From: a virus
Reading direction: 5' to 3' (one strand)
DNA: 64,000 nt
Virus record (IMG/VR): IMGVR_UViG_3300021371_000007
Coordinates: 1 to 64,000 of that record
Shown: piece after piece, positions 1 through 64,000 of the stretch
Layout of the letters: every line of letters begins with the position of its first letter
Position numbering within the stretch: the stretch's first letter is position 1
Made by a program: the position numbers and the translations under genes
The notes under the pieces: model-generated
Seen by the model: the letters and a program-made list of their open reading frames with translations, nothing else
Databases searched by the model: none
Told to the model about the DNA's origin: nothing

Positions 1-2
1 TA

Positions 3-458
3 ACAGGTCATGTAGGTAATGTTACTTTCACTTATGCTACTGGTAGCATAAACAACCTAACTGTTACTAATGACTTATTGATACACGGCAAAACAACTTT
101 AAAAACAGGGGTTATTGAAGGATTTTCTAACATAACAGGCGCAACAGGAGTTACTACTCATGACTGTAGTAACGGTCATATTTTTAGGCATACAGGTATA
201 GCAGCTAACTTTACTGCAAATTTTACTAACTTAGGGCTTACAAATGATCATGGGTCAACAGTAGCTCTATTGCTCATACAAGGTAGCACCTCTTATATAC
301 CTACAGCAGTTCAGATAGGAGGAGTATCACAAACTATACTTTGGCAGGGAGGTAGTTCTCCAAGCGGTACAAATAATGGAACAGATATAGTTACTTTTAG
401 TATTATACAGGCGAGCGGTACGTATACAATATTAGGAAATTTAATATCTTATTCATAG
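3..458 (+). CDS. 3' part of a virion/tail-fibre-type protein, truncated by the window edge
   Basis: Frame is open from position 3, upstream of the TTG at 78 used in the ORF track; T/G/N-rich beta-type C-terminal domain (..ILWQGGSSPSGT..DIVTFSI..) like marine phage fibre ends. Confidence 0.55.
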   Translation, partial: TGHVGNVTFTYATGSINNLTVTNDLLIHGKTTLKTGVIEGFSNITGATGVTTHDCSNGHIFRHTGIAANFTANFTNLGLTNDHGSTVALLLIQGSTSYIPTAVQIGGVSQTILWQGGSSPSGTNNGTDIVTFSIIQASGTYTILGNLISYS

Positions 459-467
459 GGAGTTAAT

Positions 468-3400
468 ATGCCATTTTTAGCAGCTATAAGCGCAGGATTT
501 GGGGCTAACATAATAAATAGTATTTCTAGTGTATTAGACTGGATTCAACATGCTAAATTAACGTCTTCAAATAATTCTGGTAATGATAAATTTGGAGAGA
601 AAGTAGCTATTGATGGTAATATTGCTGTAGTAGGCGCACCAAATTATGATACAGGTGGAGGAGTTAACAGTCCTAAGGGGGCTGCATATGTATTCACTCG
701 CTCAGGAGATACCTGGACTCAACAAGCCATGATACAGTCTAATGACATAGCCGTTGGAGATACCTTTGGTATTACAGTTGCTATTAGCGGTAACACTATT
801 ATTGTAGGTGCTGAGTATGAAGATGGCTCATCTTCTAGCGCAACAAACTATGGATCAGTATACGTTTTTACAGGATCAGGGTCTAGTTGGACTCAACAAG
901 CTAAATTAGGTGATCCTAACCCTAGTACTAACGATTGGTTTGGAAGTAAAAGTATAGCTATTAGCGGTAACACTATTGTTATAGGTAGTATTTATTCTGA
1001 TGATACCGCTACTAATTCAGGTACTGCTCATGTATATACTCGTTCGGGCTCAACGTGGACCTATAGAACACAGTTGGAAGCTAGTGATGCAGCACAAAGT
1101 GATAGATTTGGCGCGGGAGTACAAATAAACGGAAACACTATACTAGTAGGAGCCCATAGTGAAGGAGGTTCTGGAAATTCTAGAGGAGCAGTTTATGCTT
1201 TCACAGGCTCAGGTTCTAGTTGGACGCAACAAGCAAAGCTAACAGCTAGTGATGCTCAAGACTATGATTACTTTGGATATGGACTAGACCTAGATGGTGA
1301 TACTGCTGTAATAGGAGCTTTTGGAGAAGATAATATAGGAAGTAACTCAGGGTCCGCTTACGTGTTTACCAGATCAGGAACTACTTGGTCTCAGCAACAA
1401 AAATTAACCGCCTCTGATACGGCATTTGGTTATGATATAGGCCTCTCAGTAGCTATTGAAGGGAGTCTAATTGCTTTAGGAGCTAGAGGCGCAGATTCTG
1501 ATACAGGAGCGGTTTACATATTTAAGCTAGACGGAGGTACCTGGACAGAAGAACAAAAATTAATTTCCGATGAAGGTGCTGAGGATGACGATTTTGGTGA
1601 ATATATAAGCTTATCATCTGATTATATTATAGCATCTACAAAGGATGAGTCCGCCTTTATATTTAAGTATACTAAGCCTACCTACTCTGTAACAGTCCCT
1701 AGTAGTATAAATGAAGGATCGGCAGGAACTATAAACGTAGCTACAACTAATGTTACTGATAGTACTACTCTATATTATACTCTTACTAACTCTTCAGACT
1801 TTAGTGCTTCTAGTGGTAGTTTTACTATTAACTCTAATTCCGGCTCTTTTAATGTCACTCCAACGGCGGATAATACTACAGAAGGATCTGAAACGTTTCA
1901 AGTAGAAATTAGAATAGAAAGTACTAGCGGTACTATTGTAACTACTTCTAACTCTATAACGATAAATGATACTAGTACCGAATCTTATAGTATTATTCCA
2001 GCAGTGAACAATGTAAACGAAGGCAGTAGCCTAACTTTTAATGTAACCACAGCAGGAGTTGCAAACGGAACAACTTTATATTACACATTATCAAATTCAG
2101 GAGATTTTGCATCTTCATCAGGAAGCTTTACTATTAACAGCAATGCAGGATCATTTTCTGTTACCCCAACAGCAGATAACACTACAGAAGGCAGTGAAAC
2201 TTTTACTGTAAGTTTAAGAACGGGCAGTGTGTCAGGCACAGTAGTAGCAGTGTCAAGCTCTGTAACTATAAATGACACTAGTACTAGCCCTGTAAGTTGG
2301 TCGTCACCTACTGCAGCTGCTAAATTGCTAGCCTCTGATGCGCAAACTAGTGACAATTTTGGGCAATCTGTTTCTATATCTAATAATGGAACTATAGCTA
2401 TAGTAGGGTCCCCTAATGAAGACACAGGCGGTACAAGTACTGGAGCTGCTTATATATACTCTGTATCTGGAAGTACTTGGACACAACAGGCTAAAATACA
2501 AGCATCTGATAAGGCATCATATGATGCCTTTGGGTACTCTGTTTCTATTGACGGTGACGGAGATACTGCTATTGTAGGGGCGTATGCTGAAGATCCTAGT
2601 GGTATTACAGATGCAGGTTCTGCATACATATTTACCCGTTCAGGGTCTACATGGACTCAACAAGGTAAAATATATGCATCCGATAAAGCAAATTCAGACT
2701 ATTTTGGTAGAGGCGTTTCTATTTCTGGTGATGGGAATACAGTAGTAGTAAGCGCGCATCTTGAAGATCCTATAGGAGCTTCATTTGCTAATCAAGATGC
2801 TGGTTCTGCCTATATATTTACTAGATCAGGAACAAGTTGGTCACAACAGTCTAAACTACAAGCTTCTGATGCACAAGGGAGTGATAATTTCGGACAATCT
2901 GTTTCTATATCTAATGATGGGGATACAGTTATAGTGGGTGCATATAATGAAGACACAGGCGGTACAGATGCCGGAGCTGCATATATATACACTAGATCTG
3001 GAAGTACTTGGACACAACAGGCTAAAATACAAGCTTCTAATAAAGGAAGTAGTGATAGATTTGGGCAATCTGTTTCTATTGATAGTGATGGGGATACTGC
3101 TATAGTTGGTGCTGCATTCGAAGACACAGGAGGTAGTAGTGCTGGCTCTGCATACGTATTTACCCGATCAGGAACAAGCTGGAGTCAGCAAGCGCAAATA
3201 CAACCAACTAATGTTATTGCTGGTGATCTATTCGGTAGAAGCGTTTCTATTTCTGGTGACGGGAATACAGTCATAGGAAGCTCCTATGTAGAAGATACAG
3301 GGTTTACTAATGCTGGGTCTGCTTATATTTTCACTAGATCTGGAAGTACTTGGACTCAACAGTCTAAAATACAAGCTTATGACGCACAAGCTAGTGCTTA

Positions 3401-3518
3401 TTTTGGTCAACTTGTGAATATATCTAATGACGGCAACACAGCAATTATAGGTGCTAATAATACTGATAGTGGTAGCACATCAGCCGCTGGAGCAGCTTAT
3501 ATATATAAGCCATCTTAA
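468..3518 (+). CDS. FG-GAP repeat adhesin / candidate receptor-binding protein: two beta-propellers separated by two Calx-beta/Ig-like domains
   Basis: About 14 repeats of D.FG.SV.I.G...VGA..ED...G.AY.FTRSG..W.QQ.K; two copies of NEG....F.V.T..V..GT.LYY.L....DF...SGSF.I...D.TTEG.ETF. Confidence 0.85.
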   Translation: MPFLAAISAGFGANIINSISSVLDWIQHAKLTSSNNSGNDKFGEKVAIDGNIAVVGAPNYDTGGGVNSPKGAAYVFTRSGDTWTQQAMIQSNDIAVGDTFGITVAISGNTIIVGAEYEDGSSSSATNYGSVYVFTGSGSSWTQQAKLGDPNPSTNDWFGSKSIAISGNTIVIGSIYSDDTATNSGTAHVYTRSGSTWTYRTQLEASDAAQSDRFGAGVQINGNTILVGAHSEGGSGNSRGAVYAFTGSGSSWTQQAKLTASDAQDYDYFGYGLDLDGDTAVIGAFGEDNIGSNSGSAYVFTRSGTTWSQQQKLTASDTAFGYDIGLSVAIEGSLIALGARGADSDTGAVYIFKLDGGTWTEEQKLISDEGAEDDDFGEYISLSSDYIIASTKDESAFIFKYTKPTYSVTVPSSINEGSAGTINVATTNVTDSTTLYYTLTNSSDFSASSGSFTINSNSGSFNVTPTADNTTEGSETFQVEIRIESTSGTIVTTSNSITINDTSTESYSIIPAVNNVNEGSSLTFNVTTAGVANGTTLYYTLSNSGDFASSSGSFTINSNAGSFSVTPTADNTTEGSETFTVSLRTGSVSGTVVAVSSSVTINDTSTSPVSWSSPTAAAKLLASDAQTSDNFGQSVSISNNGTIAIVGSPNEDTGGTSTGAAYIYSVSGSTWTQQAKIQASDKASYDAFGYSVSIDGDGDTAIVGAYAEDPSGITDAGSAYIFTRSGSTWTQQGKIYASDKANSDYFGRGVSISGDGNTVVVSAHLEDPIGASFANQDAGSAYIFTRSGTSWSQQSKLQASDAQGSDNFGQSVSISNDGDTVIVGAYNEDTGGTDAGAAYIYTRSGSTWTQQAKIQASNKGSSDRFGQSVSIDSDGDTAIVGAAFEDTGGSSAGSAYVFTRSGTSWSQQAQIQPTNVIAGDLFGRSVSISGDGNTVIGSSYVEDTGFTNAGSAYIFTRSGSTWTQQSKIQAYDAQASAYFGQLVNISNDGNTAIIGANNTDSGSTSAAGAAYIYKPS

Positions 3519-3545
3519 AAATGTGATATTAAAGAAAGTAAATAA

Positions 3546-4811
3546 ATGAGTGAATATTTTAAAGTACCAGTAGATAAACTAGTACAAAAACTACCCGCCA
3601 AATTTGGGTTTAAGGAGTTTAATCCTAGTCAGTTAGCTATGCAAAGAGGTTTAGAAGAGCATAGATTTTGGACGCATATATCAGCCAGACGAACAGGTAA
3701 ATCTAGCGCCGCATCTGTACTAGCTTTAGCAAAACTATTAGAGCCTAATCAGCAAGTGCTAGTTGTAGCACCTGATTATAATTTATCATCTATTATCTGG
3801 GACTATACTACAGAGCTTATTAGTGTGCTAGGTATAGAAACTAAAAGACTAAATTTAAAAGATAGGGTTGTTAGATTAGTTAATGATAGCACTTTTAGGC
3901 TATTATCTGCTAATAATAGATCAACTCTTGTAGGTAGGGCAGCTAATTTATTAATTGTAGATGAGGCTGCTATTATATCTGATGATGAATATTTTACTAG
4001 AGATTTAAGACCTGCCTTATCTACTTATGAAGGAAGTAGAGCTTTATTTATATCTACCCCTAGAGGTAAACAAAATTATTTGTATAAATATTGGAGTAGA
4101 GGAGCTGACGATAAGTATCCTGAGTGGGGTGCAGGTCTTTTTCCTTGGCATGTTAATCCTGCATTAAAAGAAGCTGATATATCAGAAGCAAAAAGAACAC
4201 TTCCTCCTAGTATATTTCAACAAGAGTATCATTGTGATTGGGTAAGTTTTGAGGGACAAATATATAAAGTAGAAGACTCTATACACTTAGTGGATACTGC
4301 GGAAACTGTTAAGCCTAACGATGATAGATATACTTTTATTGCAGGGCTAGATATGGGATTCAGAGATGATACTGCTTTTGTAGTTTTAGCTACTGATGGT
4401 ACTAATTTTTTTGTAGTAGATGAATATGTAGCCAGTGAAGGCACTACTTCTTCTCATGCAGAAATTATAAGTGAGATAATAGAACACTGGGGTATAGAAA
4501 ATATATACATAGATTCTGCTGCTGCTCAGACAAAAGCTGATTTAGCATATGACTATGATATTTTTTGTGAGAACGCGGTTAAGTCTGTAAATGATGGTAT
4601 TAGTTATGTTCAAGTATTAATTCAAAATGAAAATTTATTTTTTGACTTAGAAAATACTACTAAAACTTATTCTAGTGTTAATGGTTATAGATGGAATACA
4701 AGAGGTGAAAAATCAAAACCTTTACACGATTGGACATCTCATTGTTGCGATGCTTTAAGGTACGCTATATACTCATATGCAAAATCATCATCGGTAGGTA
4801 TTTATGGATAA
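3546..4811 (+). CDS. terL: Terminase large subunit (T5-like)
   Basis: Walker A ARRTGKS, Walker B LLIVDEA, ISTPRG coupling motif, nuclease GLDMG and HCCDALRY. Confidence 0.95.
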   Translation: MSEYFKVPVDKLVQKLPAKFGFKEFNPSQLAMQRGLEEHRFWTHISARRTGKSSAASVLALAKLLEPNQQVLVVAPDYNLSSIIWDYTTELISVLGIETKRLNLKDRVVRLVNDSTFRLLSANNRSTLVGRAANLLIVDEAAIISDDEYFTRDLRPALSTYEGSRALFISTPRGKQNYLYKYWSRGADDKYPEWGAGLFPWHVNPALKEADISEAKRTLPPSIFQQEYHCDWVSFEGQIYKVEDSIHLVDTAETVKPNDDRYTFIAGLDMGFRDDTAFVVLATDGTNFFVVDEYVASEGTTSSHAEIISEIIEHWGIENIYIDSAAAQTKADLAYDYDIFCENAVKSVNDGISYVQVLIQNENLFFDLENTTKTYSSVNGYRWNTRGEKSKPLHDWTSHCCDALRYAIYSYAKSSSVGIYG

Positions 4812-5043
4812 AAATAATCTAAACTCAGTAAAAAGAGGTATGTTTCCTTTACGAAAAAAACATACTAAACAAAGCTTAAAAAAAGATGTTAAAGCACTAA
4901 GAGCTAACGGATATCCTATACACATAGCTCTACATACTTTAGACTCTTCAAGAAAAAAGAAAAAGAGTTCTAATAGTAAATTAAAGAGGGGATTGATAAT
5001 AAATTCCCCTAAAAGGTATACAATAAGAAAAGATACAAAATAA
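4804..5043 (+). CDS. Small basic hypothetical protein
   Basis: Overlaps the terL stop; K/R-rich; PLRK..K.S....V..L...GYP..IAL resembles small proteins seen near phage packaging genes. Confidence 0.5.
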   Translation: MDKNNLNSVKRGMFPLRKKHTKQSLKKDVKALRANGYPIHIALHTLDSSRKKKKSSNSKLKRGLIINSPKRYTIRKDTK

Positions 5044-5047
5044 ATTT

Positions 5048-5076
5048 TTGACTCTAAGCAAAATAAGATTTATAAT
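5048..5076 (+). promoter_or_regulatory. Sigma70-type promoter
   Basis: TTGACT (5048-5053), 17-nt spacer, TATAAT (5071-5076). Confidence 0.75.
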
Positions 5077-5083
5077 TGATAAA

Positions 5084-5482
5084 ATGAAAGAATTAAAACG
5101 ACTTCCTGTTAAGTATGTGAGAGACTTTATAAAGAAAGATTATACTCATAAAGATCACTGTTTTATTTGTAATACAAAAGAAAACTTAGAATTACATCAT
5201 GTATTCAGTGTTTCAGAACTTTGGAACGAATGGTTAGAAAAAGAAAAAATTGATAACTCTATACTAGACTACGATTTAATCAAGGTTTTGAGAGTTCGTT
5301 TTTATCAAGAAAATAAGCACTTATTAGGGCCTGATAATTTATACACTCTTTGTAAAATACATCATCAAAGACTCCACAGTATATACGGTGCTAGATATTC
5401 TAACTGGAGATCTGTTAAGGTTAAAACTTGGCTAGAGAGTCAGAGATTGAAATTTGGAGAACAAAATGGCAGGTCCAATTAG
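5084..5482 (+). CDS. HNH-type nicking endonuclease, homolog of the T5 gene lying between terminase and portal
   Basis: KYVRD.IK..Y....C.IC...E.LELHH ... TLC..HH..LH..Y motif and synteny; ATG at 5084 preferred over TTG at 5048, which is the -35 box. Confidence 0.8.
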   Translation: MKELKRLPVKYVRDFIKKDYTHKDHCFICNTKENLELHHVFSVSELWNEWLEKEKIDNSILDYDLIKVLRVRFYQENKHLLGPDNLYTLCKIHHQRLHSIYGARYSNWRSVKVKTWLESQRLKFGEQNGRSN

Positions 5483-6764
5483 TTGGGTACGAGAAAAACT
5501 TAATCCTATTCAGCCCTATCTACAAAGTCAAGAACCTACAGTTCAGCCAGACAGCAATGTAGATTTTAGAGCTGCTTACGATCAAGTTGAGATAGTACAC
5601 AGATGCATAGAAATGATAGTCAACGCAGTAGTGGGTATACCCTTTGCAGTTGAACCCGGTAATCAAGGTGGTCCAGTTAAAAAAGTAAGTAAATTACTTA
5701 ATTCAAGGCCTAATCCTTTTGAAGATAGAACCAGATTTATGAGAAGAGCTGTAATGGATCTTTTATTAGATGGTAATGCTTTCTTCTATTATGATGGTAA
5801 TGATATGTATTTATTACCAGCTAACGATATAGAAATAGAAACAGATGCCAAGAGATTTGTAAAAGGCTATACTTATATGTTGTCAGGGGGTGAAACCGAA
5901 AATAGTTCAGGATTTCAGCCTTTTGCAAGCTCTACTCCTTACGCTTCTTCTGGCGGTTCTAAGAAAAAGCCTAAGCAAACTATTCATTTTGATTCTACAG
6001 AAGTTATACATATCAAAGATGATAATGATGAGAGTATATTTAGAGGAAAAAGTAGACTAAGATCTCTATCTGACCTTATAAATTTATATTATGCTTTGCT
6101 TAAGTTTCAAAGACAATTCTTTAAAAATAATGCTATACCTGGTGTTGTTTTAACTACAGATACCGTTCTTAGCTCAAAAGTGAAAGAACGGTTATTACAA
6201 AGCTGGCGAAACACATATACTACAATATTTGATGGAGCCAGAAATCCTGCCATATTAGATGGCGGATTAAAAATAGATAAGTTTAGTGACATAAACTTTC
6301 AAAATTTAGATTTTGAAAACAGTGTAGAACGATTGCAGCAAGATATGGCTAAATCTTTAGGAGTACCTTATACTCTATTAAAAAGTGGTAATAATGCTAA
6401 TATCTCTTCTAATCAAGTACTATTTTATGAGCACACTATTATTCCAATAGTTACTCAATTTACTAGTGCTTTTGAGCATCATTTTAACAGTGTTTCTATA
6501 AGACCCGAATTAGTATCTATACCTGCGCTACAACCAGACTTAAAATCTCAAGCGCAGTATTTTAGTTCTTTAGTTAATGCTGGTATTATTACTCCAGACG
6601 AAGCTAGAGAAAAACTTAATTTTCCTACTTTAGGATTAGATACTACTTCAGAAATTCGCATACCTCAGAATATCACAGGAAGTGCCACTAGTCCAGAGTT
6701 GGGCGGTAGACCTTCATCAGACGATACAGAAGATATGCCTATAACGGAGCCAACAAATGAGTGA
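5466..6764 (+). CDS. Portal protein (HK97/T5 family)
   Basis: LLLDGNAF, EVIHIKD, RG.SRL, FFKNNAIPG, GIITPDEAR; GGAG ribosome site before ATG 5466. Confidence 0.93.
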   Translation: MAGPISWVREKLNPIQPYLQSQEPTVQPDSNVDFRAAYDQVEIVHRCIEMIVNAVVGIPFAVEPGNQGGPVKKVSKLLNSRPNPFEDRTRFMRRAVMDLLLDGNAFFYYDGNDMYLLPANDIEIETDAKRFVKGYTYMLSGGETENSSGFQPFASSTPYASSGGSKKKPKQTIHFDSTEVIHIKDDNDESIFRGKSRLRSLSDLINLYYALLKFQRQFFKNNAIPGVVLTTDTVLSSKVKERLLQSWRNTYTTIFDGARNPAILDGGLKIDKFSDINFQNLDFENSVERLQQDMAKSLGVPYTLLKSGNNANISSNQVLFYEHTIIPIVTQFTSAFEHHFNSVSIRPELVSIPALQPDLKSQAQYFSSLVNAGIITPDEAREKLNFPTLGLDTTSEIRIPQNITGSATSPELGGRPSSDDTEDMPITEPTNE

Positions 6765-9471
6765 TAAAAAGTTTTATATCAATAGTGATAATATAGAAAT
6801 TAAATCAAAAACAGATAGTGCTAACAAGCCTTTTAAAATAGCTGGTTACGCTAATACTACATCAAAAGACAGAACTGGTGATGTAGTTTTATCAGAGGCA
6901 TGGGTTAAAGGCATAGAGAACTACAGAAAAAATCCTGTTTTACTCTATCAACATGATCATGGAAAGCCTATTGGTAAATCCGATACTGTAAGAGTAGACA
7001 AAAAAGGTATTTTTGTAGAAGCTTCAGTATCAAGTGCAGCTGAAAAACTACACGGAGTGCAATCTTTAATTGAAGATGGGGCGCTAAAAAGTTTTAGTGT
7101 AGGTTTCAGAGTAAAAGATGCAGATTATGATAGAACTGCAGATACTTTTGTAATTAAAGACCTAGAATTACTAGAGATTAGTGTGGTAAGTGTTCCCGCA
7201 AATCAAGAGTCTTTATTTAGTATCAGAAAAAGTTTCGAATCAGATGAAAGTTTTGAGTCTTTTAAGTCTCAATTCGAAAAAGAGGAGGAAGAAGTTTTGG
7301 AAGAAAAAACAACAGAAGAAACTGCAGTAGAAGAGTCTTTAGAAATTGAAGAAACTGTAGTAGAAGCTTCAGTACAAGAAGCTTCTGAAGACAAGTCTAT
7401 TGAAGAAAAAGATCTTGTTATAGACGAAGAAAAAGAAGCGGTTGAAGCAGAGGGATCTTATGAAGATCCTAATACTCTAATCCCTTTTTATAATATGCTA
7501 AGTACTGAGACTTCTCAGTTAGTTAATGGCGATTGTGTAAAAATGAAAGGCAATCGTTATAAAATTTCAAAAATTGCTACCGCCGAATCCCCATATTTCA
7601 TATTTAAAGAAATTGACATTAACGGGGTTTCAAGCGATAATACTATTAAGATTAATGCAGAAAATCTATCTGTAGTTAATGCTTGGGATCTTTCTACTAA
7701 ATTCGATATTGAAATCATCGACCATAGTGAAAGTAAGTCTTTAACAGATAAAGACAGAGAAGAAATTAAATCTAATTTCTCTGATCTTGTTAAAGCTTCC
7801 GAATTTAATCTTTTTGGCTTAAAACAAGAAGATAAAATTAAAAATAATGATCAGTATCAAACAACTTTAAACAACCTGTTAAATCTGAAAAGCATGGAAG
7901 CAGGAACTTGGAGTGATACTCACTATACGTTAGCAAAACGTTTTGTTAATACTATTAAAGCACTTATCGACCTTCCACAAGAAGAAGATAGAGATTTCGC
8001 ACTAAAACTATACGGTTATATTACCGAAAATAAGGAGAATAATGAGATGGCAACTCAAGATATTGGTGATCCCATCACTGTTGATACAAAAGCTGCAGGC
8101 ACCCAGGTTGTTGAAGAGAAAAAAGTTTCTAATCACGTTTCTGAGCCAGAAGTAGCAAAACTAGTCGAAAAGACTGGTGATAAAATCATGGAAGAATCAG
8201 AAGCTAAAATTAAAGCTAATAATGAAAACCATGAAGACTCTCGTTTAGCTGAAGAGCTTGCAGAGTTAAAAGGGCAAATGAAAGCCTACCGTGAGCAAAT
8301 TGACTCATACACAACTAGTAAAATGGTTTATCAAGAAAATACTCGTAGAAACGAGCAGTTTTCTCAGAAAGACCTATCTAACGCTTACTTTTTAGCTAAA
8401 GCTATGCGTAGAGACCCACTAAGCACTAAGTACGGCATGCGTATGAAAGATGTAGTACAAGGTGGTCAAGTAGATGCGTTTGAAAATGCATTTTCTACAA
8501 ACGTATATGAAGAAATGAGACAACAACTTGTTGTTGCTCCTTTGTTCAACCGCATCGAAGTTAACGCAAAACAGTTTTCAGTACCTGTTGCAAGCGAAGA
8601 CACAGATGACTCGATTGCTCAGTTTGAGTCCGGCACTTATGCCACAGACACAAACAACTATGTACCTGCCACAAATCAGCACGTACTAAAGAGCGTTGAC
8701 TTAACACCCCATAAATTTATGGTTAAGACACACATCGCAAAAGACGAAGAAGAAGATACACTACTTCCATTAGTAGACTTTTTACGTTCAGCAGCTACAC
8801 GTCGTTTAGCTCGCTTTACAGATAAAGTATTACTTCGTGGTAACGGTGGATTAACTGGCTTTGATGCTACTGAATCAATGTCAGCAGGTAGCACTACAGG
8901 AATAGGCGGAGTTGCTTCACCTATTACAGGTATTGTAAATCACGCTGGTGCAGTAGCCGCATTAAACGTATACAGAGGTGTAGGTTTAACAGGTGCTGCA
9001 GCTAATACAGCAACTGCTACTGCAGCTACTGTAGCTTCAGCTCGCGCAGCTATGGGCAAATATGGCTTAGCTATGGGAGACCAGTTAGTACTTCTTACTT
9101 CAGTAGAAGGTTATAATAACTTTGTAACTGAAACTGATTTCCAAACTGTAGATAAGTTTGGTCCTCAAGCTACCTACTTAACAGGCTCTATTGGTGCTAT
9201 TTATGGTATCCCAATTCAGATTTCTGAATTTATGGATTCTGTATCAGCAACAGCTAATAACCGTGTACTTGGTACTATGGTTTATAAGCCTGGATTCTTG
9301 ATTGGTGAGCGTCGTTCTATGGAAGTAGAAAGCGATTACCTTCCAGATCGCCAAGTTACAGCGCTTTATATGTCAACACGTTATGATATGAAAGCACTTA
9401 CAACAGAGTCAGCAGCTGCACTAAGCTCTTCTTACTCTTATGCTGTAAACATGTTAAGCGGTGCTGAGTAA
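6757..9471 (+). CDS. Prohead protease fused in frame to HK97-fold major capsid protein (internal start at 8047)
   Basis: N-terminus IAGYANT..DR.GD, LYQHD, SFSVGF, LEISVVSVPAN; C-terminal half has coiled-coil delta domain and capsid motifs (G.IYGIPI..S); no stop between them. Confidence 0.9.
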   Translation: MSDKKFYINSDNIEIKSKTDSANKPFKIAGYANTTSKDRTGDVVLSEAWVKGIENYRKNPVLLYQHDHGKPIGKSDTVRVDKKGIFVEASVSSAAEKLHGVQSLIEDGALKSFSVGFRVKDADYDRTADTFVIKDLELLEISVVSVPANQESLFSIRKSFESDESFESFKSQFEKEEEEVLEEKTTEETAVEESLEIEETVVEASVQEASEDKSIEEKDLVIDEEKEAVEAEGSYEDPNTLIPFYNMLSTETSQLVNGDCVKMKGNRYKISKIATAESPYFIFKEIDINGVSSDNTIKINAENLSVVNAWDLSTKFDIEIIDHSESKSLTDKDREEIKSNFSDLVKASEFNLFGLKQEDKIKNNDQYQTTLNNLLNLKSMEAGTWSDTHYTLAKRFVNTIKALIDLPQEEDRDFALKLYGYITENKENNEMATQDIGDPITVDTKAAGTQVVEEKKVSNHVSEPEVAKLVEKTGDKIMEESEAKIKANNENHEDSRLAEELAELKGQMKAYREQIDSYTTSKMVYQENTRRNEQFSQKDLSNAYFLAKAMRRDPLSTKYGMRMKDVVQGGQVDAFENAFSTNVYEEMRQQLVVAPLFNRIEVNAKQFSVPVASEDTDDSIAQFESGTYATDTNNYVPATNQHVLKSVDLTPHKFMVKTHIAKDEEEDTLLPLVDFLRSAATRRLARFTDKVLLRGNGGLTGFDATESMSAGSTTGIGGVASPITGIVNHAGAVAALNVYRGVGLTGAAANTATATAATVASARAAMGKYGLAMGDQLVLLTSVEGYNNFVTETDFQTVDKFGPQATYLTGSIGAIYGIPIQISEFMDSVSATANNRVLGTMVYKPGFLIGERRSMEVESDYLPDRQVTALYMSTRYDMKALTTESAAALSSSYSYAVNMLSGAE

Positions 9472-9497
9472 TCAGTAACTACTTATAGTTAGCAAAG

Positions 9498-9540
9498 AAA
9501 AGGGGATGCGGGCTCCCAGCCCCATTCCCTTTTTATTTTT
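9498..9540 (+). terminator. Rho-independent terminator after capsid gene
   Basis: AAAAGGGGATGCGGGCT-ccc-AGCCCCATTCCCTTTT followed by T-tract. Confidence 0.75.
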
Positions 9541-9553
9541 TAGGAGACAGTAA

Positions 9554-10819
9554 ATGTTAGTGACTCTATTAGAAATTAAAGAGTTTTTAAAAATAAAACT
9601 AGATAATGATAGTGAAGATAGCAGATTAAGATCTATAAATTCGTATGTATCTAGTTTAATAGAATCTTACTGTGGCAGAGTAATATCTTCAGGTAATTAT
9701 ACAGAATATTTTAACGGAGGAGTTTCCTCTGTTTTTATTAAGAATCCTCCTATTAACTCTGTACATGAAGTTTCTCACTATACTGGAAATTCTTATACTA
9801 CTTTAGGTGGGCCAGGTTCTTTAGGACAACAAATAGAAATAGAAGGCTCTTCACACAAAATTACTTCTTTAGGTAATGCTAAAACTAGTAAAAGAGTTAA
9901 ACAATTTGGCATTTCTAGCCTACATTTAGCTGAGGCAGGAGACTACTTATCAGTAAGCAGTTCTGATGATTTTAATTTAGGTACTGAACCCTTTACTATA
10001 GAGCTTTTCATACGCCCTGCAAACTTAAATAATTCTACTTTTATATCTAGAAATGATAATGATAATGATAACTGGGAGCTTTCATATGATTCTAGCAATG
10101 GTGTATTTTTTAGAGCAAAAAGTGATGACATAGAAACAGCTTATATATCCGGCACTACTGTGTCTGTAAATACTTTTACTCATATAGCAGTAGTTAAAGA
10201 AGATACACAATTAAAGATATATCAAAATGGAAATCAAGTAGGGTCTTCAGTAGCTCATGCTAATTCAATTCCTAATTTATCTTCCTCTTTAGAAGTAGGA
10301 AGAATATCTCAAACAGATAATAAAAACTTCATTGGGTATATAGATGATATAAGAGTTTCTTGGAATGCTAAATACTCGAGTAATTTTAGTACGTCTTTAC
10401 AAGCTGCAGCATCTGACGAGGATACTAAATTATTAATTCCTTTTAACGAAGGCGCTAATAAAACAGATATAACTGACTTTTCTAGAAAAGTAAATGAGTA
10501 TGTGTGGTACCCTGATACGGGTGAGGTTAGTTTTGACTCTGGGATGGGTAGTGGCTCCCCTAGTTTAGGATTTTTTAATCCTAGAAAATTTAATAATTTT
10601 ACTAATGGAGTTAGAGTTACTTACAACGGGGGTTATGCTTCTGTTCCTAATGACTTAAAACTAGCTTCGTTAGAGATGATAAAAGTTCTCTATAAAGGAA
10701 GAGAGGGAGCAAAAAGCGTATCTCTTCAAGGAGATAATTCTTCTTCTCATGACTTAAGTTTAGATGGTTTTCCTCCTCAAGTTAGAAGAGTTTTAAATCT
10801 TTATAGGCTGCCCATGTAA
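9554..10819 (+). CDS. Head-tail adaptor (gp6/gp15-like) with inserted LamG/concanavalin-A-like domain
   Basis: N-terminus LVTL.EIKEFL...D..L......S.LIE.YCGR; C-terminus V.VTY.GGY..VP.DLKLA; middle FTIE.FI.P..HIAVV......IY.NG..F.GYIDDIRVS. Confidence 0.8.
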   Translation: MLVTLLEIKEFLKIKLDNDSEDSRLRSINSYVSSLIESYCGRVISSGNYTEYFNGGVSSVFIKNPPINSVHEVSHYTGNSYTTLGGPGSLGQQIEIEGSSHKITSLGNAKTSKRVKQFGISSLHLAEAGDYLSVSSSDDFNLGTEPFTIELFIRPANLNNSTFISRNDNDNDNWELSYDSSNGVFFRAKSDDIETAYISGTTVSVNTFTHIAVVKEDTQLKIYQNGNQVGSSVAHANSIPNLSSSLEVGRISQTDNKNFIGYIDDIRVSWNAKYSSNFSTSLQAAASDEDTKLLIPFNEGANKTDITDFSRKVNEYVWYPDTGEVSFDSGMGSGSPSLGFFNPRKFNNFTNGVRVTYNGGYASVPNDLKLASLEMIKVLYKGREGAKSVSLQGDNSSSHDLSLDGFPPQVRRVLNLYRLPM

Positions 10820-12279
10820 TGATATCTGTATTAGCTTTTATGGATGGAAAAAAATTAGAAAAAGCTCTTAGCGAAGTAAAAGCTAAAAGTCCTTCAGTTA
10901 AATTAGGCGTAGTCGGTGAAAGAATTACTAAAGGAATTTTTAAAACTAGTAGAGAAGCTACTACAAGAAGCGGTAAAGCCGACATTGTAGGTGTACCTTC
11001 TAAAAATGTTTTATCAGTTATTCAAGCAATAGAAGGTAAGAACTCTCCTACCGTAGCGTCATTAAACGATCTTATAAATGATTCTATGGGGGTTAAGTCT
11101 TTTGATATAGAAGCTAAAGCCACAGGAAAGCTATTAGGAGGTACTGGATTTGCAGGAAGTAAAAGAGGTACTTTAAAAGTAACTGGAGCTACTGCTAGTC
11201 TCAATCCTAGAGGTCAAATAGATATTGATTATATAGAAAGACAAAGAGTATTAATAACAGAGCTAGTAGAGCTAGGTATGACTAACAATACAGGTAGGGT
11301 ATCTAAAATAAATAAGCTATTCGAAGATTTAAGAATAGAAGTTGATGGTTCTTATACTTCTAACGACTTGAAAGAGCTACAAGACGAAATATTTAAAGTA
11401 GTTGGAGGTTCTAGAGGTAAAGCTGTTATTAGAAATGCTTATGATAAAGTTATGAATGACCCTAAAAAGTTTAGACAGTTTATGGATGGACCCTTTGGTA
11501 AGCTTATAACAAATAAAGTTACTAACTTAACAGCACAAATAAATGTTAAGGATACTAAGTCTGATAATACTTTAACTTTTTTTCAAACTTTTATAGGTTT
11601 AAAATTTACTAGTAAAGATATAGTTAGAAAAAAAGGGTCAACAGGTTCTTATTCTTTCTTTTTAAGTAGCGCATTTGAAAAAAAATTATTAGAGGAAACT
11701 AGACGTAAGCTTGAGCAAAATGCTATAGGAGTTATAGAAGAAGATATAAATAAAGTATTTAATATTAGTGGTAAGACAACTTTAAACAATATACTAAAAC
11801 GCCCTGGCAGCTTAAAAGAAATAGTTGACTCTTTGACTTTTGATCTTAATGTTCAAGTACCTAGCGGAGGATCTATAGCCCTAAACTTTGGTATAACGGG
11901 TACTAAACTTTTTGATGATATAAACGCTAAAACTGCTAGAGCTTTAAGTAATAATTTAGTAATATCATCTAAAGTACGAAAAGGCAGGTTTGCTTCTGCT
12001 GCTCAACTAACTTCTTTATTACAGATAGAAGTACTAAGCAGAATGAGAAAATCTGGAAGACCTAAACCTCCTACGCTTACTAACAGGTCGGGTAGGTTTG
12101 TTGAAAATTTAGAAATAGCCCAAGTTAATTATAAAAATTCTATAATTAACTATTATTCAATGCCTCTATATTACTCATTAGAGGAGTATGGGTATGATGT
12201 TGAAAATTTAATTGAAGGTAGTATAAGAGATATAACGCAAAAACTGTATTCTCGTCAGTTTAACTTGATACGTGCTTAA
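10819..12279 (+). CDS. Tail completion/neck protein (T5 p143-like C-terminus)
   Basis: Position between adaptor and tail terminator; C-terminal L..RSGRF...L motif; basic composition. Confidence 0.6.
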   Translation: MISVLAFMDGKKLEKALSEVKAKSPSVKLGVVGERITKGIFKTSREATTRSGKADIVGVPSKNVLSVIQAIEGKNSPTVASLNDLINDSMGVKSFDIEAKATGKLLGGTGFAGSKRGTLKVTGATASLNPRGQIDIDYIERQRVLITELVELGMTNNTGRVSKINKLFEDLRIEVDGSYTSNDLKELQDEIFKVVGGSRGKAVIRNAYDKVMNDPKKFRQFMDGPFGKLITNKVTNLTAQINVKDTKSDNTLTFFQTFIGLKFTSKDIVRKKGSTGSYSFFLSSAFEKKLLEETRRKLEQNAIGVIEEDINKVFNISGKTTLNNILKRPGSLKEIVDSLTFDLNVQVPSGGSIALNFGITGTKLFDDINAKTARALSNNLVISSKVRKGRFASAAQLTSLLQIEVLSRMRKSGRPKPPTLTNRSGRFVENLEIAQVNYKNSIINYYSMPLYYSLEEYGYDVENLIEGSIRDITQKLYSRQFNLIRA

Positions 12280-12295
12280 GTTTAAAAAAATTAAA

Positions 12296-12324
12296 TTGCC
12301 GTAGTTATTTTCCTGTGTTATACT
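12296..12324 (+). promoter_or_regulatory. Sigma70-type promoter for tail genes
   Basis: TTGCCG, 17-nt spacer, TATACT with extended TG and upstream A-tract. Confidence 0.7.
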
Positions 12325-12345
12325 CTTATAAAGTTAGGTGGAAAA

Positions 12346-12801
12346 ATGTCTCAAAGACGAGATATAATAAAAACATTAATTGATAACTTAATATTAATAG
12401 ATGGTACTGGCTCACCTTTTGGGGGTTATGTATTTAAAACTAGTGTGCATGAAAATGTATATAGAGGCTTTAAGCCATTAGAAGAAATTAATGACTTTCC
12501 CTCAATTTATATTGTTCCAGGAGCAGAAATAAGAGATTATAACAGTACTCTTGGAGGAACTACTATTAATTCTTTACTTCCCGTAGTGTTGCGATGCTAT
12601 ATTTACGATGAAGAAGACGAATTAGTAAATGAACATATAAATGATATTACACAAGATATTGAACATATTATTTATAGTTTACCAACGACTAATGAAATCC
12701 TAGACTTAACATTAACGTCTATAAACACAGATGAAGGACTTCTAACCCCCTATGGAATTGTAGAATTACAAGTACAAGTTCGTTATGAAGTCACCTTATA
12801 A
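12346..12801 (+). CDS. Tail terminator protein (T5 p142-like)
   Basis: NVYRGFK.LEEINDFP, I.TDEGLL.PYG..E; precedes tail tube gene. Confidence 0.75.
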   Translation: MSQRRDIIKTLIDNLILIDGTGSPFGGYVFKTSVHENVYRGFKPLEEINDFPSIYIVPGAEIRDYNSTLGGTTINSLLPVVLRCYIYDEEDELVNEHINDITQDIEHIIYSLPTTNEILDLTLTSINTDEGLLTPYGIVELQVQVRYEVTL

Positions 12802-12812
12802 GGAGATAATAA

Positions 12813-14105
12813 ATGCCCAATTGCGGTCCTAATACACAGATTAACCTTCAGAGAAACACTGAAGTTTTTTGGTCAACTATTGACTTGAATGGCGGAGGCG
12901 TATCGGCTTCAATGACGCCTGACAACACTTGGAGAGTAGAAGTTTTAGCTGGTTATGCTTTTAACCAGAGTGCTACTAACCAAGATATTACTACTTTAGA
13001 ATCAGGTAATACACCTGACAGAGCTACACAAAGATTTAACACTTCAGTTAACCCAGTAGAATGGAGCATGAGTACTTATGTCCGTCCTACAGGGATGATA
13101 ACTACTGATGGTCAAGACTCGCCCACAGGTAATTCTAAACCAGTATCAGACTGGTTCTTATGGCAGTCTATGCTATCAAATAATGCTCCAGCGGCAGCAG
13201 GAGTAGAGACTAGTTCTTGGGAAAATAATGGTATTTTTCACTTAGGACATAGAGGCTTTGGCGATAATGCTGATGTAGTTGCAGCTTCCAATGCTAATGT
13301 TACTGCTCACAGCTCTAACTTCCCAACCATGAAAGAGTATTCACTTTACTTTAAAGTGGATAACGTAGTATATCAAGTTGGTCAAGCAGCGGTTAACGAA
13401 GGATCTATTGACGCAGCTATTGATTCAATTGCTACTACTTCTTGGAGTGGTTTTGGTACTAACTTGTTTGAACTAACAGGAGGCACCAGAGACGAGGCTA
13501 TTGCAGTATTTGGAGGCACATTAAACGACGGTTCTACAGCAGCAGCTAATAGTTCTACTGATGTAGGAAATTCAGCAACTCAATCTTACCATCCATTTGG
13601 TACTTCTAAAGTAGCTGGTTCTGATATATCATCAGCGTTTATTAAGAATAGATTAAGTTCTATTGCAGTAACATCGTCTGCTTCTGGAGCATCAAAAGCT
13701 TATACATTCCCAGTAACTGGGTTAAGCTGGGGATACAACAACAACGCTTCTTATTTAACACCAGAAGAATTAGCGTCACTTAACTCACCTATTGGTCAGT
13801 TTACAGGTGCTAAATCAGTAACAGGTAGCTTTACTGCGTATTTACGTGCAGGAGCAAACCAATCTGCTGAGTTCTTAAAAGATATTGTTACTAACACCGC
13901 GGTGCAAACTAAAGGTGCAAGTGCTAACCTACAAATCGGTGGTACAACAGCTCCTTACTTTGCGGTAAATATGCCGTCAGTACAATTTGACTTCCCATCA
14001 CACTCAATTGATGATGTTGTGGGTATTACAGTTGATTTCTTAGCACAAGAGACAGATCCTACTTGTGGTGACGAATTCACATTCTTTGTTAGCTCAACTA
14101 GCTAA
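12813..14105 (+). CDS. Tail tube (major tail) protein, T5 pb6-like
   Basis: L.RNT.VF.ST, DIT..ESG..P.R...RFN.S.N..EWS.STY..P, FIKNRLS; strong AAGGAG ribosome site. Confidence 0.88.
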   Translation: MPNCGPNTQINLQRNTEVFWSTIDLNGGGVSASMTPDNTWRVEVLAGYAFNQSATNQDITTLESGNTPDRATQRFNTSVNPVEWSMSTYVRPTGMITTDGQDSPTGNSKPVSDWFLWQSMLSNNAPAAAGVETSSWENNGIFHLGHRGFGDNADVVAASNANVTAHSSNFPTMKEYSLYFKVDNVVYQVGQAAVNEGSIDAAIDSIATTSWSGFGTNLFELTGGTRDEAIAVFGGTLNDGSTAAANSSTDVGNSATQSYHPFGTSKVAGSDISSAFIKNRLSSIAVTSSASGASKAYTFPVTGLSWGYNNNASYLTPEELASLNSPIGQFTGAKSVTGSFTAYLRAGANQSAEFLKDIVTNTAVQTKGASANLQIGGTTAPYFAVNMPSVQFDFPSHSIDDVVGITVDFLAQETDPTCGDEFTFFVSSTS

Positions 14106-14116
14106 TAAAAATTAAA

Positions 14117-14252
14117 AAATTCATGAAAGTTGAGGGGTTCATGAATTTATTATCACTAGGAGACAGCTATTCTTAGCAAGCAGCAAACATCCCCTCACTT
14201 GTTGTACGTTAGATCGAATAGCTGTCTCTTTTTAACTTAATATAGAGGGGAT
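14117..14252 (+). ncRNA. Structured intergenic cis-RNA with two hairpins and complementary loops; second hairpin is terminator-like
   Basis: 11-bp stem 14117-14127/14138-14148; 13-bp stem 14160-14172/14216-14228 followed by T5; loop-loop and loop-SD complementarity. Confidence 0.6.
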
Positions 14253-14259
14253 AAATCCT

Positions 14260-14691
14260 ATGAGTATGATTAAAAATTTAATGATTAACGAAAAAGTTGT
14301 CGAAGTGGAATTTCCAGATAGCGATAATTTTTATGTTAGCTTAACTTATTTAAACAGAGAAAAATTAACAAAAATTAGAAATAGATCTTTAACTATCAAA
14401 TTTAACAAACGTTCTCGCCAAAGAGAAGAAGAAGTAGATAACGAAAAGTTTCTCGAAGAATATGCTAGAGAAGTTGTTAGAGGTTGGAGAGGTCTTACAA
14501 TCAGAGAATTAGCAAGGCTAATGCCTATTGAGACTGCTGGAGCTAACTTAGAGCAAGAAGTTCCGTATTCAGAAGAAGACGCGCTAGAGCTTTTACGAAA
14601 CTCTACTATCTTTGATCAGTTTGTCACAGACTGTCAGAATGATTTCGAAGTCTTTGAGAAAGATAAGACAGACTCACAAGTAAAAAACTAA
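14260..14691 (+). CDS. Tail assembly chaperone (gpG-like)
   Basis: Lies between tail tube and tape measure genes; ..V.GW.GL.. motif; ends in slippery A AAA AAC TAA. Confidence 0.8.
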   Translation: MSMIKNLMINEKVVEVEFPDSDNFYVSLTYLNREKLTKIRNRSLTIKFNKRSRQREEEVDNEKFLEEYAREVVRGWRGLTIRELARLMPIETAGANLEQEVPYSEEDALELLRNSTIFDQFVTDCQNDFEVFEKDKTDSQVKN

Positions 14692-15056
14692 GACGCTACA
14701 TATCAGAATCATTGCAGTCTGGGGGTATAACCAAAGAGCAATATTTTATGATGTGTGAGCAAATGGGTACTACTCCCATAGAGGAAGAAATACCTGTAGA
14801 TTATTCTGACCTAAGTGACGAGTGTCAAATAGTACTAGCTATATTTAATATACTACCAGATAGTATTGGAGGTATGAGTGGTGCTTGGTTGGGAAAAGAC
14901 TATTCTGGTCTTAGAACATTTATGGATATATACGGTATTCAAGATGAGATGTTGTTTTTAAACTTATTAACAGTATTAGTTCAGGAAACTTCTGAGCATT
15001 ACGCTAAAAAACAAAAAGAACAACAACAAAAATCTAAACTTAAAGGTAGAAAATGA
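14682..15056 (+). CDS. Tail assembly chaperone extension (gpT-like), read through a -1 frameshift
   Basis: The -1 frame is open from the slippery heptamer AAAAAAC (14682-14688) to TGA at 15056; no good independent start or SD. Confidence 0.75.
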   Translation, partial: KKLRRYISESLQSGGITKEQYFMMCEQMGTTPIEEEIPVDYSDLSDECQIVLAIFNILPDSIGGMSGAWLGKDYSGLRTFMDIYGIQDEMLFLNLLTVLVQETSEHYAKKQKEQQQKSKLKGRK

Positions 15057-18000
15057 TTGGCAGGCAATATTAATACTAACGTTAATCTTAACGTTAAATC
15101 AACAGGCACTAAACGAGCAACTAAAGATATAAATGCTTTAAACTCTGCTCTCCGTAAAATTGGTGCTGCCTCAGATAACTCTACTAAAGGGTCTGATAAG
15201 TTAAACAGATCTACTACTAGATTAGGACAGTCTTCTGCTTCTGCAGGCAGGCAGTTCTCAGCACAAGCCGCAGGACTTGGTGGGCTCGTAGGAGCTTACG
15301 CAGGTGCTGCGGCTACTGTTTTTGCACTACAGCAAGCTTTTTCAGCATTAAATAGAGCTGCCCAAGTAGATAATATTATTAGAGGTACACAAACTCTTGC
15401 TGCTAAAGTAGGCGAGAACGGTAATCAAATATTACAAAGCTTACAAGATATTACTCAGGGACAGGTAGCGCTAGGTGAAGCTGCAGAAAAAGCCAACCTT
15501 GCTTTATCTACAGGTTTTAGTACAAAGCAAATAGAACAGCTTGCTAATATATCTACTAAAGTTTCTGTTGCTTTAGGAAGAAACTTATCTGATGCTTTTG
15601 AAAGACTTACTAGAGGTGCTGCAAAACTTGAACCAGAACTTTTAGATGAACTTGGTATATTTACTAAGCTAGAACCAGCTACTAAAGCATATGCTAAAGA
15701 AATAGGAAAAGCAGTAAATGACTTAACAGAATTTGAGCGTAGACAAGCGTTTGTTAATGCTATTATCGAAGAAGGTAATAGAAAATTTAGTGAGATTGAT
15801 ACTAGTGCTCCCTCCGCACAAAAAAGCCTTAATAGGCTTAGTGCTACTTTACAAGATTTAGGACACAAATTCGGTGTTTTAGCCGCAGAAGCTTTAGTCC
15901 CTGTTATTGACTTTTTTACTAAAGACTTTACAGGGGCTATTTCTGTTTTTGCGCTAGTAGCTAGACAGTTAGCGTCTTCAGGTCTCACATCACTAACTGC
16001 GGGTATTAATTCATTTTCGGCATCTTTAGATTCAAATATAGCTAGATTAGGAGATCAAATATCTGCTTCTAAAAACTCCCAACAAGCTATGACAGACTTC
16101 TCAGAGTCAGTAAAAAATAATAATAACTTTATGGTATTAGGTAATAAAGCTCAAGCAGAACAAGCTTTAAAATTTAAAGGTATGGGCGCGGCATCTACTT
16201 TAGCCGCTACAGATTTAAAATCTTTTATTGCAGTACAACAAGAACAAATTAACCTTGGAGCCTCAAGACTAGTTCAATTAGAGAAAGAAAATAAATCTTT
16301 AATTGCTAGATCAAAGCTAGGACCCCTTACTAGTCCCGCAGATATTGCAGCTCTTAAATCATATAGCGCTGAAAGTGAAAAGTTACAAGCAAACCAATTT
16401 ATATTAACTAAAAGAATTAATGACGCTAACGTTGCTTTAGTGGCTCAATCAACTAAGTTAAAAGCTGTGGCTGTGGCCAGTAGGGTTGCAGCTGTATCTG
16501 TTAGGGCTTTGACAAATGCTTTTTCTGTGTTACTACGAGTTTTAAATGTAGCACTGTTAGCTTTAAGTTTTGGTCCTTTACTTTTAAATTTAGTAGGACA
16601 GATAGGTATATTTAATACTGCTATAAACTACTTAAAAGATACTTTTTTAGCCTTAAGAAATGCTAATAAAGATTTAGAGCTAGGCATAAGAGCTTTAGGG
16701 GCTAGATCTGAAGTAGGTATAAGCAAAATAACTGAACAGTACAAACAATTAGGCCTTTCTGCTAGAGAAGCTGCAGACGCACAAGAAAGTGCTATTAAAA
16801 GAGTAGCGGCTGCGCTAAAAGATAATGATTCTAAAATAGAAGAAGTATTTGGTAAATTTAGTGGTGCAGCAACCATAAGTGGGTTAATGGCTATAGCAGC
16901 AGGAGTTACTGCTATTTTTAGTGCTGCAGCCGCAGGCATAGCCGCTATTGTTGTAGGGGGTCTTAGTTTAATAGATATGTCTCTAGCATATCTTTTTGGT
17001 TATGAATCTATAAGTAAAAAACTTGCTAGTAGCGCAGCAGAGGCTTTAGGAGGCCCATCAAAGACCCTTAAAGAGGGAGAAGAAGCAGCAGCCTCTTTAA
17101 GAAAAGAAGTGGAAGAGCTACAAGACTCTTTTAATAGAACAGGAGACTTAGCCTTATTACAAGAAATAGATCAAATAAATGCGTTTAGAGATGCTATACT
17201 AGATACAGATTCAGCAGTTACTATGTTTACAGGAACTTTATCTAGACTTACAGGTCAAGACGCTTCTTTAATTGATGAACTATTAGGTACTACAGAAGCT
17301 GATTTTAGTGATACATCGTTAAAATTAGGAGGATTAGAGATAGCAACTAGAGAAGTAGGTAAAACTTTTACTGTTGCAAATGAGTCTATAGGATTAATTT
17401 TACCTACTTTTGTAGGATTTGAGTCTACCCTACTTAGAGCTAATAATGCTATGAGAGATGGCTCTGTAAGCAGTAAGTCTTTCGTAGAAATTATTAATAG
17501 TTTAAGAACTTCTCAATCTAACTTATCAGATACTATAGATATTGTTACTTCTAGAATATCTATACAAGAACAAAAGATTAAAAAGCTAAACGCAGAAGGA
17601 ACTGAAGAAGCTAGAGTGAGAGCAGATGAATTAGTAGACTCTAATAGAGATTTAATAACTACTTTAGGAGCTTTAGAAACTAGGTTTGAAGAAACTACTA
17701 ATAGATTAAATGAGTTATCTGAGGCAGGAGATCAAGCTAATAAATCTTTAGTTAAATTTGAAAATATACAAAAAGTATTTAAGTCAGCAGCAGATACTAT
17801 TACTAATGCAAAGTTCAAAGGGCTATTTGTTGAAACAGCAGAGGGCCTTGAGTTTGCAACTTCTTCTACGCAAAAATTTGTTAATCAGGTTAATAGCTTA
17901 AAAAATGAGCTTGTAGGCATAGGAGGTCTTACCGATTTAGAAGATAATGTTGCAGCTTTTGAAAAATTAGGTCAAGTAATTAGAAGTGATGATGGTAGTG

Positions 18001-21000
18001 TTACTACAACTACTGATAGAGCTGCAGAAGCAGTAAGAGAATTAAATCTTGCGGTAGCTAATAGAGAGTTTATGGAAAAATCTATTAAAGGTCTTTTATT
18101 AGGTCAAGTAGAGGCTGTAAAACAACAAACTAGAGAGCTTGAAAAGCAATCAAGAATAGCTAGACAACAACTTCAACAGGCAACTTTAAAAGCAGAAATA
18201 GACATATCTAAGGCGCGACTTACTTCTCTTAATAAAGCTAGAGCAGAAGAAATAAGTATTAGAAAAGTAAAAGCTGACGGTGCAGCAATATCTAGTGATC
18301 TAGCAGCAGCAGAGTTATCTATAGCTAGAGATATCTTATCTGAGAGAGAAAAGTCTATAGATATACAACAAGAACAGCTTAAAATAGTATCTCAAATAGC
18401 AGAAGAAAGAATAAAAGGAGCTAAAGAAGAGCTATCAGCACAAAAACAAATGATATCTTTAGCTAAAGAGGGTCTAGCCTTTGATGACTCCTTCTTTGAC
18501 AAAGATATTACTAAGATACTAAATTTACTTGCTGACATAGGATCAGCTTCTTTAGACGTAGAAATATCTCAAAAAGAGACAGATTTAGCAGAAAAGCAAG
18601 CAGAAACAGCAGCTCAATTAGCAAAGTTAGAAGCAAATAAGCAAACTTTTGCAGCAGAAATACTGGCAAAAGAACAAGAACTATCTTTACTAGAGATAGA
18701 CTCTAGAGTTGCAGATCTTAGTGCTCGTATAGAGATTTCAAGAGCAGAGAGACAAAATGAAATTGATTCCCTCACTGAGAGACGCAGCATAGCTGAGTTA
18801 GAAGCACAACTAAAAAGAGAGACTTATGCAGCTAATCTAGAAAATAAAAGAGAAGAGTTAAAAATACTAGACCAAAAAAGACAAGATACTATAAAACTAG
18901 TAGATTCTTTTAATAATCTAACTACTGATATGGGTACAGAGTTTGATACCTTTATATCGGAATTACAAGCAACTTTAAGTACTCAAAAAATAGCACTAGA
19001 AGCAAAAGAGACTATTGTAGTAGACCCTTCTGATGACAAAAGTGCTGATCCTGTACAATCTAGTGCAGAGGCATTAAATAAATCCGCAGATTCTCTAGAA
19101 ACTGTTGCTAAAGAAACATCTACTTTAGTAGAAGAAGTTACTAACACAGGACAATCTTCTTTAGACTCTTTACAGGCGTTAGAAACTTCTGCACAAGCTA
19201 CTAATGAGATAGCTAAAATAACTAATACTACGTTAGATACCACTATTTCTAACAAAAAAATAGAAAATGATTTAATAAGTAAAAACGAAGATGAAAGACT
19301 TGCTGCTTTAGGAGCTGAAAGTGCTGCACTAAAAGAGAAACACGCAATTGAGACTGAGAATAGTAATGCAGCACTAGAAACTGCAAACAAAACTGCTGAA
19401 TTAGAAGAAGAAAAAGCCAAAAACGCCGAAGCTGCTTTACAAGCTCAAATAAAAGCAAACCAATTAGCTCAGAGACAAGCTGCTTTTCAGATTATGAATC
19501 AAACAGGAACCTTACTGAGAGAGCTATCAGTAGGTAGGGCTGAAAAAGCAAGAGATAAAGCAGCAGAGAGTAGAGATAAGGTACTGGATAAACAGGAGGA
19601 AGTACTATCTAGAGTAAGCTCTTTGAGAAGTTCTGAGGCCGATGCTATGGCTGGAGCTGTTGATATTTTAAAAGAACGCAGAGCCTTAGAAAGAGATATA
19701 ATTTCTTCTATTGCAGACAGTGATGCTAGTGGTTACTTAAAAACTACAGAAGCTTATTTTCAAAACTTAAATGCCTTAGATGAGCAAACTAAAGTATTAA
19801 GTGAAGCTCAAGCTAATAGAGCTATAGCAGAAGCAGAGCTAGCTGTTCAAGACTATAAAGTTATAGAAGCGACTAATAACTTATCTAGTGCAGAAAAAGA
19901 TTTAGAAAACGCACACAACAGTTTAGTAGGTAAAACAGGAGATGTACTTCAAAAATTTGGAAGCTTAGGTAATAGTATGGTTAGCTTAGTAGGCTTAGCC
20001 CAACAACTAACGGGCGCCTTTACTACTCTAGGTAATACTTTAGTAGGCTCAGTAACTGGAGAGAGTAATAATCAAATTACTGAAGCAGTAAAAGATGGTT
20101 TTGATAAGTCAAAAGCTGCTGAAACTTCTGCTCAAGTTACAGGAAATGTAGTTACAGACTTAAAAAACGTTCTTGTAGGTAGTGTAAGAGAGTTAGGTGG
20201 TGCATTTGAAAGATTTAATCAAGAAAGTATTGGAGCTGCAGGAGGCGCTGCTCAATATTTTGCAGAATCTGACGGTAGTTTAACAGATTTTGCTGCTGCG
20301 GGCTTAGGTAAAGCAGTTACTCCTATGATAACTGGGTTTATAGAAGATTTTATTACCACAGCTTTAGGTCCTGTAGGTGGTATAGCTATGACTGCTATAG
20401 ATTTTATAGCAGGAGACTTTATATCTGGAGTTATTGGTGACGCGCTAGAAGGTATTAGTAACTTTTTTGCTCCTCGTAAGTGGAATAGATCAACTGTTGA
20501 TTTAACTACTGGTAATATAACAGATAGAAAAGATAGTGGAGTTGATCTGGATCCTGTAGCTAAATCAGCATTTAAAATGAATCAAGCATTAGAAACTGTT
20601 ACTGGAGGTCTTCAAAGATTTACTGAATCACAAGCAATACTAACCACTAAAGGTTCAGATATTAGAGAAAGATTCTTAGAGCTAAGGGGCGGTGGAGCTG
20701 AGGCAGTTAGATTAGACTTTAATAGCGAAAACTTTGGTAAGGACTTATTTGAAGGACTTATTAAAGGCTTAGATCCTAGATCTTTAACGGAAGACATGAA
20801 AACCGCTATAGGTAATATGGACTTCGGTAAAGAGATAGAAGATAACATGAAAGACCTTAATTTTGCTAAAGGCTTTGATGGTTTGATGACGCAATTAGAA
20901 TCTGCAGGAGGTAAATTTACTAATCTTGGTGAGTTTATAGAATTAGTAAATATTAAAGCAGAAGCTGCAGCTGCTTCATTTGCGCAAGGAGCCTTACAGC

Positions 21001-24000
21001 AAGCATTAGACTTAATAGAAGAATCTGGAAGAGTGTTCGGAGAACAATCTGAACAAGTACGAAGAGCAAAAGATGCAGCTCAGAATATGGTTTTAGCGCA
21101 TTTAGATTTACATGTAGCGGAAGATCGCACTGTAAGCCTACTTAGTGATACGTCTACTAATTTGAGTGGCATGGCTATGGCTATGGAGACTGTAAAAGCA
21201 GAAATGAATGCTATGCAAGAAGCTATTGAGGCTACAGGGGTTAATGCTGACGAAGCTTCTAGAATAATAGAAGAAGGCATAACACTTAAAATTAGACAAA
21301 TGGCTCAAGACTTTGGGGATGCGTTAAGTGACGTAATTCAGTTTGGTGATAGTCTAGAATCAAGCGCTGTTCAAGGATTAAAAGATGTTTTAGAATATCA
21401 ACAGGCTATAGTAAGAGATGCTGCCCATATTCAAGAACAGCTAGGTAATGGTTATGATTTTATAGCTCGTGCAGAAAAAGCTTTAGCTATTCAAAGAGGT
21501 AATATAGTAGCTAAAGCTTCAGATCAAGAATTAAAAGCTCTTAGTGATTTAGCAGGTGCAGGACAAGAATTTAGTAACGCTGCTATGAAAGCAGCTACTG
21601 ATGCTGAAATAACTAGAAGAGTTATGAATAATATATTTGAGGGGGCAAAACAGCTTACTCAAGCACAAAGAAGTTCAAGATCTGTAGGAAGAGGTCTGGC
21701 TTTTGCTGAGGGAGGTTTTGTACCAGGTACCCCTGAACAACAAAATAAAGACTCAGTGCCTGCATTACTAATGCCTGGAGAGTATGTATTAAATAAAGAA
21801 GCAGTTAAGAATGTTGGAGTAGGAACTTTAGCTGCTTTTAATTCTGGAGCTTTTAAAAAGATGGAAGCTGGGGGTAGTACTACTGGAGGAGTCATTACTC
21901 CTAATAAAATAGCTACTGATGCTTTTGGGGGTACTTTTGGTATAGACCCTGCTACTCAAGCACTATTCAAAAACTTTAGTCAAGATATGACTACTACTTT
22001 AGAGTTTTATGAAGCTAGAGAGCTAGTTGCTCAAGCTAATATAGAACTTTTTGAGACTTATTCAGACCTTAGAGAGGCTGCAGGGGCTAGCAATGATCTT
22101 ATGAATGCTTTTGGTCTTATAGTAGATCATATAGAGCGAGGGGAAATAGGTCTCGCTACTGCAGTATTTGATATAGCACATAATCTAACAGAAGCCACTA
22201 GCGCTACAGAAGCTTATACTCTTTCTCTATCTCAAAATCAAGCACAACAAGCTTTAGCTTCTGCCGGTGTTAATTTACAAAATGAAAATATAGACACTTT
22301 AACAGATAACTTAACTAGTTTCTACACTAGTATAAATACGTCTTCTGTAACTGCTGGAGATTTAGAAGCTGTAATAAGTCAAATGAATATAGCGCTATCT
22401 CAAGGAGTTATATTTGGTAGTGAGTATGGATCAATACTAGATGATGTTACTTCAGATTTTGATAATGCTTTAGCAGCCTTAGATGAATATTCTTCTTTCT
22501 TCTTAGAGCTTCAAGATATTACTTTAGACCCTACAGGAATTATAAGCTCTATAAGATCTGTTCAGTATGCATTTGAAGATGGTATGAATACTATGACAGA
22601 TGCGGTCACAGATGGATTTATAGATACAATAGAAGCTGCTACTGTACAAGTTAGACTTAATAAAAGACTAGAAAAAGAAAGAATAGATTTAATTAAAAAC
22701 TCTTCAGATGAGCAACTTAGAATAATTAGAGATACACAAGATTCAATTGCAGACGCAACTTTTAAAACAGGCGCTATAGCAGAAATAGCTGTTAGAAAAA
22801 TACTAGCAGTATCTTCTGCTTTTGGTACCTTTGAACAAGGATTAGTAGGTTTTTATAATAACTTAGTACAATCATCAGATAACTTTACTAGAACTTTAAG
22901 TGCTTCTGTAGTTAGTAGTATACAAGCAGCAGGTATAGTAATAGATGATGAGTTAGATACTAATTTCTTAGGTACACTAACTAATTTTGCTACACTATCT
23001 AAAAGTGGTTCTTCAAGTGTTCAAGCACTATCTACTGCGTTAGAACAATTAAATTATCAGTTAGAGATTGGAGAGACTATAGACACTGACACTTATAAAG
23101 AGGGAGTGGCCTTTTTACAGTCTTCCTTTATGGAGTTTTTAGATTTATTTAGTGGTATGTCTAATGCCTTTAGAGAAGCAGAATCAAACCTTGATAATTT
23201 TAAAACTACTTTACACTCTTCTTTCACCTCTATAACTGATGAACTAGAAGCTTTACTTAAAACTTTAGTAACTACTTATAGAACTACTTTAGCAGATGTT
23301 AAGACTATGTATCAAGAAGCAGTATCTCAACAAAAAGAAGCAGAAGAGTCATTATATGGAGTATTATTTAGTGCGCAAAATGCCTTTATAGATGCTGGAG
23401 GACATTTAGATGGTCACATATCTAGAATAGATGATATTGTAAAAGGTTTAGATCCTACATATCAGGGATATGCAGGATTAGATCAGTATTTAAAACAACT
23501 TCAAATAGATGTTCAAGCAGGTATCACTTCTTTAGGCGATATAAACACATCTCAATCTTTAGCAGCACTACAAACTAATCTTTCTAATAGTTTAGCAGAC
23601 TTAGCCATACTTCAAACACTTCCTGATTCTGCAGATAAATTTGTAAAAATAAGTAGAAAACTTTCAGAAATAGATGATATTAATAATCAAATATCTGCAG
23701 GAACTCAATCTACAGACGCACTAAAAGAAGCTACGTTAGACTTACTAAAAGTTGAAGAAGAGCTAAACTTTAATAATACTACTGCAGGACTACAACAAGT
23801 AGACTTAACCTTACAAGGTATAAGTCAAGATTTGCTTCAAAATGCTATAGATGCTAGAACTGCATTTAATACTTCTAATCAACTTTTAGATGATTTCACT
23901 ACAGCTTTAAACGCTAATTTTACTCCTAATTTAGTAGCTTCTACTACTGCTGTTAATAGCAGCACATTAAGTCTGTCTTCCTTTATAGCAGAGATGCAAT

Positions 24001-27000
24001 CTGCTAATCAAGTATTTTCAGACATAACTACTGCGGTTTCTGCTATAAATGCTACAGGAATTCAAGAAATAATAGATACCTTAGATGTAATATCTAACCC
24101 TACGGATGAAGTGAATGTAGATGTAGTAGATACTAGTTATAGAGGTATTTCAGATTTAAACGATATTTTAAGTAACTTTACTGGCATAGTCGCTGCCAAA
24201 ACTGCTTTTGAAAATCTATATGGATCAATAGCTGCAGTAACTCCTGTTTTACCTTTACAAGAATTTAATGACTTAAATGCTGAATTTATAAATTTAGAAA
24301 ATACAATAACTTCATTACTAGGTACTATGGGTAATAATAGTATTGCGGATATGGATGCAACTTTTGAGCAATTTGTATTAGACTCTATAGCTTTATTACA
24401 GAATCCTTTAACTTTATCAGGAGTTTCTACTTCAGGTTCTACAACTAATATAGCTGCTCAAGCTATTACAGGTTCAGGAGCTGTTAATAATCCTCAAATA
24501 AGTACTCAAACTTCTTTACTTCAACAAATTTTAACTCAAGGTTTAGGGGTTCAGAGTCCTGGCTACTTATTCTACACTAATCAAATATTAGAGCAAATAA
24601 GAACAGTATTAGAAGATATGTTAGTATTACAAGGAGGCACTCTACCTACTTATGCTAATATCACTTCTACCTTTACTGCTCCTACAGCAACTGGAAGTAC
24701 TACTACTGCTACTGTGCCTACAGGAACTACTACAGGATTACCTAGTTTAAATCAATCAGGAATACTAGGCCTTACGGGTCAGCTATTTGAAGTAGAAGAG
24801 CCTATAACTAGACCTGCTGATTATTTTTATATTGTAATACCTAAACTTGTTGCTATAGACGAATTTTATATAGTAGACCCTATTGAAGTAGATTATGAGT
24901 TTTTCTTTGATCTAACTCCTGTATCTGTTACTTCTATAGACACTGGTAATGGAGGGGATCATTTCTTTAATATAACTACAGTAGATACTGATTTTGATAA
25001 ATGGTTTAATGCTCCAACTTTAATAGACACTGAATATAGTAAATGGTTTAATGATCCCACTGTAATAGATACTAACTTTAATAAGTGGTTAAAAATTGTA
25101 GAAGAAGAAACAGGTATTTTTGATTGGGTCACAATAACTAAGTCTGCAGCTAATTATCAAACATTCTTTGAGGCACCTACTAAGGTAAATCACTCTGTAG
25201 CTACTTGGTATAACTTACCTACCAAGTTAGATAATACAGCTAATTTATGGTATAACTTACCTACCAAGAAAGATATAGACTATACAGATTGGTTTACGTT
25301 AAATAAAGTAGCTGTTAAATACTCGCAGTTTTTTGATCCCGAAGATAAAATAGCTTTAACAGATCATATAGATCCTGTTACAGTAGCTGCAGATTCTTTA
25401 TTTACTATAAACAAAAACTCAAAAGATGCTGATGATTTATACTCTATAAACTCTATAGAAAAAGACTATTCAACCTTCTTTAAAATAACAGCTAAAGATT
25501 TTGATTATACAGATTTCTTTAAAATAGTTGAAAAAGATATTACTGATTTTATACAAATATCAAAATCCACAAAGACGGCTATAGAGCTATTCACTATTCA
25601 AAAAAGTGAAGTAACAGGTAGCACTTTATTTTCTATAACAGCAGATTCAGTAGCAGCGTCTACACTTATAACTGTAAAGGCCAATAATAGAATACAAGTA
25701 GGAGCAGATGAGATATTTGATAAACCTACCTCAAAAATGGCTTTAAGCTTGTCAGATATATTTAGTAATTATGAAAGCGGTGCTTTTGATTGGACAAAAG
25801 CTGTAATAAGTGTAGGCCAAGTAATTAATGAGGACAAGCTTAAAGAAGGTCTGGCAAATAAGGCTATTCTTGCTACGGGTGATATTTTTGATAACTGGAA
25901 CGGTTCAGGCTTTGATATTGATAGTGTTGACATTAGCTACTTAGATTTATTTAACTTAGCAGTTACAGATATAGAATATACAACACTATTTAAACTGCCT
26001 AATGATGCAGGCAAAGAAAGTTTACACTGGAGTAGCTGGTTTAAAGTAGATCCTGCAGATAAAATGGATGCAAGAGATTTATTTACTTTTATATCTCCTG
26101 AACCCGTATCCGCCCTTGATTTATTTAATCCTACATCTCAATCGGTAGATGGGTCTGCTCTTTTTGTATTAAGTAATACTTTACAAAAAATAGATGCTAA
26201 TAATCTTTATGACATTGAAAAAGAAACTAAAGCGGCTACTGACTTCTTTACTATTACAGGAGTGCAACTTAAAGGCGCAGACTTTATTGATTTAAGTTAC
26301 TTAGCCGACTCTAAATATATAGCAGAAGCTAAGAATGTATTAGACGTTACCGGTAAGCTTACTGTTCAATCTTCTGATGTATTCAAAGTATCCGGTACTT
26401 TAGATAAAACAGCTAATCAAGTATATAATATAACCAAGAGTGATAAAGCAGGAGCTGCTTTCTGGGAAGTTACTGCTAGTGAGCAATCAGGGGCTTCTTT
26501 CTTTACGCCTACTAAAAGTGAATTAGCAGGTTTAAATTTCTTTAGTCCTACTCAAAGCACTATAACAGCTAACGATTTATTTAACTTTAATAAAGTAAAA
26601 ATAGATGTTAGCACTATGTTTGAATCTGAGTTATCTACTCTAACAGATGCAGTTAATGATCAAGATAGCTACTTAATTACTAACTATGGCAAATTAGAAA
26701 CTATAAAAAGTTATACTAAAGTATCTAGTGAGAAGCTTACAAATATCGCAAAAGCAGATTCAGATTTTCATGCTGCTATATTAGAAGATACTGCCTACTT
26801 AGAAACTATTGCTACCTCTTTAGGAGATTTAGCTGATATTAAAGCTAATACTGCCGATATTAAAACTAATACTTCTGTAAACGTATCTAAGCTTACTAAA
26901 ATAGAAAATAATACAGACGGTATAGAAGAGAAATTAGATCATATTTCTGATGATTTAGATGGTATTGCAAAAGACTTGGCAGATAAATTAGATCATATTT

Positions 27001-28319
27001 CTGATAATTTGGATACTTTAGAAAAAACTGCAAACGCTATTGAAGGGTATGTATTATATCTACCTGGCATGTCTACAGAGCTTACCGATCAAGGAAAAAC
27101 TTTGGTTACTATAGATAGTGTATTAGACGCTATAGAAATAGACACTTCAAATATGGTTACCTACCTAGAAAGCATAGCTACTAATAGTGCATATCTTAAA
27201 ACAATAGATCAAGATACAAGCCATTTAAAAACTAATGCAGATAATAAAATCTCTCATATTTCTGGTAATTTAGATGATATAATAAGTAATACAGATAAGA
27301 ACAGAACTCGCTATAAATACTCAGGCGCTACATCAGTTAACTTAGCAACTGGAGGTCCTGTAGTGGGGCCAGGAACTTCTACTAGCGACTCTATTCCTGC
27401 CAACTTGTCCAACGGTGAGTATGTAATAAAAGCTTCTTCTGCTAAAAGTATGGGTAGAGAGGTGTTAGACATGCTTAATTCTACAGGGTCTATATCCTCA
27501 CTAGGTAGAAAAGGAGATACAGAATTAGCGCATATTAACACTGTAGAAGCACAAATGCTTAAGTCAATAGGTGGTTCAGGCTCTAAAAATCCTCTTTCTG
27601 GTCTTAAAGAGTTTTTCTTTGATGACTTTAATCCTTTAACAGGTCTTAAAGACGCTGCACTCTCTGCTGCTAAATCAATTATAAGTAACACAAATAATCC
27701 AGAAGGTTATAGGCCAGAAAAAATAGGTAGTAATGCTAGTTGGAATACCGCAAACTTTGCTAATAATACTTTTGCTAAAAAAGTACTAGTAGAGCTTACA
27801 AGATATATAGCAGCTAATAGAGATGGAAAAGCCTTTACTCACTCTCAAGCCTTTAACTCTATTTCTGATGCATGGTTTGAGTATGATAAACCTAATATTA
27901 TACAATTTAATAGAGGTTCCTCGTTTAACAACGGTATCAGAGGTACAAGTAGTATAAGTAGCTTAATAACAAGACTTCAAAATGCTTATCCTTCTTTTGC
28001 TAACGGTGGTGAGATTTCAGGTGCTGGTACTAGTACTAGTGACTCTATAATGGCTATGTTGTCGGACGGTGAGTATATTATTAGAAATTCATCTGTTGAC
28101 AATGTGGGGGTAAATACTTTAGACTATATAAATAATACGGGACAACTACCTCAAGGCGACACTAATGTAGAAGTAAATATTACTAATAATGGGTCTCCAG
28201 TGGACGTAGAAGCTGAGCCTAAAGTTAGTATAATAGACGGTAAGGTAGTGGTAGATGTTATACTTAAAGATTTAAGAACTAATGGTCCTATTAAGAAGAC
28301 TATTAAGAAGATAAAGTAG
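15057..28319 (+). CDS. Giant tape measure protein (4420 aa)
   Basis: T5 pb2-like N-terminus (R.F.A.A..LGGL..AYA.AAA.VFAL..AF, ELLDELGI), hydrophobic segments, long coiled coils, GG.V.G.GT.TSDS..A.LS.GEY motifs; follows chaperones. Confidence 0.9.
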   Translation: MAGNINTNVNLNVKSTGTKRATKDINALNSALRKIGAASDNSTKGSDKLNRSTTRLGQSSASAGRQFSAQAAGLGGLVGAYAGAAATVFALQQAFSALNRAAQVDNIIRGTQTLAAKVGENGNQILQSLQDITQGQVALGEAAEKANLALSTGFSTKQIEQLANISTKVSVALGRNLSDAFERLTRGAAKLEPELLDELGIFTKLEPATKAYAKEIGKAVNDLTEFERRQAFVNAIIEEGNRKFSEIDTSAPSAQKSLNRLSATLQDLGHKFGVLAAEALVPVIDFFTKDFTGAISVFALVARQLASSGLTSLTAGINSFSASLDSNIARLGDQISASKNSQQAMTDFSESVKNNNNFMVLGNKAQAEQALKFKGMGAASTLAATDLKSFIAVQQEQINLGASRLVQLEKENKSLIARSKLGPLTSPADIAALKSYSAESEKLQANQFILTKRINDANVALVAQSTKLKAVAVASRVAAVSVRALTNAFSVLLRVLNVALLALSFGPLLLNLVGQIGIFNTAINYLKDTFLALRNANKDLELGIRALGARSEVGISKITEQYKQLGLSAREAADAQESAIKRVAAALKDNDSKIEEVFGKFSGAATISGLMAIAAGVTAIFSAAAAGIAAIVVGGLSLIDMSLAYLFGYESISKKLASSAAEALGGPSKTLKEGEEAAASLRKEVEELQDSFNRTGDLALLQEIDQINAFRDAILDTDSAVTMFTGTLSRLTGQDASLIDELLGTTEADFSDTSLKLGGLEIATREVGKTFTVANESIGLILPTFVGFESTLLRANNAMRDGSVSSKSFVEIINSLRTSQSNLSDTIDIVTSRISIQEQKIKKLNAEGTEEARVRADELVDSNRDLITTLGALETRFEETTNRLNELSEAGDQANKSLVKFENIQKVFKSAADTITNAKFKGLFVETAEGLEFATSSTQKFVNQVNSLKNELVGIGGLTDLEDNVAAFEKLGQVIRSDDGSVTTTTDRAAEAVRELNLAVANREFMEKSIKGLLLGQVEAVKQQTRELEKQSRIARQQLQQATLKAEIDISKARLTSLNKARAEEISIRKVKADGAAISSDLAAAELSIARDILSEREKSIDIQQEQLKIVSQIAEERIKGAKEELSAQKQMISLAKEGLAFDDSFFDKDITKILNLLADIGSASLDVEISQKETDLAEKQAETAAQLAKLEANKQTFAAEILAKEQELSLLEIDSRVADLSARIEISRAERQNEIDSLTERRSIAELEAQLKRETYAANLENKREELKILDQKRQDTIKLVDSFNNLTTDMGTEFDTFISELQATLSTQKIALEAKETIVVDPSDDKSADPVQSSAEALNKSADSLETVAKETSTLVEEVTNTGQSSLDSLQALETSAQATNEIAKITNTTLDTTISNKKIENDLISKNEDERLAALGAESAALKEKHAIETENSNAALETANKTAELEEEKAKNAEAALQAQIKANQLAQRQAAFQIMNQTGTLLRELSVGRAEKARDKAAESRDKVLDKQEEVLSRVSSLRSSEADAMAGAVDILKERRALERDIISSIADSDASGYLKTTEAYFQNLNALDEQTKVLSEAQANRAIAEAELAVQDYKVIEATNNLSSAEKDLENAHNSLVGKTGDVLQKFGSLGNSMVSLVGLAQQLTGAFTTLGNTLVGSVTGESNNQITEAVKDGFDKSKAAETSAQVTGNVVTDLKNVLVGSVRELGGAFERFNQESIGAAGGAAQYFAESDGSLTDFAAAGLGKAVTPMITGFIEDFITTALGPVGGIAMTAIDFIAGDFISGVIGDALEGISNFFAPRKWNRSTVDLTTGNITDRKDSGVDLDPVAKSAFKMNQALETVTGGLQRFTESQAILTTKGSDIRERFLELRGGGAEAVRLDFNSENFGKDLFEGLIKGLDPRSLTEDMKTAIGNMDFGKEIEDNMKDLNFAKGFDGLMTQLESAGGKFTNLGEFIELVNIKAEAAAASFAQGALQQALDLIEESGRVFGEQSEQVRRAKDAAQNMVLAHLDLHVAEDRTVSLLSDTSTNLSGMAMAMETVKAEMNAMQEAIEATGVNADEASRIIEEGITLKIRQMAQDFGDALSDVIQFGDSLESSAVQGLKDVLEYQQAIVRDAAHIQEQLGNGYDFIARAEKALAIQRGNIVAKASDQELKALSDLAGAGQEFSNAAMKAATDAEITRRVMNNIFEGAKQLTQAQRSSRSVGRGLAFAEGGFVPGTPEQQNKDSVPALLMPGEYVLNKEAVKNVGVGTLAAFNSGAFKKMEAGGSTTGGVITPNKIATDAFGGTFGIDPATQALFKNFSQDMTTTLEFYEARELVAQANIELFETYSDLREAAGASNDLMNAFGLIVDHIERGEIGLATAVFDIAHNLTEATSATEAYTLSLSQNQAQQALASAGVNLQNENIDTLTDNLTSFYTSINTSSVTAGDLEAVISQMNIALSQGVIFGSEYGSILDDVTSDFDNALAALDEYSSFFLELQDITLDPTGIISSIRSVQYAFEDGMNTMTDAVTDGFIDTIEAATVQVRLNKRLEKERIDLIKNSSDEQLRIIRDTQDSIADATFKTGAIAEIAVRKILAVSSAFGTFEQGLVGFYNNLVQSSDNFTRTLSASVVSSIQAAGIVIDDELDTNFLGTLTNFATLSKSGSSSVQALSTALEQLNYQLEIGETIDTDTYKEGVAFLQSSFMEFLDLFSGMSNAFREAESNLDNFKTTLHSSFTSITDELEALLKTLVTTYRTTLADVKTMYQEAVSQQKEAEESLYGVLFSAQNAFIDAGGHLDGHISRIDDIVKGLDPTYQGYAGLDQYLKQLQIDVQAGITSLGDINTSQSLAALQTNLSNSLADLAILQTLPDSADKFVKISRKLSEIDDINNQISAGTQSTDALKEATLDLLKVEEELNFNNTTAGLQQVDLTLQGISQDLLQNAIDARTAFNTSNQLLDDFTTALNANFTPNLVASTTAVNSSTLSLSSFIAEMQSANQVFSDITTAVSAINATGIQEIIDTLDVISNPTDEVNVDVVDTSYRGISDLNDILSNFTGIVAAKTAFENLYGSIAAVTPVLPLQEFNDLNAEFINLENTITSLLGTMGNNSIADMDATFEQFVLDSIALLQNPLTLSGVSTSGSTTNIAAQAITGSGAVNNPQISTQTSLLQQILTQGLGVQSPGYLFYTNQILEQIRTVLEDMLVLQGGTLPTYANITSTFTAPTATGSTTTATVPTGTTTGLPSLNQSGILGLTGQLFEVEEPITRPADYFYIVIPKLVAIDEFYIVDPIEVDYEFFFDLTPVSVTSIDTGNGGDHFFNITTVDTDFDKWFNAPTLIDTEYSKWFNDPTVIDTNFNKWLKIVEEETGIFDWVTITKSAANYQTFFEAPTKVNHSVATWYNLPTKLDNTANLWYNLPTKKDIDYTDWFTLNKVAVKYSQFFDPEDKIALTDHIDPVTVAADSLFTINKNSKDADDLYSINSIEKDYSTFFKITAKDFDYTDFFKIVEKDITDFIQISKSTKTAIELFTIQKSEVTGSTLFSITADSVAASTLITVKANNRIQVGADEIFDKPTSKMALSLSDIFSNYESGAFDWTKAVISVGQVINEDKLKEGLANKAILATGDIFDNWNGSGFDIDSVDISYLDLFNLAVTDIEYTTLFKLPNDAGKESLHWSSWFKVDPADKMDARDLFTFISPEPVSALDLFNPTSQSVDGSALFVLSNTLQKIDANNLYDIEKETKAATDFFTITGVQLKGADFIDLSYLADSKYIAEAKNVLDVTGKLTVQSSDVFKVSGTLDKTANQVYNITKSDKAGAAFWEVTASEQSGASFFTPTKSELAGLNFFSPTQSTITANDLFNFNKVKIDVSTMFESELSTLTDAVNDQDSYLITNYGKLETIKSYTKVSSEKLTNIAKADSDFHAAILEDTAYLETIATSLGDLADIKANTADIKTNTSVNVSKLTKIENNTDGIEEKLDHISDDLDGIAKDLADKLDHISDNLDTLEKTANAIEGYVLYLPGMSTELTDQGKTLVTIDSVLDAIEIDTSNMVTYLESIATNSAYLKTIDQDTSHLKTNADNKISHISGNLDDIISNTDKNRTRYKYSGATSVNLATGGPVVGPGTSTSDSIPANLSNGEYVIKASSAKSMGREVLDMLNSTGSISSLGRKGDTELAHINTVEAQMLKSIGGSGSKNPLSGLKEFFFDDFNPLTGLKDAALSAAKSIISNTNNPEGYRPEKIGSNASWNTANFANNTFAKKVLVELTRYIAANRDGKAFTHSQAFNSISDAWFEYDKPNIIQFNRGSSFNNGIRGTSSISSLITRLQNAYPSFANGGEISGAGTSTSDSIMAMLSDGEYIIRNSSVDNVGVNTLDYINNTGQLPQGDTNVEVNITNNGSPVDVEAEPKVSIIDGKVVVDVILKDLRTNGPIKKTIKKIK

Positions 28320-28325
28320 AGGGAC

Positions 28326-28706
28326 ATGGCAACATACACATATCCAGATGATGCGTCAATGGACGATAGAAAACCAGATAGGGGCTATAGCATTGCTAGA
28401 GCCCCTAATAATACATCTTTTAGCTCTGTTTTAGGCTATGAAAAAAGAAAAAGATTATCTAGAAAGGTACTAAGAAAATTTACTTTTAGCTATACAAATA
28501 TAAGTGAGGCTAGAAAAACTAGTATTGAAAATTTTTACTTAGACAGAGGTGGAAACTTTGAGACTTTTAAATTAGACTTAGCTCATTTTGGACTATCAGG
28601 AACCGCTAATGTTAAGTTTTCTGAATCTTTAGATATAAACCATGTAATCTCTGGTGATAATACTGATATATTTAACATATCTCTAATACTAACTGAGGTG
28701 GCTTAA
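28326..28706 (+). CDS. Distal tail protein (lambda gpM-like)
   Basis: 126 aa after tape measure gene; PDRG, GYE.R, I.NF...RGG..E.F. Confidence 0.7.
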   Translation: MATYTYPDDASMDDRKPDRGYSIARAPNNTSFSSVLGYEKRKRLSRKVLRKFTFSYTNISEARKTSIENFYLDRGGNFETFKLDLAHFGLSGTANVKFSESLDINHVISGDNTDIFNISLILTEVA

Positions 28707-30496
28707 TGTCTTCTCGTTCGTATGATTTTATACTTACACTGGCTGATACAAGTAGCTTTTCTGTAGGAAATTCTGTGCTAGGAGTTTCTTCTAATGCTTT
28801 TGGTCAAGTAATATCTAAAGATAGCAGTAATCTAAAAGTAAAAGTAGCTAATTCTAAACACTACTTTATTTCTTCAGAAAATATAATTTCTAATGTGACA
28901 GTCAATACGTCTGCTACATATCAACAATCTTTTACTTCTACTCCTATAGTAATAGACAGTAATTCTTATTCTATAAACGGTACAAGTAATACTTTTGCGC
29001 TACCTCATGTCCCCTTACATAAAGCAGAAATTGAAATATATGCTGATAATGTATTTATAGAATCTGAAAAATATGTATGGCCTAGTACAGTTTTAGATGA
29101 TGTAGGTGTAGATTTTAAAGACATAGAGATAATAACTTTTCCCGCAGCAAATGATAGAGCTATAGTATCTAGTGCTAATTTTCCTACTACGGGTACTAAT
29201 AATTTAACCTTAAAAGTATCTACAGGAGATAAAGATTCTTTATCTTTTTTAGGCTCTAACACGCCTACTACTCAAATACAAACAGGAGCTAGTACCATAA
29301 CTACTATACATCCTTCTAATTTTGTGCTAAATAGAAATGCTTTTGAAGAAGAACCTATTGTAAGATTATACTCTATTTATTATCCAGGAGAGTGGTATCC
29401 TGCTAATGATAAGGGTAATCCAACAGCAGAGGGTACAGGAAGACCTTGGCCTTACGGTTTTCCTATTAGATACGCAGAAATAATAGGAGAAGACTTTTCT
29501 ATTGATGACTATACAATAACTCATCAAAGTAATAATTATGTATCTTTTCCTATTAACTATCCTGGAATATCTATTAGTTCTGATGGGTCTATAGGAGAGA
29601 TAGACTTAGAAATAAGTAGTATTGATTTATCTCTACCTACCTTAGTAGAAGATCCGTTTTTAGTAGGCTATAATAATACTTCTGCAATATCTAGCACAGT
29701 TAATGGTGAAGTACTAACTAATATTGATCCAAGGACTGTACTTTCTAATCCTTCTTATGACGCAAATATAGTAGATTCTAGAGGAGAAAACCAGCCTTAT
29801 GATCATTCTACTACTATTTCTCTAGGAGAAGAATGGGTATCTTTGATGCCTGATAGTAGAGACTTACTAGGAGCAGTAGTAGAGGTAAGAAGCTACTATG
29901 CATCTTCACTAGAGTATTGGCCTGAGTTTTCTATTATAAGTAGTGTATCTGGAAACTCTATAGGCTTAGAATCTACAGCTCCTTATAGAGTAGGAGACAC
30001 AGTTAATAGTAATGTAAGTACTAGCACTGCTACTATCACTGCTGTATATAGTAATAACTATATAAAATTAGATCAGTCTATTTCTGGTGCTGTGATAGGA
30101 GATAAGCTTTTAATAAATAATAGTAATTATGATCCTGATGCTTATGTAGAAAGAAAATTTACAATTAATAAACTTAACTCATATAATGATTCTTCTATTA
30201 GTTTCAACTTAGGAAGCAGAACAACTAATTTGCTAAAAGAAGTCCCAAGAAGAAAATTTTATAAAAACACTTGTCCTTGGAAATATAAAGGAGTAGAGTG
30301 TAAGTATCCTAGTGGTGGCACAGGAGTAATTAGCAATAGTATACTACCTAAAACTGCTAATGGTATGTTTACTATAAACAATGTAGCTACTTCTGATCCC
30401 AACTTAGATAAATGTTCTAAAAGTATATCTGCTTGTAGATTAAGAAATAATCTGTTAAATTGGGGAGGGTTTCCTGGTGTTAGAAACAAAATTTAA
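28706..30496 (+). CDS. Tail tip protein L-like, enlarged
   Basis: C-terminal PRR.F..N.CPW.YKG.EC ... D.CSK....C.LR....WGGFPG, the four-Cys Fe-S motif of lambda gpL. Confidence 0.8.
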   Translation: MSSRSYDFILTLADTSSFSVGNSVLGVSSNAFGQVISKDSSNLKVKVANSKHYFISSENIISNVTVNTSATYQQSFTSTPIVIDSNSYSINGTSNTFALPHVPLHKAEIEIYADNVFIESEKYVWPSTVLDDVGVDFKDIEIITFPAANDRAIVSSANFPTTGTNNLTLKVSTGDKDSLSFLGSNTPTTQIQTGASTITTIHPSNFVLNRNAFEEEPIVRLYSIYYPGEWYPANDKGNPTAEGTGRPWPYGFPIRYAEIIGEDFSIDDYTITHQSNNYVSFPINYPGISISSDGSIGEIDLEISSIDLSLPTLVEDPFLVGYNNTSAISSTVNGEVLTNIDPRTVLSNPSYDANIVDSRGENQPYDHSTTISLGEEWVSLMPDSRDLLGAVVEVRSYYASSLEYWPEFSIISSVSGNSIGLESTAPYRVGDTVNSNVSTSTATITAVYSNNYIKLDQSISGAVIGDKLLINNSNYDPDAYVERKFTINKLNSYNDSSISFNLGSRTTNLLKEVPRRKFYKNTCPWKYKGVECKYPSGGTGVISNSILPKTANGMFTINNVATSDPNLDKCSKSISACRLRNNLLNWGGFPGVRNKI

Positions 30497-30854
30497 ATTA
30501 CTGTTAGACGCTATAGGAAAATATTCTCAGTCTCAATATCCTTTAGAGGCTTGTGGGATAATTACTTTAGATTTTGAGTTTATACCTAGCAATAACTTAA
30601 GTAATAATCCTAGACATAGTTTTATAATCGATCCTATTATTGTTAATAAGTATGATGGAAATATATGGGGTATTTTTCACTCTCACACAGATGAAAAGTT
30701 CGAGACCCCCTCCGAGTTAGATATGTCTTTAACAGTATATCCAGACATAAAATTTATATTATTCAATAATAAAAATTATTACATATATTGGTACGACACA
30801 GATAAAAATATTAAAAGGTACGAAAAGTTTAATGAAGATCACTGTAAATATTAA
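30477..30854 (+). CDS. Tail tip assembly protein K-like JAB/MPN metalloprotease, without NlpC/P60 domain
   Basis: P.EACG ... IFHSH ...... PS..D. Confidence 0.85.
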   Translation: MLETKFKLLLDAIGKYSQSQYPLEACGIITLDFEFIPSNNLSNNPRHSFIIDPIIVNKYDGNIWGIFHSHTDEKFETPSELDMSLTVYPDIKFILFNNKNYYIYWYDTDKNIKRYEKFNEDHCKY

Positions 30855-31449
30855 TAAGCCTCTTAGATCTTTCTTTGATGATAGATCTTCTATAATACTA
30901 GATGCATCAGACTATTTTGATATATACTCTGGTCTTAAGAATATGTTTCCTAAATTTAATAAGTTACTAAATTCTATAAAAAATACAGAGTCTAAATTTC
31001 AAGACGTAGTATTTATAGAAGATAATAAAATTATAGACGTATCTAAATTTAAACTAATAATTAAAGAAAACTTAGCAGTATCGTTAACTCCCGTATTTTT
31101 TGGCGCAGCTCCCTCTTATACTTTTTCTAATCTATATAGCGATATCAAATCTAGTTTTATGTATCCTTTATTCGGTTTATCTACTGCTAGTACAGAGTCT
31201 TCTGACTTTGAAGGATTAGATAAAAGAATACTAGACTCATCCTTATTTGGAAGAGCAGAAGAAGTATATGCAGCAGGTATGAGAACAGAAAATGATGTAT
31301 TTGGAGAATTACAAATTAATACTAATGCAAAACTACCTATAGGACTTCACTATGGTCTTGTAAGAGTATCAGGTACTTTAATAAATAACTACACTAAAAC
31401 ATATAGATGTGATCCTGATGTGTTTAGAGTAAAGGATGTAATACCTTAA
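30832..31449 (+). CDS. Tail assembly protein I-like (ubiquitin-like N-terminal domain)
   Basis: Beta-grasp-type N-terminus ending LTPVFFGA; C-terminal PI.L.YG..RV.G; lies between K and J. Confidence 0.7.
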   Translation: MKITVNINKPLRSFFDDRSSIILDASDYFDIYSGLKNMFPKFNKLLNSIKNTESKFQDVVFIEDNKIIDVSKFKLIIKENLAVSLTPVFFGAAPSYTFSNLYSDIKSSFMYPLFGLSTASTESSDFEGLDKRILDSSLFGRAEEVYAAGMRTENDVFGELQINTNAKLPIGLHYGLVRVSGTLINNYTKTYRCDPDVFRVKDVIP

Positions 31450-33938
31450 TGGCTATTTCACCACTAACCCTGTCTGTAGGTCAAAATCAAACATTTCAAA
31501 AGCAATTAACTAAACTAAATACAGATATTCAGTTTAGTCATGTCGCTATTGGTGAAGGACCTATATACAGAATAAATCCTAACGGTGTTCAAGATATTAG
31601 AATAGATGGTAAGTTTATTGATGATTTAATAACTGTTAATAATGAACCAGATCCTTATGTTTTTCAATATAAAAGTACTACTGGCAGTATTAATCAGCAA
31701 GTACTTACTCCTTTTAGTGACGAAGTAACAAACAATATAAGGTTTTCCTCTCCTATTGTTCTTAAATCTGGACAGATAAAAGGTGTTGTAACAGGAGTGC
31801 CTGAAGCTAATGTAGTATTTTTTCCTACTTCTGCTTCTGTAGGGGATAATCCTATAGACACTTTAGTGTTTAAATTTTCTGTAGAAGAACTATATAAACA
31901 AGATACTAATAATAACTCTACTACAGGGCCTCAGAATCAAAGATTAGATTTAAGAATAGTAGTACACGACAGGAATGAAACAACTAACATAAATAATTAT
32001 ATTGCTTTAGTACAGCACTCTTTCACTGAGACTATTACTTTTGATACTATATTAGAGGTGCCTATAAGCATACCTTCAGCTAATCAAAGCGAAAATGGAT
32101 ATAGAGTATCTGTATTAAAAGGCTCTGACGACACTTTAGATTCTGAGATTAGTTCTGAAGTTTCTTTTTTAGGATTTAATGAAATATCCCACGAACCTTT
32201 CTCTTATCCTAGAACAGCTAGTATAGGCTATGCCTTAAAAGCTACAGGACTGAGATCAGATGCTGTTTTAAATTACTCTAGTTTAGTAAAAGGTCTTATA
32301 GTCAAAGTTCCTTCTAATTATGATCAACCTATATTAAGTAATGGAGAAGTAGATTGGAGAGAAGTAGAAGTTGATGCTATAACTTCTACCGGGTACGAAC
32401 TTCAATCCTCTCCAGGAACTATTCAATTTGATGCTAATCCTGTAGTTTATAAAGGTATTTGGGACGGTACTTTTAAGTATGATTGGACTCAGAACCCTGC
32501 ATGGATTATATATGATTTATTAACTAATACTTCTTACGGCTATGGAATACCCGAATCATATGTAGACAAATATAACTTTTATAAAGCTTCACAAATATTT
32601 GACGCAGTAGAGCCTGAAACAGGAAAATTTATAGGTGTTGAAACATATGCTGACGGTAGTATACGTCATAAACCTAGAGGACAATTTACTTCTATACTAG
32701 AAGATCAAATAGGTTTATCTTCATCTAAAATAATAAAAGAAAGAAGAATAGTATGTGATCTTAGTGTTACAGACTCTATAGAAACTTATGATCTTATAAA
32801 TAAAATAGTAGCATCTGCCAAAGGTTATTTAGAAATTAGTAATGATAAGATAGGATTGGTGTTAGACTATCCTAATTCTCTTCCAGAACAAATGTTTAAT
32901 GAGGTTAATTTAACAGAAATAAAATACTCAGGAAATAGAGCAGAGGATTACGTAACGGCGGTAGAAGTTTCTTTTAATGATGGTGCTAATAATTATAATA
33001 AAGACTTAATAAAGATATATGATCCTGATTCTGATATGCTAGAAGAAAAAGTAGCTAGTATAGACTTAATAGGCTGCTCTAGAAGAAGTGAGGCTATTAG
33101 ATTTGCTCAATACATATTAGCCTCTAAAAAATATGTAAAAAGAAAAGTAGAATTTTCTACTTTTGTAACTACATCAGATTTAACTCCTGGAACTATTGTT
33201 TCTTTATCTACTCAGACAGTAGGATCTATATACGGATACAATGGTATTATTCAAGATAACTCTGCGGCTAGCAGCGCTACAACAAATTTAAAACTACAAC
33301 ACATTTCTTATCCTCCAATTTCTAATGCCGTATTTGAAAGTAATACTCAACCTCTAGCGTTACGTCACTACAGTCAAGAAAGTGGTAAATCTGAGCTTTA
33401 TATTATAAGTAACACTCAAGTTTCTTACGCTACTACTGGTAATGTACAAGGATCTTTGTCTGGCTATGATTTTATAGAAGTTAAAGCTTTAAGTAAATGG
33501 GACCCTTTAGTAAATACTTTTGTAGGAATTAGTACTTTTGATCCTTTTAATACTCCTAAAGAAAAAGATTTATGGGCTCTTGGAGAAATAGACCCTAGTA
33601 ACTATTACTCTACTAACGCTGCAAAGTTATTTAGAGTAGACTCTATATATATGCCCTCTGGTGCAGAAACTAGTATTTCTGCTAGTGAATATGTACCAAA
33701 AGTATATATAGACAGTGAAAATATTATAAACTTTGAGCCTATACCTATTAAAACAATAGCTAATCCTCTTATAAAACCTGCCCCTCCTATATTTTCTATT
33801 AGCCCTGTTTATACTAATACAGGTGCTGGTAATCCAATTTTAAACTTTTTATTTAATGTACAAAGCAGCTCGAATATTCAAATAGCTCAAGCTTTTATAC
33901 CTAGTTCAAGCTTTGTACCTGTATTGGGGGCTATATAA
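31449..33938 (+). CDS. Tip attachment protein J-like, N-terminal part
   Basis: IGEGPI, YP.TA, V.VPSNY, WDG.FK..WTQNPAW..YDLLTN..YG.G. Confidence 0.85.
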   Translation: MAISPLTLSVGQNQTFQKQLTKLNTDIQFSHVAIGEGPIYRINPNGVQDIRIDGKFIDDLITVNNEPDPYVFQYKSTTGSINQQVLTPFSDEVTNNIRFSSPIVLKSGQIKGVVTGVPEANVVFFPTSASVGDNPIDTLVFKFSVEELYKQDTNNNSTTGPQNQRLDLRIVVHDRNETTNINNYIALVQHSFTETITFDTILEVPISIPSANQSENGYRVSVLKGSDDTLDSEISSEVSFLGFNEISHEPFSYPRTASIGYALKATGLRSDAVLNYSSLVKGLIVKVPSNYDQPILSNGEVDWREVEVDAITSTGYELQSSPGTIQFDANPVVYKGIWDGTFKYDWTQNPAWIIYDLLTNTSYGYGIPESYVDKYNFYKASQIFDAVEPETGKFIGVETYADGSIRHKPRGQFTSILEDQIGLSSSKIIKERRIVCDLSVTDSIETYDLINKIVASAKGYLEISNDKIGLVLDYPNSLPEQMFNEVNLTEIKYSGNRAEDYVTAVEVSFNDGANNYNKDLIKIYDPDSDMLEEKVASIDLIGCSRRSEAIRFAQYILASKKYVKRKVEFSTFVTTSDLTPGTIVSLSTQTVGSIYGYNGIIQDNSAASSATTNLKLQHISYPPISNAVFESNTQPLALRHYSQESGKSELYIISNTQVSYATTGNVQGSLSGYDFIEVKALSKWDPLVNTFVGISTFDPFNTPKEKDLWALGEIDPSNYYSTNAAKLFRVDSIYMPSGAETSISASEYVPKVYIDSENIINFEPIPIKTIANPLIKPAPPIFSISPVYTNTGAGNPILNFLFNVQSSSNIQIAQAFIPSSSFVPVLGAI

Positions 33939-36900
33939 TGGCTAATTTAACTTTCTTAGTGGCTAACACCACTCCTTTTGTAGGGCAGCCTTCTGCAGCC
34001 TTATTTGGTAAAAACGGGTCTAAGTCCTCTTTAGGTACTGTAAAACCTTTAGTTCTAAACACAGAATTAATAGATACTAGTATTACTTTTTCTGTTTCTA
34101 ATCTGCACTTAATGTATGATGATAACTTTGACTCTCACTTACTAGAGGCTAGAAATAATACTCAGCTAGTAACTCTTAAAGGTCAGTCGCCAGATAACTT
34201 ATTAAGGTATAATTTAAATATAAAATCAGCGTCTAATACCGCAGGAGTAGCTGAAAATACAGTAGGTCACGATTCTACCTTAGTTGCTTTAAGCTCTAAT
34301 ATAACTTCTTTTGATATTACAGCTAATACTTTAACTATAGACTATAATACTGCAGAGGTAGCGACAGTAGTTAAAAATGCTTTACTACCTTCTCCTTTTT
34401 ATGTTGAGCTTCAACAATTAATAGAGCCTACAATATCTAGTTCTAATACTTTTTTTATATCTGGTGATCTTAATATCCTATCTAATACGCATAACGTAGC
34501 CAATCAAGCAGGAACTATGCTTTTACCTATAGGAGTAGCCCCTCCTGCTAAAGGTCTAATAAGTACTTTTGTGAATGGGAGCTTAGTTGAAGAAGAAGTA
34601 ACTGAGTTTTCTTGGTCTGCAGGAGATAATTATATAAACCATAATATATCATCAAGCGACTTAGAAATAATTACTTCAGTAGAAAACTACTCTTCTCCTG
34701 CATTTGAATCTAAAGATAATATATTTATAGTTGATAATGAGCAATTAAATACAATAAATTCAGTATCTTATATAGCTAGCTCTCCCACGTATAACACATC
34801 TTTAACTGCCTCTGATTTTTTTAAAGTAACGCTTACAGATAATATTGCTTCTTCAGTGGGTAAGACTACTATAATGAACACATCAGAAGATTTAATTGCT
34901 GATATTAGTTCTATTGACACTATAAACAAACAAGTGACCCTTACCTATGACGAACTTAAATATGATAAAGGATATGAGCTTGCAAATAATGGTGTTTATA
35001 TATTATGTCCTTTTAGCTATAATGACTTTAACTCTGTAACTTTAGTAGACAACAAAATACAAACTCCAGCTACAGCAGGCGTATTTGTATTTCAGGTATC
35101 TGCCGTAAATGAGTTTAATAGGTCTAGTGTGCCTATTACTCAATCTGTAGCTACAGCTTATCCACCATTAGGACAAGTATCTGAGACTGAAGTGGTGTTA
35201 ACTGAAAACTTATTTAGAGATAGAACTAAAGGAGTAATGTCTAGAGTAATTGGGCAATTTCCTCACATTATAAATAGAAATGTAAAAACATACGATATAA
35301 GCTATAAAATAGTTCAATTATCAGGAGCAGATTCTCATCCTAGTGGTATGACTAATTTTACTAGTTTTATGGTAGATGCTAATGAGGCCGGAGAAGACGG
35401 TAACATTCACTTTGTTATAAGTAACTTAGATTTAGGACAAGCAGGAAACACTTACTCCCTTCAAGTAAAGATTTTACCTATAAATGGTCTTATATCTGGA
35501 ATACCAGTATATAAATCTTTAACGCTATCAGGTAAATCTGATAGGCCTTTAGAATTAAATAGTTTTAACATAACCCAAACTAATGACTCTATAGTTTTTG
35601 ATGTAGAATATCCTGTAGATTCACAAAATAATTTAGATGAGTTAGATATCTTACATACAGAAGTAAGATCTTTAAAACCTGTAGTAGGAATAGACAATCA
35701 AAACAATATTAATGATGCTTTTTTAAGGGGAGATAAAGTAATGCTATTACCCCATCCTTTAAGTAGGGCTGAAGTATCTTTAGACAGATTTACATCAGGA
35801 TCCTATACCTTTACTGCTAAGACTGTTGATACTAGCGGTAATTATTCTTTAAATGCTTTAGCTAGAAATTTACAAGTAGAAATATCTACACAAACTGATA
35901 CGCTAGCTATTTGGAATGAGGCTGCTCCTAATACTAATATATCTTCTTCAGTAGGGAACTATAACTATGGGGATAACGTTTTTGTAGGAGTTACAGAAGT
36001 AGATAACGGAGGATTAGTATATCACATAGATCCTATAACTTCTCCTATACTAGGAGTAGATACTCCGTCCAGCTTAGCAGAAGATGCTAATGCTTCTGCT
36101 AATGGGTTTTCATGGGCGCAAGGCCAGAGTCAAGGCTTTGATAAAACTGACTTACTTATTACTTCTGCTAACTCTGTTTATATTAGCCCTGTTAGAGATT
36201 TAGGATCTGTAGTAAGAGGTAATATTGTTGTATCTAGTTTAGTTAATTCTTCATTGTTAGAAAAGTTTTTAGAAGTATCACAAGATTTAATAGTGGGAGT
36301 ATCTGAAGGACATAGTTCTCATGCTAATGTTTTATTTGATTCTGATTTTGAAATAGGTACTGTAACAGGCTATAATAATTCAGAATCTTCTTTTTCCTTT
36401 AGCAATACTCATAATACTATTATTGACGGTTCTGCCAATAATAAAGTATTTGTAATTGTAAATCCAGGACAGGAAGTCATAGGTTCTATGGACGCTGCAG
36501 ACGATGTTTCTAATATACATAGTTATGCTCTTATAGCAGGCGCTATAAATACTAATGCTATAGAACTCAGTGCCGTATACTATGCTAATGGAAAGCCCGT
36601 GCCTACAGGCAACTCTACTAATAGTACTGCTCTTTCTAACATAACTCAATCTGGCAGTACTTATAAATTAGTAGATATGAATCAATTTGTAGATGCTTTT
36701 GGAGCTAGAGACTTTTCTCCTGATGTAGAAGTATCTAAAAACGTTTATGTGAGATTCTCATCTGCTAATGTTTTTGAAACTTCTGATAATGTTTCTTCTA
36801 AACCTCATGGAAATGTTAACATTTCTTTGTTTGATGAAGGGGATGATGATGAAAACTGGCAATCAAACTACTTTGGTTTAAGACGCTTTAGATATTTTCA

Positions 36901-37237
36901 AGTTAAAACTGAATTTGATATAAATGATTACGGAGACTCAGCAAATACCTTTATAGATGAACTAAACTATGAAGTTAGGGGCATAAAAAAAGAATTTACA
37001 ACAGTTGTGAGCTCTGCTAATAAAGTTCAAGGAAACTTAGTAGTAGACTATAGCAGTGCAGAATTTTTTAGAACACCTACAGTGTTTACTCAAATACTAT
37101 CGGCTAATACCAGCCTCATATCTAGAACTAGCGATTTGACAAATGAAAGTTGCAATGTTACTATATTTAATACACAGAATGGAAATGTTGTTGACAATGC
37201 AGATGTCGAAATAACTATTTCAGCTACAGGAGCATAA
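33938..37237 (+). CDS. Central tail fibre / J C-terminal-like protein with FN3-like domains
   Basis: Coupled to the J-like gene by TAATG overlap; GSYTF.AK.VDTSGN.S, R.FRYFQ.K and V.AVN.FN..S motifs. Confidence 0.65.
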   Translation: MANLTFLVANTTPFVGQPSAALFGKNGSKSSLGTVKPLVLNTELIDTSITFSVSNLHLMYDDNFDSHLLEARNNTQLVTLKGQSPDNLLRYNLNIKSASNTAGVAENTVGHDSTLVALSSNITSFDITANTLTIDYNTAEVATVVKNALLPSPFYVELQQLIEPTISSSNTFFISGDLNILSNTHNVANQAGTMLLPIGVAPPAKGLISTFVNGSLVEEEVTEFSWSAGDNYINHNISSSDLEIITSVENYSSPAFESKDNIFIVDNEQLNTINSVSYIASSPTYNTSLTASDFFKVTLTDNIASSVGKTTIMNTSEDLIADISSIDTINKQVTLTYDELKYDKGYELANNGVYILCPFSYNDFNSVTLVDNKIQTPATAGVFVFQVSAVNEFNRSSVPITQSVATAYPPLGQVSETEVVLTENLFRDRTKGVMSRVIGQFPHIINRNVKTYDISYKIVQLSGADSHPSGMTNFTSFMVDANEAGEDGNIHFVISNLDLGQAGNTYSLQVKILPINGLISGIPVYKSLTLSGKSDRPLELNSFNITQTNDSIVFDVEYPVDSQNNLDELDILHTEVRSLKPVVGIDNQNNINDAFLRGDKVMLLPHPLSRAEVSLDRFTSGSYTFTAKTVDTSGNYSLNALARNLQVEISTQTDTLAIWNEAAPNTNISSSVGNYNYGDNVFVGVTEVDNGGLVYHIDPITSPILGVDTPSSLAEDANASANGFSWAQGQSQGFDKTDLLITSANSVYISPVRDLGSVVRGNIVVSSLVNSSLLEKFLEVSQDLIVGVSEGHSSHANVLFDSDFEIGTVTGYNNSESSFSFSNTHNTIIDGSANNKVFVIVNPGQEVIGSMDAADDVSNIHSYALIAGAINTNAIELSAVYYANGKPVPTGNSTNSTALSNITQSGSTYKLVDMNQFVDAFGARDFSPDVEVSKNVYVRFSSANVFETSDNVSSKPHGNVNISLFDEGDDDENWQSNYFGLRRFRYFQVKTEFDINDYGDSANTFIDELNYEVRGIKKEFTTVVSSANKVQGNLVVDYSSAEFFRTPTVFTQILSANTSLISRTSDLTNESCNVTIFNTQNGNVVDNADVEITISATGA

Positions 37238-37238
37238 G

Positions 37239-37865
37239 ATGGCTATAACTACTTCAAATACTTTTCATACAGCTGCTATCTCTGACACTATATCAAGTGC
37301 CAGAGGATATTGGAATTCTAGTTTTCAAGCACTGCTAAGAAATTTTAATAGTGCCAATGCTACTCCTAATTCTAATAATTTAAATTTTGAAGGAGCACTC
37401 ACTACTGAGCCTGACGGTATGTTATATTATAATAATACTACTGGAGGGATGTACTTACATACTACTAAGTTTGGTCAAGGTCCTTACGGTAATTTTAGAA
37501 GAGCAGGACTAGGCACTAGACCCTACACTACTGTAGCAGCTGCTGCACTAGATAGTGCTGCATTAGACCCTGGAGAGTTAATAGTAGTAATTAATGATAC
37601 AGGAGGCACTGCTGCTAATAATAGAGTTTATTTAGTATCAGATGATAATAAACATTTAATTGATGTAGGAATACCTACTACAGACGGGGTTATAGCTAAT
37701 AATACTATAGTATCGAAAAGTATTACAGGAAATGAAATAGCAGATAACGCTATTACTTCAGATCACATAGCTCCAGGTACTGTTATTGAAACGGATTTTG
37801 CAGATGAGTCAGTTACAGATAGTAAATTAGACTCTTCCCTAGTTATGTTGAGCATGGTACTATAA
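37239..37865 (+). CDS. Tail fibre-associated virion protein
   Basis: G.L.YN.TT..MY motif and IT...IAD..IT...IA repeats. Confidence 0.5.
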   Translation: MAITTSNTFHTAAISDTISSARGYWNSSFQALLRNFNSANATPNSNNLNFEGALTTEPDGMLYYNNTTGGMYLHTTKFGQGPYGNFRRAGLGTRPYTTVAAAALDSAALDPGELIVVINDTGGTAANNRVYLVSDDNKHLIDVGIPTTDGVIANNTIVSKSITGNEIADNAITSDHIAPGTVIETDFADESVTDSKLDSSLVMLSMVL

Positions 37866-38218
37866 TGTTTTCAAAAGTTTTATTTGGATTTTTGTTAGCT
37901 AGTCTTACTGCTTCTGGATTTTTATTTTGGCAAAATAACGTCTTAAAAGAGAATCTAGTGAAAATAGAAGCAGTTTATGAGCGTCAAAAAACGACTATTT
38001 TAAAAATGGAAAAAAGTTTTTCAACTTCTGTTGAAGAAAATTCTAGATTACAAAAAGCTTTAACAGCACAAGAAAACGCTATAGATAGTTTACGAAAGAC
38101 ACTAACTAAACATGACTTAACTAAGATTGCTAAATCTAAACCAGAAATATTAGAAAAGAAGATAAATGATGCGACTAACGAATTATTTAATGATATTACC
38201 TCTTTTACTAGCGACTAG
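37865..38218 (+). CDS. Inner-membrane spanin (Rz-like)
   Basis: N-terminal TM helix then coiled coil; KP..LEK.IN.AT; overlaps a lipoprotein gene. Confidence 0.7.
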   Translation: MFSKVLFGFLLASLTASGFLFWQNNVLKENLVKIEAVYERQKTTILKMEKSFSTSVEENSRLQKALTAQENAIDSLRKTLTKHDLTKIAKSKPEILEKKINDATNELFNDITSFTSD

Positions 38219-38516
38219 TTGTGGTATAATACCTAGAGAAATAGAAGTTGTTGAAACTGAAATAGAAATTCCTATTATTTTTCAAGACTCTCCTAAGCCT
38301 GTTGAAACTTATCCGATAAATTTTAAAGTTATCAATGAAGAGAACTTAGAAGCTTTTTTAAATGAGCTTAGATCTTTAGAAGGTGAGGTAGTTTTTGTGG
38401 CTTTAGATGTTAGAGACTATGAAAAATTAGCACTAAATACTCAGGATCTAGTTAGATATATAAAACAACAAAAAGAAATAATAATTTACTATGAAACACT
38501 ATTAGAGGGAGATTAA
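38166..38516 (+). CDS. Outer-membrane spanin (Rz1-like lipoprotein)
   Basis: Signal peptide with lipobox-like LLLATSC; Pro-rich start; YE.L..N...L.RYI.QQ..II.YY. Confidence 0.7.
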   Translation: MMRLTNYLMILPLLLATSCGIIPREIEVVETEIEIPIIFQDSPKPVETYPINFKVINEENLEAFLNELRSLEGEVVFVALDVRDYEKLALNTQDLVRYIKQQKEIIIYYETLLEGD

Positions 38517-38578
38517 AGTGTTACATTAATATAAGGCTTTAAATAATATATTATTTATAGCATACGGAGGCGATATAA

Positions 38579-39061
38579 ATGATAGATCCAATAACGGCTA
38601 TTAGCGCAGCAACAGCTGCGTTTAATGGTGTGAAAAAGCTTGTTGCTGCCGGTAGAGAGATAGAAGATGTAGTAGGTCAACTAGGTAAATGGTATGGCGC
38701 AGCTGCTGACTTAAACCGAGCAGAGCAACAAAGAAAAAACCCCCCTATATTCAGTAAACTATTCAATGGGGGTTCAATAGAAGAAGAAGCTTTAGGTATA
38801 ATAGTACAAAAGAAAAAATTAGAAGAACAAGAAAAGCAACTTCAAGACTTACTAAACATAAGATTTGGTTTTGGTACTTGGAAAGAGATGGTAGAACTTC
38901 GTCGCAAAATTAAAAAAGAACGAGAAGAGACTATGTATAAACAAGAAGAGCGTAAAGCGGCTTTTTTTGAGGGGTTACTTCTTATATTTTTAATCACTTT
39001 AGGTGCAGGAGTCATAGGTATAACTACATTTTTAGTGGGTACCGGCGCTGGTTGGTGGTAA
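38579..39061 (+). CDS. Hypothetical membrane protein
   Basis: GGAGG SD; MIDP.TA...AT.AF..VK N-terminus; C-terminal TM helix. Confidence 0.7.
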   Translation: MIDPITAISAATAAFNGVKKLVAAGREIEDVVGQLGKWYGAAADLNRAEQQRKNPPIFSKLFNGGSIEEEALGIIVQKKKLEEQEKQLQDLLNIRFGFGTWKEMVELRRKIKKEREETMYKQEERKAAFFEGLLLIFLITLGAGVIGITTFLVGTGAGWW

Positions 39062-39231
39062 TATGGCCTTTAGTCTACACTACTCTAACTATGATCTTTA
39101 TTGATAATCAACCCCCTTCAACCTTAGTACGAGTATGTAGATATCAACATCCAGAAATTGTATGGAAAAAGCGTCAATACTGGATATGGGAGTGGCAGCA
39201 ATGCCCTCCAGGAATTATTAGAGATAATTAA
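39055..39231 (+). CDS. Small hypothetical protein (58 aa), absent from the ORF track
   Basis: GTG start overlapping the upstream gene end; MVIWPLVYTTLTMIFIDNQPPSTLVRVCRYQHPEIVWKKRQYWIWEWQQCPPGIIRDN fills the gap exactly. Confidence 0.5.
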   Translation: MVIWPLVYTTLTMIFIDNQPPSTLVRVCRYQHPEIVWKKRQYWIWEWQQCPPGIIRDN

Positions 39232-39250
39232 TTTCAAAGGAGAACTACAT

Positions 39251-39619
39251 ATGGCAGCAGCAAAAACACTACAGCCTGACTCTATTTTTGCAGAGCTAGA
39301 TACAGATGGTGATGGAGTTATTACAGACGAAGAAATGGCACGCGCAAAAGAAATAGCTGAATTTGAACATAAGCGTAAAATGCAAGAAAATGAAGATAAG
39401 AAAGAAGATCAAATCAGAGCTATGGCGTGGTTTGCTCTTTGGGGCATGCTATTATATCCTATATTAATACTAGCAACTTCTTTCTTAGGAGTAAAAGACG
39501 CCGCACAATTAATAGGAGATATAGCTCCTACTTATTTTGTAGCTATTGCAGGATTAGTTGCAGCATTCTTTGGTGCACAGGCGTATTCAAAAAATAAAGC
39601 TAATGCTGATAAAAAATAA
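39251..39619 (+). CDS. EF-hand-containing two-TM membrane protein (holin/antiholin candidate)
   Basis: AAGGAG SD before ATG 39251; canonical loop DTDGDGVITDEE; two hydrophobic helices; basic tail. Confidence 0.7.
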   Translation: MAAAKTLQPDSIFAELDTDGDGVITDEEMARAKEIAEFEHKRKMQENEDKKEDQIRAMAWFALWGMLLYPILILATSFLGVKDAAQLIGDIAPTYFVAIAGLVAAFFGAQAYSKNKANADKK

Positions 39620-39633
39620 AAGGAGATAAGAAA

Positions 39634-39861
39634 TTGGAAAATAAATATCAAAAATGGATAGACATGGCAACAGCTGTAGATTCTTGGAGAATTTTTCCTA
39701 GACTATTTATTACTACTTATATATACTTATTATATAAAGTAGTTGTATGGTATATGGGAATAGAAGATCCTACGATGGAGCAATCAGGCCTAGTAAGCAT
39801 AGTAGTTGGTGCTGGGGCTGCATGGTTTGGTTTATATACCGGATCAGGAAAAACTAAATAA
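39634..39861 (+). CDS. Small two-TM membrane protein (holin candidate)
   Basis: AAGGAG SD; D.WRIFPR then two TM helices. Confidence 0.6.
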   Translation: MENKYQKWIDMATAVDSWRIFPRLFITTYIYLLYKVVVWYMGIEDPTMEQSGLVSIVVGAGAAWFGLYTGSGKTK

Positions 39862-40025
39862 AAAAAGTAAATGTTACTATAGAAGATTTAATTCTGTTTA
39901 TAGTAATTTTAATTGTATGGTTAGATACCTCTTGGTTGGATATATACTATTCAAATCATATACTTAGAGTACAAGAGTTTGTTTTAAGTATCTTTCCTTT
40001 TATATCTGTTTTATTATATTAAACT

Positions 40026-40055
40026 AAAAAGAGGGCTTTCGCCCTCTTTTTTTTT
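40026..40055. terminator. Bidirectional intrinsic terminator between convergent virion and replication modules
   Basis: AAAAAGAGGGC-tttc-GCCCTCTTTTTTTTT. Confidence 0.9.
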
Positions 40056-40443
40056 ATCCAGTTGCTTCTTTCATAGTTGAAAAATAGTTTCTTGAGTAGT
40101 AACTTTCAAGTTCTTTATAACTTCCTAGTAGCTTACCGTTTTGATAAATACAAGGGGAATAGTTTAAACCTTTTCCTATAGCTTCTTGAGCAGAAGACTG
40201 ACTATGTGTTTGATGATGAATATGTTGTTCTCCATGCTTTCTTAATAAATCTAAGGCTTTTTGAGACCAGTCACAGTTTGGAATAGACACCATACTCCAA
40301 ACTACTTTTTTGGAGTTATCTTTTAGCCAGCTTGCTGGCTTAGGCGGAGACGGTATAGTCTCTTCTTTTTTTATGGGTGTAGCCTTCTTAATAGTATTAC
40401 TCTTATTAGTAGTTTTAGGTGTTGTAATAGTTTTTTCTGTCAT
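40054..40443 (-). CDS. Glutaredoxin-like protein (CxxS)
   Basis: SIPNCDWS.KA..LL ... P.IY.NG.LLG.Y.EL; low-complexity N-terminal extension. Confidence 0.7.
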   Translation of the reverse strand: MTEKTITTPKTTNKSNTIKKATPIKKEETIPSPPKPASWLKDNSKKVVWSMVSIPNCDWSQKALDLLRKHGEQHIHHQTHSQSSAQEAIGKGLNYSPCIYQNGKLLGSYKELESYYSRNYFSTMKEATG

Positions 40444-40454
40444 AATTAACTCCT

Positions 40455-40742
40455 TTAGTGTACTATGCCTAAAATATCAGATTCTTTTACTATTAGAAGA
40501 TCTTCTCCATCAATAGTTACTTCTGTTCCTGACCATTTACCAAACAAAATAGTATCTCCAGTAGATACAGATAAGGGTATTAATTCTCCGTTATCTTTTC
40601 TTAGTCCTTTACCACAAGCTACTACCGTACCCTCTGCAGGTTTTTCTTTAGCACTTTCAGGAATTATAATACCCCCAGAAGTAGTTTCTTCTACTTCTGT
40701 TCGCCTAATAAGTACACGATCTTGAAGAGGTGTTAATGCCAT
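40455..40742 (-). CDS. groES: Co-chaperonin GroES
   Basis: PL.DRVLIRR...EE.T.GGIIIP.SAKEKP.EG.VVA.G.G...[12 protein letters not shown]...LI.KESDILG. Confidence 0.97.
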
Positions 40743-40754
40743 AATATTTTCTCC

Positions 40755-41420
40755 TTATGTTAATTTATTTACTATCGGGAATATAGATGCAATAGCCTTT
40801 GCACAAGCATGTGCAATATCCATATGCTCCTGCTGTGTACCATTAGCACCACGTAGTTCAATGTAATGTACCCAACTACGTAGAGTTCCATTCATATATA
40901 AACGTGTTTTAGTATTTCCTTCTGGTAATACTGCACGAGCTTGTTCTTTGGCAATACCATTCGCAATTGCCCAGTCGTATGCGTTTGATGCAGCCGCCCA
41001 TACATTTCGTTGATGTTGTTCCCATGAAACATGTAAATTTACATCATCTGTAATTATACTGTTTTGTCTGTTCTTAGTGTCTTGTAATCGTGCTTTACGC
41101 ATTACAAATGCATTTCCCATCTCTGAGGGTTCTGCATAGCGTTGGCTAAATTCTTGAAATGCAAATGAACGATGACGCACTATCTGGTGTGCAATATCAC
41201 GTGTTGTTTCTATCTCCATTACAGCATTTGCCATTTCTAAGGGTGACCAATGTTGATGCTTAATTAAATACTTAATAAGTCTTTCACTGGTTTCTGTATT
41301 GATCTGTGCGCTAGGGTTTGATACTTTTGCACAAAAAGCAATTAATTCTTGTAAGTTAGTTAATCCTTCTTCTTCAAATATATCTGTAGCCTTACTATAG
41401 CTTATTAATCTTACTTTCAT
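40755..41420 (-). CDS. thyX: Flavin-dependent thymidylate synthase
   Basis: HWSPLE, RHRSF.FQEFSQRY, KEQAR.VLP. Confidence 0.95.
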   Translation of the reverse strand: MKVRLISYSKATDIFEEEGLTNLQELIAFCAKVSNPSAQINTETSERLIKYLIKHQHWSPLEMANAVMEIETTRDIAHQIVRHRSFAFQEFSQRYAEPSEMGNAFVMRKARLQDTKNRQNSIITDDVNLHVSWEQHQRNVWAAASNAYDWAIANGIAKEQARAVLPEGNTKTRLYMNGTLRSWVHYIELRGANGTQQEHMDIAHACAKAIASIFPIVNKLT

Positions 41421-41422
41421 TA

Positions 41423-42274
41423 TTATACCTTTGCTAGGGCTTCGCCCATTATTGTTTTTATAACTTCAGGGTTTTCTGACATATTAATAGCTTCTTCTAA
41501 ATAAGTATTTAGATCCATTAGTTGTTTATTAAGTAATAATATTTCTTTACCACTATTCAAGTTTTGTATATATTTAGCTTTACCTGCTATAGGTAGATTG
41601 TTTATTAAATTATCTAGACTTTTGTATTCTTTTACTAAGGATTGACTACGTTTTTTACCTATACCATCAATACCCATAATACCATCACTCTTATCGCCCT
41701 CAATAATCCTAGAAAATAGAAACTCTTGAGGAGTAAATTGCCAATCTTCGTGTAAAGAGTCTAGAGTTATCTCTTTTCTAGAGAATAGATTGAATATATT
41801 AACATTATGGTCTAATAGTTGATATAAGTCTCTATCACTAGAGACAATCCATACGTTATCGTATTGCTCTTTTAAATTATTTGCTAAATAAGTTATTAGG
41901 TCATCAGCTTCAATACCTTTGAACTTATAGTGTTCAAAAGGTAATAATTCTGTAGTGTCTTTTAAACAGTTGAAAAAACCTGTGAATCTAATTTTTTCTT
42001 CTTCTGTTCTCTCTACTTTTCTATTTTGTTTATACCCAGGATAAATAGCTTTTCTATAAGAAGAAGCACCTACATCAAAACAGCAAACTATTCTTTTTGC
42101 AGAATAGCTTTTTCCTAAACTACTAATAGTCTTAATATATTCTTGAGAGTAGTCATCAAAATTAGGTCTATGTAGGTATCTGAAAGCTACATTATTAGCA
42201 TCAATCAAAAGAAGGTTATTTTCTTCGTATTTATTTTGTTCTAGTTCGGCTAGATCATTCCAACTTGCACTCAT
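41423..42274 (-). CDS. 5'-3' exonuclease / flap endonuclease (T5 D15-like)
   Basis: LLID.NN, YK.NR, EADD, SSD.D..Q, GD.SD.I.GI.GIG.K. Confidence 0.9.
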   Translation of the reverse strand: MSASWNDLAELEQNKYEENNLLLIDANNVAFRYLHRPNFDDYSQEYIKTISSLGKSYSAKRIVCCFDVGASSYRKAIYPGYKQNRKVERTEEEKIRFTGFFNCLKDTTELLPFEHYKFKGIEADDLITYLANNLKEQYDNVWIVSSDRDLYQLLDHNVNIFNLFSRKEITLDSLHEDWQFTPQEFLFSRIIEGDKSDGIMGIDGIGKKRSQSLVKEYKSLDNLINNLPIAGKAKYIQNLNSGKEILLLNKQLMDLNTYLEEAINMSENPEVIKTIMGEALAKV

Positions 42275-42299
42275 TAAATTTTCTCCATATTTATACTTT

Positions 42300-42328
42300 A
42301 TAATATAATATATTTAATCACTAAGCAA
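42300..42328 (-). promoter_or_regulatory. Sigma70-type promoter for the flap endonuclease operon
   Basis: Minus strand TTGCTT, 17-nt spacer, TATTAT. Confidence 0.65.
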
Positions 42329-42340
42329 GTTAAATCTAAC

Positions 42341-42787
42341 TTAAATAGGTTCTAATTTTACAGCCTCTAATACCCACTCATCAAATAAACCCATTTTAAA
42401 ATATAAGTCATCCACTCTAACAGTTATTTGATTACGCACTTCAACCTGATTAGACCAGCAACAGTATATTTTACTCCTATCCCACTTATATATTAATAGT
42501 GGTTCTTTTTTCATAGTATCGGCTTCTCTTATAGTTTGTTTCCAAAAATCTAATAGTAGCGCAGATTTTTTAGCTGTTAATAAGTTATTCCAATTTATTT
42601 CTTTATGATGTTTAGCCTCTATACAATATGTAAAATTTGGAAGCCAAGGACAATAGACATCACCCTTAAGATACTCTAATGCTCCTGATAACGGTACTCT
42701 TTCAAACTTATTATTAAAGTGATTAGAAAAAAGATCTCTAACTACATACTCAAAACTTCTTCCTTTAGTCTTACTTTTACTACTCAT
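42341..42787 (-). CDS. Holliday junction resolvase-like nuclease (T5 D14-like)
   Basis: SK.KG..FE..V.......F.RVP.SGA ... GD ... IE.K; W.Q..RE. Confidence 0.85.
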   Translation of the reverse strand: MSSKSKTKGRSFEYVVRDLFSNHFNNKFERVPLSGALEYLKGDVYCPWLPNFTYCIEAKHHKEINWNNLLTAKKSALLLDFWKQTIREADTMKKEPLLIYKWDRSKIYCCWSNQVEVRNQITVRVDDLYFKMGLFDEWVLEAVKLEPI

Positions 42788-42843
42788 AATATCTCCTTTG
42801 TATAATACTAATATAAAAAAGAACCATAAGTCTAATATAATAT

Positions 42844-42871
42844 AAAAAAAGAGCCCTTATTGGACTCTTTT
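42844..42871 (-). terminator. Intrinsic terminator closing the small-protein operon
   Basis: Minus strand GAGTCC-aataa-GGGCTC followed by T7. Confidence 0.7.
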
Positions 42872-42881
42872 TACTTTTATA

Positions 42882-43055
42882 CTATAAATACTTACCATCA
42901 ATGCTATGAGTTCTTGAGTTATACCAAGCCCATATAAAACAATTAATCTTACTATAACGACTATACCAAGGGCCTGTGTGTGTTACTCCAAGACACCAGC
43001 CTTGATATCTTAAGTGATAATACCAGTCAAGAATTCTTTTATATCGTAGGATCAT
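42882..43055 (-). CDS. Small aromatic-rich hypothetical protein (57 aa)
   Basis: GGAG SD before ATG 43055; overlaps the upstream stop. Confidence 0.5.
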   Translation of the reverse strand: MILRYKRILDWYYHLRYQGWCLGVTHTGPWYSRYSKINCFIWAWYNSRTHSIDGKYL

Positions 43056-43227
43056 ACTGTTCTCCATTATAGCCTGGATACGTATCTTTATCTTGAACAC
43101 CAGAGTTGCATCCTACAACTACAATTAATAAAAATACTATAGACCATAACGTTACTCTTTTGCTCCACACTATAAACGCATTAAAAGTATTCTCTGCTTC
43201 TATTTGTGCTTGCTCTCTAGGAGTCAT
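43039..43227 (-). CDS. Single-TM small protein resembling aa3-type cytochrome c oxidase subunit IV (62 aa)
   Basis: AAGGA SD before ATG 43227; E.TF..FI.W....T.....L......N pattern; possible lipobox VVGC as alternative reading. Confidence 0.5.
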   Translation of the reverse strand: MTPREQAQIEAENTFNAFIVWSKRVTLWSIVFLLIVVVGCNSGVQDKDTYPGYNGEQYDPTI

Positions 43228-43228
43228 T

Positions 43229-43411
43229 TTATTTCCTTTTGTTACGCATTTCTTGAACCTGTAATATACAACGTTTCGCTTCCTCGTGATATCCCATTCT
43301 TGCGAGCTCCGCTGCCGCTCTGGAGTACCCAATCGTCTGCGTAAACCGATCGAAGGAAGACCACAAACCCGATAAGGGTGAGAATACATAATTGCTTACC
43401 AATGCTGTCAT
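43229..43411 (-). CDS. Small alphaproteobacterial-type helical protein (60 aa)
   Basis: GGAGGG SD; TAATG coupling; GY.RAAAELAR.GY.EEA motif. Confidence 0.65.
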   Translation of the reverse strand: MTALVSNYVFSPLSGLWSSFDRFTQTIGYSRAAAELARMGYHEEAKRCILQVQEMRNKRK

Positions 43412-43644
43412 TATAGTCCCTCCCTATTTTTAATATTAGATCCTGAACGAGCTACAGCATAAATGTCACCCCGTGTAAGACCTATGTCTTCTAAATCATA
43501 ATCTGATAATCTAGATAATTCTTTAATAGTTTGTTTAGCTATACGCTTATCTCTACGGTATTCTACAAGAGTTCGTAAAGATTCAATTAAGTTTTCAATT
43601 ATTCTTGTAGAAAAACTATGTGCTATTAATATGTGTTGTGTCAT
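43411..43644 (-). CDS. DUF1127 (YjiS-like) small protein (77 aa)
   Basis: T..ELSRLSD..L.DIGL.RGDI signature; TAATG coupling at both ends. Confidence 0.9.
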   Translation of the reverse strand: MTQHILIAHSFSTRIIENLIESLRTLVEYRRDKRIAKQTIKELSRLSDYDLEDIGLTRGDIYAVARSGSNIKNREGL

Positions 43645-43805
43645 TATACCCATCCTCTTAAATTAGGATTCATATTTCCGTATATTAATTTTTTTTGTCT
43701 TCTCTCTAAGTCTACTAAGTCAGTAGATTTAGCTAAGTATTCTGTAATTCTTTCTTGTTCTGTTTTCGGTTTTAACTTGTTAAATAGTTTTCTTAAAAGT
43801 TTCAT
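43644..43805 (-). CDS. DUF3563-like small protein (53 aa), absent from the ORF track
   Basis: AAGGAG SD; MKLLRKLFNKLKPKTEQERITEYLAKSTDLVDLERRQKKLIYGNMNPNLRGWV with YLA.STDL.DLERR signature. Confidence 0.75.
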   Translation of the reverse strand: MKLLRKLFNKLKPKTEQERITEYLAKSTDLVDLERRQKKLIYGNMNPNLRGWV

Positions 43806-43827
43806 ATTTTTCTCCTTCTATAATTAT

Positions 43828-43894
43828 AGTATATAATAAAAAGCTTCAAAAAACAACTATAATTATGTCAAACCCGGTATGCACAGTTTGCATA
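43828..43894 (-). promoter_or_regulatory. Promoter with upstream LysR-type operator
   Basis: TTGTTT (43856-43851), 17-nt spacer, TATACT (43833-43828); dyad TATGCA-cagtt-TGCATA (ATGC-N7-GCAT, T-N11-A) at 43878-43894, centred near -65. Confidence 0.65.
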
Positions 43895-43922
43895 GCTTAG
43901 AGGTAAAAAACGCTAAAATAAA

Positions 43923-43948
43923 ATAACCAGAGAATGCTCTCTGGTTAT
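43923..43948 (-). terminator. Hairpin/terminator downstream of tRNA
   Basis: ATAACCAGAGA-atgc-TCTCTGGTTAT 11-bp stem, T-rich tail on minus strand. Confidence 0.65.
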
Positions 43949-43954
43949 AATTAA

Positions 43955-44030
43955 TGGTGCTCCCACACGGACTCGAACCGCGGACCTATTGATTACAAAT
44001 CAATTGCTCTACCAGCTGAGCTATAGGAGC
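43955..44030 (-). tRNA. tRNA-Thr(UGU)
   Basis: GCTCCTATAGCTCAGCTGGTAGAGCAATTGATT-TGT-AATCAATAGGTCCGCGGTTCGAGTCCGTGTGGGAGCACCA; 76-nt cloverleaf with encoded CCA. Confidence 0.95.
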
Positions 44031-44031
44031 T

Positions 44032-45162
44032 TTATAAACTAAATCCTTCGAAGGATTTATCGCTAACATCTTTTTTTGTACCGCCAATAACGTAGCTAGA
44101 AATTTCAGTTTCTTGAGGAGCCACTTGAACTTCTGCCCCGCTTATCCATTTTTGAGTCCAAGGAAGAGGGTTAGCTCTAGGAACACTAAAGTCAGGTTTT
44201 ACACCTGCAGCTACTAGTCTTTTATGAGTTATCCACTCTACATAGTCACTCAGTAATTTAGCATTTAAACCGATCATAGAGCCATCTTTAAATAAGTACT
44301 CTGCCCATTGTTTTTCTTGCTCCATAGCTTCTGTAAACATACTTCTAACAGTACTTTCACACTCTGGAATAATAGTAGCATAATCAGGATCATCTTTAGG
44401 TAATAACTTAATCATTTGCTGTGTAGATGCAAGATGTAAGTTTTCGTCGCGGGCAATTAACTTAATAATCTTAGCATTACCTTCCATCTTCTTTAATTCG
44501 GCAAATGCCCAACTACATGCAAAGCTTACATAAAAACGAACACCCTCTAAAATATTAACACTAGCTATACAAAGATACAATAATTTTTTAAGCTCATACA
44601 TATCAACTATATACTTTTCACCGTTAATTGTGTGGGTTCCTTCACCAAACAATTGATATAATTTGCTTAATTTTAAAAGTTCATCATAGTACTTAGTAAT
44701 GTCAGAGGCGCAGTCTGTTATTTCGGTGACGTTCATCATTTCATCAAATATAACACTAGGATTAGTATAAATATTTCTAATAATATGAGTATAGCTACGA
44801 GAGTGAATAGACTCACTAAAAGTCCAAGTTAAAATCCAATTTTCTAATTCTGGAAGCCCTACTATACCCCCAAAAGCTTCTACAGGGGCTCTTCCTTGAA
44901 CAGAGTCTAGTAAGATTTGACGTTTTAAGTTCGCAGTAAAAATATGCTGCTCGTGTTCTGTTAAACCTCTAAAATCTTTACTATCTTTAGTTACGTCTAT
45001 TTCTTCTGGTCGCCAAAAGAAACCTAACTGTTTGTCTGTAAGCTTGTCAAATTGTTTATACTTTAAAGTATCATACCTCTGAATGTCTACTCCTCCTTCT
45101 GGATCTAAAAACATTAAAGAGGTTAAGTGCTTATTTCTACTATTTTCATTTAATACTGACAT
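44032..45162 (-). CDS. nrdB: Ribonucleotide reductase class Ia beta subunit
   Basis: FFWRPEE, SE.IHSRSY, LEG.RFYVSF, RDE.LH, VAPQE.EISSY; ATG 45162 has an SD. Confidence 0.95.
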   Translation of the reverse strand: MSVLNENSRNKHLTSLMFLDPEGGVDIQRYDTLKYKQFDKLTDKQLGFFWRPEEIDVTKDSKDFRGLTEHEQHIFTANLKRQILLDSVQGRAPVEAFGGIVGLPELENWILTWTFSESIHSRSYTHIIRNIYTNPSVIFDEMMNVTEITDCASDITKYYDELLKLSKLYQLFGEGTHTINGEKYIVDMYELKKLLYLCIASVNILEGVRFYVSFACSWAFAELKKMEGNAKIIKLIARDENLHLASTQQMIKLLPKDDPDYATIIPECESTVRSMFTEAMEQEKQWAEYLFKDGSMIGLNAKLLSDYVEWITHKRLVAAGVKPDFSVPRANPLPWTQKWISGAEVQVAPQETEISSYVIGGTKKDVSDKSFEGFSL

Positions 45163-45173
45163 AATTTTTTCCT

Positions 45174-47489
45174 TTATAATACACAACTTTCACAATAGTC
45201 ATCATACTCTTCATCTGAGTCAAAACTATCTCTGTCTAATTCTTCTTTATCTTCTAAGCTATTTAAGTCTAGTTCGCCTTGACCATCATAGGTATTAAAG
45301 TAATATAATTGTTTACCTCCATACTTATAAAACATTAATAAGTGTTGTAACATTAAACTCATAGGTATTTTTTCTTCTTCAAAATACTGAGGGTTATAGC
45401 TTGTATTAACACTAATACCTTGATCAATATATTTTTGTAGTACAGCCATAATCTTAATATATCCTTCTGGAGAACGTTGGTTCCATAATAAATCATATTT
45501 ATTTTTTAGCTTGTGTATTCCAGGAACTACTTGTTTTAATACTCCATGTTTAGATTGCTTAATACTTACTAAGCTTCTAGGAGGTTCAATACCATTAGTA
45601 CTATTACTTATCTGAGCACTAGTTTCTGCGGGCATAAGAGCCATTAGCGTTGAGTTACGGATACCTGTTGTTTTTAGTTGTTCACGTAGTCCTGACCAAT
45701 CCATACGTTCTATGTGTGGGACTAGCTCGTCTACGTCTTTCTTGTATGTTTGATTAGGGGTAATACCATGTCCATATTTTGTTTCCATAACTCCTGGGCA
45801 TGCACCTTTATCAACGGCTAAATCTGCACTTGCTTTAATTAAGTAATAACTCCATGCTTCTGCCCACTCATCTATAAGAGATAATCCTTGCTCATCTATA
45901 TCTTGATAATTAAGATTATTTTTAGCTAACCAATACGCAAAATTAATAATACCAACGCCTAAAGGTCTTCTTTTTTCTGTAGATAACTGTGCTGCACGTA
46001 AAGGGTAATCTTGATAGCTTAGTAGGGCGTCTAAACCTCTTATGGCTAAAGCCCCTACTCTCTCAAAGTCTTCTTTACATTTTACATTACCCCAATTAAC
46101 AGCACTTAAAGTACATAGGCTTATCTCTCCTTCTTCATCGAATATATCTTTTAAAGGCTTGGTAGGTAAGTCTATCTCTGCACATAAATTAGACTGATGA
46201 ATAGGAGCTACTTTCTCATCAAAACTAGAATGTGTATTAGCATGGTCCACATTTTGTAAGTATATACGTCCTGTATTTTTACGTTCTTCCATAAATGAAG
46301 AAAATAAGTCAATAGCACTTACAGTTTTCTTTCGTAGCTTTGTATTTTTTTCTGCTCCCTCATACATTATTTTAAAAGTATCAGGATCGTTAAAGAATGA
46401 GTCATACAACCCTGGAACATCGCTAGGAGAAAATAGAGTTATATCTCCTCCAGTAATTAAGCGTTCGTAAAACAACTTATTAAATTGTACGCCATAATCC
46501 ATATGTCTTACACGATTTTCTTCTGTGCCTTTGTTATTTTTTAGTACGAGTAAGTCTTCAACCTCTAAGTGCCAAATTGGGTAATATAAAGTTGCTGCTC
46601 CATTTCTAACACCGCCTTGAGAACAGCTCCTTGTAGCTGCTTGAAACATCTTATAAAAAGGAATTACCCCTGTGTGATAGGCATCTCCTTTACGTATGGG
46701 AGAACCGATAGACCTAATTCTTCCTGCTCCAATACCAATACCTGCTTTTTGACTGACGTACTTAACAATACTAGAACTAGTAGCATTAATACTGTCAAGA
46801 CTATCATCAGCTTCAATAAGTACACAAGAAGAGAATTGTCGTTGTGGAGTACGCAGACCCGCCATGATAGGAGTAGGCAAGCTAAGCTCATGTAAACTAA
46901 TAGCATCATAGTAATCTTTTACCCATTTTAATCTAGTTTCTTTAGGATAGTTAGCAAATAGTGTCATAGATATTAACATATAGGCTACCTGAGGAGTTTC
47001 ATATATAATCTCTTCAACTCTATTTTGTACTAAATATTTACCTCTAAATTGCTCCATAGCAACATAAGTTAATTTATCATCTCGTACATGTTTGATATAT
47101 TTATTAATAGTTGAAAATTCTTTTTTAGAGTAAGTTTCTATAAGCTCACGATCATAAAACCCTAATTTTACATTTTTTTCTACTATAGAATACAGATCAG
47201 GAGGATCAAACTGCCCATATACCTCTTTACGAAGGTTGTAGTTTATTAGTCTTCCTGCAACCCATTGATAATTAGGAGTTTGCTCTGAGATTAAGTCTGC
47301 GGCACTTTTTATAAGTGTTTCTTGTACGTCTGATGTTTTAATACCATCAAAAAACTGTATTTTACTTTTAATCTCTACCTCACTAGGGCTTACTCCTGCT
47401 ATACCCTCACAAGCTAAAAAAACTACCTTATGTAGTTTTTCAATGTTTAGATCTTCTTTTTTACCTGTTCTTTTTATAACTTGTATCAT
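45174..47489 (-). CDS. nrdA: Ribonucleotide reductase class Ia alpha subunit with ATP cone
   Basis: V.KR.G ATP cone, PTPIM, QFSSC, SNLCAEI, LYY, C-terminal CESC. Confidence 0.97.
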   Translation of the reverse strand: MIQVIKRTGKKEDLNIEKLHKVVFLACEGIAGVSPSEVEIKSKIQFFDGIKTSDVQETLIKSAADLISEQTPNYQWVAGRLINYNLRKEVYGQFDPPDLYSIVEKNVKLGFYDRELIETYSKKEFSTINKYIKHVRDDKLTYVAMEQFRGKYLVQNRVEEIIYETPQVAYMLISMTLFANYPKETRLKWVKDYYDAISLHELSLPTPIMAGLRTPQRQFSSCVLIEADDSLDSINATSSSIVKYVSQKAGIGIGAGRIRSIGSPIRKGDAYHTGVIPFYKMFQAATRSCSQGGVRNGAATLYYPIWHLEVEDLLVLKNNKGTEENRVRHMDYGVQFNKLFYERLITGGDITLFSPSDVPGLYDSFFNDPDTFKIMYEGAEKNTKLRKKTVSAIDLFSSFMEERKNTGRIYLQNVDHANTHSSFDEKVAPIHQSNLCAEIDLPTKPLKDIFDEEGEISLCTLSAVNWGNVKCKEDFERVGALAIRGLDALLSYQDYPLRAAQLSTEKRRPLGVGIINFAYWLAKNNLNYQDIDEQGLSLIDEWAEAWSYYLIKASADLAVDKGACPGVMETKYGHGITPNQTYKKDVDELVPHIERMDWSGLREQLKTTGIRNSTLMALMPAETSAQISNSTNGIEPPRSLVSIKQSKHGVLKQVVPGIHKLKNKYDLLWNQRSPEGYIKIMAVLQKYIDQGISVNTSYNPQYFEEEKIPMSLMLQHLLMFYKYGGKQLYYFNTYDGQGELDLNSLEDKEELDRDSFDSDEEYDDYCESCVL

Positions 47490-47498
47490 GGCACTCCT

Positions 47499-49322
47499 TT
47501 ATACTATCCTACTCATATTATTTTCTTTTACTATCTCTATCTTAGGTATTAGAGGGTGGTTATAGTCGTGACTAATAAGAAAAACATTTAATCCTTCTTC
47601 TACAGATAAAACTTCAAATAGCTTTTCTTTTCCTGCCTCGTCTAGTACACCTGTTATCTCATCTAAAAATAGTAGATTTAAACTATTACCGCCTATTTTA
47701 GAAAGAGTAGATCTTACTGCGAGTAATACGCTTGTTTGTACCCTACTAAACTCTCCCCCTGATAAAGACTCTATAGTTACTTCCTTACCTTCATTAATAA
47801 CAATTACATTCAGTTTTTCTCCTGTTAATCTAAATAGTACTGAAAACTGACCGTCAGACAGTATAGATAAATATTTATTAATAGTTTGTTCTAAATCTTT
47901 TGCTACATTCTCTAGTTTAAATGCTACAATACCCGAAGAAGAAAACGCTTTTTTAAGTATTTGAATATTGTTAACCTTATCTTGAAGATTTAGTATATCA
48001 TTTCTTAATACTAGCTGTCTAGATAAAAATTTTTCCTTTTCCTCTGAAAATAGATCTACTTTTGTGTTGTGCACCCTAATATCTTCGTTTATTTTTTCTG
48101 TATAATTTTTTTCTGTTTTTTGAATTTTTAAGGTATTTTTTAAAGTACTTAATTCTGCTTGTATTTCTCTCTTATCAGGAACCTCAGTAGGAAGAGTCTT
48201 ATCAATTAGATTAGAAATAGTCTCAAACTTTTCTATATTTTTTTGATTTATTTCATATTTTTTAAGTAAAGATTTATACACATCATTTTTAGCGGTTAAA
48301 GAAATAAACTTATCTTTATAGTTACTATAAATAATCTTACTATCTTCTATTTGTTGCTCAAATTTATTTTTTTGTATTATAGATTGAGATATATCTAATT
48401 CTTGACCACATGCATAACATTTATCTTCTAAGTCTAGACCTTTTAATTTTTTATTAGTATCTTCAACAACTCTTTTAGCATTATTAGCCGTTTCTCTGGC
48501 CTCTTGTATTTCTTTATCTAAGTTTGGGTCTTCTGGCTTTTCTAAAGACACATCAAAATAAATAGATTCTAACTCTTTGATATTTATATTATTCTTGTCT
48601 ATCTGTCTAGTATCTTTTTCTAGATTAGATAGAGAAGCTTCTAGCTTAATAATTTCTTCTTCTAAGGAGGGGTCTATATCTATTATCTGTACAAATTCTT
48701 TTTTACTTCCTATATTTATATTTGAAATACTAGTTTCTACTGCTTTTTGTTCGCCTTTAAAAGAAACTAATTTTCGTTCTTCTTCTGTTCCTGTCTTTTT
48801 TATCTCTTCTCCAATAGTTAAATATTTTTCTAAACTAAATAGATTTATTAAGAACTTTTTTCTGTTAGAGTCTGTAGCTTTTAAAAAGTCTAGTAAGTCT
48901 GTTGAGCTTTGATAAGATAACTGAGAAAATACTTCAAAAGTCATACCGAATAGAGAGTGTAGTTTCTTATAAGTATCTAGAACTTTATGTTCTGATATAT
49001 CTTCTTTTCCTTTATATAAAACTACTTTAGTCTGTGCCCCTGATCTTTTAACATCTAACGCGTACTCTATAGAATCGACAGAAAAAATTAAGTTAGCAGA
49101 CCAGTTTTTTGAGTTGGAATACTTGTTTAGTATATCCCCCTTTTTAATTCCTTTAATATTTTTATTAAAAAGTATTTCTTGTAGTATAAAAGCAATAGAG
49201 CTTTTACCGCTACCGTTAGGCGCAGATAATTGAGTTATTTTTTCTTTATCTAACTGTATAGATATATTTTCTCCATAACTATACATATTACTAAATTTTA
49301 AAGTTTTTAGAATAATAGACAT
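47499..49322 (-). CDS. SbcC/Rad50-like recombination ATPase (T5 D13-like)
   Basis: NGSGKSS, coiled coil with CYAC zinc hook, LSGGE, LFLDE, SH. Confidence 0.9.
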   Translation of the reverse strand: MSIILKTLKFSNMYSYGENISIQLDKEKITQLSAPNGSGKSSIAFILQEILFNKNIKGIKKGDILNKYSNSKNWSANLIFSVDSIEYALDVKRSGAQTKVVLYKGKEDISEHKVLDTYKKLHSLFGMTFEVFSQLSYQSSTDLLDFLKATDSNRKKFLINLFSLEKYLTIGEEIKKTGTEEERKLVSFKGEQKAVETSISNINIGSKKEFVQIIDIDPSLEEEIIKLEASLSNLEKDTRQIDKNNINIKELESIYFDVSLEKPEDPNLDKEIQEARETANNAKRVVEDTNKKLKGLDLEDKCYACGQELDISQSIIQKNKFEQQIEDSKIIYSNYKDKFISLTAKNDVYKSLLKKYEINQKNIEKFETISNLIDKTLPTEVPDKREIQAELSTLKNTLKIQKTEKNYTEKINEDIRVHNTKVDLFSEEKEKFLSRQLVLRNDILNLQDKVNNIQILKKAFSSSGIVAFKLENVAKDLEQTINKYLSILSDGQFSVLFRLTGEKLNVIVINEGKEVTIESLSGGEFSRVQTSVLLAVRSTLSKIGGNSLNLLFLDEITGVLDEAGKEKLFEVLSVEEGLNVFLISHDYNHPLIPKIEIVKENNMSRIV

Positions 49323-49325
49323 AAT

Positions 49326-50291
49326 TTATTTTATACCTAACTCTTTAAATTGATTTATAATAGGTTCTTTATCTTCTATTTTTATATAAGATAAGTACTC
49401 TTCTAATTCCTCTACCAAGCTTTTATTTCTAAGATCCAACTTAGAGTCTTCTGCAGGCTGTATAGCTATTTTTTTATCTATTAAGTCTGAGTTCTCTATC
49501 TTAGATACTTCATCTATAGACCCTGTAATTTCATATATTACATGGTCGTAGTCATGAGGAATTATGTCTTTTTGTTTAGATACTGTTTTTCTAATTAATT
49601 TAGGAAGCTTTAAATCAACAAATTCTCGTGAATAGTTTTGAGAATCTATACAGTTAAATATATCTATACCATATTGCCTTTTAAAATCTCTATCGAAGTG
49701 AGTGTTTAAAGGGCTGCCAGGATAGTAAGCATTATAATCTTTATACTTATGATTAAAATGTAAGTCTCCTAGTAATATTAAAGGCCAGTCTCTTAACTGT
49801 TCAAAATCAAACTCTTCACTTACATGAGGAGGAACTTCTCCTCTTATATGTGTTACTAAAATATCATCTTTTACATATTTAGGTATATTACCTATTTGCA
49901 TTTCCCCATAAGGAAAAAACTGAAACCATTTGTTATGTGACGAATATCTAGCATTTTTTGTTACTATTTTTACTTTCGTATTAGTTATAGCATTATCTTG
50001 ATTAAAGTACTCTAAAAAGGTTTCTCCTTTTTTAGTAGCTTCATGATTTCCTGGTATTATAAAAGTATCTATAGTTACTGAGTTAATATAACTAAGAAAC
50101 AGACAAATCTCATCGGGTTCAGGTTTTTTATCAAAAACATCTCCTGCTATAATATGAATGTCACAAGAAGATTCAAGCTCACGCAACTTTTGAAACATGA
50201 GCTTAAATCTATTTTCTTGCCAAGCATATGGCACTTTCTTTTTTCTTAATAGTATATGCCAGTCTGCGCTGGAAAGAATTTTAACCGCCAT
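49326..50291 (-). CDS. SbcD/Mre11-like nuclease (T5 D12-like)
   Basis: AD.H, GD.FD, GNHE, GDLH, YPGS. Confidence 0.9.
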   Translation of the reverse strand: MAVKILSSADWHILLRKKKVPYAWQENRFKLMFQKLRELESSCDIHIIAGDVFDKKPEPDEICLFLSYINSVTIDTFIIPGNHEATKKGETFLEYFNQDNAITNTKVKIVTKNARYSSHNKWFQFFPYGEMQIGNIPKYVKDDILVTHIRGEVPPHVSEEFDFEQLRDWPLILLGDLHFNHKYKDYNAYYPGSPLNTHFDRDFKRQYGIDIFNCIDSQNYSREFVDLKLPKLIRKTVSKQKDIIPHDYDHVIYEITGSIDEVSKIENSDLIDKKIAIQPAEDSKLDLRNKSLVEELEEYLSYIKIEDKEPIINQFKELGIK

Positions 50292-51294
50292 AATTAAATA
50301 TTTTGTTTAAGTTTCCTTGAAAAGTAAAAGAACCAACATGATTAAGTTTAGTATTAGGATCTACCCATATTTTACCACCTAAAGCTTGCCATCTTCTACA
50401 GAAAGTATAGTCCTCAGATAAATATCTATTATCTTTAGGATCGTGTATTGTATCAAATAGAGAGTAGCAATACTTATTAAACTTTGGATCTATAGAGCTA
50501 TCATTCTTATAAAATAAGTCTGGATACGCTTCAAACATCGCTTTAACTACTTCTTTTTTTACTATAAAGAATCCTGTAGAAGCATCTAATACTTCTACGG
50601 CACCGTCTGAACTCGCTACTTTTTTAGTTTCTCTATTTTCAAACTTTAAATTTATAGCATACTCAGCACCAAAAGTTGCAGGGTCTTCTTCTTTTCTTTC
50701 TACTGCTCTACTAACTCCTGCCCAATCTACTGTTTTCTTTGGGTATGCAGCAGCAGTTATATTTTTATTCATGGCTAACATTCTTAATACTGAGTCAGCC
50801 TCGAATTCTATATCAGCATCAATAAACATTAAATGGGTAGCTGATTCATCTGCCATAAACATAGCTGTTAATATGTTTCTAGCTCTAGTTACTAAGCTTT
50901 CATTTCTTAAGGTTGTAATTCTAAAATTAATACCATTTTGAATCATAGCTTGAGACAGCTTAAACATACTTAAAAAATATTGATCTGTAACCATCCCCCC
51001 ATAACAAGGAGTAGCAAAGAATATATTCATTTTTTTAAGCTCTTCAGAGTCTAACTTTACTTGTTGAGGGCCTACTTGATTAAAATACGCTTTTCCATCT
51101 TCAGGTATTTTTACGCCCTCTAAAGAGGGATTTCCTATTCCTTTAGGAGTAGATAGTTCTTTAAAAGCTTTAGTATCAATAGATATTTCTGATTGAGCTG
51201 CTTTAGGTTTGTTATTAGCCTCAGAAGAAGTTTTAGGGGAGCTGGAAGGCTCCCCTTTACTACCTGAGTACTCAGATAATTTTTTCTTAGTCAT
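50281..51294 (-). CDS. GT-A fold glycosyltransferase-like protein
   Basis: ATPCYGG, ESLV.RARN, FIDADI (DxD), TGF, YLSEDY.FC.RW, L.H.G. Confidence 0.75.
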   Translation of the reverse strand: MTKKKLSEYSGSKGEPSSSPKTSSEANNKPKAAQSEISIDTKAFKELSTPKGIGNPSLEGVKIPEDGKAYFNQVGPQQVKLDSEELKKMNIFFATPCYGGMVTDQYFLSMFKLSQAMIQNGINFRITTLRNESLVTRARNILTAMFMADESATHLMFIDADIEFEADSVLRMLAMNKNITAAAYPKKTVDWAGVSRAVERKEEDPATFGAEYAINLKFENRETKKVASSDGAVEVLDASTGFFIVKKEVVKAMFEAYPDLFYKNDSSIDPKFNKYCYSLFDTIHDPKDNRYLSEDYTFCRRWQALGGKIWVDPNTKLNHVGSFTFQGNLNKIFNYGG

Positions 51295-51962
51295 TAAATA
51301 TCTTCCATTCTTTCATCATCATCTACTCTTAAATCAGCAGCTACTGCTTCTGAAAAGTAGGCGGTATTGCGAAGTAAAAATTCTTTTTGAGCTTCATATG
51401 TTGGACGTTTAAATATCTTCTCTAGCTCAAAAAGTTCAGCATTTTTTTCTTCATCTGTAAGAGGTACAGTTCTTCTAGAAGGGATACAAGTATATTTTAC
51501 ATTCATAACTTGTGGTCCAGTCTTTTCTTTCTTGATAGTAATATCGTATCCTTCTTCTGTATCTGAAGGATTACCGTACTCTGGGTTCATAGCATAGTCT
51601 AAGATTTGTCTATATATAGTAGGCTTAAGATCAAATAATTTAATAGACCCGTCTTTTCTATCTACTGCATTACACACATAAGAAAATACAGGTTTATCTT
51701 GATAGATGTCAGGATCAATTTCTTTTACAGGATCAATACCTTCCTGTTCTTGGAAAGTTTCGTTTTCTCTTACGAAACTTAGACATTCAATAGGGGTTCT
51801 TTTTCCTTCGTTATTGGTTACCCAATAAACAAAACGAGGCATTACATCCCCAATTAATCTAATCTTATTTTCTCCTTCTGTGAGCTTAATACGCTCAATA
51901 TTTCTATTCCCACCACTATTATTTGCGGGTTGTACTTTTAAGTTTGTCCATTGTAAGGCCAT
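51294..51962 (-). CDS. ssDNA-binding protein (T5 D11-like)
   Basis: G.N..R..G.V.PR.VYW, ECL.F, GYDI...K.KTG, acidic C-terminal tail. Confidence 0.8.
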   Translation of the reverse strand: MALQWTNLKVQPANNSGGNRNIERIKLTEGENKIRLIGDVMPRFVYWVTNNEGKRTPIECLSFVRENETFQEQEGIDPVKEIDPDIYQDKPVFSYVCNAVDRKDGSIKLFDLKPTIYRQILDYAMNPEYGNPSDTEEGYDITIKKEKTGPQVMNVKYTCIPSRRTVPLTDEEKNAELFELEKIFKRPTYEAQKEFLLRNTAYFSEAVAADLRVDDDERMEDI

Positions 51963-51963
51963 A

Positions 51964-52416
51964 TTATTTCTCCAATATAAGTTTTATTTTCCGATCAGAA
52001 TGATTTATAAGAGGATTTTTATGATATTTTGTATCTACAAAGTAATCAGGTAAAAATCTATTTTTATTATCTAAACTTCTCTGACCAAGGATATGTAAGT
52101 AATCGCTTTTGATATTACTAGGAAGAGAATAGTGTAGCCATGAACCGTTTGTCATATAACACTGAGGCTCTTCTATTGTAAATCTAGAGACGATTTTATC
52201 AGGATATTTATCAAAATATCCTTTAGTAATAAGAAATTGTGGAAAGTTATCTATTTTTAACTTTTCTTTTAGGTTATAAAAGTTATTAGATATTATTTTA
52301 TTAGGTCCTATAGCTAAAGCAAAGGTTAATAAAATTTCTGCGTCTTTGATATTTTTAGCAGCTTTTTTTATTTCTAATATATTTAATAGTATACGCTTCA
52401 TGAGACCTGCTGTCAA
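51964..52416 (-). CDS. Hypothetical protein, syntenic with the T5 gene between D10 and D11
   Basis: Fills the operon gap; start uncertain. Confidence 0.55.
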   Translation of the reverse strand: MTAGLMKRILLNILEIKKAAKNIKDAEILLTFALAIGPNKIISNNFYNLKEKLKIDNFPQFLITKGYFDKYPDKIVSRFTIEEPQCYMTNGSWLHYSLPSNIKSDYLHILGQRSLDNKNRFLPDYFVDTKYHKNPLINHSDRKIKLILEK

Positions 52417-52418
52417 TA

Positions 52419-53726
52419 TTAATTTGAATTTATATGAAATTGTTGCTTATCATACCATTGTAATCTTTTTTCTTGCATGTTTTTTACTATAGGTCCTCGC
52501 AACCAAAAGTCTACAATTAGAGGAAATTTCTTTTCTTCGTGTTCTCTTACTATTCTTCCTATTCTCTGTTCCAGTTTAGCATAGTTATTTTGAGGACAAG
52601 TAAAAAATATAGTATCTAACCTATGGCAAGATATTCCTTCATCAAATATCTTTGTACTCAATATAGCATTAACAGATTTACCAGCGTTTTCTAGTATAGA
52701 TTCTCTATCAGAGTTTTTAGTCGCACCTACTAAAAGTCTAGAGCCTTCTAGTTTTTCATGTATACCGTTTAACATATCAATTCGCTCACTTACTATTAGT
52801 ATACATCTACCTAATGCTATTTTTCTTCTAGCCGTGTCACATATTAAATCTATATAGTTGTCATTTCTGGCTAAAGTGTTTAAAGCTAGTGCCCAGTCTC
52901 TAGCAGGGTTTCTTATTCTAAAATTAATATCTGTACGTACAACCTCTACTGACGGCGTAAGCCGTGCTTTGTCTACTGCAGTTATTCTATTAGGACCAAA
53001 ATAGTCAGATAGGACTATGTGCATACCATCTTTTCTAGTTGGGGTAGCAGATAACGCTATTTTAGTTCTAGCACTTAAACCATTAACTACTCTACTAAAC
53101 ATTTCAGCGGGGCATAAATGTGCTTCATCTACTAGTACTACTTCAAAATTATTTTTTAGCGTATCTAAGTGATTTATAAGAGTCTTATATATAGCTACTG
53201 TAATATCTTTTACTTGTAACTTGCCATCTCCAATAAAGCCTATATCTTCTCCAGGTATTAGCTCTTTTAAAGAGTCATACCATTGATATGCTAGTAGCTT
53301 AGTATGTACTATAATAACAGTAGGCTTAGAGTTATTAGCTATCAAATAGCAACCAAGAAAAGTTTTACCCCAACCACAAGGAGCTTTTATAAGACCGTTA
53401 TACAGTCTTTCATTTTTATATATTTTATTAGCTACTTGTTGTTGTTCTGTTTTTAAAATACCTTTAAACTTCCAATTTCTTCTGTTAAAAAGAGGTCTAT
53501 TGTCTACGACATTTTTAAAATCTATTTTGTAGAAAGACCCTGAAGGTATAGAATGAACATCTTCTCCCTCTTCAGGAAACTGAAAAGTAGTAGCAAATTC
53601 ATCACCTATTTTATAATGAAAATGATCATAAAATATATCATCCACATCTTGTTCTAAATCTTCTTTTTTGAAATAGATTTTATCTGAGATTGTAGCATTT
53701 TTTAAGACAAATTTAGTATAGCTCAT
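52419..53726 (-). CDS. SF2 helicase (T5 D10/UvsW-like)
   Basis: APCGWGKT, DEAH, SATP.RKDG, EQRIGR. Confidence 0.9.
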   Translation of the reverse strand: MSYTKFVLKNATISDKIYFKKEDLEQDVDDIFYDHFHYKIGDEFATTFQFPEEGEDVHSIPSGSFYKIDFKNVVDNRPLFNRRNWKFKGILKTEQQQVANKIYKNERLYNGLIKAPCGWGKTFLGCYLIANNSKPTVIIVHTKLLAYQWYDSLKELIPGEDIGFIGDGKLQVKDITVAIYKTLINHLDTLKNNFEVVLVDEAHLCPAEMFSRVVNGLSARTKIALSATPTRKDGMHIVLSDYFGPNRITAVDKARLTPSVEVVRTDINFRIRNPARDWALALNTLARNDNYIDLICDTARRKIALGRCILIVSERIDMLNGIHEKLEGSRLLVGATKNSDRESILENAGKSVNAILSTKIFDEGISCHRLDTIFFTCPQNNYAKLEQRIGRIVREHEEKKFPLIVDFWLRGPIVKNMQEKRLQWYDKQQFHINSN

Positions 53727-54247
53727 AATCTTATTCTATCCTTTTTATTATAGAAAGCGCTAAATTCATAAATATGCCAACAAAAATCTATGTATACTAA
53801 TCCTGCCCATAAGTTTTTTAAATTTTCAATATTAAGTAAAAATTTAGGTAGCTCAAAAGGATGACTTATATTTTCTACCCAAAAAGCAGTCTCTTTTACT
53901 TTTATTATTTTTCTATAACTCATTTTATAGTGCTTATAGTAATTATCAAAGTAGTGAGTATTTAAATTACTGTCATACCCCCAATTACTTTTACTAAGTA
54001 GTAATGCGCTTAAATTTGTACAAGTATAATCATATTTTATAGTATAATTATTAACACTATTTAAATATTCTAATCTCTTTAAATAGTTATCATCAGACAT
54101 ATTGTCCCAGCTATCTACTAATAGCAAACTATCAGAGGAAATAAAATCCTTTTTAATAAATAACTTTTTATCTCTAAATATCTCATCTACGGGAGAATTT
54201 TTTAAAGTAAATATAGGATATTTTATATTATAAAATTTACTTCTCAT
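53723..54247 (-). CDS. Hypothetical protein, syntenic with the T5 gene after pol
   Basis: Coupled ORF; YP.F.L, Y..RL, W..YE.S. Confidence 0.6.
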   Translation of the reverse strand: MRSKFYNIKYPIFTLKNSPVDEIFRDKKLFIKKDFISSDSLLLVDSWDNMSDDNYLKRLEYLNSVNNYTIKYDYTCTNLSALLLSKSNWGYDSNLNTHYFDNYYKHYKMSYRKIIKVKETAFWVENISHPFELPKFLLNIENLKNLWAGLVYIDFCWHIYEFSAFYNKKDRIRL

Positions 54248-54878
54248 AGCCTCTTAGTCTTAACCAATTATTTAGTCTGCTGTTATATTTATAGTTTTTT
54301 TCAGATAGGTAATTTTTAAAATCTGTATGTTTTAGATTGATATGATTATGATGATACATAGTAATAGGATCTTGCTCACCTGTACTTAATTTATTTGCTA
54401 TCAGTATATTCTTTTGTATAGTGTTACTATCAGATAACTCATCTAATATATACTTAGGCAATAATAAATTTAAGTGCCTAACTATTTTATAAATTGCTCT
54501 ATCTATATTTAGAATATCATACTCATACCTAAGACTAAGTATTTTTAAATCCTCTTTTAAAGCTTTATCAAATACTAAATAATCATACTCTAGTAAGAAG
54601 TCAAACCAATCTTTAAAAGTATTTACATTAAATTGCTTATACGACCACTCACAAAATTCTTCTTCTGTTAAGTTTCTTTTTCTCATAATAGATGCAGTTA
54701 TAGATCTTAAGTCTCTATAGGAATATATATTAAAGTCTCTATCACTTACAGGATACGTTATCCACTTTTCATGACATTTTTTTACGTTTGTAACTATAAA
54801 TCTTTTATTTATTAACTGTTTACAAATATTAAAAGAAACAGTAGTTCCGCTTCTATAAAGCCCGTTTACATATATCAT
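54237..54878 (-). CDS. Sulfotransferase-family protein
   Basis: 5'-PSB loop G..RSGTT, K.H, 3'-PB Y.YRD.R...AS, LRYE; ATGA overlap with pol stop. Confidence 0.7.
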   Translation of the reverse strand: MIYVNGLYRSGTTVSFNICKQLINKRFIVTNVKKCHEKWITYPVSDRDFNIYSYRDLRSITASIMRKRNLTEEEFCEWSYKQFNVNTFKDWFDFLLEYDYLVFDKALKEDLKILSLRYEYDILNIDRAIYKIVRHLNLLLPKYILDELSDSNTIQKNILIANKLSTGEQDPITMYHHNHINLKHTDFKNYLSEKNYKYNSRLNNWLRLRGYEK

Positions 54879-57130
54879 CTATAGTCTTTAAGCTCCCCCC
54901 AACTAGGACCTACTTCAATATCTACTTTAATAGGTTTGCCCTCGATAAACACGCCTCTATCTTTTTGTAAATTCAAAGATAAGTTATCTGCATAGATATC
55001 TATATAGTCTTCTCTAACTTCTGCAATAGTAGAATCATGTACTGTAGCAAAAATTCTAATGTTATCCTGATGCTGATTATCTTGTACCCATTTAACGGTA
55101 TCTACAATACCTAATAAGTTAATGTCTGATGCGACACTTTGAATTAAGAAGTTTAGACCAGATCTCTCTGCATGAGCGGCCACCCCTCTAGAATCAGCGC
55201 CTGCTTCTGGAAGACGTCTTTTACGACCGAAGGCGCTGTAAGTAAAGTGATTTTCTTTAATAAAAGAAATATTACCATCAATCCATCTTTTTAAGTCTTT
55301 TGCTTGAGTAAAGTACAATTTGATAAAGCGTTTAGCTTCCTCAATAGATACATTAGCAGTTTCTGCAATTTTAGACGGCCCAGCACCATATAAAATACCA
55401 AAAGTAATAGCTTTTGCGTTTTGTCTTTCAGCAGCGTATAAATTTTTTACTTCATCAATCTCACAAGGAAGTTTAAACATACTGTGAGCTACATAAGAGT
55501 GAAAGTCTAATTCTTCTACAAAAGCTCGCTGTAAAAAAGAATCTTCAGCTAACGCCGCAGCTACATATACTTCTGCTGTTCCTAAGTCTGCTTGTACTAT
55601 TTTAAATCCTGGAGAGGCTTTAAAAAACTTTTTAATACCTGAATCTTTATCTCTAGGAAGATTTTGGTAATTAAGAACTCCAGAAGACGATAGACGTCCT
55701 GCAGCAGTTCCAATAATATTAAAACTAGAGCGAAGCCTATTATCTGTATCTACTCCGTTCTTGATATTTTTAATATAAGTTGTAGAAAGTTTTACTTTCT
55801 TACGGAGGTCAAGGATAGCATCTGCAAGAGGATTATTCATTTCAGAAAGCACTTCTGCATCTGTAGATTTAGCACCTGTTGCAGTTTTCTTAGTAGAAGG
55901 AAGTTTTAATATGTTAAATAGCACCTCTCGTAAGTGAAAAGTACTATTAGGATTAAAAGTCTTTTTCTCTTGTTCTTCAAAAATTTTAATAGCAGGGTGC
56001 ATAGATATTTCAGCCATACATTCTTCAATATCAATTTTAAAATCTTCTTCAATATCAGTTAATACTTGAAGTTCAATAGGCCCTCCAGTATCTTCTAAAT
56101 ACATAAGAGCTTCAGTCGCAGGTTTTAATAGTTCTTTGTATACATAAGAAAATTTAGAGTTCTTATCTATTAAAGGCTTAAATTTATCATAAAGCTGAAA
56201 AGTAGCATCGGCGTCTTTACAAGCATATGGAGATAAAATATCTAAAGGCAGCATACCATAGTTAAAATCTGCTAGTAAGATTTTATTTTTTCTACAAAAC
56301 TCTTTCTTATAATCATGTAGGTCTTTGTCATAATCTCCTAAGTCTGTGAATTTCATAGCTAACTGTTTTAACCCGTGAGAGCCTACTGTTTCATCTAAGC
56401 AATAGTGCATAAGAATAGTATCTTCAAATTTTGGAAATTCAAACTTCAATGCTTGATACATAAACTGTACATCAAATTTAGCGTTGTGTAATACAATAGT
56501 TTTGTCTATAAACATTTGTTTTACTTCATCATAAAACTCTTCTATCACATCACAAGCTACAAAAATACCTTGATGAGCTCTAGCAGACATAGCTATACCA
56601 ATAATAGAACCTTTTCTAGCAGATAAAGCAGTAGTCTCAATATCTACAACTAAAGTATCTGCATTGTTAAACTGCTCTAAATAGGGTAAAAACTCTTCTG
56701 AAGTACTAACATAAGCATAGTCTTTTTCATATACTAAAGGCTGTTCTCCTGCTAAAACACTTCTTACCTTATCAAAACATTTTTGCAATTCTAATCGGTA
56801 TTGAGGCTTTATAGATAACATATTAGGATCAATAATAGGTATGTACTTTTCTTCTACTATCTGACCTGCATACTTAAGTATGCCTGTAAGACCGGAAGTA
56901 TATTTTAAAGATTCTGCACCCACAGGACAAATAATATCATACTCATCTAGAGTGGTTAAGTCTAGATCTACATTTTTCTTTAGAATTTTTTCTAAAGGTT
57001 CAGAAGATAGATACTTCACTTCAAAATCAATTCCCTTAGAGAAAGATTTTAATTTTGATACAGTATCTGCTTTTAAAGGATTACTAAGCACTAAAGCTAC
57101 TTTTAAATCTTTACTCATATTCTTCTCCAA
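54875..57130 (-). CDS. polA: DNA polymerase family A (T5-like)
   Basis: Exo DIET, HNAKFD, YA..D; GRLSS...N.QN, motif A AD....E, motif B RQ.AK.I.FG.LYG, motif C VHDS. Confidence 0.95.
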   Translation of the reverse strand: MEKNMSKDLKVALVLSNPLKADTVSKLKSFSKGIDFEVKYLSSEPLEKILKKNVDLDLTTLDEYDIICPVGAESLKYTSGLTGILKYAGQIVEEKYIPIIDPNMLSIKPQYRLELQKCFDKVRSVLAGEQPLVYEKDYAYVSTSEEFLPYLEQFNNADTLVVDIETTALSARKGSIIGIAMSARAHQGIFVACDVIEEFYDEVKQMFIDKTIVLHNAKFDVQFMYQALKFEFPKFEDTILMHYCLDETVGSHGLKQLAMKFTDLGDYDKDLHDYKKEFCRKNKILLADFNYGMLPLDILSPYACKDADATFQLYDKFKPLIDKNSKFSYVYKELLKPATEALMYLEDTGGPIELQVLTDIEEDFKIDIEECMAEISMHPAIKIFEEQEKKTFNPNSTFHLREVLFNILKLPSTKKTATGAKSTDAEVLSEMNNPLADAILDLRKKVKLSTTYIKNIKNGVDTDNRLRSSFNIIGTAAGRLSSSGVLNYQNLPRDKDSGIKKFFKASPGFKIVQADLGTAEVYVAAALAEDSFLQRAFVEELDFHSYVAHSMFKLPCEIDEVKNLYAAERQNAKAITFGILYGAGPSKIAETANVSIEEAKRFIKLYFTQAKDLKRWIDGNISFIKENHFTYSAFGRKRRLPEAGADSRGVAAHAERSGLNFLIQSVASDINLLGIVDTVKWVQDNQHQDNIRIFATVHDSTIAEVREDYIDIYADNLSLNLQKDRGVFIEGKPIKVDIEVGPSWGELKDYR

Positions 57131-57992
57131 ATAATTTCATTAATTCTGACTTATTTAAGTCTCCGGCATCTCTGCCTTCAGGGGGCTGAACAATAATAGT
57201 TTCTATATCTCTAGCCTCTAGTAGTGCAGTAATATTTTCTGCAGCTTTGTTACCACTTATATCATTATCCATGAATATAGTAACTCTGGTACACCCTAAG
57301 TTATCTATCATAGACGCTTTTTCCTTACGAAAATTGTTTGTTCCGAAAATACAAACTGTATTTTTATATCCGTGTTGCCATAAGTTTAACATATCAAATA
57401 AGCCTTCAACAAGTATTAAATGACTTTTATCTACTATTTTGTCTATAGGGAATAATAAATCACTGGTAGCAGCGTTTGAAGGCTTTCTCATATATCTTGG
57501 ACTTTGTGTTTTGACGTTTAATATTTTGTATCTTCCTTCTATAAATCTAAGCTTTCCTTGTTGATAAACAGGAAAACATAAGTAGTCTACTAATCCTAAT
57601 TGTCCCGTAGTGAAACTTTCAAACTCTTTCATTATAGAACCATTTACTCCTTTAAAATCTAGAGTAAAATTTATCTTATCTGAAGGCAATATTATATTCA
57701 TTCCAAAAAACTTAGAATGAAGTTTATTTTTTAGCTTTTTAATCTTATAAGTCTGTTTAGTTTCTATTTCTACAGAAGAATCTTCTCCTATAGCTTTTAG
57801 CAACTTTTTATAGCTTCCTCCAAACCCACAAGAAAAACAATTAAATACGTTTTTATCTAAGTTAAATCGCATACTAGGATTGGAATCTTCATGCAGACCG
57901 CTAACACACTTAATAAGAATTTCTTCACTATGATTAGGATTATTTTCGTACTCAATTTGTTTTTTATCTAATATAGAGTATATATCATGCAT
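57111..57992 (-). CDS. DNA primase
   Basis: C...H.D.NPS ... CF.CG zinc finger; VEG.FD and D.D..G TOPRIM motifs. Confidence 0.9.
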   Translation of the reverse strand: MHDIYSILDKKQIEYENNPNHSEEILIKCVSGLHEDSNPSMRFNLDKNVFNCFSCGFGGSYKKLLKAIGEDSSVEIETKQTYKIKKLKNKLHSKFFGMNIILPSDKINFTLDFKGVNGSIMKEFESFTTGQLGLVDYLCFPVYQQGKLRFIEGRYKILNVKTQSPRYMRKPSNAATSDLLFPIDKIVDKSHLILVEGLFDMLNLWQHGYKNTVCIFGTNNFRKEKASMIDNLGCTRVTIFMDNDISGNKAAENITALLEARDIETIIVQPPEGRDAGDLNKSELMKLFGEEYE

Positions 57993-59368
57993 TAACCTAA
58001 ATCCCTGCCCTGCTCTTTACTATCATCGCCATACTTATTTAGTATCCTACCGCCAATAGCCTTAGACTTATTAGAGTCTATTCTTAGACAATCCCAATCC
58101 ATATGTACGTTAAACTTTATAGCTTTACCATTTCTAATCTTAGCTACTTCAAAAGGTAAGGCAGTAGGATCTTCTGATAAATCACTAGGCATAAACCTAA
58201 AACTTTTATCAGCACTATCAAGAACACCTTTAGCAAATCTAGCTTCTCCTGACGCATCAATTTGATAGGGAGAGATCATAATAACTTTATACTTTCTTGC
58301 AAGAGTTTTTAGAGAATCAGATATATTAATTTGACTCTTCCAATCCATACGGTCTTCTACTTTTACAATGTTTAAATAATCAATAACACACATTTTAATA
58401 TTATGTTTAGTAGTCATCATATTTAGATAGTGATCTATTCTAGCGAGACTTAATTGTACATCATCAATAATATGAAAACGATTATCTTTAAAAGGAACTA
58501 TCCCTCTTTTAAGCTCTTGATCAAAATTATTAAAACTACCAGAAGTCAACAGATTACTGTATACAGAATCAGATGCTTCACCCGGTTTATAAAAAGTATT
58601 CAATTTACTTTTAGCTATAGAAAACTTCTGATCTTTAGTTAAATTATTAAGCATAAAATCACTAAAAGGCACACCACTAATCATACTCATGAGACGATAG
58701 TACACTTCTACATAGCGCATTTCAATACTCATGAACATTACAGAGTTATTAAGCAAGAAGTTATTTAAAGCCATATTCAAAGTGATAATAGACTTGCCTG
58801 ATCCTCTTCTGCCTCCAAAAAGCACTAGCTCTTCTAAGCCAAAACCTCCATTTGCAGAATCAAAGTCAGTGCTTAGACCACTAGGAAACATAACAAAGTT
58901 ATCTTCTTTAGGTACTGTTTCAATAGTTGCTACATCAAACAGTTCTTCTCCTTCTGGAATAAACTTTTGTACAGATAATACATGTTCTTGAATTTTATCT
59001 ATAATCTCAGTCTGTTCTAAATTCTCTAAGTCGTCTATAAATTTATCAATAAAACTAATAGTTTCTTCTCTTATATAATAATCTTGTAATTGAGAAGAAA
59101 TAAAATTAGAATCAATAGAAGTTTCACCTTCTAAAGTAATATCTATTAATTCTGAGCGCAAGTAAGCTTTAGAGCTTTCTTGTTTTTGTATTTCATAGAA
59201 CTCCTGCATAGAAGGAATTCTTAAGTTTTTAGTATAGAAATTGTTAATTTTTCTAAACAGCACAAGATTATTACCTGTGAAATATTTATTCACAAGTTTA
59301 TTGAAAAAATCAGGGCTCTGAGTTGTTAATAGCCTTTTTAAGGCCAACTTTTGTAAATCTACTGACAT
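57992..59368 (-). CDS. DnaB-like replicative helicase (T5 D6-like)
   Basis: GGRRGSGKS, SIEM, IDYLN, PYQID..GEARFAK..LD..D, KIRNG. Confidence 0.9.
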   Translation of the reverse strand: MSVDLQKLALKRLLTTQSPDFFNKLVNKYFTGNNLVLFRKINNFYTKNLRIPSMQEFYEIQKQESSKAYLRSELIDITLEGETSIDSNFISSQLQDYYIREETISFIDKFIDDLENLEQTEIIDKIQEHVLSVQKFIPEGEELFDVATIETVPKEDNFVMFPSGLSTDFDSANGGFGLEELVLFGGRRGSGKSIITLNMALNNFLLNNSVMFMSIEMRYVEVYYRLMSMISGVPFSDFMLNNLTKDQKFSIAKSKLNTFYKPGEASDSVYSNLLTSGSFNNFDQELKRGIVPFKDNRFHIIDDVQLSLARIDHYLNMMTTKHNIKMCVIDYLNIVKVEDRMDWKSQINISDSLKTLARKYKVIMISPYQIDASGEARFAKGVLDSADKSFRFMPSDLSEDPTALPFEVAKIRNGKAIKFNVHMDWDCLRIDSNKSKAIGGRILNKYGDDSKEQGRDLG

Positions 59369-60124
59369 CTATTTTTTAATTACCGGAAATAATTCATGAC
59401 GAGGAACAAACATTCTTTGGTGAGAATAATCACCTTCTATCCATAAAAGATAGCTTTCTCTTCCATAGTCTTCAATATGTTTTAATACAGCCTTAATATG
59501 ATTTTTTAAAGAAGGAAGTTTCCACGTTACTCCATCTTCTAAAATCCAATAAATATTAAAGTGTACATCTTCTATAGGCTCTTTATGTTTTTTATAGTCA
59601 AAAGGGATAAGCTCTACATATTTTTGTATTCCTTGCTGTAAGTACTCTATATAATCTTCATCCATAGTTTTTTCTATAACAGCGAAACAATTAGTAGGAC
59701 CATGAAATACTTTATCACCCTTAGAAAATCTAATATCTAAGTCTTGAACAACGTGATCTGTTTGAGCGGGAGCACTCTTTTTTCTAGAACGAATAGGCAC
59801 TCCTAGTTCTAGTAAAAAAGATTTTACTTTTTGAGAAGATATATAGTTTCTCTTTGCTATACCACTTACACTATCTCCATCTTGATAGTCTTTAGCCATA
59901 GCCGTTTTTTCTGCGTTAGTAAACTCTTTAGTTTTAGCAGCTTTTTTAAGTCTAAGAGTTCTCTCTTCTTTTTCTAAAAAGTCATTAATAATATTATCTA
60001 ATCTTTTAGTATTATATGCGATACCTAAATGTTCACAAATAGCCTTCTTAGTTTTTTTACTTTTAATCATCCAAAGAGCTTGACGTATTTTTGCTTCTGG
60101 AATTTCTACATTTTTAATAACCAT
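59369..60124 (-). CDS. T5 D5-like DNA-binding protein / transcription factor
   Basis: EIP......A......TKKA.CE.LG; helix-turn-helix Y..G.S...IA...Y.S...V; precedes helicase as in T5. Confidence 0.7.
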   Translation of the reverse strand: MVIKNVEIPEAKIRQALWMIKSKKTKKAICEHLGIAYNTKRLDNIINDFLEKEERTLRLKKAAKTKEFTNAEKTAMAKDYQDGDSVSGIAKRNYISSQKVKSFLLELGVPIRSRKKSAPAQTDHVVQDLDIRFSKGDKVFHGPTNCFAVIEKTMDEDYIEYLQQGIQKYVELIPFDYKKHKEPIEDVHFNIYWILEDGVTWKLPSLKNHIKAVLKHIEDYGRESYLLWIEGDYSHQRMFVPRHELFPVIKK

Positions 60125-60150
60125 TTAAGCCTCCATATTAACTTAATACC

Positions 60151-60180
60151 AGTATATAGTATAGAAGGTCTAAGTGTCAA
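60151..60180 (-). promoter_or_regulatory. Sigma70-type promoter for the D5-helicase-primase-pol operon
   Basis: Minus strand TTGACA, 18-nt spacer, TATACT. Confidence 0.65.
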
Positions 60181-60188
60181 TATATAAT

Positions 60189-60509
60189 TTAATTAATCTG
60201 ATACTTATACTCTGCCATCATAAAATATAAGTCATTACTTAACTCTCTAACTAGTCCTGTTTTTGTGTATACACAGGTAAAAGAGTCGGCTATTTCTTCG
60301 TCTTGTCTAAATACATACTCTAAAGCAAAACTAGCATTATATGCTTTTATTAATCCTTCAAACTCTTCTGCAGACTCTACGTCTGGATAAAATCTCTTTA
60401 TTAAATTGGTAAAGTACATTATTTTATCTTCTCCAGACATATTTAAAATATCTTGAAGTACCTTATCAGGTAAATTATGTAAAAATAAAGAACTGTCACT
60501 ATTACTCAT
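60189..60509 (-). CDS. Hypothetical protein
   Basis: GGGGT SD before ATG 60509; the longer start in the ORF track lies inside a terminator. Confidence 0.6.
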   Translation of the reverse strand: MSNSDSSLFLHNLPDKVLQDILNMSGEDKIMYFTNLIKRFYPDVESAEEFEGLIKAYNASFALEYVFRQDEEIADSFTCVYTKTGLVRELSNDLYFMMAEYKYQIN

Positions 60510-60522
60510 TTGATTACCCCAT

Positions 60523-60553
60523 AAAAAAGGGCACGACAATTGCTTGCCGTGCC
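60523..60553 (-). terminator. Intrinsic terminator after D2-like gene
   Basis: Minus strand GGCACGGCAA-gcaa-TTGTCGTGCC then C and T6. Confidence 0.8.
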
Positions 60554-60579
60554 AGTTATTGCAGTTAATATTATAATTC

Positions 60580-61275
60580 TTAGGCTTCTAAAGCTTTTGG
60601 AGTATAATCTGTTGCAGAAATTCCGCGACGAGTTAACACAGTTTTAACACCGCGCTCACTTTTGCCAAATTGATCTGCTAACTCTGCAACACTCATACTG
60701 GTTGCCATATCTTCAATTCCTTCATAGGAATCGCTCTTAGCTGCTTTTTTATCACGCTGAGGTGCTTTAAGCTGCATAGAAAGAAGTTTTCCGCGAACGG
60801 AGTTTACAGATTTGCCAAGGGCTTCTGCAATATCTTCTAAGAAAGCGCCCGAACCCGCCATATCAGAAATCTGAGCTTCTTCCGCCTCTGAATAGGTGCG
60901 TGGAGCTACTTTTTTCTCAGCCGGTTTAATATGAGCTGTCATTTCTAATGAAAGAGCCTTACCGTTAACTTGACGAGAAGTTACGTCACGACCCCACTCA
61001 GCACTAAAGTGAGTTGCAATTTCTTCCGCAGTGTGTACACCGCTATTGCTTTCTAGAAATGATGTTAAAGCGGCTGTTTCGTCTGCATCAAATGCAGGAG
61101 CTGCTTTAGGTTTTGTTGGAACGTCGTAACCAAGTTTACGAAGTTTCGCAGTTACAGAGCGACGTGGAAAGTCAAACTCATCGCAAAGAGCGATAATAGT
61201 ATCTTCCGTAATGCCGCCTGCACATACTTGCTCCATACGAGCAACCATGTCTTCAGTATATTCAAATTTTGCCAT
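60580..61275 (-). CDS. T5 D2-like DNA-binding protein with tandem HTH repeats
   Basis: RSV..KLRK.G..V, QV.GK.LSLEMT...KP.EK, GKSERGVK..L.RRG..A.DY; own promoter and terminator; higher-GC codon usage. Confidence 0.8.
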   Translation of the reverse strand: MAKFEYTEDMVARMEQVCAGGITEDTIIALCDEFDFPRRSVTAKLRKLGYDVPTKPKAAPAFDADETAALTSFLESNSGVHTAEEIATHFSAEWGRDVTSRQVNGKALSLEMTAHIKPAEKKVAPRTYSEAEEAQISDMAGSGAFLEDIAEALGKSVNSVRGKLLSMQLKAPQRDKKAAKSDSYEGIEDMATSMSVAELADQFGKSERGVKTVLTRRGISATDYTPKALEA

Positions 61276-61345
61276 TTTTATTCCCCTCTGGTTTCAAATG
61301 TTTTGTGTTATTAATAAATGTGAAACTTTTTGTTTCGATAAGATG

Positions 61346-61374
61346 ATATTATCAAATATCAGTATACTTAGCAA
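61346..61374 (-). promoter_or_regulatory. Sigma70-type promoter for D2-like gene
   Basis: Minus strand TTGCTA, 17-nt spacer, TAATAT with extended TG. Confidence 0.65.
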
Positions 61375-61449
61375 GAAAAATATGAAAGTGTTTTTGTTTT
61401 TTGGTTGTTATTTTATAAATTGCTAAATTCATATATTTGTAATTTTATC

Positions 61450-61764
61450 TTATATTACTATCTTACCTTTTAAAGCATCAACAAGCAACTCTAAATTTGC
61501 TTTTTTTGTCAGGTTTAGACCTTCTATTTCAATTTCTAACATTTCTTCTATGTCTCTAATCATAGTTTTGACACTACGCTTATCTTCTTTTTCTTCTTCT
61601 GGTTTTCTATATATCTTCATTTGGACTAGTTTACTTATTACACTTCTGTGTCCTTTTTTAAAGTGATCTGCTACGTCATATACGTCTAGCCCTTCATCTA
61701 CATATAATCTTGTTAGAATCTCTTCTTCTTCATCACTCCAGGCTTTATTAGATTTAGTTGCCAT
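61450..61764 (-). CDS. T5 D3-like HTH protein
   Basis: WS.EEE..L...Y ... RSV.SKL....Y; L.K..L..L. Confidence 0.55.
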   Translation of the reverse strand: MATKSNKAWSDEEEEILTRLYVDEGLDVYDVADHFKKGHRSVISKLVQMKIYRKPEEEKEDKRSVKTMIRDIEEMLEIEIEGLNLTKKANLELLVDALKGKIVI

Positions 61765-62048
61765 TAAGATTCTCCTTCATCTTCAAATAATTCTAATTGT
61801 TTACTTTTAATTTTACTTAAATAAGTCTTGGTAAGTATATCTCCCGCCTTATCTAAAAGGTGAGCAGCCATATCTACAAACTCTGGTCTTAGCGCTAGTC
61901 CTTTTTTAGTAGGAAACCAGTTACCTGTATCTCCATCTTTCATATACTCTCTTATATGAATGTACTCTTGCCCTCTAAACTCGTTTATAGTTATTTTTAT
62001 AGCTTTATCTTCTGTTATATATCCTACAAAACCTAAATCAATTTCCAT
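61764..62048 (-). CDS. PC4/p15-like ssDNA-binding transcriptional coactivator
   Basis: EFRG.EY..IR.Y......W.PTKKG. Confidence 0.85.
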   Translation of the reverse strand: MEIDLGFVGYITEDKAIKITINEFRGQEYIHIREYMKDGDTGNWFPTKKGLALRPEFVDMAAHLLDKAGDILTKTYLSKIKSKQLELFEDEGES

Positions 62049-63171
62049 GAACTCTTTTTATCCTTGGATAATCATGTATCTTTTTAAGAGCATGATTATA
62101 CATAATCCCTGCTTCTTCCCAGTTTTTTATCTTACTACTTTTAGGAATAGCACGTTTCTTGCTATCGTATAACATTTTCATTTTGGATATCAAGTCTTGA
62201 ACTTCTGGTTCTAATAACCAAGTATGAGAACCCATTAAGTTAAAGCTATCTCCTGGTTTACCTGCAAAAATGTTATTAATGTCTACGATTTTTTGAGAAG
62301 ACTTTATTTTATAGTCTGTAACAAATTCATCGGTACAGCCTCCTCCAGTAACTAAAGGAATAGTCCCACAAGCTATTGCTTCTTGAACAGGCATTCCAAA
62401 ACCCTCACCCCTATAAGGATGAACTAACACGTCAACACTTCTATATAGATCTGCCATATCTTTTTCGGAATAGGAATCGTCTATATAAGTTATTTTAGCT
62501 AAGTTATTAGTATACTGTAATTTAATTAATTGTTCTTGTAATGATGTTTTTCCATAAACTTGAGGAGTATCTTTTACTATAAGTTCTACATTATCTTCTT
62601 TTTTAAATGTATTAGCCCATGCTTGTAGTAGTATATCAAAACCTTTTCTATACTGGTCGCATCCTACAAATAGAAAAGTGTACTTACTTCTCTTAGAAGT
62701 GTCTCTGTCTACATAAAATATATTTGGATCATACCCTATTGGAATACAAAAAAGCCTTTCTGGGTTAATACCCCCTTCTTGGTACACTGCACCTGTCCAA
62801 CGAGTAAAAGTAATAAGAGCATCAGCAAAAGTTTCAAATTTATACTGCCACTCAAAGGGTACTTTTGTAAATTCCCAAGGTTGTATGTATACTACTTTTG
62901 TATCATTAGAATGAGGCCATCTCCATATAGGAGGATAACTATGTCTTATTTGTATGTCAGGAACTACAGCAGTTTCTTCTTTAGGAAGTAAATTTTGTAA
63001 GCTTTGTAAGGTTTCTTGACTAATCTTAGCCTCTGAAGAAAAACTATCTATAGGAGAAATAACTACATTATTATACTTAGATAATTCAATAGCTAAGTAC
63101 CTATTTACAATAGACAAAGAGTGGTTATCATAAAATTTACCTATAATTTCTAAATTAATATTATTTTGCAT
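62038..63171 (-). CDS. GT-B glycosyltransferase (GT4-like)
   Basis: FLFVG....RKG.D.LL, RGEGFGMP..EA.ACG.....T. Confidence 0.88.
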   Translation of the reverse strand: MQNNINLEIIGKFYDNHSLSIVNRYLAIELSKYNNVVISPIDSFSSEAKISQETLQSLQNLLPKEETAVVPDIQIRHSYPPIWRWPHSNDTKVVYIQPWEFTKVPFEWQYKFETFADALITFTRWTGAVYQEGGINPERLFCIPIGYDPNIFYVDRDTSKRSKYTFLFVGCDQYRKGFDILLQAWANTFKKEDNVELIVKDTPQVYGKTSLQEQLIKLQYTNNLAKITYIDDSYSEKDMADLYRSVDVLVHPYRGEGFGMPVQEAIACGTIPLVTGGGCTDEFVTDYKIKSSQKIVDINNIFAGKPGDSFNLMGSHTWLLEPEVQDLISKMKMLYDSKKRAIPKSSKIKNWEEAGIMYNHALKKIHDYPRIKRVHGN

Positions 63172-63988
63172 ACATAATCACCGCTTGCTCTTTACAATAT
63201 TCTAATAAATCTTTTTCTTTAATTTTTAATAAAGATTCCCATTGAGGGCCCATATTACTAGTTTTAAAGTTTTTTAATTGTGTGTAGTTGTTAATATCTA
63301 CTTTAGCTTGTATATCATAAAACGGGTCTTGCTTACTTTCAATACTGTGTCCAAAGTTATTAATTTTTAAATCTAACTCGTCTTCTGGTCTGCAGAAACT
63401 CCAATGCAATATTGCCAAAGGAGATTGAATTCTTTTTTGATTATTAGTCCATCTACAATAATTAAAGGTATTATGTTTTAAAGTAGTAAAACCTTGAACT
63501 TCATTATTAGGAATACTTTTTCTATCTTCTTTAGATATCACTAGTATTTCACCGTCTCCAACTCTTTTATAAGGTAAAACCCAATAAAACATTAAATCTA
63601 CATCATAATTCTCTACTATAGGACAAAACTTATTAAAAAAGTCATCTGCATTTATTAGTATTTCATCAGCATCAAAAGAAAAAATCCAGTCATTAGAGCA
63701 TTGCTCTTTTAAAAAGTTTCTTTCATAGTTATCATTTTCAATAGGCACAGCACTCCTATGAAAATTTCCTTCTACTACTTCTATCTTATTGTCACCATCA
63801 ATATTACTTAGCTCTTTCCACAATTTATCTTCGTCAAAAGAAAACTTATTACGGCTCCAAGATATTCTATCTCTGTCTAAGCCTAATACTATTTCATCTA
63901 CATAATTGTAATAACTTTTTATAGAATTTACTAAATAACTAGCATCATAAGATATTAGACTAATTACACTTTTTTTACGCATTTTCAA
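63161..63988 (-). CDS. GT-A glycosyltransferase (GT2-like)
   Basis: S....VDEI, RN......DWI...DADE, H.S. Confidence 0.75.
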   Translation of the reverse strand: MKMRKKSVISLISYDASYLVNSIKSYYNYVDEIVLGLDRDRISWSRNKFSFDEDKLWKELSNIDGDNKIEVVEGNFHRSAVPIENDNYERNFLKEQCSNDWIFSFDADEILINADDFFNKFCPIVENYDVDLMFYWVLPYKRVGDGEILVISKEDRKSIPNNEVQGFTTLKHNTFNYCRWTNNQKRIQSPLAILHWSFCRPEDELDLKINNFGHSIESKQDPFYDIQAKVDINNYTQLKNFKTSNMGPQWESLLKIKEKDLLEYCKEQAVIMYAK

Positions 63989-64000
63989 CTACTCTATCTA

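Follow-up and report, generated by a model that had tools for sequence, protein, structure and literature searches.

The spacer between the major tail (tube) protein gene and the tail assembly chaperone gene of an uncultured marine T5-like phage carries an element that, judged from comparative sequence evidence, is a real structured RNA, and this RNA is carried by a large, uncultured, mostly marine clade of T5-like phages. It consists of two hairpins (P1 and P2) with complementary loops; a T-rich tract follows the second hairpin in most relatives, and the Shine-Dalgarno (SD) sequence of the chaperone gene resembles the loop of the first. The spacer RNA probably limits the output of the chaperone and tape-measure proteins relative to that of the tube protein. 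We favour, with a probability of roughly one half, an intercistronic valve in which a leaky terminator would be combined with masking of the chaperone ribosome-binding site.

The window (i.e., the whole stretch of 64,000 nucleotides that was analysed) belongs to an 81,946-base virus contig with 32.9% G+C. The part of the tail module concerned comprises the following genes:

12346-12801, upstream of the tube gene: tail terminator gene
12813-14105, plus strand: major tail (tube) protein gene, 430 aa (phrog_3575 major tail protein, E 3.2e-52)
14260-14691, plus strand: tail assembly chaperone gene, 143 aa (phrog_313, E 3.8e-11; phrog_3914, E 4.1e-18)
14712-15056, in the -1 frame relative to the first chaperone gene: second tail assembly chaperone ORF (phrog_3914)
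15057-28319: tape-measure ORF of 4420 codons

The tube protein shares about 29-30% identity with the tube proteins of cultured Demerecviridae, and its gene is closed by a tandem stop, TAA TAA (14103-14108). A slippery heptamer A AAA AAC (14682-14691 region) is located immediately 5' of the chaperone stop codon (14689-14691); together with the -1-frame ORF at 14712-15056 it is, by its sequence, the usual arrangement predicted for G/GT-type programmed -1 frameshifting. Further upstream, a head-tail adaptor-like protein (9554-10819) contains an inserted Laminin_G_3/ConA-like domain (PF13385, E 4.3e-21).

The tube-to-chaperone spacer is 154 nt long from stop codon to start codon. Its parts, together with the SD region at its end, are:

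14117-14148, plus strand: hairpin P1, with a perfect stem of 11 bp (14117-14127 with 14138-14148) closing a loop of 10 nt, L1; -8.1 kcal/mol
14131-14137, plus strand: G-tract UGAGGGG in L1, putative kissing partner and SD look-alike; all 90 variants share its core GAGGGG
14160-14228, plus strand: hairpin P2, 69 nt, with three helices and a 12-nt loop, L2 (14187-14198); -30.0 kcal/mol
14160-14172 with 14216-14228, plus strand: P2a, the outer stem, 13 bp, perfect
14173-14177 with 14208-14212, plus strand: P2b, the middle stem, 5 bp
14180/1-14186 with 14199-14204/5, plus strand: P2c, the inner stem, 6-7 bp with one G.U pair
14191-14197, plus strand: C-tract CCCCUCA in L2, complementary to L1 and to the chaperone SD; its core is invariant in 90 of 90 variants
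14229-14233, plus strand: T5 run directly 3' of P2a, a tail of the terminator type
14245-14252, plus strand: chaperone SD region GAGGGGAU, nine bases 5' of the ATG at 14260; 8 bp are possible with 14189-14196

The hairpins, the loop tracts, the U5 run and the SD tract had all been described in the original prediction, and each of them proved exact to the base. Both hairpins are returned by RNAfold (minimum free energy -44.4 kcal/mol, z = -3.83), and none of 200 shuffled sequences folds as well. The three matching tracts had been held unlikely to arise by chance; indeed, a search of the window found the pattern at one place only, and 100 dinucleotide shuffles did not produce it. On the plus strand of the whole 81,946-base genome, GAGGGG is found ten times and CCCCTC six times. 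Motif search revealed no second copy of the element elsewhere in the genome. Note that the covariance model described below gave a single further match in the window, at 53473-53590 (minus strand, 28 bits), which appears to be coding sequence and was taken as chance.

Relatives were collected by scanning viral contigs with tube proteins, which yielded 34, 80 and 80 loci in three scans, the latter two sets being the best 80 of 344 and the best 80 of 163, respectively. The element is present in all 30 loci examined from the first scan (four more loci end inside the tube gene), in all loci read from the second except two whose DNA stops inside the element (L085, L104), and in 78 of 80 from the third, where the remaining two (L194, L195) run out about 30 nt or less from the tube gene. 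Every fetched locus that reaches beyond the tube gene carries the element. After collapsing, 90 distinct element sequences remained, from relatives with tube protein identities as low as about 47-52%, and the two hairpins are kept in all 90.

The stems are supported by compensatory changes in alignments of different origin. The first 48 variants were aligned by MAFFT alone, with no fitting to the structure, and this is the fairer test. Here, 91.1% of the cells are paired, as against 38-50% after sliding the partners by 1-3 columns; compensatory change is seen in 27 of 38 pairs, and none of 500 shuffles matches the observed paired percentage or covariation score. RNAalifold recovered P2 unaided, with 16 of 20 pairs compensatory. 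A covariance model built from the 90 variants gave one strong match per source (90 of 90, 74.6-137.4 bits), always on the plus strand and after the tube gene. In the corresponding model-fitted alignment of 90 variants, which is biased towards the model, 92.3% of the cells are paired (33-47% when slid) and 28 of 29 pairs are compensatory, including all 13 pairs of P2a, with 97.5% of its cells paired. For P1, compensatory changes are found in 10 of 10 pairs on the unfitted and in 7 of 7 on the model-fitted alignment. One pair of P2b is U.G in 61 of 90 variants, which an RNA read from the opposite strand would have as a mismatched C.A; the functional strand is therefore the mRNA sense, and an RNA on the minus strand was ruled out.

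To compare the pairing between the two loops, the variants were anchored on GAG in loop 1 and CUC in loop 2, both of which are invariant. From position -1 to position 5 there is hardly any variation (UGAGGGG with CCCCUCA). On the flanks, position 6 is occupied by GC in 64, AU in 9 and GU in 13 variants, position 7 by AU in 30, UA in 14, CG in 10 and GC in 6 (26 are unpaired), and position 9 by CG in 40, AU in 10 and UA in 5. Four pair types at one flank position require several independent compensatory events. A contiguous Watson-Crick helix between L1 and L2 is possible in all 90 variants (6-13 bp), and the G-run is as long as the C-run in 68 of them. The own partners form 9.0 bp on average versus 8.04 +/- 0.09 bp for shuffled partners (top of 2000 shuffles, 8.37), where the shuffles ignore relatedness and the resulting figures are not probabilities. 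The duplex energies point in the same direction (-19.45 kcal/mol for own versus -17.65 +/- 0.20 kcal/mol for shuffled partners), these values being upper bounds calculated for linear oligonucleotides that include stem flanks. Loop complementarity of at least 6 nt, the mark of a kissing interaction, is thus kept through evolution, as read from the aligned variants. For many relatives, the RNAfold structure of P1 has two or three G-tract bases paired within its own stem top, and the kiss would need to open those pairs. The original prediction had looked to relatives for covariation and for conserved loop tracts; among the 90 variants the stems and the loop flanks co-vary, and the invariant cores remain complementary throughout. 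We also considered L1 as the ribosome-binding site of a small ORF and rejected this, as 74 of 90 variants have no start codon at a distance of 2-12 nt downstream of the G-run.

The covariation of the loop flanks also bears on the question of whether the RNA is read out by a protein. The fold or the two G-tracts could be recognised by a phage or host protein, e.g. a repressor of translation or RNase III, for which P2 with its roughly 24 bp would be the substrate. Almost invariant unpaired A residues are present on both flanks of P2b, one factor could bind at both of the identical G-tracts, and P2, in which a bulge separates a lower from an upper stem, may resemble the RNase III sites of T7. However, no candidate protein was found, and the loop-flank covariation argues for RNA-RNA pairing over protein read-out. 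We hold a binding or processing site to be quite improbable.

The ribosome-binding site of the chaperone gene is unusual. GAGGGG lies within -20 to -3 of the chaperone start in 69 of 90 variants, but in only two of the 296 other ORFs (100 codons or longer) of these loci, which use GGAG (97) or AGGA (105). GGGG is missing from the chaperone SD in 19 of 90 variants. The chaperone SD is, by its sequence, a specific look-alike of loop 1 and complementary to loop 2. In the genome of the window, only one other gene has a GAGGGG ribosome-binding site (61283-61288), viz. a D5-like transcriptional regulator (phrog_323, E 1.3e-27; 60583-61288, minus strand); it was considered as a target in trans and dropped, since its homologues in three of three gene-bearing relatives have ordinary sites and the GAGGGG is therefore probably there by chance.

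This likeness could be explained by a purely translational three-way switch, which adds a trigger to the model of the original prediction and in which the C-loop would serve as anti-SD and loop 1 as anti-anti-SD, and transcription termination would be incidental. A ribosome terminating on the tube gene would then melt P1, the freed C-loop would mask the chaperone SD, and heavy tube translation would keep chaperone translation low. The specificity of the look-alike for the chaperone gene agrees with such a switch, as does the position of P1: the distance from the tube stop codon to the P1 core is 1-18 nt (median 7; at most 12 nt in 76 of 90 variants), so that, going by ribosome footprint sizes, P1 would lie within the footprint of a terminating ribosome and would be melted in most members. 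This short distance is the one lead to a possible trigger. In the window itself, the masked state appears to be the more stable one, as the loop-only duplex of L2 with the SD region has 8 bp and -15.6 kcal/mol, while that of L1 with L2 has 7 bp and -13.3 kcal/mol. A relative with 92% identity (L005) differs from the window in the SD as well as in the flank of loop 2, and the differences favour SD pairing over the kiss in the window, where SD pairing rises from 6 to 8 bp and the kiss falls from 9 to 7 bp, although this is a single case.

Several observations speak against the three-way switch. The SD is not co-adapted to its own C-loop (-13.25 kcal/mol for own partners versus -13.36 +/- 0.10 kcal/mol for shuffled ones), and in 12 of 48 variants no more than 4-5 contiguous bp can form between them. 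The kiss is stronger than the SD-L2 pairing in 82 of 90 variants, the window being among the eight exceptions. Furthermore, a switch of this kind has to accommodate the SDs without GGGG; P1 starts 14 nt after the stop codon in the window and 14-18 nt after it across the window's subclade, i.e. at the edge of the footprint; and the enrichment of T-rich tails (see below) is left unexplained. Taken together, we regard this switch as possible but doubtful.

Translational riboswitches can have expression platforms built of three segments, SD, anti-SD and anti-anti-SD. Similarly, the middle one of the three tracts in the spacer can pair with either of the other two, and the two pairings are mutually exclusive. 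In contrast to these platforms, there is no evident aptamer or ligand pocket, two of the partners are located in hairpin loops and would thus form a kiss rather than a nested helix, and the SD pairing is not co-adapted.

P2 has features of an intrinsic terminator. In the window, the G+C-rich 13-bp P2a is directly followed by the T5 run. Among relatives, at least 5 T are found in the 8 nt after P2a in 79 of 90 variants versus 8.4% of 18,000 random windows from the same loci, and at least 6 T in 52 of 90 versus 1.5%. The distance from the end of P2 to the chaperone ATG is 18-38 nt (median 23), which leaves no room for a promoter, implying that the downstream genes are reached by read-through from upstream. 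However, P2 is not a compact terminator with a short loop, as it has 69 nt, two interior loops and a 12-nt apical loop, and 11 of 90 variants keep the whole fold without a T-rich tail. The consensus terminator scan of the window did not list P2, presumably because its 3-8 nt loop rule excludes it. Twelve RNA-labelled runs contain part of the stretch; among the contigs of four of these runs, two cross the element (X1, 13771-14453; X5, 12416-15189) and others stop nearby, such contigs showing neither ends nor levels.

Terminators behind major structural genes are known from other phages, T-phi after gene 10 of T7 being one of them. For phage SPP1, a predicted Rho-independent terminator (11,255-11,304) is placed between the tube genes 17.1/17.1*, which end at 11,017 and 11,279, and the chaperone gene 17.5, which starts at 11,363 (PMC6316719); 17.5 has only GAGG as its ribosome-binding site, and the tube gene has AGGAGG (PMC6316719). 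Our element resembles such intercistronic terminators in its position directly after the gene for the most abundant tail protein (see PMC6316719 for SPP1 17.1/17.1*-17.5), in its G+C-rich stem followed by a U-run and in the lack of an own promoter for the downstream genes. It differs from them in its hairpin of about 70 nt, its three conserved helices, the pairing of its loop with an upstream hairpin and the occurrence of members without a U-run.

These similarities raise the question of whether the element is simply a terminator that also stabilises the 3' end of the tube mRNA. The kiss would then compact this end against exonucleases or aid the folding of P2, and the G-tract SD would be unrelated to it, e.g. 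a deliberately weak site. The enrichment of T-rich tails, the higher stability of the kiss in most variants and the missing co-adaptation of the SD pairing are all in line with this explanation, and SPP1 provides a precedent at the same place (PMC6316719). It fails, however, to explain why a rare hexamer that is missing from 294 of 296 other ORFs repeats loop 1 at 69 of 90 chaperone SDs, and why the whole fold is kept in the 11 variants without a T-tail. We consider a plain terminator unlikely.

The valve combines termination with masking. The whole 154-nt spacer would act in cis as one element of the late mRNA, with P1 presenting the G-tract just past the tube stop codon and P2 presenting the complementary C-tract, and the pairing of the loops would lock the two hairpins side by side. 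At the first level, the G+C-rich base of P2 and the U-run would form a leaky intrinsic terminator, which would provide the tube message with a stable 3' end and leave the downstream genes to be reached only by read-through; the SPP1 terminator at the same place is a precedent for this level. At the second level, in the read-through RNA, the C-loop would mask the unusual G-tract ribosome-binding site of the chaperone gene, and the P1 loop would be the decoy that normally holds the C-loop. Such a valve would divide the tube gene, whose product is needed in hundreds of copies per virion, from the chaperone, tape-measure and later tail genes, whose products are needed in few. The points against it are the 11 of 90 variants without a T-tail, the unusual length of P2 (about 70 nt) with its conserved apical part, the SD, whose pairing with L2 is not co-adapted and mostly weaker than the kiss, and the G-tract bases that RNAfold draws into P1 in many relatives. 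The mutually exclusive switch or attenuator put forward in the original prediction is borne out in part: the kiss, the T-tail in 79 of 90 variants and the SD look-alike in 69 of 90 agree with it, but the alternative pairing of the C-loop with the SD lacks co-adaptation, and the kiss is the stronger one in 82 of 90. By analogy with known systems, the element would work like an intercistronic attenuator, perhaps like an SD/anti-SD/anti-anti-SD platform.

Two further systems are worth comparing. The loops of the Guanidine-II (mini-ykkC) riboswitch are tetraloops that need guanidinium, whereas 6-13 Watson-Crick pairs are possible between the loops of our element without an evident ligand, and there is no Rfam match. 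What both have in common are two hairpins with a short linker and interacting loops upstream of a ribosome-binding site, and the two Guanidine-II hairpins have been proposed to kiss (PMC7544219). In the repZ/repA system of IncI1 and IncB/O plasmids, translational coupling depends on a pseudoknot, an activator of translation that an antisense RNA counteracts, and translation of the upstream ORF matters (PMC8053102). There too, the upstream ORF has a hairpin loop near its end, whose pairing partner is a distant tract close to the ribosome-binding site of the downstream gene (PMC8053102). The repZ pseudoknot is the nearest precedent for a loop at the end of an upstream ORF that acts on a downstream start. 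In contrast to repZ, the distant tract is here itself a hairpin loop, and the SD is a third partner.

The distribution of the element was followed beyond these scans. One strong match each is present in five long virus records, including one with a completeness rating of 100%, all their other matches having E values of at least 0.4. The element is also present in ten of ten metagenome loci (57.6-93.5 bits). The lowest score belongs to the most divergent member found (L217, 2752-2886; 57.6 bits), in which P1 is weak and almost lost; its kiss is still 8 bp, with C-G replacing the usual U-A at the flank, and its SD is AGGGGA. A context-free scan for the three tracts, which yielded at least 119 stretches, gave 10 model-positive loci among 80 loci searched. 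All ten are located in the tube-chaperone spacer, three being new (tblastn-checked) and seven lying on contigs already known. Indeed, in every model-positive locus the element is placed between tube and chaperone homologues.

The element had originally been connected with a very long tail. This special tie did not survive comparison: in five relatives (L203-L207) the same element precedes tape-measure ORFs of 1486, 1616, 1743, 1944 and 3900 codons (stop to stop). With ORFs from 1486 to 4420 codons downstream, it goes with long-tailed phages generally rather than with the 4420-codon giant specifically. Two adjacent hairpins directly upstream of such ORFs might also suggest a cis-acting antitermination RNA, comparable to the two-hairpin put RNA of HK022, which would make RNA polymerase resist premature termination across the very long tape-measure gene. 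However, the element has no similarity to any Rfam family, and a terminator-type tail within it fits poorly with such a role, which we hold to be highly improbable.

A nucleotide search of the phage collection matched no cultured relative. Two cultured Demerecviridae have neither a spacer after the tube gene nor a covariance-model match: in Vibrio phage PVo5 and Escherichia phage Gostya9, a minor tail protein gene (about 295 aa) starts 4-12 nt after the tube gene (L114, 2922-2935; L115, 2889-2894). A minor tail gene of this type is absent between tube and chaperone genes in the marine clade. Profile search revealed further tube relatives with weaker matches, one of which (P0147) is about 35% identical to the tube protein of the window. 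Intermediate clades were sought starting from this protein; two viral scans gave nothing, and a metagenome scan gave only members of the element-bearing family. A genome scan gave no match and hence no lead to the host. Searching by protein names turned up nothing.

The proposed comparison with Rfam was carried out and no family matched: with Rfam 15, positions 13500-15000 of the window gave five weak matches at E values up to 10, the best having 19.6 bits versus a gathering score of 35, and five diverse relatives (16,739 bases) gave no match at E values up to 1. Nor was a description of the element found in the literature searched. The element appears to be a well-supported new RNA family and a candidate for Rfam, whose mechanism we infer.

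Tailed phages make hundreds of tube subunits per handful of chaperone and tape-measure molecules, and control of this ratio is understood in few phages. The element sits at the exact boundary between these two expression classes, with unusually clean support from the comparison of relatives. As a compact and testable model, it offers a way in which a terminator and a decoy ribosome-binding site can be joined with a kissing-loop fold. Tentatively, and with less confidence than for the valve as such, it may even be a translation-sensing valve of an undescribed kind, in which each ribosome that completes a tube protein would melt the decoy hairpin beside the stop codon and the C-loop would then mask the chaperone site. 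If true, this would be negative translational coupling built into a terminator hairpin. The phage would keep a kind of count of the tube proteins made, and the synthesis of chaperone and tape-measure protein would be kept at a small fixed fraction of that of the tube protein.

Follow-up and report, generated by a model that had tools for sequence, protein, structure and literature searches.

Within the 64,000-nucleotide window taken from the IMG/VR virus record IMGVR_UViG_3300021371_000007, a single open frame at 15057..28319 specifies a 4,420 amino acid protein which, judged by sequence, is supported as the tape measure protein (TMP) of a siphophage. The gene is real, intact and under purifying selection; its product is a TMP by position and homology, is conserved in length and is modular. 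We think it probable that this chain is a true ruler which sets a tail of some 0.55–0.7 micrometres. The virus is an uncultured marine siphophage distantly related to T5, with a genome of about 100–115 kb; its tail tube and the head end of the TMP appear to be T5-like and its tail tip lambda-like. Giant TMPs are already known, as in Thermus phage P23-45 (5,002 aa).

The TMP gene lies between two chaperone genes (14260–15056) and the tip genes (from 28326), as expected of a tape measure. The cluster runs from the terminator gene through those for the tube protein, the two chaperones and the TMP to the M/L/K/I/J-like tip genes (12346–33938), and its gene order matches that of the T5-like phage Gostya9. 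The genes concerned are:

12813..14105, + strand: major tail (tube) protein, T5-like (phrog_3575, E 3.2e-52)
14260..14691, + strand: tail assembly chaperone, 143 aa (phrog_313, E 3.8e-11)
14712..15056, + strand: second tail assembly chaperone, 114 aa, its stop codon (15054–15056) abutting the TMP start (phrog_3914, E 4.1e-18)
15057..28319, + strand: giant TMP, 4,420 aa
28326..33938, + strand: lambda-type tip genes, M/L/K/I/J-like (PF05100, E 9.4e-21; PF14464, E 4.1e-6; PF13550, E 6.9e-11; phrog_31, E 9.5e-66)
From 28326, + strand: M-like protein, 126 aa, and L-like protein, 596 aa
30477–30854, + strand: K-like JAB peptidase
30832–31449, + strand: I-like protein
31449–33938, + strand: J-like protein

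The tube protein is T5-like, being 29–30% identical to 908 T5-like phage records. In the phage collection, matches were confined to the first ~300 residues of the TMP and to its modules, with no cultured relative, and megablast of nucleotides 12000–32000 against phages matched nothing. The DNA is present in 20 of the 24 runs listed (15 studies); a contig search for a clue to the host gave only two short MAG-binned contigs, and no host was inferred.

TMP profiles matched both ends of the protein (phrog_3779, E 5.3e-43; phrog_3547, E 6.1e-24; phrog_5448, E 1.8e-13), and a PDB search returned four TMP sequences, T5 pb2 among them. With the gene order, these matches bear out the identity proposed in the initial annotation, and the giant size proposed there is supported too. 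The T5 pb2-like N-terminus claimed there also holds, in a shifted register, since residues 21–288 align with pb2 125–400 (7zhj, 7zqp and 8hqo; 7zhj_f, E 4e-23); this domain is 32% identical to that of the Gostya9 TMP, and hydrophobic stretches occur in both the T5 and the present protein. The similarity ends at about residue 310, and this TMP is 3.6 times longer than pb2, which was given as about 1200 aa and has 1,219 in the PDB chain. In further contrast, pb2 contains no module copy and is reported to be cut after R1127 (PMC10038345), while the present TMP contains no HExxH-type motif and is followed by tip genes of lambda type rather than pb9/pb3 type. The C-terminal muralytic metallopeptidase piece (pb2C) and T5-type tip of the T5 pb2 family proper were not found here.

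The ORF listing of the window recovered the uninterrupted 13.3-kb frame at the coordinates originally given, with zero internal stops. Given the G+C content of the window (32–38%), 4,420 stop-free codons cannot, we infer, be due to chance. The frame starts with TTG, 7–14 nt upstream of which lies the purine stretch AAAGGTAG; the close relatives P0002–P0005 have ATG at the matching codon and an N-terminus reading MAGNIN. The predicted mass is 475.7 kDa, and cysteine is absent. An assembly chimera, or a naturally broken gene misread as whole, is extremely improbable. As a metagenome contig, the window is classed as linear and 73% complete, and two joints in Logan contigs omit 1,377 nt (22288 to 23666) and 259 nt (24547 to 24807), with sides of 21–23 letters, where sides below 30 letters usually reflect repeats or other organisms. 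Against a chimera stand four further IMG/VR contigs of ~95% amino acid identity, all open, which span residues 1–2604, 1–2301, 1–457 and 1760–4411 and independently overlap over residues 1760–2604. Indels in the compared contigs are whole codons without exception, and synonymous versus non-synonymous codon differences number 429/138 (L002), 378/134 (L003), 212/115 (L004) and 50/2 (L005). Two 90% clusters have 25 listed members between them, 11 being full-length copies of 4,428–4,443 aa, and relatives at 31–57% identity are colinear end to end. Logan contigs from four further seawater runs account for all 30 bins of the gene, and in three of the four runs listed contigs span the module in mid-chain. 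The mis-assembly that the initial annotation wished to see checked is thus excluded as far as the sequence data reach.

Internal repeats were located by tiled self-BLAST, and the modules also by regular expression. The resulting map of the protein, all on the + strand, is:

15057..15986, + strand: conserved N-terminal domain, residues 1–310 (phrog_3779, E 5.3e-43; PDB 7zhj_f, E 4e-23)
16509..16976, + strand: two hydrophobic, membrane-span-like stretches, residues 485–516 and ~600–640 (Kyte-Doolittle windows >1.6)
16974..19916, + strand: Pro/Gly-poor stretch rich in Ala/Glu/Lys/Gln, residues ~640–1620 (composition)
19914..20456, + strand: Gly-rich hydrophobic stretch, residues ~1620–1800 (14–20% Pro+Gly; low-confidence modelled helices)
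20466..20876, + strand: small predicted alpha/beta domain, residues ~1804–1940 (AlphaFold2 pLDDT 70–83)
21669..21845, + strand: module copy 1, residues 2205–2263, at 0.505 of the chain (self-match; regular expression; lambda gpH 750–791, E 6e-5)
21864..24746, + strand: second-half segment, residues 2270–3230 (29–53% identity to distant relatives)
24762..26666, + strand: aromatic repeat zone, residues 3236–3870, ~45 units of 13–14 aa (autocorrelation peaks at 13, 14 and 27; self-matches)
26664..27311, + strand: predicted helical stretch, residues 3870–4085, with heptad repeats of the DHLSDNL type (four long modelled helices)
27309..27626, + strand: module copy 2, residues 4085–4146, then a conserved GD..AHIN..E...LK..GG.G..N..GL..FFFD (phrog_3547, E 6.1e-24)
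27993..28316, + strand: module copy 3, residues 4313–4370, and the conserved last 50 aa (PDB 8zdo_S, E 3.6e-16)

The N-terminal domain is 67–72% identical to that of three distant relatives in the alignment. Residues 300–1800 show 14–30% identity to distant relatives with gaps of 0–11%; the poorly conserved stretch at ~640–1620 falls in the same range, with few gaps. In the second-half segment two anchors are separated by 625–639 aa in ten of ten proteins. Structure models cover residues 1590–2290 and 3230–4420, the latter too poor (pLDDT 32) for a fold search. In these models helices predominate in residues 1590–2290 (pLDDT 45) and 3852–4064 (pLDDT 32), and residues 3236–3850 are drawn, at low confidence (pLDDT 32), without regular secondary structure. 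Residues ~1804–1940 are the sole confidently folded part found; Foldseek of the 1590–2290 model against the PDB gave no match at E <=0.001 (best 0.03). The aromatic repeat zone has prolines in many units and includes a 42-nt tandem repeat (24982–25090), while heptad copy number varies among relatives, L002 having 7 additional residues at 4071. These repeat zones are the parts which drift in length. The TP901-1 TMP and other TMPs with aromatic-marked repeats also carry short tandem repeats marked by Trp/Phe before the C-terminal end; in TP901-1 these reportedly contribute to tail length and are viewed as aiding duplication and deletion (PMC5099701). The present repeats differ in period (13–14 aa versus 11 or 18), in number (~45), and in having prolines in many units and no predicted helix.

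The comparison of lengths which the initial annotation had called for shows that giant size is kept, relatives at 31–57% identity having 4,466–4,988 aa. In the wider family the length classes are 1,237, 1,450–1,700, 3,588–4,682 and 4,585–4,985 aa, with 0, 1, 2 and 3 copies, respectively, of a module of ~50 aa, GG...DS(I/V)PA.L..GE(Y/F)V (n = 1, 21, 9 and 4 complete relatives). Omitted from this census were L016, L036 and L078, in which the frame traced at the start of the match was closed and short (410, 388 and 92 aa). Frameshifts or frame tracing could be the cause of these short frames. Since module number tracks length class, the modules bound segments, and giant size appears to have been built by segment addition, each segment closed by one module. 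The mid-chain module lies at 0.48–0.53 of the chain throughout the clade, and every short relative has its module at the tip end.

All 34 non-T5 complete relatives share a C-terminal piece (module 3 and the end) like gpHC of lambda. As in lambda gpH, where one module (~733–776) precedes a short tip-binding end, module 3 is followed by a short end, here 50 aa, and tip genes of the L, K (JAB), I and J types also lie nearby. Lambda gpH differs in its size (853 aa and one module, against 4,420 aa and three) and in an unrelated N-terminal domain. A profile of 25 module copies matched gpH 752–774 (733–776 by eye); by BLAST, module copy 1 has weak similarity to gpH 750–791 (E 6e-5), and that of copy 3 to gpH is not significant (E 0.57). 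Mycobacteriophage Douge gp16 (8zdo) has two internal modules (938–1011 and 1409–1459 of 1,699 aa; E 3.6e-16) and is otherwise unrelated. Its structure is reported as resolved at residues 1658–1699 only (PMC13033339), so the structure and role of the module are not visible there either. No literature match was found for tape measure together with the PGEFV module.

The initial annotation had offered, besides a long tail, a processed polyprotein with cargo in its C-terminal half. Processing is possible and three modules exist, but no recognisable enzyme or cargo domain was found and the second half never occurs separately, which leaves the cargo proposal weakly supported. Pfam on the whole TMP (E up to 0.1) gave only a sub-threshold DUF7322; the ESM Atlas gave, for residues 2271–3229, unnamed clusters and weak TMP-like leads and nothing further; and HExxH and HxH motifs are absent from this TMP. 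The second half occurs solely inside giant TMPs (8 strong matches among 1.84 billion representatives), and a fusion of two separate genes was rejected because this half was never found alone. Thermus phage P23-45 gp96 (also P74-26) is likewise a giant TMP, of 5,002 aa, described with an extremely long tail and as full size in the virion. It differs in its N-terminal RNA polymerase and metallopeptidase domain, no enzyme domain having been detected here, and in host and habitat, and no sequence relation was found. An RNA polymerase cargo as in P23-45 was ruled out because there is no conserved DxDxD, the single copy being unconserved and inside the repeats. In the present protein no embedded enzyme of the sort found in enzyme-carrying giant TMPs was detected. 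At a hot spot (residues ~1290–1430) some relatives have lysozyme domains or long inserts, the lysozymes being those of P0007 (PF18013) and P0048 (PF00959, residues 1382–1506).

For the length of the tail, the arrangement of the chain inside it and its ejection, we infer the following. The tube would polymerise around the chaperone-coated TMP, whose C-terminal ~110 residues (module 3 and the terminal 50 aa) would be seated in the tip, and the N-terminal end would halt growth, so that tail length would be set by the chain in full or almost in full. At infection the chain would leave the tail before the DNA, its hydrophobic stretches aiding envelope crossing. At 0.146–0.16 nm per residue, 4,420 residues calculate to 645–707 nm, and the most likely tail length is probably about 0.65 micrometres. 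Reported values are 0.159 nm per residue for Douge (1,699 aa, 269.6-nm tube; PMC13033339) and, for TP901-1, ~810 measuring residues with a tail of 118 nm, which is shorter when the aromatic repeats are deleted (PMC5099701). The P23-45 TMP is described as full-size in virions despite the RNA polymerase aboard (PMC10770324), and a preprint gives its tail as 800 nm. Length kept in diverged relatives, together with ~0.16 nm per residue in the giant P23-45 TMP, makes the long tail the best supported reading.

An ordinary tail of 150–350 nm, in which the first ~2,200 residues or fewer would measure and the rest would be folded, doubled back or bundled and stored in the lumen, strikes us as distinctly unlikely. 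The constant mid-chain position of the module in all clade members would suit such compaction, as would the one small predicted folded domain, the repeat zone modelled as non-helical, and the fact that 1,450–1,700 aa suffice for relatives whose two ends are the same. It is opposed by the retention of length through deep sequence drift, by the long helices that make up most of the modelled first-half stretch, by TP901-1, where hydrophobic and repeat regions are both reported to add to tail length (PMC5099701), and by the ~0.16 nm per residue in P23-45 despite an 800-aa enzyme (PMC10770324; preprint). Counting against the long-tail reading, the rule of 0.15 nm per residue may fail in residues 3236–3870 (~620 residues, no helix predicted; pLDDT 32). 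The better conservation of the second half (29–53% versus 14–30%), with one stretch almost invariant in length (625–639 aa), seems to fit a function of its own better than a free spacer, and a module exactly in mid-chain could be the mark of a cut or of a fold-back. Packing rules are unsettled, given that lambda is reported to have six TMP copies and just three C-terminal pieces (PMC12617516).

The ruler reading and processing are not alternatives, because in lambda and T5 cleavage of the TMP follows tail assembly; cutting at the modules is possible by analogy. A chain that first acts as ruler and is later cleaved in or next to the three modules, like lambda gpH into gpH* and gpHC, is in our opinion unlikely. 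The single module of gpH directly follows the Gly-rich region where the ~14-kDa C-terminal piece is cut, by a protease which the Ur-lambda paper states to be unknown (PMC12617516), and T5 pb2, as noted above, is cut too. The module number per length class (0–3), with modules bounding segments, also accords with cutting, as does a JAB peptidase gene in the tip cluster, which 28 of the 35 loci contain; in six others the downstream DNA is too short, and the remaining one, T5-like, has no module. Against this, lambda is the sole module-bearing TMP with cleavage data and its exact site is not fixed, common ancestry confounds the association with JAB, and many module-bearing TMPs belong to actinobacteriophages. 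In addition, the Douge TMP, with two internal modules, is described as a trimer of 1,699 residues, and cuts are not mentioned in the part of that account consulted (PMC13033339), and P23-45 gp96 is reported as full size in virions (PMC10770324).

It is reportedly a prediction of 2006 that the JAB peptidase trims the ubiquitin-like I protein at a terminal glycine. A highly speculative extension, which we rate as very unlikely, is that the module is a processing joint, that the K-like JAB protein (30477–30854) cuts after its invariant Gly-Gly and is the gpH-maturation protease, and that giant TMPs are polyproteins. A complex prediction for TMP residues 4300–4420 with the I-like protein scored 0.00, which is uninformative either way. 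Were the JAB proposal true, giant TMPs would extend down the tail and come free as three or four separate proteins, their count set by module number. Cutting at the modules would give pieces of ~2,200, 1,900, 220 and 100 residues, leaving in succession, and separate pieces could have different jobs at the envelope. That module number goes with length class, and that lambda's copy lies beside the cutting region, together offer a testable lead on gpH maturation.

Should the ruler rule hold, tails of ~0.65 micrometres would belong to a common group of phages in the surface ocean; among studied phages, the literature consulted describes longer tails for Thermus phages only. A single family that keeps both ends while its TMPs range from 1,237 to 4,985 aa offers a natural series in which to test how a tape measure measures, and could also reveal which regions contribute and what purpose the internal modules serve.

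Translation of positions 15057..28319 (+) revealed 4,420 codons without a stop, confirming the uninterrupted 13.3-kb frame reported in the initial annotation. The start codon of this tape measure protein (TMP) gene is TTG, directly follows the termination codon of the chaperone gene before it and is preceded by a AAAGGTAG stretch; in close relatives ATG occupies the equivalent position. The source contig, of which the window is the initial 64 kb, is 81,946 bp in IMG/VR, where it is classed as linear and 73% complete; contigs bearing relatives are 96–116 kb.

A pattern scan located four more IMG/VR contigs with approximately 95% amino acid identity to the window TMP. All are open to the contig end, with differing codons as follows:

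L003, residues 1–2604: 378 synonymous, 134 non-synonymous
L004, residues 1–2301: 212 synonymous, 115 non-synonymous
L005, residues 1–457: 50 synonymous, 2 non-synonymous
L002, residues 1760–4411: 429 synonymous, 138 non-synonymous

All indels were multiples of whole codons. By these comparisons, residues 1–500 and 2501–3000 are the most constrained parts of the protein and 1001–2000 the least (synonymous to non-synonymous approximately 1.0–1.7). Two clusters at 90% identity list 25 members, and 11 of these are full-length TMPs of 4,428–4,443 aa. DNA of the gene, whole or in part, was present in 20 of the 24 public runs listed (15 studies), two of which may be the window's source sample, and 14 of the 24 held at least half of its sampled words. 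In four other seawater runs Logan contigs cover 30/30 bins, and for three of these runs one of the contigs listed extends across the mid-chain module. The mis-assembly that the initial annotation had wished to exclude is not borne out by the open independent contigs, the full-length copies and this cover, and it is extremely improbable that the giant TMP is an artefact.

In run X4 the listed Logan pieces end at 21794 and restart at 21903. Two Logan joints, 22288–23666 and 24547–24807, skip 1,377 nt (whole codons) and 259 nt, respectively, and appear in contigs of two or three runs; their sides measure 21–23 letters, and joints with such short sides mostly arise from repeats, as the search tool itself cautions. 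Repeats may underlie these skips, or else deletion variants of low frequency. X7, X12 and X14, three runs that carry the label 'urban metagenome' and belong to a single study, contained 53–74% of the words sampled from this marine phage gene.

From terminase and portal the genes continue with a protease-capsid fusion, the tail terminator, a T5-like tube protein, two chaperones and the TMP, after which lie the M-, L-, K(JAB)-, I- and J-like genes. Both ends of the TMP match TMP families, its residues 21–288 match residues 125–400 of the T5 TMP (pb2), and the tube protein shows 29–30% identity to counterparts in 908 T5-like records. Because of this order and these matches, the phage is, judged from its genes, distantly related to T5 and has a tip of the lambda type. 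Other features are:

468–3518, +: 1,016-aa ORF adjoining the large terminase upstream; 14 FG-GAP repeats (PF14312, E 7e-197)
6757–9471, +: 904-aa fusion; head maturation protease at residues 8–201 (phrog_80), major-head-protein-like at 734–821 (phrog_283)
9554–10819, +: 421-aa fusion; domain common to giant 'virion structural' and baseplate-wedge families at residues ~80–312, head-tail adaptor part at 311–420 (phrog_442)
28706–30496, +: 596-aa lambda L-like protein; Phage_tail_L match limited to residues 472–592
43955–44030, minus: single tRNA-Thr (TGT)

The product of 468–3518 had no PHROG match and contains no cysteine; T5-like Gostya9 has a receptor-binding protein in a similar position. 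Approximately 470 N-terminal residues of the L-like protein are without explanation. Genes switch strand at ~39700–40050, and the GC skew flips sign at about 40 kb.

The TMP chain is organized as follows:

1–310: conserved N-domain
485–516 and ~600–640: hydrophobic stretches
up to ~1620: Pro/Gly-poor stretch, including a hot spot (~1290–1430) with inserts in relatives
1620–1800: Gly-rich hydrophobic stretch
~1804–1940: small alpha/beta domain, the sole part modelled at pLDDT 70–83
2205–2263: module 1
2270–3230: better-conserved segment
3236–3870: about 45 aromatic repeats of 13–14 aa
up to 4085: predicted helices with heptad repeats
4085–4146: module 2, then a conserved AHIN...FFFD stretch
4313–4370: module 3, then a conserved 50-aa end

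A fold search of the PDB gave no structural match for the alpha/beta domain, and the aromatic repeats appear to be without regular structure, albeit in a very poor model. The protein contains no cysteine, against 13 expected from the rate in other structural genes (P ~2e-6); neither does any complete relative (0/35).

At the hot spot, the relative TMP P0007 carries a tail-lysozyme domain and P0048 a GH24 phage lysozyme (residues 1382–1506). The corresponding stretch of P0049 looks lytic transglycosylase-like by eye, with no Pfam call.

Word-indexed searching recovered 16 relatives:

94–96% identity: three, 4,434–4,435 aa
48–49% identity: two, 4,553 and 4,585 aa
31–34% identity: three, 4,466–4,988 aa
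sharing mainly the ends: eight, 2,552–4,882 aa

In the comparison of lengths proposed initially, relatives at 48–49% and 31–34% identity are likewise giant. The 90% cluster of P0005 includes, besides a 4,553-aa TMP, three JGI entries of 49 aa under the name 'cytochrome c oxidase subunit 1', apparently an oddity of naming or clustering. Profile searching of IMG/VR yielded 77 loci, 35 with a complete TMP of at least 1,000 aa, a census that includes some near-copies and excludes three odd short frames:

1,237 aa: one (T5-like phage), no module
1,450–1,700 aa: 21, one module at 0.93–0.94 of the chain
3,588–4,682 aa: nine, two modules at 0.87–0.90 and 0.97–0.98
4,585–4,985 aa: four, three modules at 0.48–0.51, 0.92–0.93 and 0.98

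Using a profile built from 25 module copies, module number tracked the four length classes without exception. In an N-domain tree (46 rows) length classes group by clade; well-supported branches require at least three changes each for the 3,200–4,020-aa and 4,400–5,000-aa classes, and are compatible with a single origin of the 1,400–1,750-aa class. A nine-member clade of short TMPs and a twelve-member clade of giants are sister groups (support 92/89).

Distances between anchors were compared in ten giant TMPs:

start to end of N-domain: 222–225 aa
mid module to PDSADKF: 625–639 aa
PDSADKF to PADYFYI: 364–412 aa
PADYFYI to module 2 (repeat zones): 801–1,201 aa
module 3 to end: 92 aa in 9/9 (anchor not found in P0009)

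Segment 2271–3229 was found in just nine of 1.84 billion representative proteins; eight matches were strong, all in giant TMPs at the equivalent relative position. In the other giant clade different tandem arrays, with ~20-aa 'N.V.FVT.RDS.V.QIN.VN' or ~30-aa 'TGFTAPTLTT.TAGTVG' units (P0011, P0013, P0016; P0012, P0014), occupy the equivalent site before module 2. Each giant lineage appears to have grown its repeat zone separately.

The module matches two internal stretches of the TMP of mycobacteriophage Douge (PDB 8zdo_S), of which residues 1658–1699 are described as the sole resolved part (PMC13033339), and TMPs of many actinobacteriophages, plus others. Whereas the window TMP has three copies, lambda gpH has one, at ~733–776, C-terminal to a Gly-rich stretch. 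The Ur-lambda paper places the gpH cut at about residue 690–710 from mass, states that the exact site and the responsible protease are both unknown, and resolves residues 818–849 bound to gpI (PMC12617516). A JAB gene is present at every module-bearing locus having enough downstream DNA and absent from the module-less T5-like locus; this association is a single contrast, and shared ancestry confounds it. According to a prediction by Iyer et al., the I protein is the target of the K-protein JAB, which would trim it at a terminal glycine; to suppose that the TMP is trimmed likewise would be speculation. The I-like family has a conserved 'L.P.I.GG' at approximately residues 85–91, as expected of a ubiquitin-like domain with terminal glycine; the window's I-like protein (30832–31449, +) has FFGAA in its place.

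Published TMP calibrations are 0.146–0.16 nm per residue (including PMC13033339, PMC5099701 and the P23-45 preprint), and therefore a tail of 645–707 nm is predicted for 4,420 aa. The initial estimate of about 600 nm is slightly low, since 0.15 nm per residue gives 663 nm. That so large a chain serves an ordinary tail is quite unlikely: length kept through sequence drift favours a ruler, and the giant TMP of Thermus phage P23-45 is reported to keep the calibration ratio although an enzyme accounts for ~800 of its residues (PMC10770324, preprint). Several features would also be compatible with processing or an added function: the stronger conservation of the second half, the stretch of fixed length, the seemingly non-helical repeats and the module at mid-chain. 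A ruler also processed mid-chain is nevertheless rather unlikely, the P23-45 protein being described as uncut in the virion (PMC10770324). P23-45 has the sole giant TMP studied. The window TMP is probably a plain ruler.

Giant TMPs have already been published for P23-45 and P74-26. New here are a TMP of such size in a T5-like marine lineage, an array of 13–14-aa aromatic repeats within a TMP, and the strict stepwise match of module number to length class.

Follow-up and report, generated by a model that had tools for sequence, protein, structure and literature searches.

The window analysed here, a 64,000-nucleotide stretch covering positions 1 to 64,000 of IMG/VR virus record IMGVR_UViG_3300021371_000007 (81.9 kb in full), comes from a marine, N4-like phage of lytic type with a GC content of ~30%; it contains an ORF of 4420 aa, which we take to be a hallmark of N4-like phages. 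The locus under study, where GC is ~25-35%, reads on the minus strand. Upstream of it lie the gene for NrdB (44032..45186) and a tRNA-Thr(TGT) gene (43955..44030; ARAGORN, Rfam tRNA 71.6 bits), the last gene of the NrdB unit, followed by an intrinsic terminator (43923..43948) with an 11-pair stem, a 4-nt loop and a T-run, which insulates the downstream genes against transcription arriving from upstream. Past a 117-nt leader (43806-43922) come five small genes: p1 (43644..43805; 53 aa, DUF3563), p2 (43411..43644; 77 aa, DUF1127), p3 (43229..43411; 60 aa, a TPR-like helix pair), p4 (43039..43227; 62 aa, a membrane protein with a CoxIV-like N-terminal half) and p5 (42882..43055; 57 aa, rich in Trp and Tyr). 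The p1/p2 and p2/p3 junctions are TAATG, with one base in common, p3 and p4 are separated by 1 nt, p4 and p5 overlap by 17 nt, and a purine run resembling a Shine-Dalgarno site precedes each of the five starts. A second intrinsic terminator, detected by a terminator scan at 42846..42872, closes the cassette, and a PDDEXK nuclease gene lies beyond it. Two flanking terminators were thus found where 0.4 are expected; an Rfam scan of the cassette gave nothing above threshold except the tRNA.

The first-pass annotation of this DNA had described five tightly packed minus-strand ORFs of 53-77 aa with a terminator of their own, and both descriptions hold: the coordinates, junctions and substitution rates agree with the ORFs, and the terminator is joined by the second one upstream. 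The same cassette occupies the same place in five IMG/VR contigs, with protein identities of 79-100%. Compared with two of these relatives (L015 and L017), the five ORFs have dN/dS values of 0.07-0.26 (0.08 for p1 and 0.19 for p2) at dS of 0.32-0.58, similar to the flanking genes, which indicates that they are real genes under purifying selection. The cassette is also present in RNA libraries of three studies, whose contigs give neither strand nor transcript starts or ends and in which DNA carry-over is possible: two contigs from one study (X1 and X2) span 42154-43988 and 42085-43983, a further library (X5) has three short contigs on p3, p2 and p1, where we do not count the uncovered flanks as evidence, and another (X4) has two pieces on the cassette.

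The assignment of the first two peptides to DUF3563 and DUF1127, made originally from their translations, was borne out by profile searches, p1 scoring 32.8 bits against Pfam DUF3563 (PF12086; cut-off 26.9) and p2 44.6 bits against DUF1127 (PF06568; cut-off 23.3). The two families are not one superfamily, an idea that we rejected on an hhalign probability of 0.2%, and the p1 and p2 variants have in common a C-terminus GW[VI], p1 ending in NPNLRGWV. We found 129 viral relatives of p1. For p2 we found 20 clusters, every one with PF06568, whose members have a conserved N-terminal segment (MTQxIL..HS.ST) and mostly end in RGW[LV]. A PHROGs search matched p2 alone, to a family of unknown function, and p1 and p4 had no match among isolated phages. 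No mention of DUF3563 was found in the literature searched and, judged by title and abstract, none of the papers that combine DUF1127 with phage concerns phage DUF1127 genes. Bacterial small DUF1127 proteins have been reported to bind PhoR and restrain phosphate uptake, and one of them, CcaF1, to bind RNA (PMC12501420). The phage protein has the same domain as the SDPs of A. tumefaciens, E. coli YjiS and R. sphaeroides CcaF1; it differs from these in being longer (77 aa), in its conserved N-terminal segment and in having p3 as a constant neighbour.

The family of that neighbour has to date been met on viral contigs alone. The core of p3 reads GY[SA]RAAxELARxGxxEEAK and forms one TPR-like helix pair, and the long proteins that match it are TPR/HEAT repeat proteins; neither p3 nor p5 matches a Pfam family. 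Relatives of p3 fall into 179 clusters at 90% identity, none of them functionally named (235 representatives at 50% identity), and the nearest protein-atlas clusters are labelled viral. A scan of one genome per species across 185,579 species, which relied on N-terminal patterns only, gave a single match, and the contig in question, 2 kb long and binned into a MAG, is itself phage-like. The p3-like genes recur beside phage DUF1127 or DUF3563 genes, and p2 always adjoins p3. In T4-like contigs p2 and p3 occur together directly behind hsp20 and overlapping it, with no leader of their own; in the Methylophilales phage Melnitz a p3-like gene and then a DUF1127 gene lie downstream of NrdB; and at two further loci (L019 and L173) DUF3563 adjoins a p3-like gene. 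What lies between p3 and p4 varies: in two close relatives (L004 and L005) it is a pseudoazurin-like gene along with a membrane protein, in T4-like relatives a homologue of ATP-synthase-c (43.5 bits) together with further small membrane proteins. A prediction of a p2-p3 complex, run without controls, scored 0.00.

The fourth gene had been called CoxIV-like, a description that suits one half of the protein. Against 30 alphaproteobacterial CoxIV sequences the p4 family gave an hhalign probability of 91.5% and a score of 33.8, above the controls (21.8 for the reversed profile, 16.7 for the best of 20 column shuffles), and 19 of its 22 members match COX4_pro_2 (PF07835) at E <= 0.1. Membership in the family failed: p4 itself reaches 19.3 bits, below the Pfam cut-off of 22, and a profile search of solved structures returned no oxidase subunit. 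Like subunit IV of aa3 oxidase, p4 has a juxtamembrane motif and a single TM helix; the sampled CoxIV proteins end just past that helix, and p4 runs on to an invariant lipobox-like Cys (VVGC) and a conserved tail of 22 aa that includes YNGEQY. Its 72 clusters are all unnamed and metagenomic or viral, where a CoxIV gene would be expected in a cell that has the oxidase. The p4 and p5 genes travel as a pair, p5 always with p4, and p5 had no usable match in the protein atlas. The families of p3, p4 and p5 appear so far to be confined to viral contigs.

The leader contains, 88 nt upstream of the p1 ATG, the dyad TATGCA-N5-TGCATA (43878-43894), the sole perfect copy in the window, with its core ATGC-N7-GCAT at 43879..43893. 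Two hexamers follow, TTGTTT (43851..43856, at offset 23-28 past the box; a weak -35, 3/6 consensus positions) and TATACT (43828..43833, offset 46-51). An own promoter of the form TTGTTT-17-TATACT had been proposed, and the hexamers with their 17-nt spacer are indeed in the sequence; on the other side, they match the consensus at 8/12 positions together, for which reason a promoter scan omits them, and the region, being rich in AT, yields sigma-70-like matches about as often as chance predicts (9 found, 7.8 expected). Other -10-like hexamers in the leader stand at offsets 41, 48, 51 and 54. Given TATACT as the -10, the start site is predicted near 43821, which puts the box at -72..-58 and the centre of the dyad at about -65, in agreement with the position that the first-pass annotation had assigned to it.

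One account of such an element is a chance palindrome in front of an ordinary accessory block, read by a phage RNA polymerase or by an unregulated host promoter. Generic perfect 6-bp dyads with spacers of 3-9 nt number 307 in the window and are present in 29% of its 117-nt windows. The published VtlR box, GCAT-N3-TG-N3-T (PMC7486931), is missed by one base, the phage site reading GCAT-ACC-GG-GTT-T (GG for TG), and the five exact matches to the strict box in the window all lie away from the cassette. Since generic dyads are common and the strict box is missed, a chance dyad was our first reading. The chance-level sigma-70 matches suit it as well, as does the place of the cassette among replication genes, which N4-like phages transcribe with their own polymerase. 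We dropped this reading when the same pattern was then found at bacterial DUF3563 loci.

Those loci were examined in a set of 22, which leaves out two weak matches inside long frames (L078 and L124). Seven of the 22, all in one high-GC alphaproteobacterial group, have a perfect ATGC-N7-GCAT dyad at a distance of 99-114 nt before the ATG, with conserved arms and varying spacers; two further loci have one-mismatch dyads, at -103 (L034) and -121 (L076), and perfect dyads are absent from the other DUF3563 types and from two AT-rich genomes within the set. GGCTG follows the dyad in 5/7 loci and TGCTG in one of the others (L075), both giving GCAT-N3-TG, and the last (L073) lacks it. At small DUF1127 loci of the same genomes the dyad is fused to the full published box in 4/30, its right arm being the GCAT of that box, and the box stands alone in a further 4/30. 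The dyad was found in front of both families, whose promoters the first-pass annotation had wanted scanned in Rhodobacteraceae. The extended pattern ATGC-N7-GCATGGCTG has 12 copies in five of these genomes and its reversed counterpart none, and one of the copies precedes an ar14 sRNA (100.5 bits). High-GC alphaproteobacteria thus have DUF3563 and DUF1127 genes at different loci that share this box.

The link to a regulator comes from AbcR1 (first ar15 copy), beside a trxB-lsrB locus, where we find the dyad (-72..-58) overlapping the published box (-61..-49). The latter is the position reported for the LsrB motif of PabcR1, a promoter that LsrB binds in gel shifts and whose activity falls more than 22-fold when the motif is removed (PMC8844928); LsrB is redox-responsive (PMC11975290). 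The presence of the dyad at AbcR1, DUF1127, DUF3563 and ar14 identifies ATGC-N7-GCAT as the complete LsrB/VtlR operator, of which the published half-box is just the right side. By the same comparison, bacterial DUF3563 genes appear to carry an LsrB/VtlR box, which we offer as a lead. As a separate observation, three AT-rich genomes hold 17-20 sites of the ATGC-N7-GCAT type and 1-4 of the reversed control, which differs in dinucleotide content; 9/15 of the sites inspected lie inside ORFs of at least 90 aa, and we do not count these genomes as evidence.

The phage site has the full dyad that is present at the PabcR1, DUF1127 and DUF3563 promoters. When a matrix was built from 12 non-redundant bacterial boxes, it ranked first among 127,944 window positions, with a score of 18.8 against 13.3 for the best unrelated site. 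The exact pattern is itself rare, with four occurrences in 64 kb against 0.5 expected. The site precedes a gene of a family that is boxed in bacteria, and its spacing to a -10-like hexamer equals theirs: by the criterion of our script, such a hexamer lies at offset 46-47 in 11/17 bacterial box promoters, and the phage TATACT lies at 46. The distances from the box to the predicted -35 and -10 agree with those at PabcR1. Against L015, 6/117 leader sites differ (5.1%), and third codon positions of p1, NrdB and p2 differ at 18.5-28.6%, so that the leader is 3.6-5.6 times better conserved; being nearly identical among close relatives, it says little on motif-specific conservation. When the window was scanned for repeats of the leader's 14-mers, two mismatches being allowed, just AT-rich noise came up. 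Set against rarity, rank, spacing and leader conservation, a chance palindrome now seems to us unlikely. The proposal that the dyad is an operator of the LysR type has gained, the element fitting LsrB/VtlR in both sequence and predicted position.

Outside this lineage the box is missing from the viral DUF3563 loci evaluated. These are 77 of 80 that were retrieved, out of 129 viral DUF3563 relatives in all; the dyad is present at five, all close relatives and all at -88, and 0/72 of the more distant loci have it, with scattered one-mismatch matches at other positions. Among rhizobiophage DUF1127 genes the dyad was found in 0/3, and in phage Atu_ph07 a half box, GCAT-N3-TG, stands at -101. The expectation that related phages would have ATGC-N7-GCAT at the same spacing was therefore disappointed beyond the five close relatives. 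Nor do the bacterial loci hold a model for the gene order: DUF1127 lies within 1.5 kb of DUF3563 in 0/22 by an HMM check that recovered 4/4 held-out controls. From the 0/22 adjacency, the 0/72 boxes and the 0/3 rhizobiophage dyads we conclude that the cassette is not a copied host operon. The earlier idea of a captured host regulon survives in the LsrB-type box in front of a DUF3563/DUF1127 pair; as regards ORF3-5, which are so far viral-only, the bacterial adjacency and the distant viral loci, it does not.

A related possibility is that a host DUF3563 gene and its promoter were captured long ago, and that the box is a decaying, inactive relic of that event. Nearest to p1 are phage genes that lack the box (58-66% identity), and bacterial DUF3563 proteins, in alignments of 18-54 residues, share just 29-56% identity with p1, as such an old event would have it. 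A decaying site is, on the other hand, hard to square with arms that are invariant in 6/6 lineage sequences (the window and five contigs, one of which differs in the spacer) or with a leader that has diverged so much less than the third codon positions, and we regard a relic as very improbable.

If the operator is real, its binder could still be another host regulator or a phage protein, or the dyad could be a DNA hairpin promoter of the kind used by the N4 virion polymerase. The half-site past GCAT differs from the bacterial GGCTG, and hairpins do serve N4 as early promoters. The phage dyad is unlike those promoters in its 5-nt loop and its middle-gene position, and the element is single in the window. 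The arms are identical to those of LsrB-dependent promoters, and a search for LysR HTH domains found none in the 81.9-kb phage record, which extends to the whole record the first-pass remark that the window has no LysR gene. A different binder or a hairpin is thus, in our judgement, distinctly unlikely, and with no LysR HTH of its own the phage would need a host regulator.

A plausible AT-rich host type is represented by an alphaproteobacterial genome of 1.2 Mb (G503), with ~30% GC in the three loci read; Rhodobacteraceae are at most presumed hosts for a phage of ~30% GC. The LsrB of G503 is a reciprocal best match with 48% identity, scoring 299 bits where the runner-up reaches 113, and has, in the N-terminal DNA-binding region, the segment LSQSAISRQ identical to that of high-GC LsrB. 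A single full box lies between genes in this genome; the 48-aa basic ORF that begins 110 nt downstream of it has both a Shine-Dalgarno site and a terminator. Elsewhere among small AT-rich alphaproteobacterial genomes, DUF1127 was absent from five, and two 1.4-Mb genomes (loci of 31-34% GC) carry their DUF3563 gene in an unboxed operon of two genes. LsrB was called unique to Rhizobiales in 2025, in a study that sampled few species (PMC11975290). On the strength of the G503 ortholog and its box, LsrB-type control of small-protein genes would therefore not be confined to high-GC rhizobia, and the ortholog with its matching box in an AT-rich 1.2-Mb genome is a lead about bacteria as well. For LsrB/VtlR together with phage, the matches listed in our literature search contained only the unrelated quorum-sensing LsrB.

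Taken together, these observations favour, with some confidence, a module of small phage proteins whose genes have, in this lineage, come under a host promoter of the LsrB type. Host sigma-70 RNA polymerase would transcribe the five-gene accessory operon from an activator-dependent promoter, whose element at -72..-58 would be an LsrB/VtlR-type operator bound by the redox-responsive LysR regulator of alphaproteobacteria. Because the phage encodes no LsrB, expression of the cassette would follow the state of the LsrB in its host, and a host regulator would probably decide the timing of these phage genes. The phage versions of DUF3563 and DUF1127, p1 and p2, would be joined in one transcript with p3, a TPR-like mini-protein that is probably a partner of DUF1127/DUF3563, and with p4 and p5, a putative membrane pair. 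Given that PhoR is a binding partner of bacterial DUF1127 proteins, and RNA that of one of them, the copies in the phage would add to or override these host controls.

A more far-reaching joint reading, which as a whole we find possible but rather unlikely, sees the cassette as a condensed, mobile LsrB small-protein regulon that reads the redox and growth state of the host via LsrB. The tailed DUF3563/DUF1127 variants and their TPR-like partner would flood the cell, the phage proteins would take over the sensor-kinase (PhoR) and RNA-turnover controls that are ordinarily in the hands of the cellular homologues, and p4/p5, like the pseudoazurin and ATP-synthase-c of the relatives, would act on the respiratory membrane. 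If this were true, DUF3563 would be a core LsrB target, and LsrB control would reach streamlined marine alphaproteobacteria, well beyond Rhizobiales.

Among known systems, the LsrB/VtlR promoters of Rhizobiales (PabcR1, the atu1667-type DUF1127 promoters and vrsA) have in common with the phage promoter the dyad and, as far as the predicted phage start goes, its location at -72..-58, a weak -35 and the -10 offset, and they too drive small proteins of these families (PMC7486931, PMC8844928). The phage promoter differs in belonging to a lytic-type genome of ~30% GC, in the change of TG to GG and in driving five genes, three of them from families known from viral contigs alone; it is described here from its sequence. 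To our knowledge, host control of accessory genes in phages has been documented for just a handful of regulators. In the cyanophage PhoR/PhoB case, Pho boxes before pstS of P-SSM2 and before genes of S-PM2d likewise place a host-factor site in front of accessory genes of lytic marine phages, whose expression is thereby set by the state of the host (PMC10976474). That case involves a response regulator and transport or enzyme genes and is backed by gel shift and expression data, and the present one a LysR-type activator and small regulatory proteins, proposed from sequence; the same report holds operator prediction in phages to be unreliable and predicted boxes to need experimental proof (PMC10976474). 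The cyanophage genes under host PhoB are the closest precedent, next to which control by a LysR-type, redox-responsive regulator would be new and, if true, would give a lytic phage a new way to sense and rewire its host.

The LsrB/VtlR-type dyad (ATGC-N7-GCAT) was found 99-114 nt 5' of the ATG of bacterial DUF3563 genes in loci L033, L035, L036, L037, L072, L073 and L075, all from a high-GC alphaproteobacterial group. Since DUF3563 is not mentioned in the literature searched, the membership of these genes in an LsrB/VtlR regulon, as predicted from their upstream sequences, looks undescribed so far.

A reciprocal-best-hit ortholog of LsrB, with 48% identity, is encoded in a 1.2-Mb alphaproteobacterial genome (L131:1501-2385) whose GC content, from the three loci read, is about 30%; the same genome carries one intergenic copy of an ATGC-N7-GCATGGCTG box (L141/L234:1501-1520), followed 110 nt downstream by a 48-aa basic ORF. 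LsrB is described as unique to Rhizobiales in a 2025 paper (PMC11975290). A family of 52-63 aa whose core reads F.+.EY.N[DE] (L122:1322-1665, L123:1313-1668, L173:1316-1788, L019:3611-4156 and L026:2770-3356) lies 5' of DUF3563 in two AT-rich bacterial genomes. In several phages, with gp44 of the Methylophilales phage Melnitz as one case, it likewise lies 5' of either DUF3563 or a p3-like gene.

Phage DUF3563 proteins end in N(P)NL[RK]GW[VI], both in p1 of the window (C-terminus at 43644-43670) and in its relatives (A3 and L154-L233), and this end was absent from the sampled bacterial DUF3563 proteins. It is also present in most phage DUF1127 proteins of the window's clade, while the DUF1127 protein of the window itself, p2, has a C-terminal REGL in its place.

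Among the five cassette proteins, p3 (43229-43411) is the most conserved between N4-like and T4-like phages, with 69-76% identity, and its G+C content reaches 47% in 150-nt windows, against 25-33% in the surroundings. In P0250, an 87-aa metagenomic ORF, a DUF1127 C-terminus runs straight into a p3-type N-terminus and then out of frame; this join may reflect read-through or an assembly error, and as evidence of a DUF1127-p3 fusion it is weak.

The close N4-like relatives L004 (4416-5235) and L005 carry, between p3 and p4, a secreted cupredoxin/pseudoazurin-like gene and a 133-aa membrane protein; in a T4-like contig (L023:4090-4521), DUF3563 is followed by the same pseudoazurin-like gene, a label taken from a sequence motif and not from a profile search. 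In T4-like relatives p3 is followed directly by a 73-aa homologue of ATP synthase subunit c (L012:4400-4621, L007:2244-2465, L009:4400-4624; PF00137, 43.5 bits vs 24), with more small membrane proteins between it and p4-p5.

Exact ATGC-N7-GCAT matches number four in the window, against 0.5 expected. Three of them (2611-2625, 2968-2982 and 23851-23865) lie within long plus-strand ORFs, all end in CTGCAT and score at most 12.6 with the matrix built from bacterial boxes. The Sinorhizobium phages Phosso (L152:~560-600) and phiM12 (L151:~690-720) have in common a AGCTATGT-N7 element upstream of their DUF1127 genes, which in Phosso is a perfect 8-bp dyad. This element is similar to the left half of the window's site, AGCTATGC-N7, except that T/A replaces C/G.
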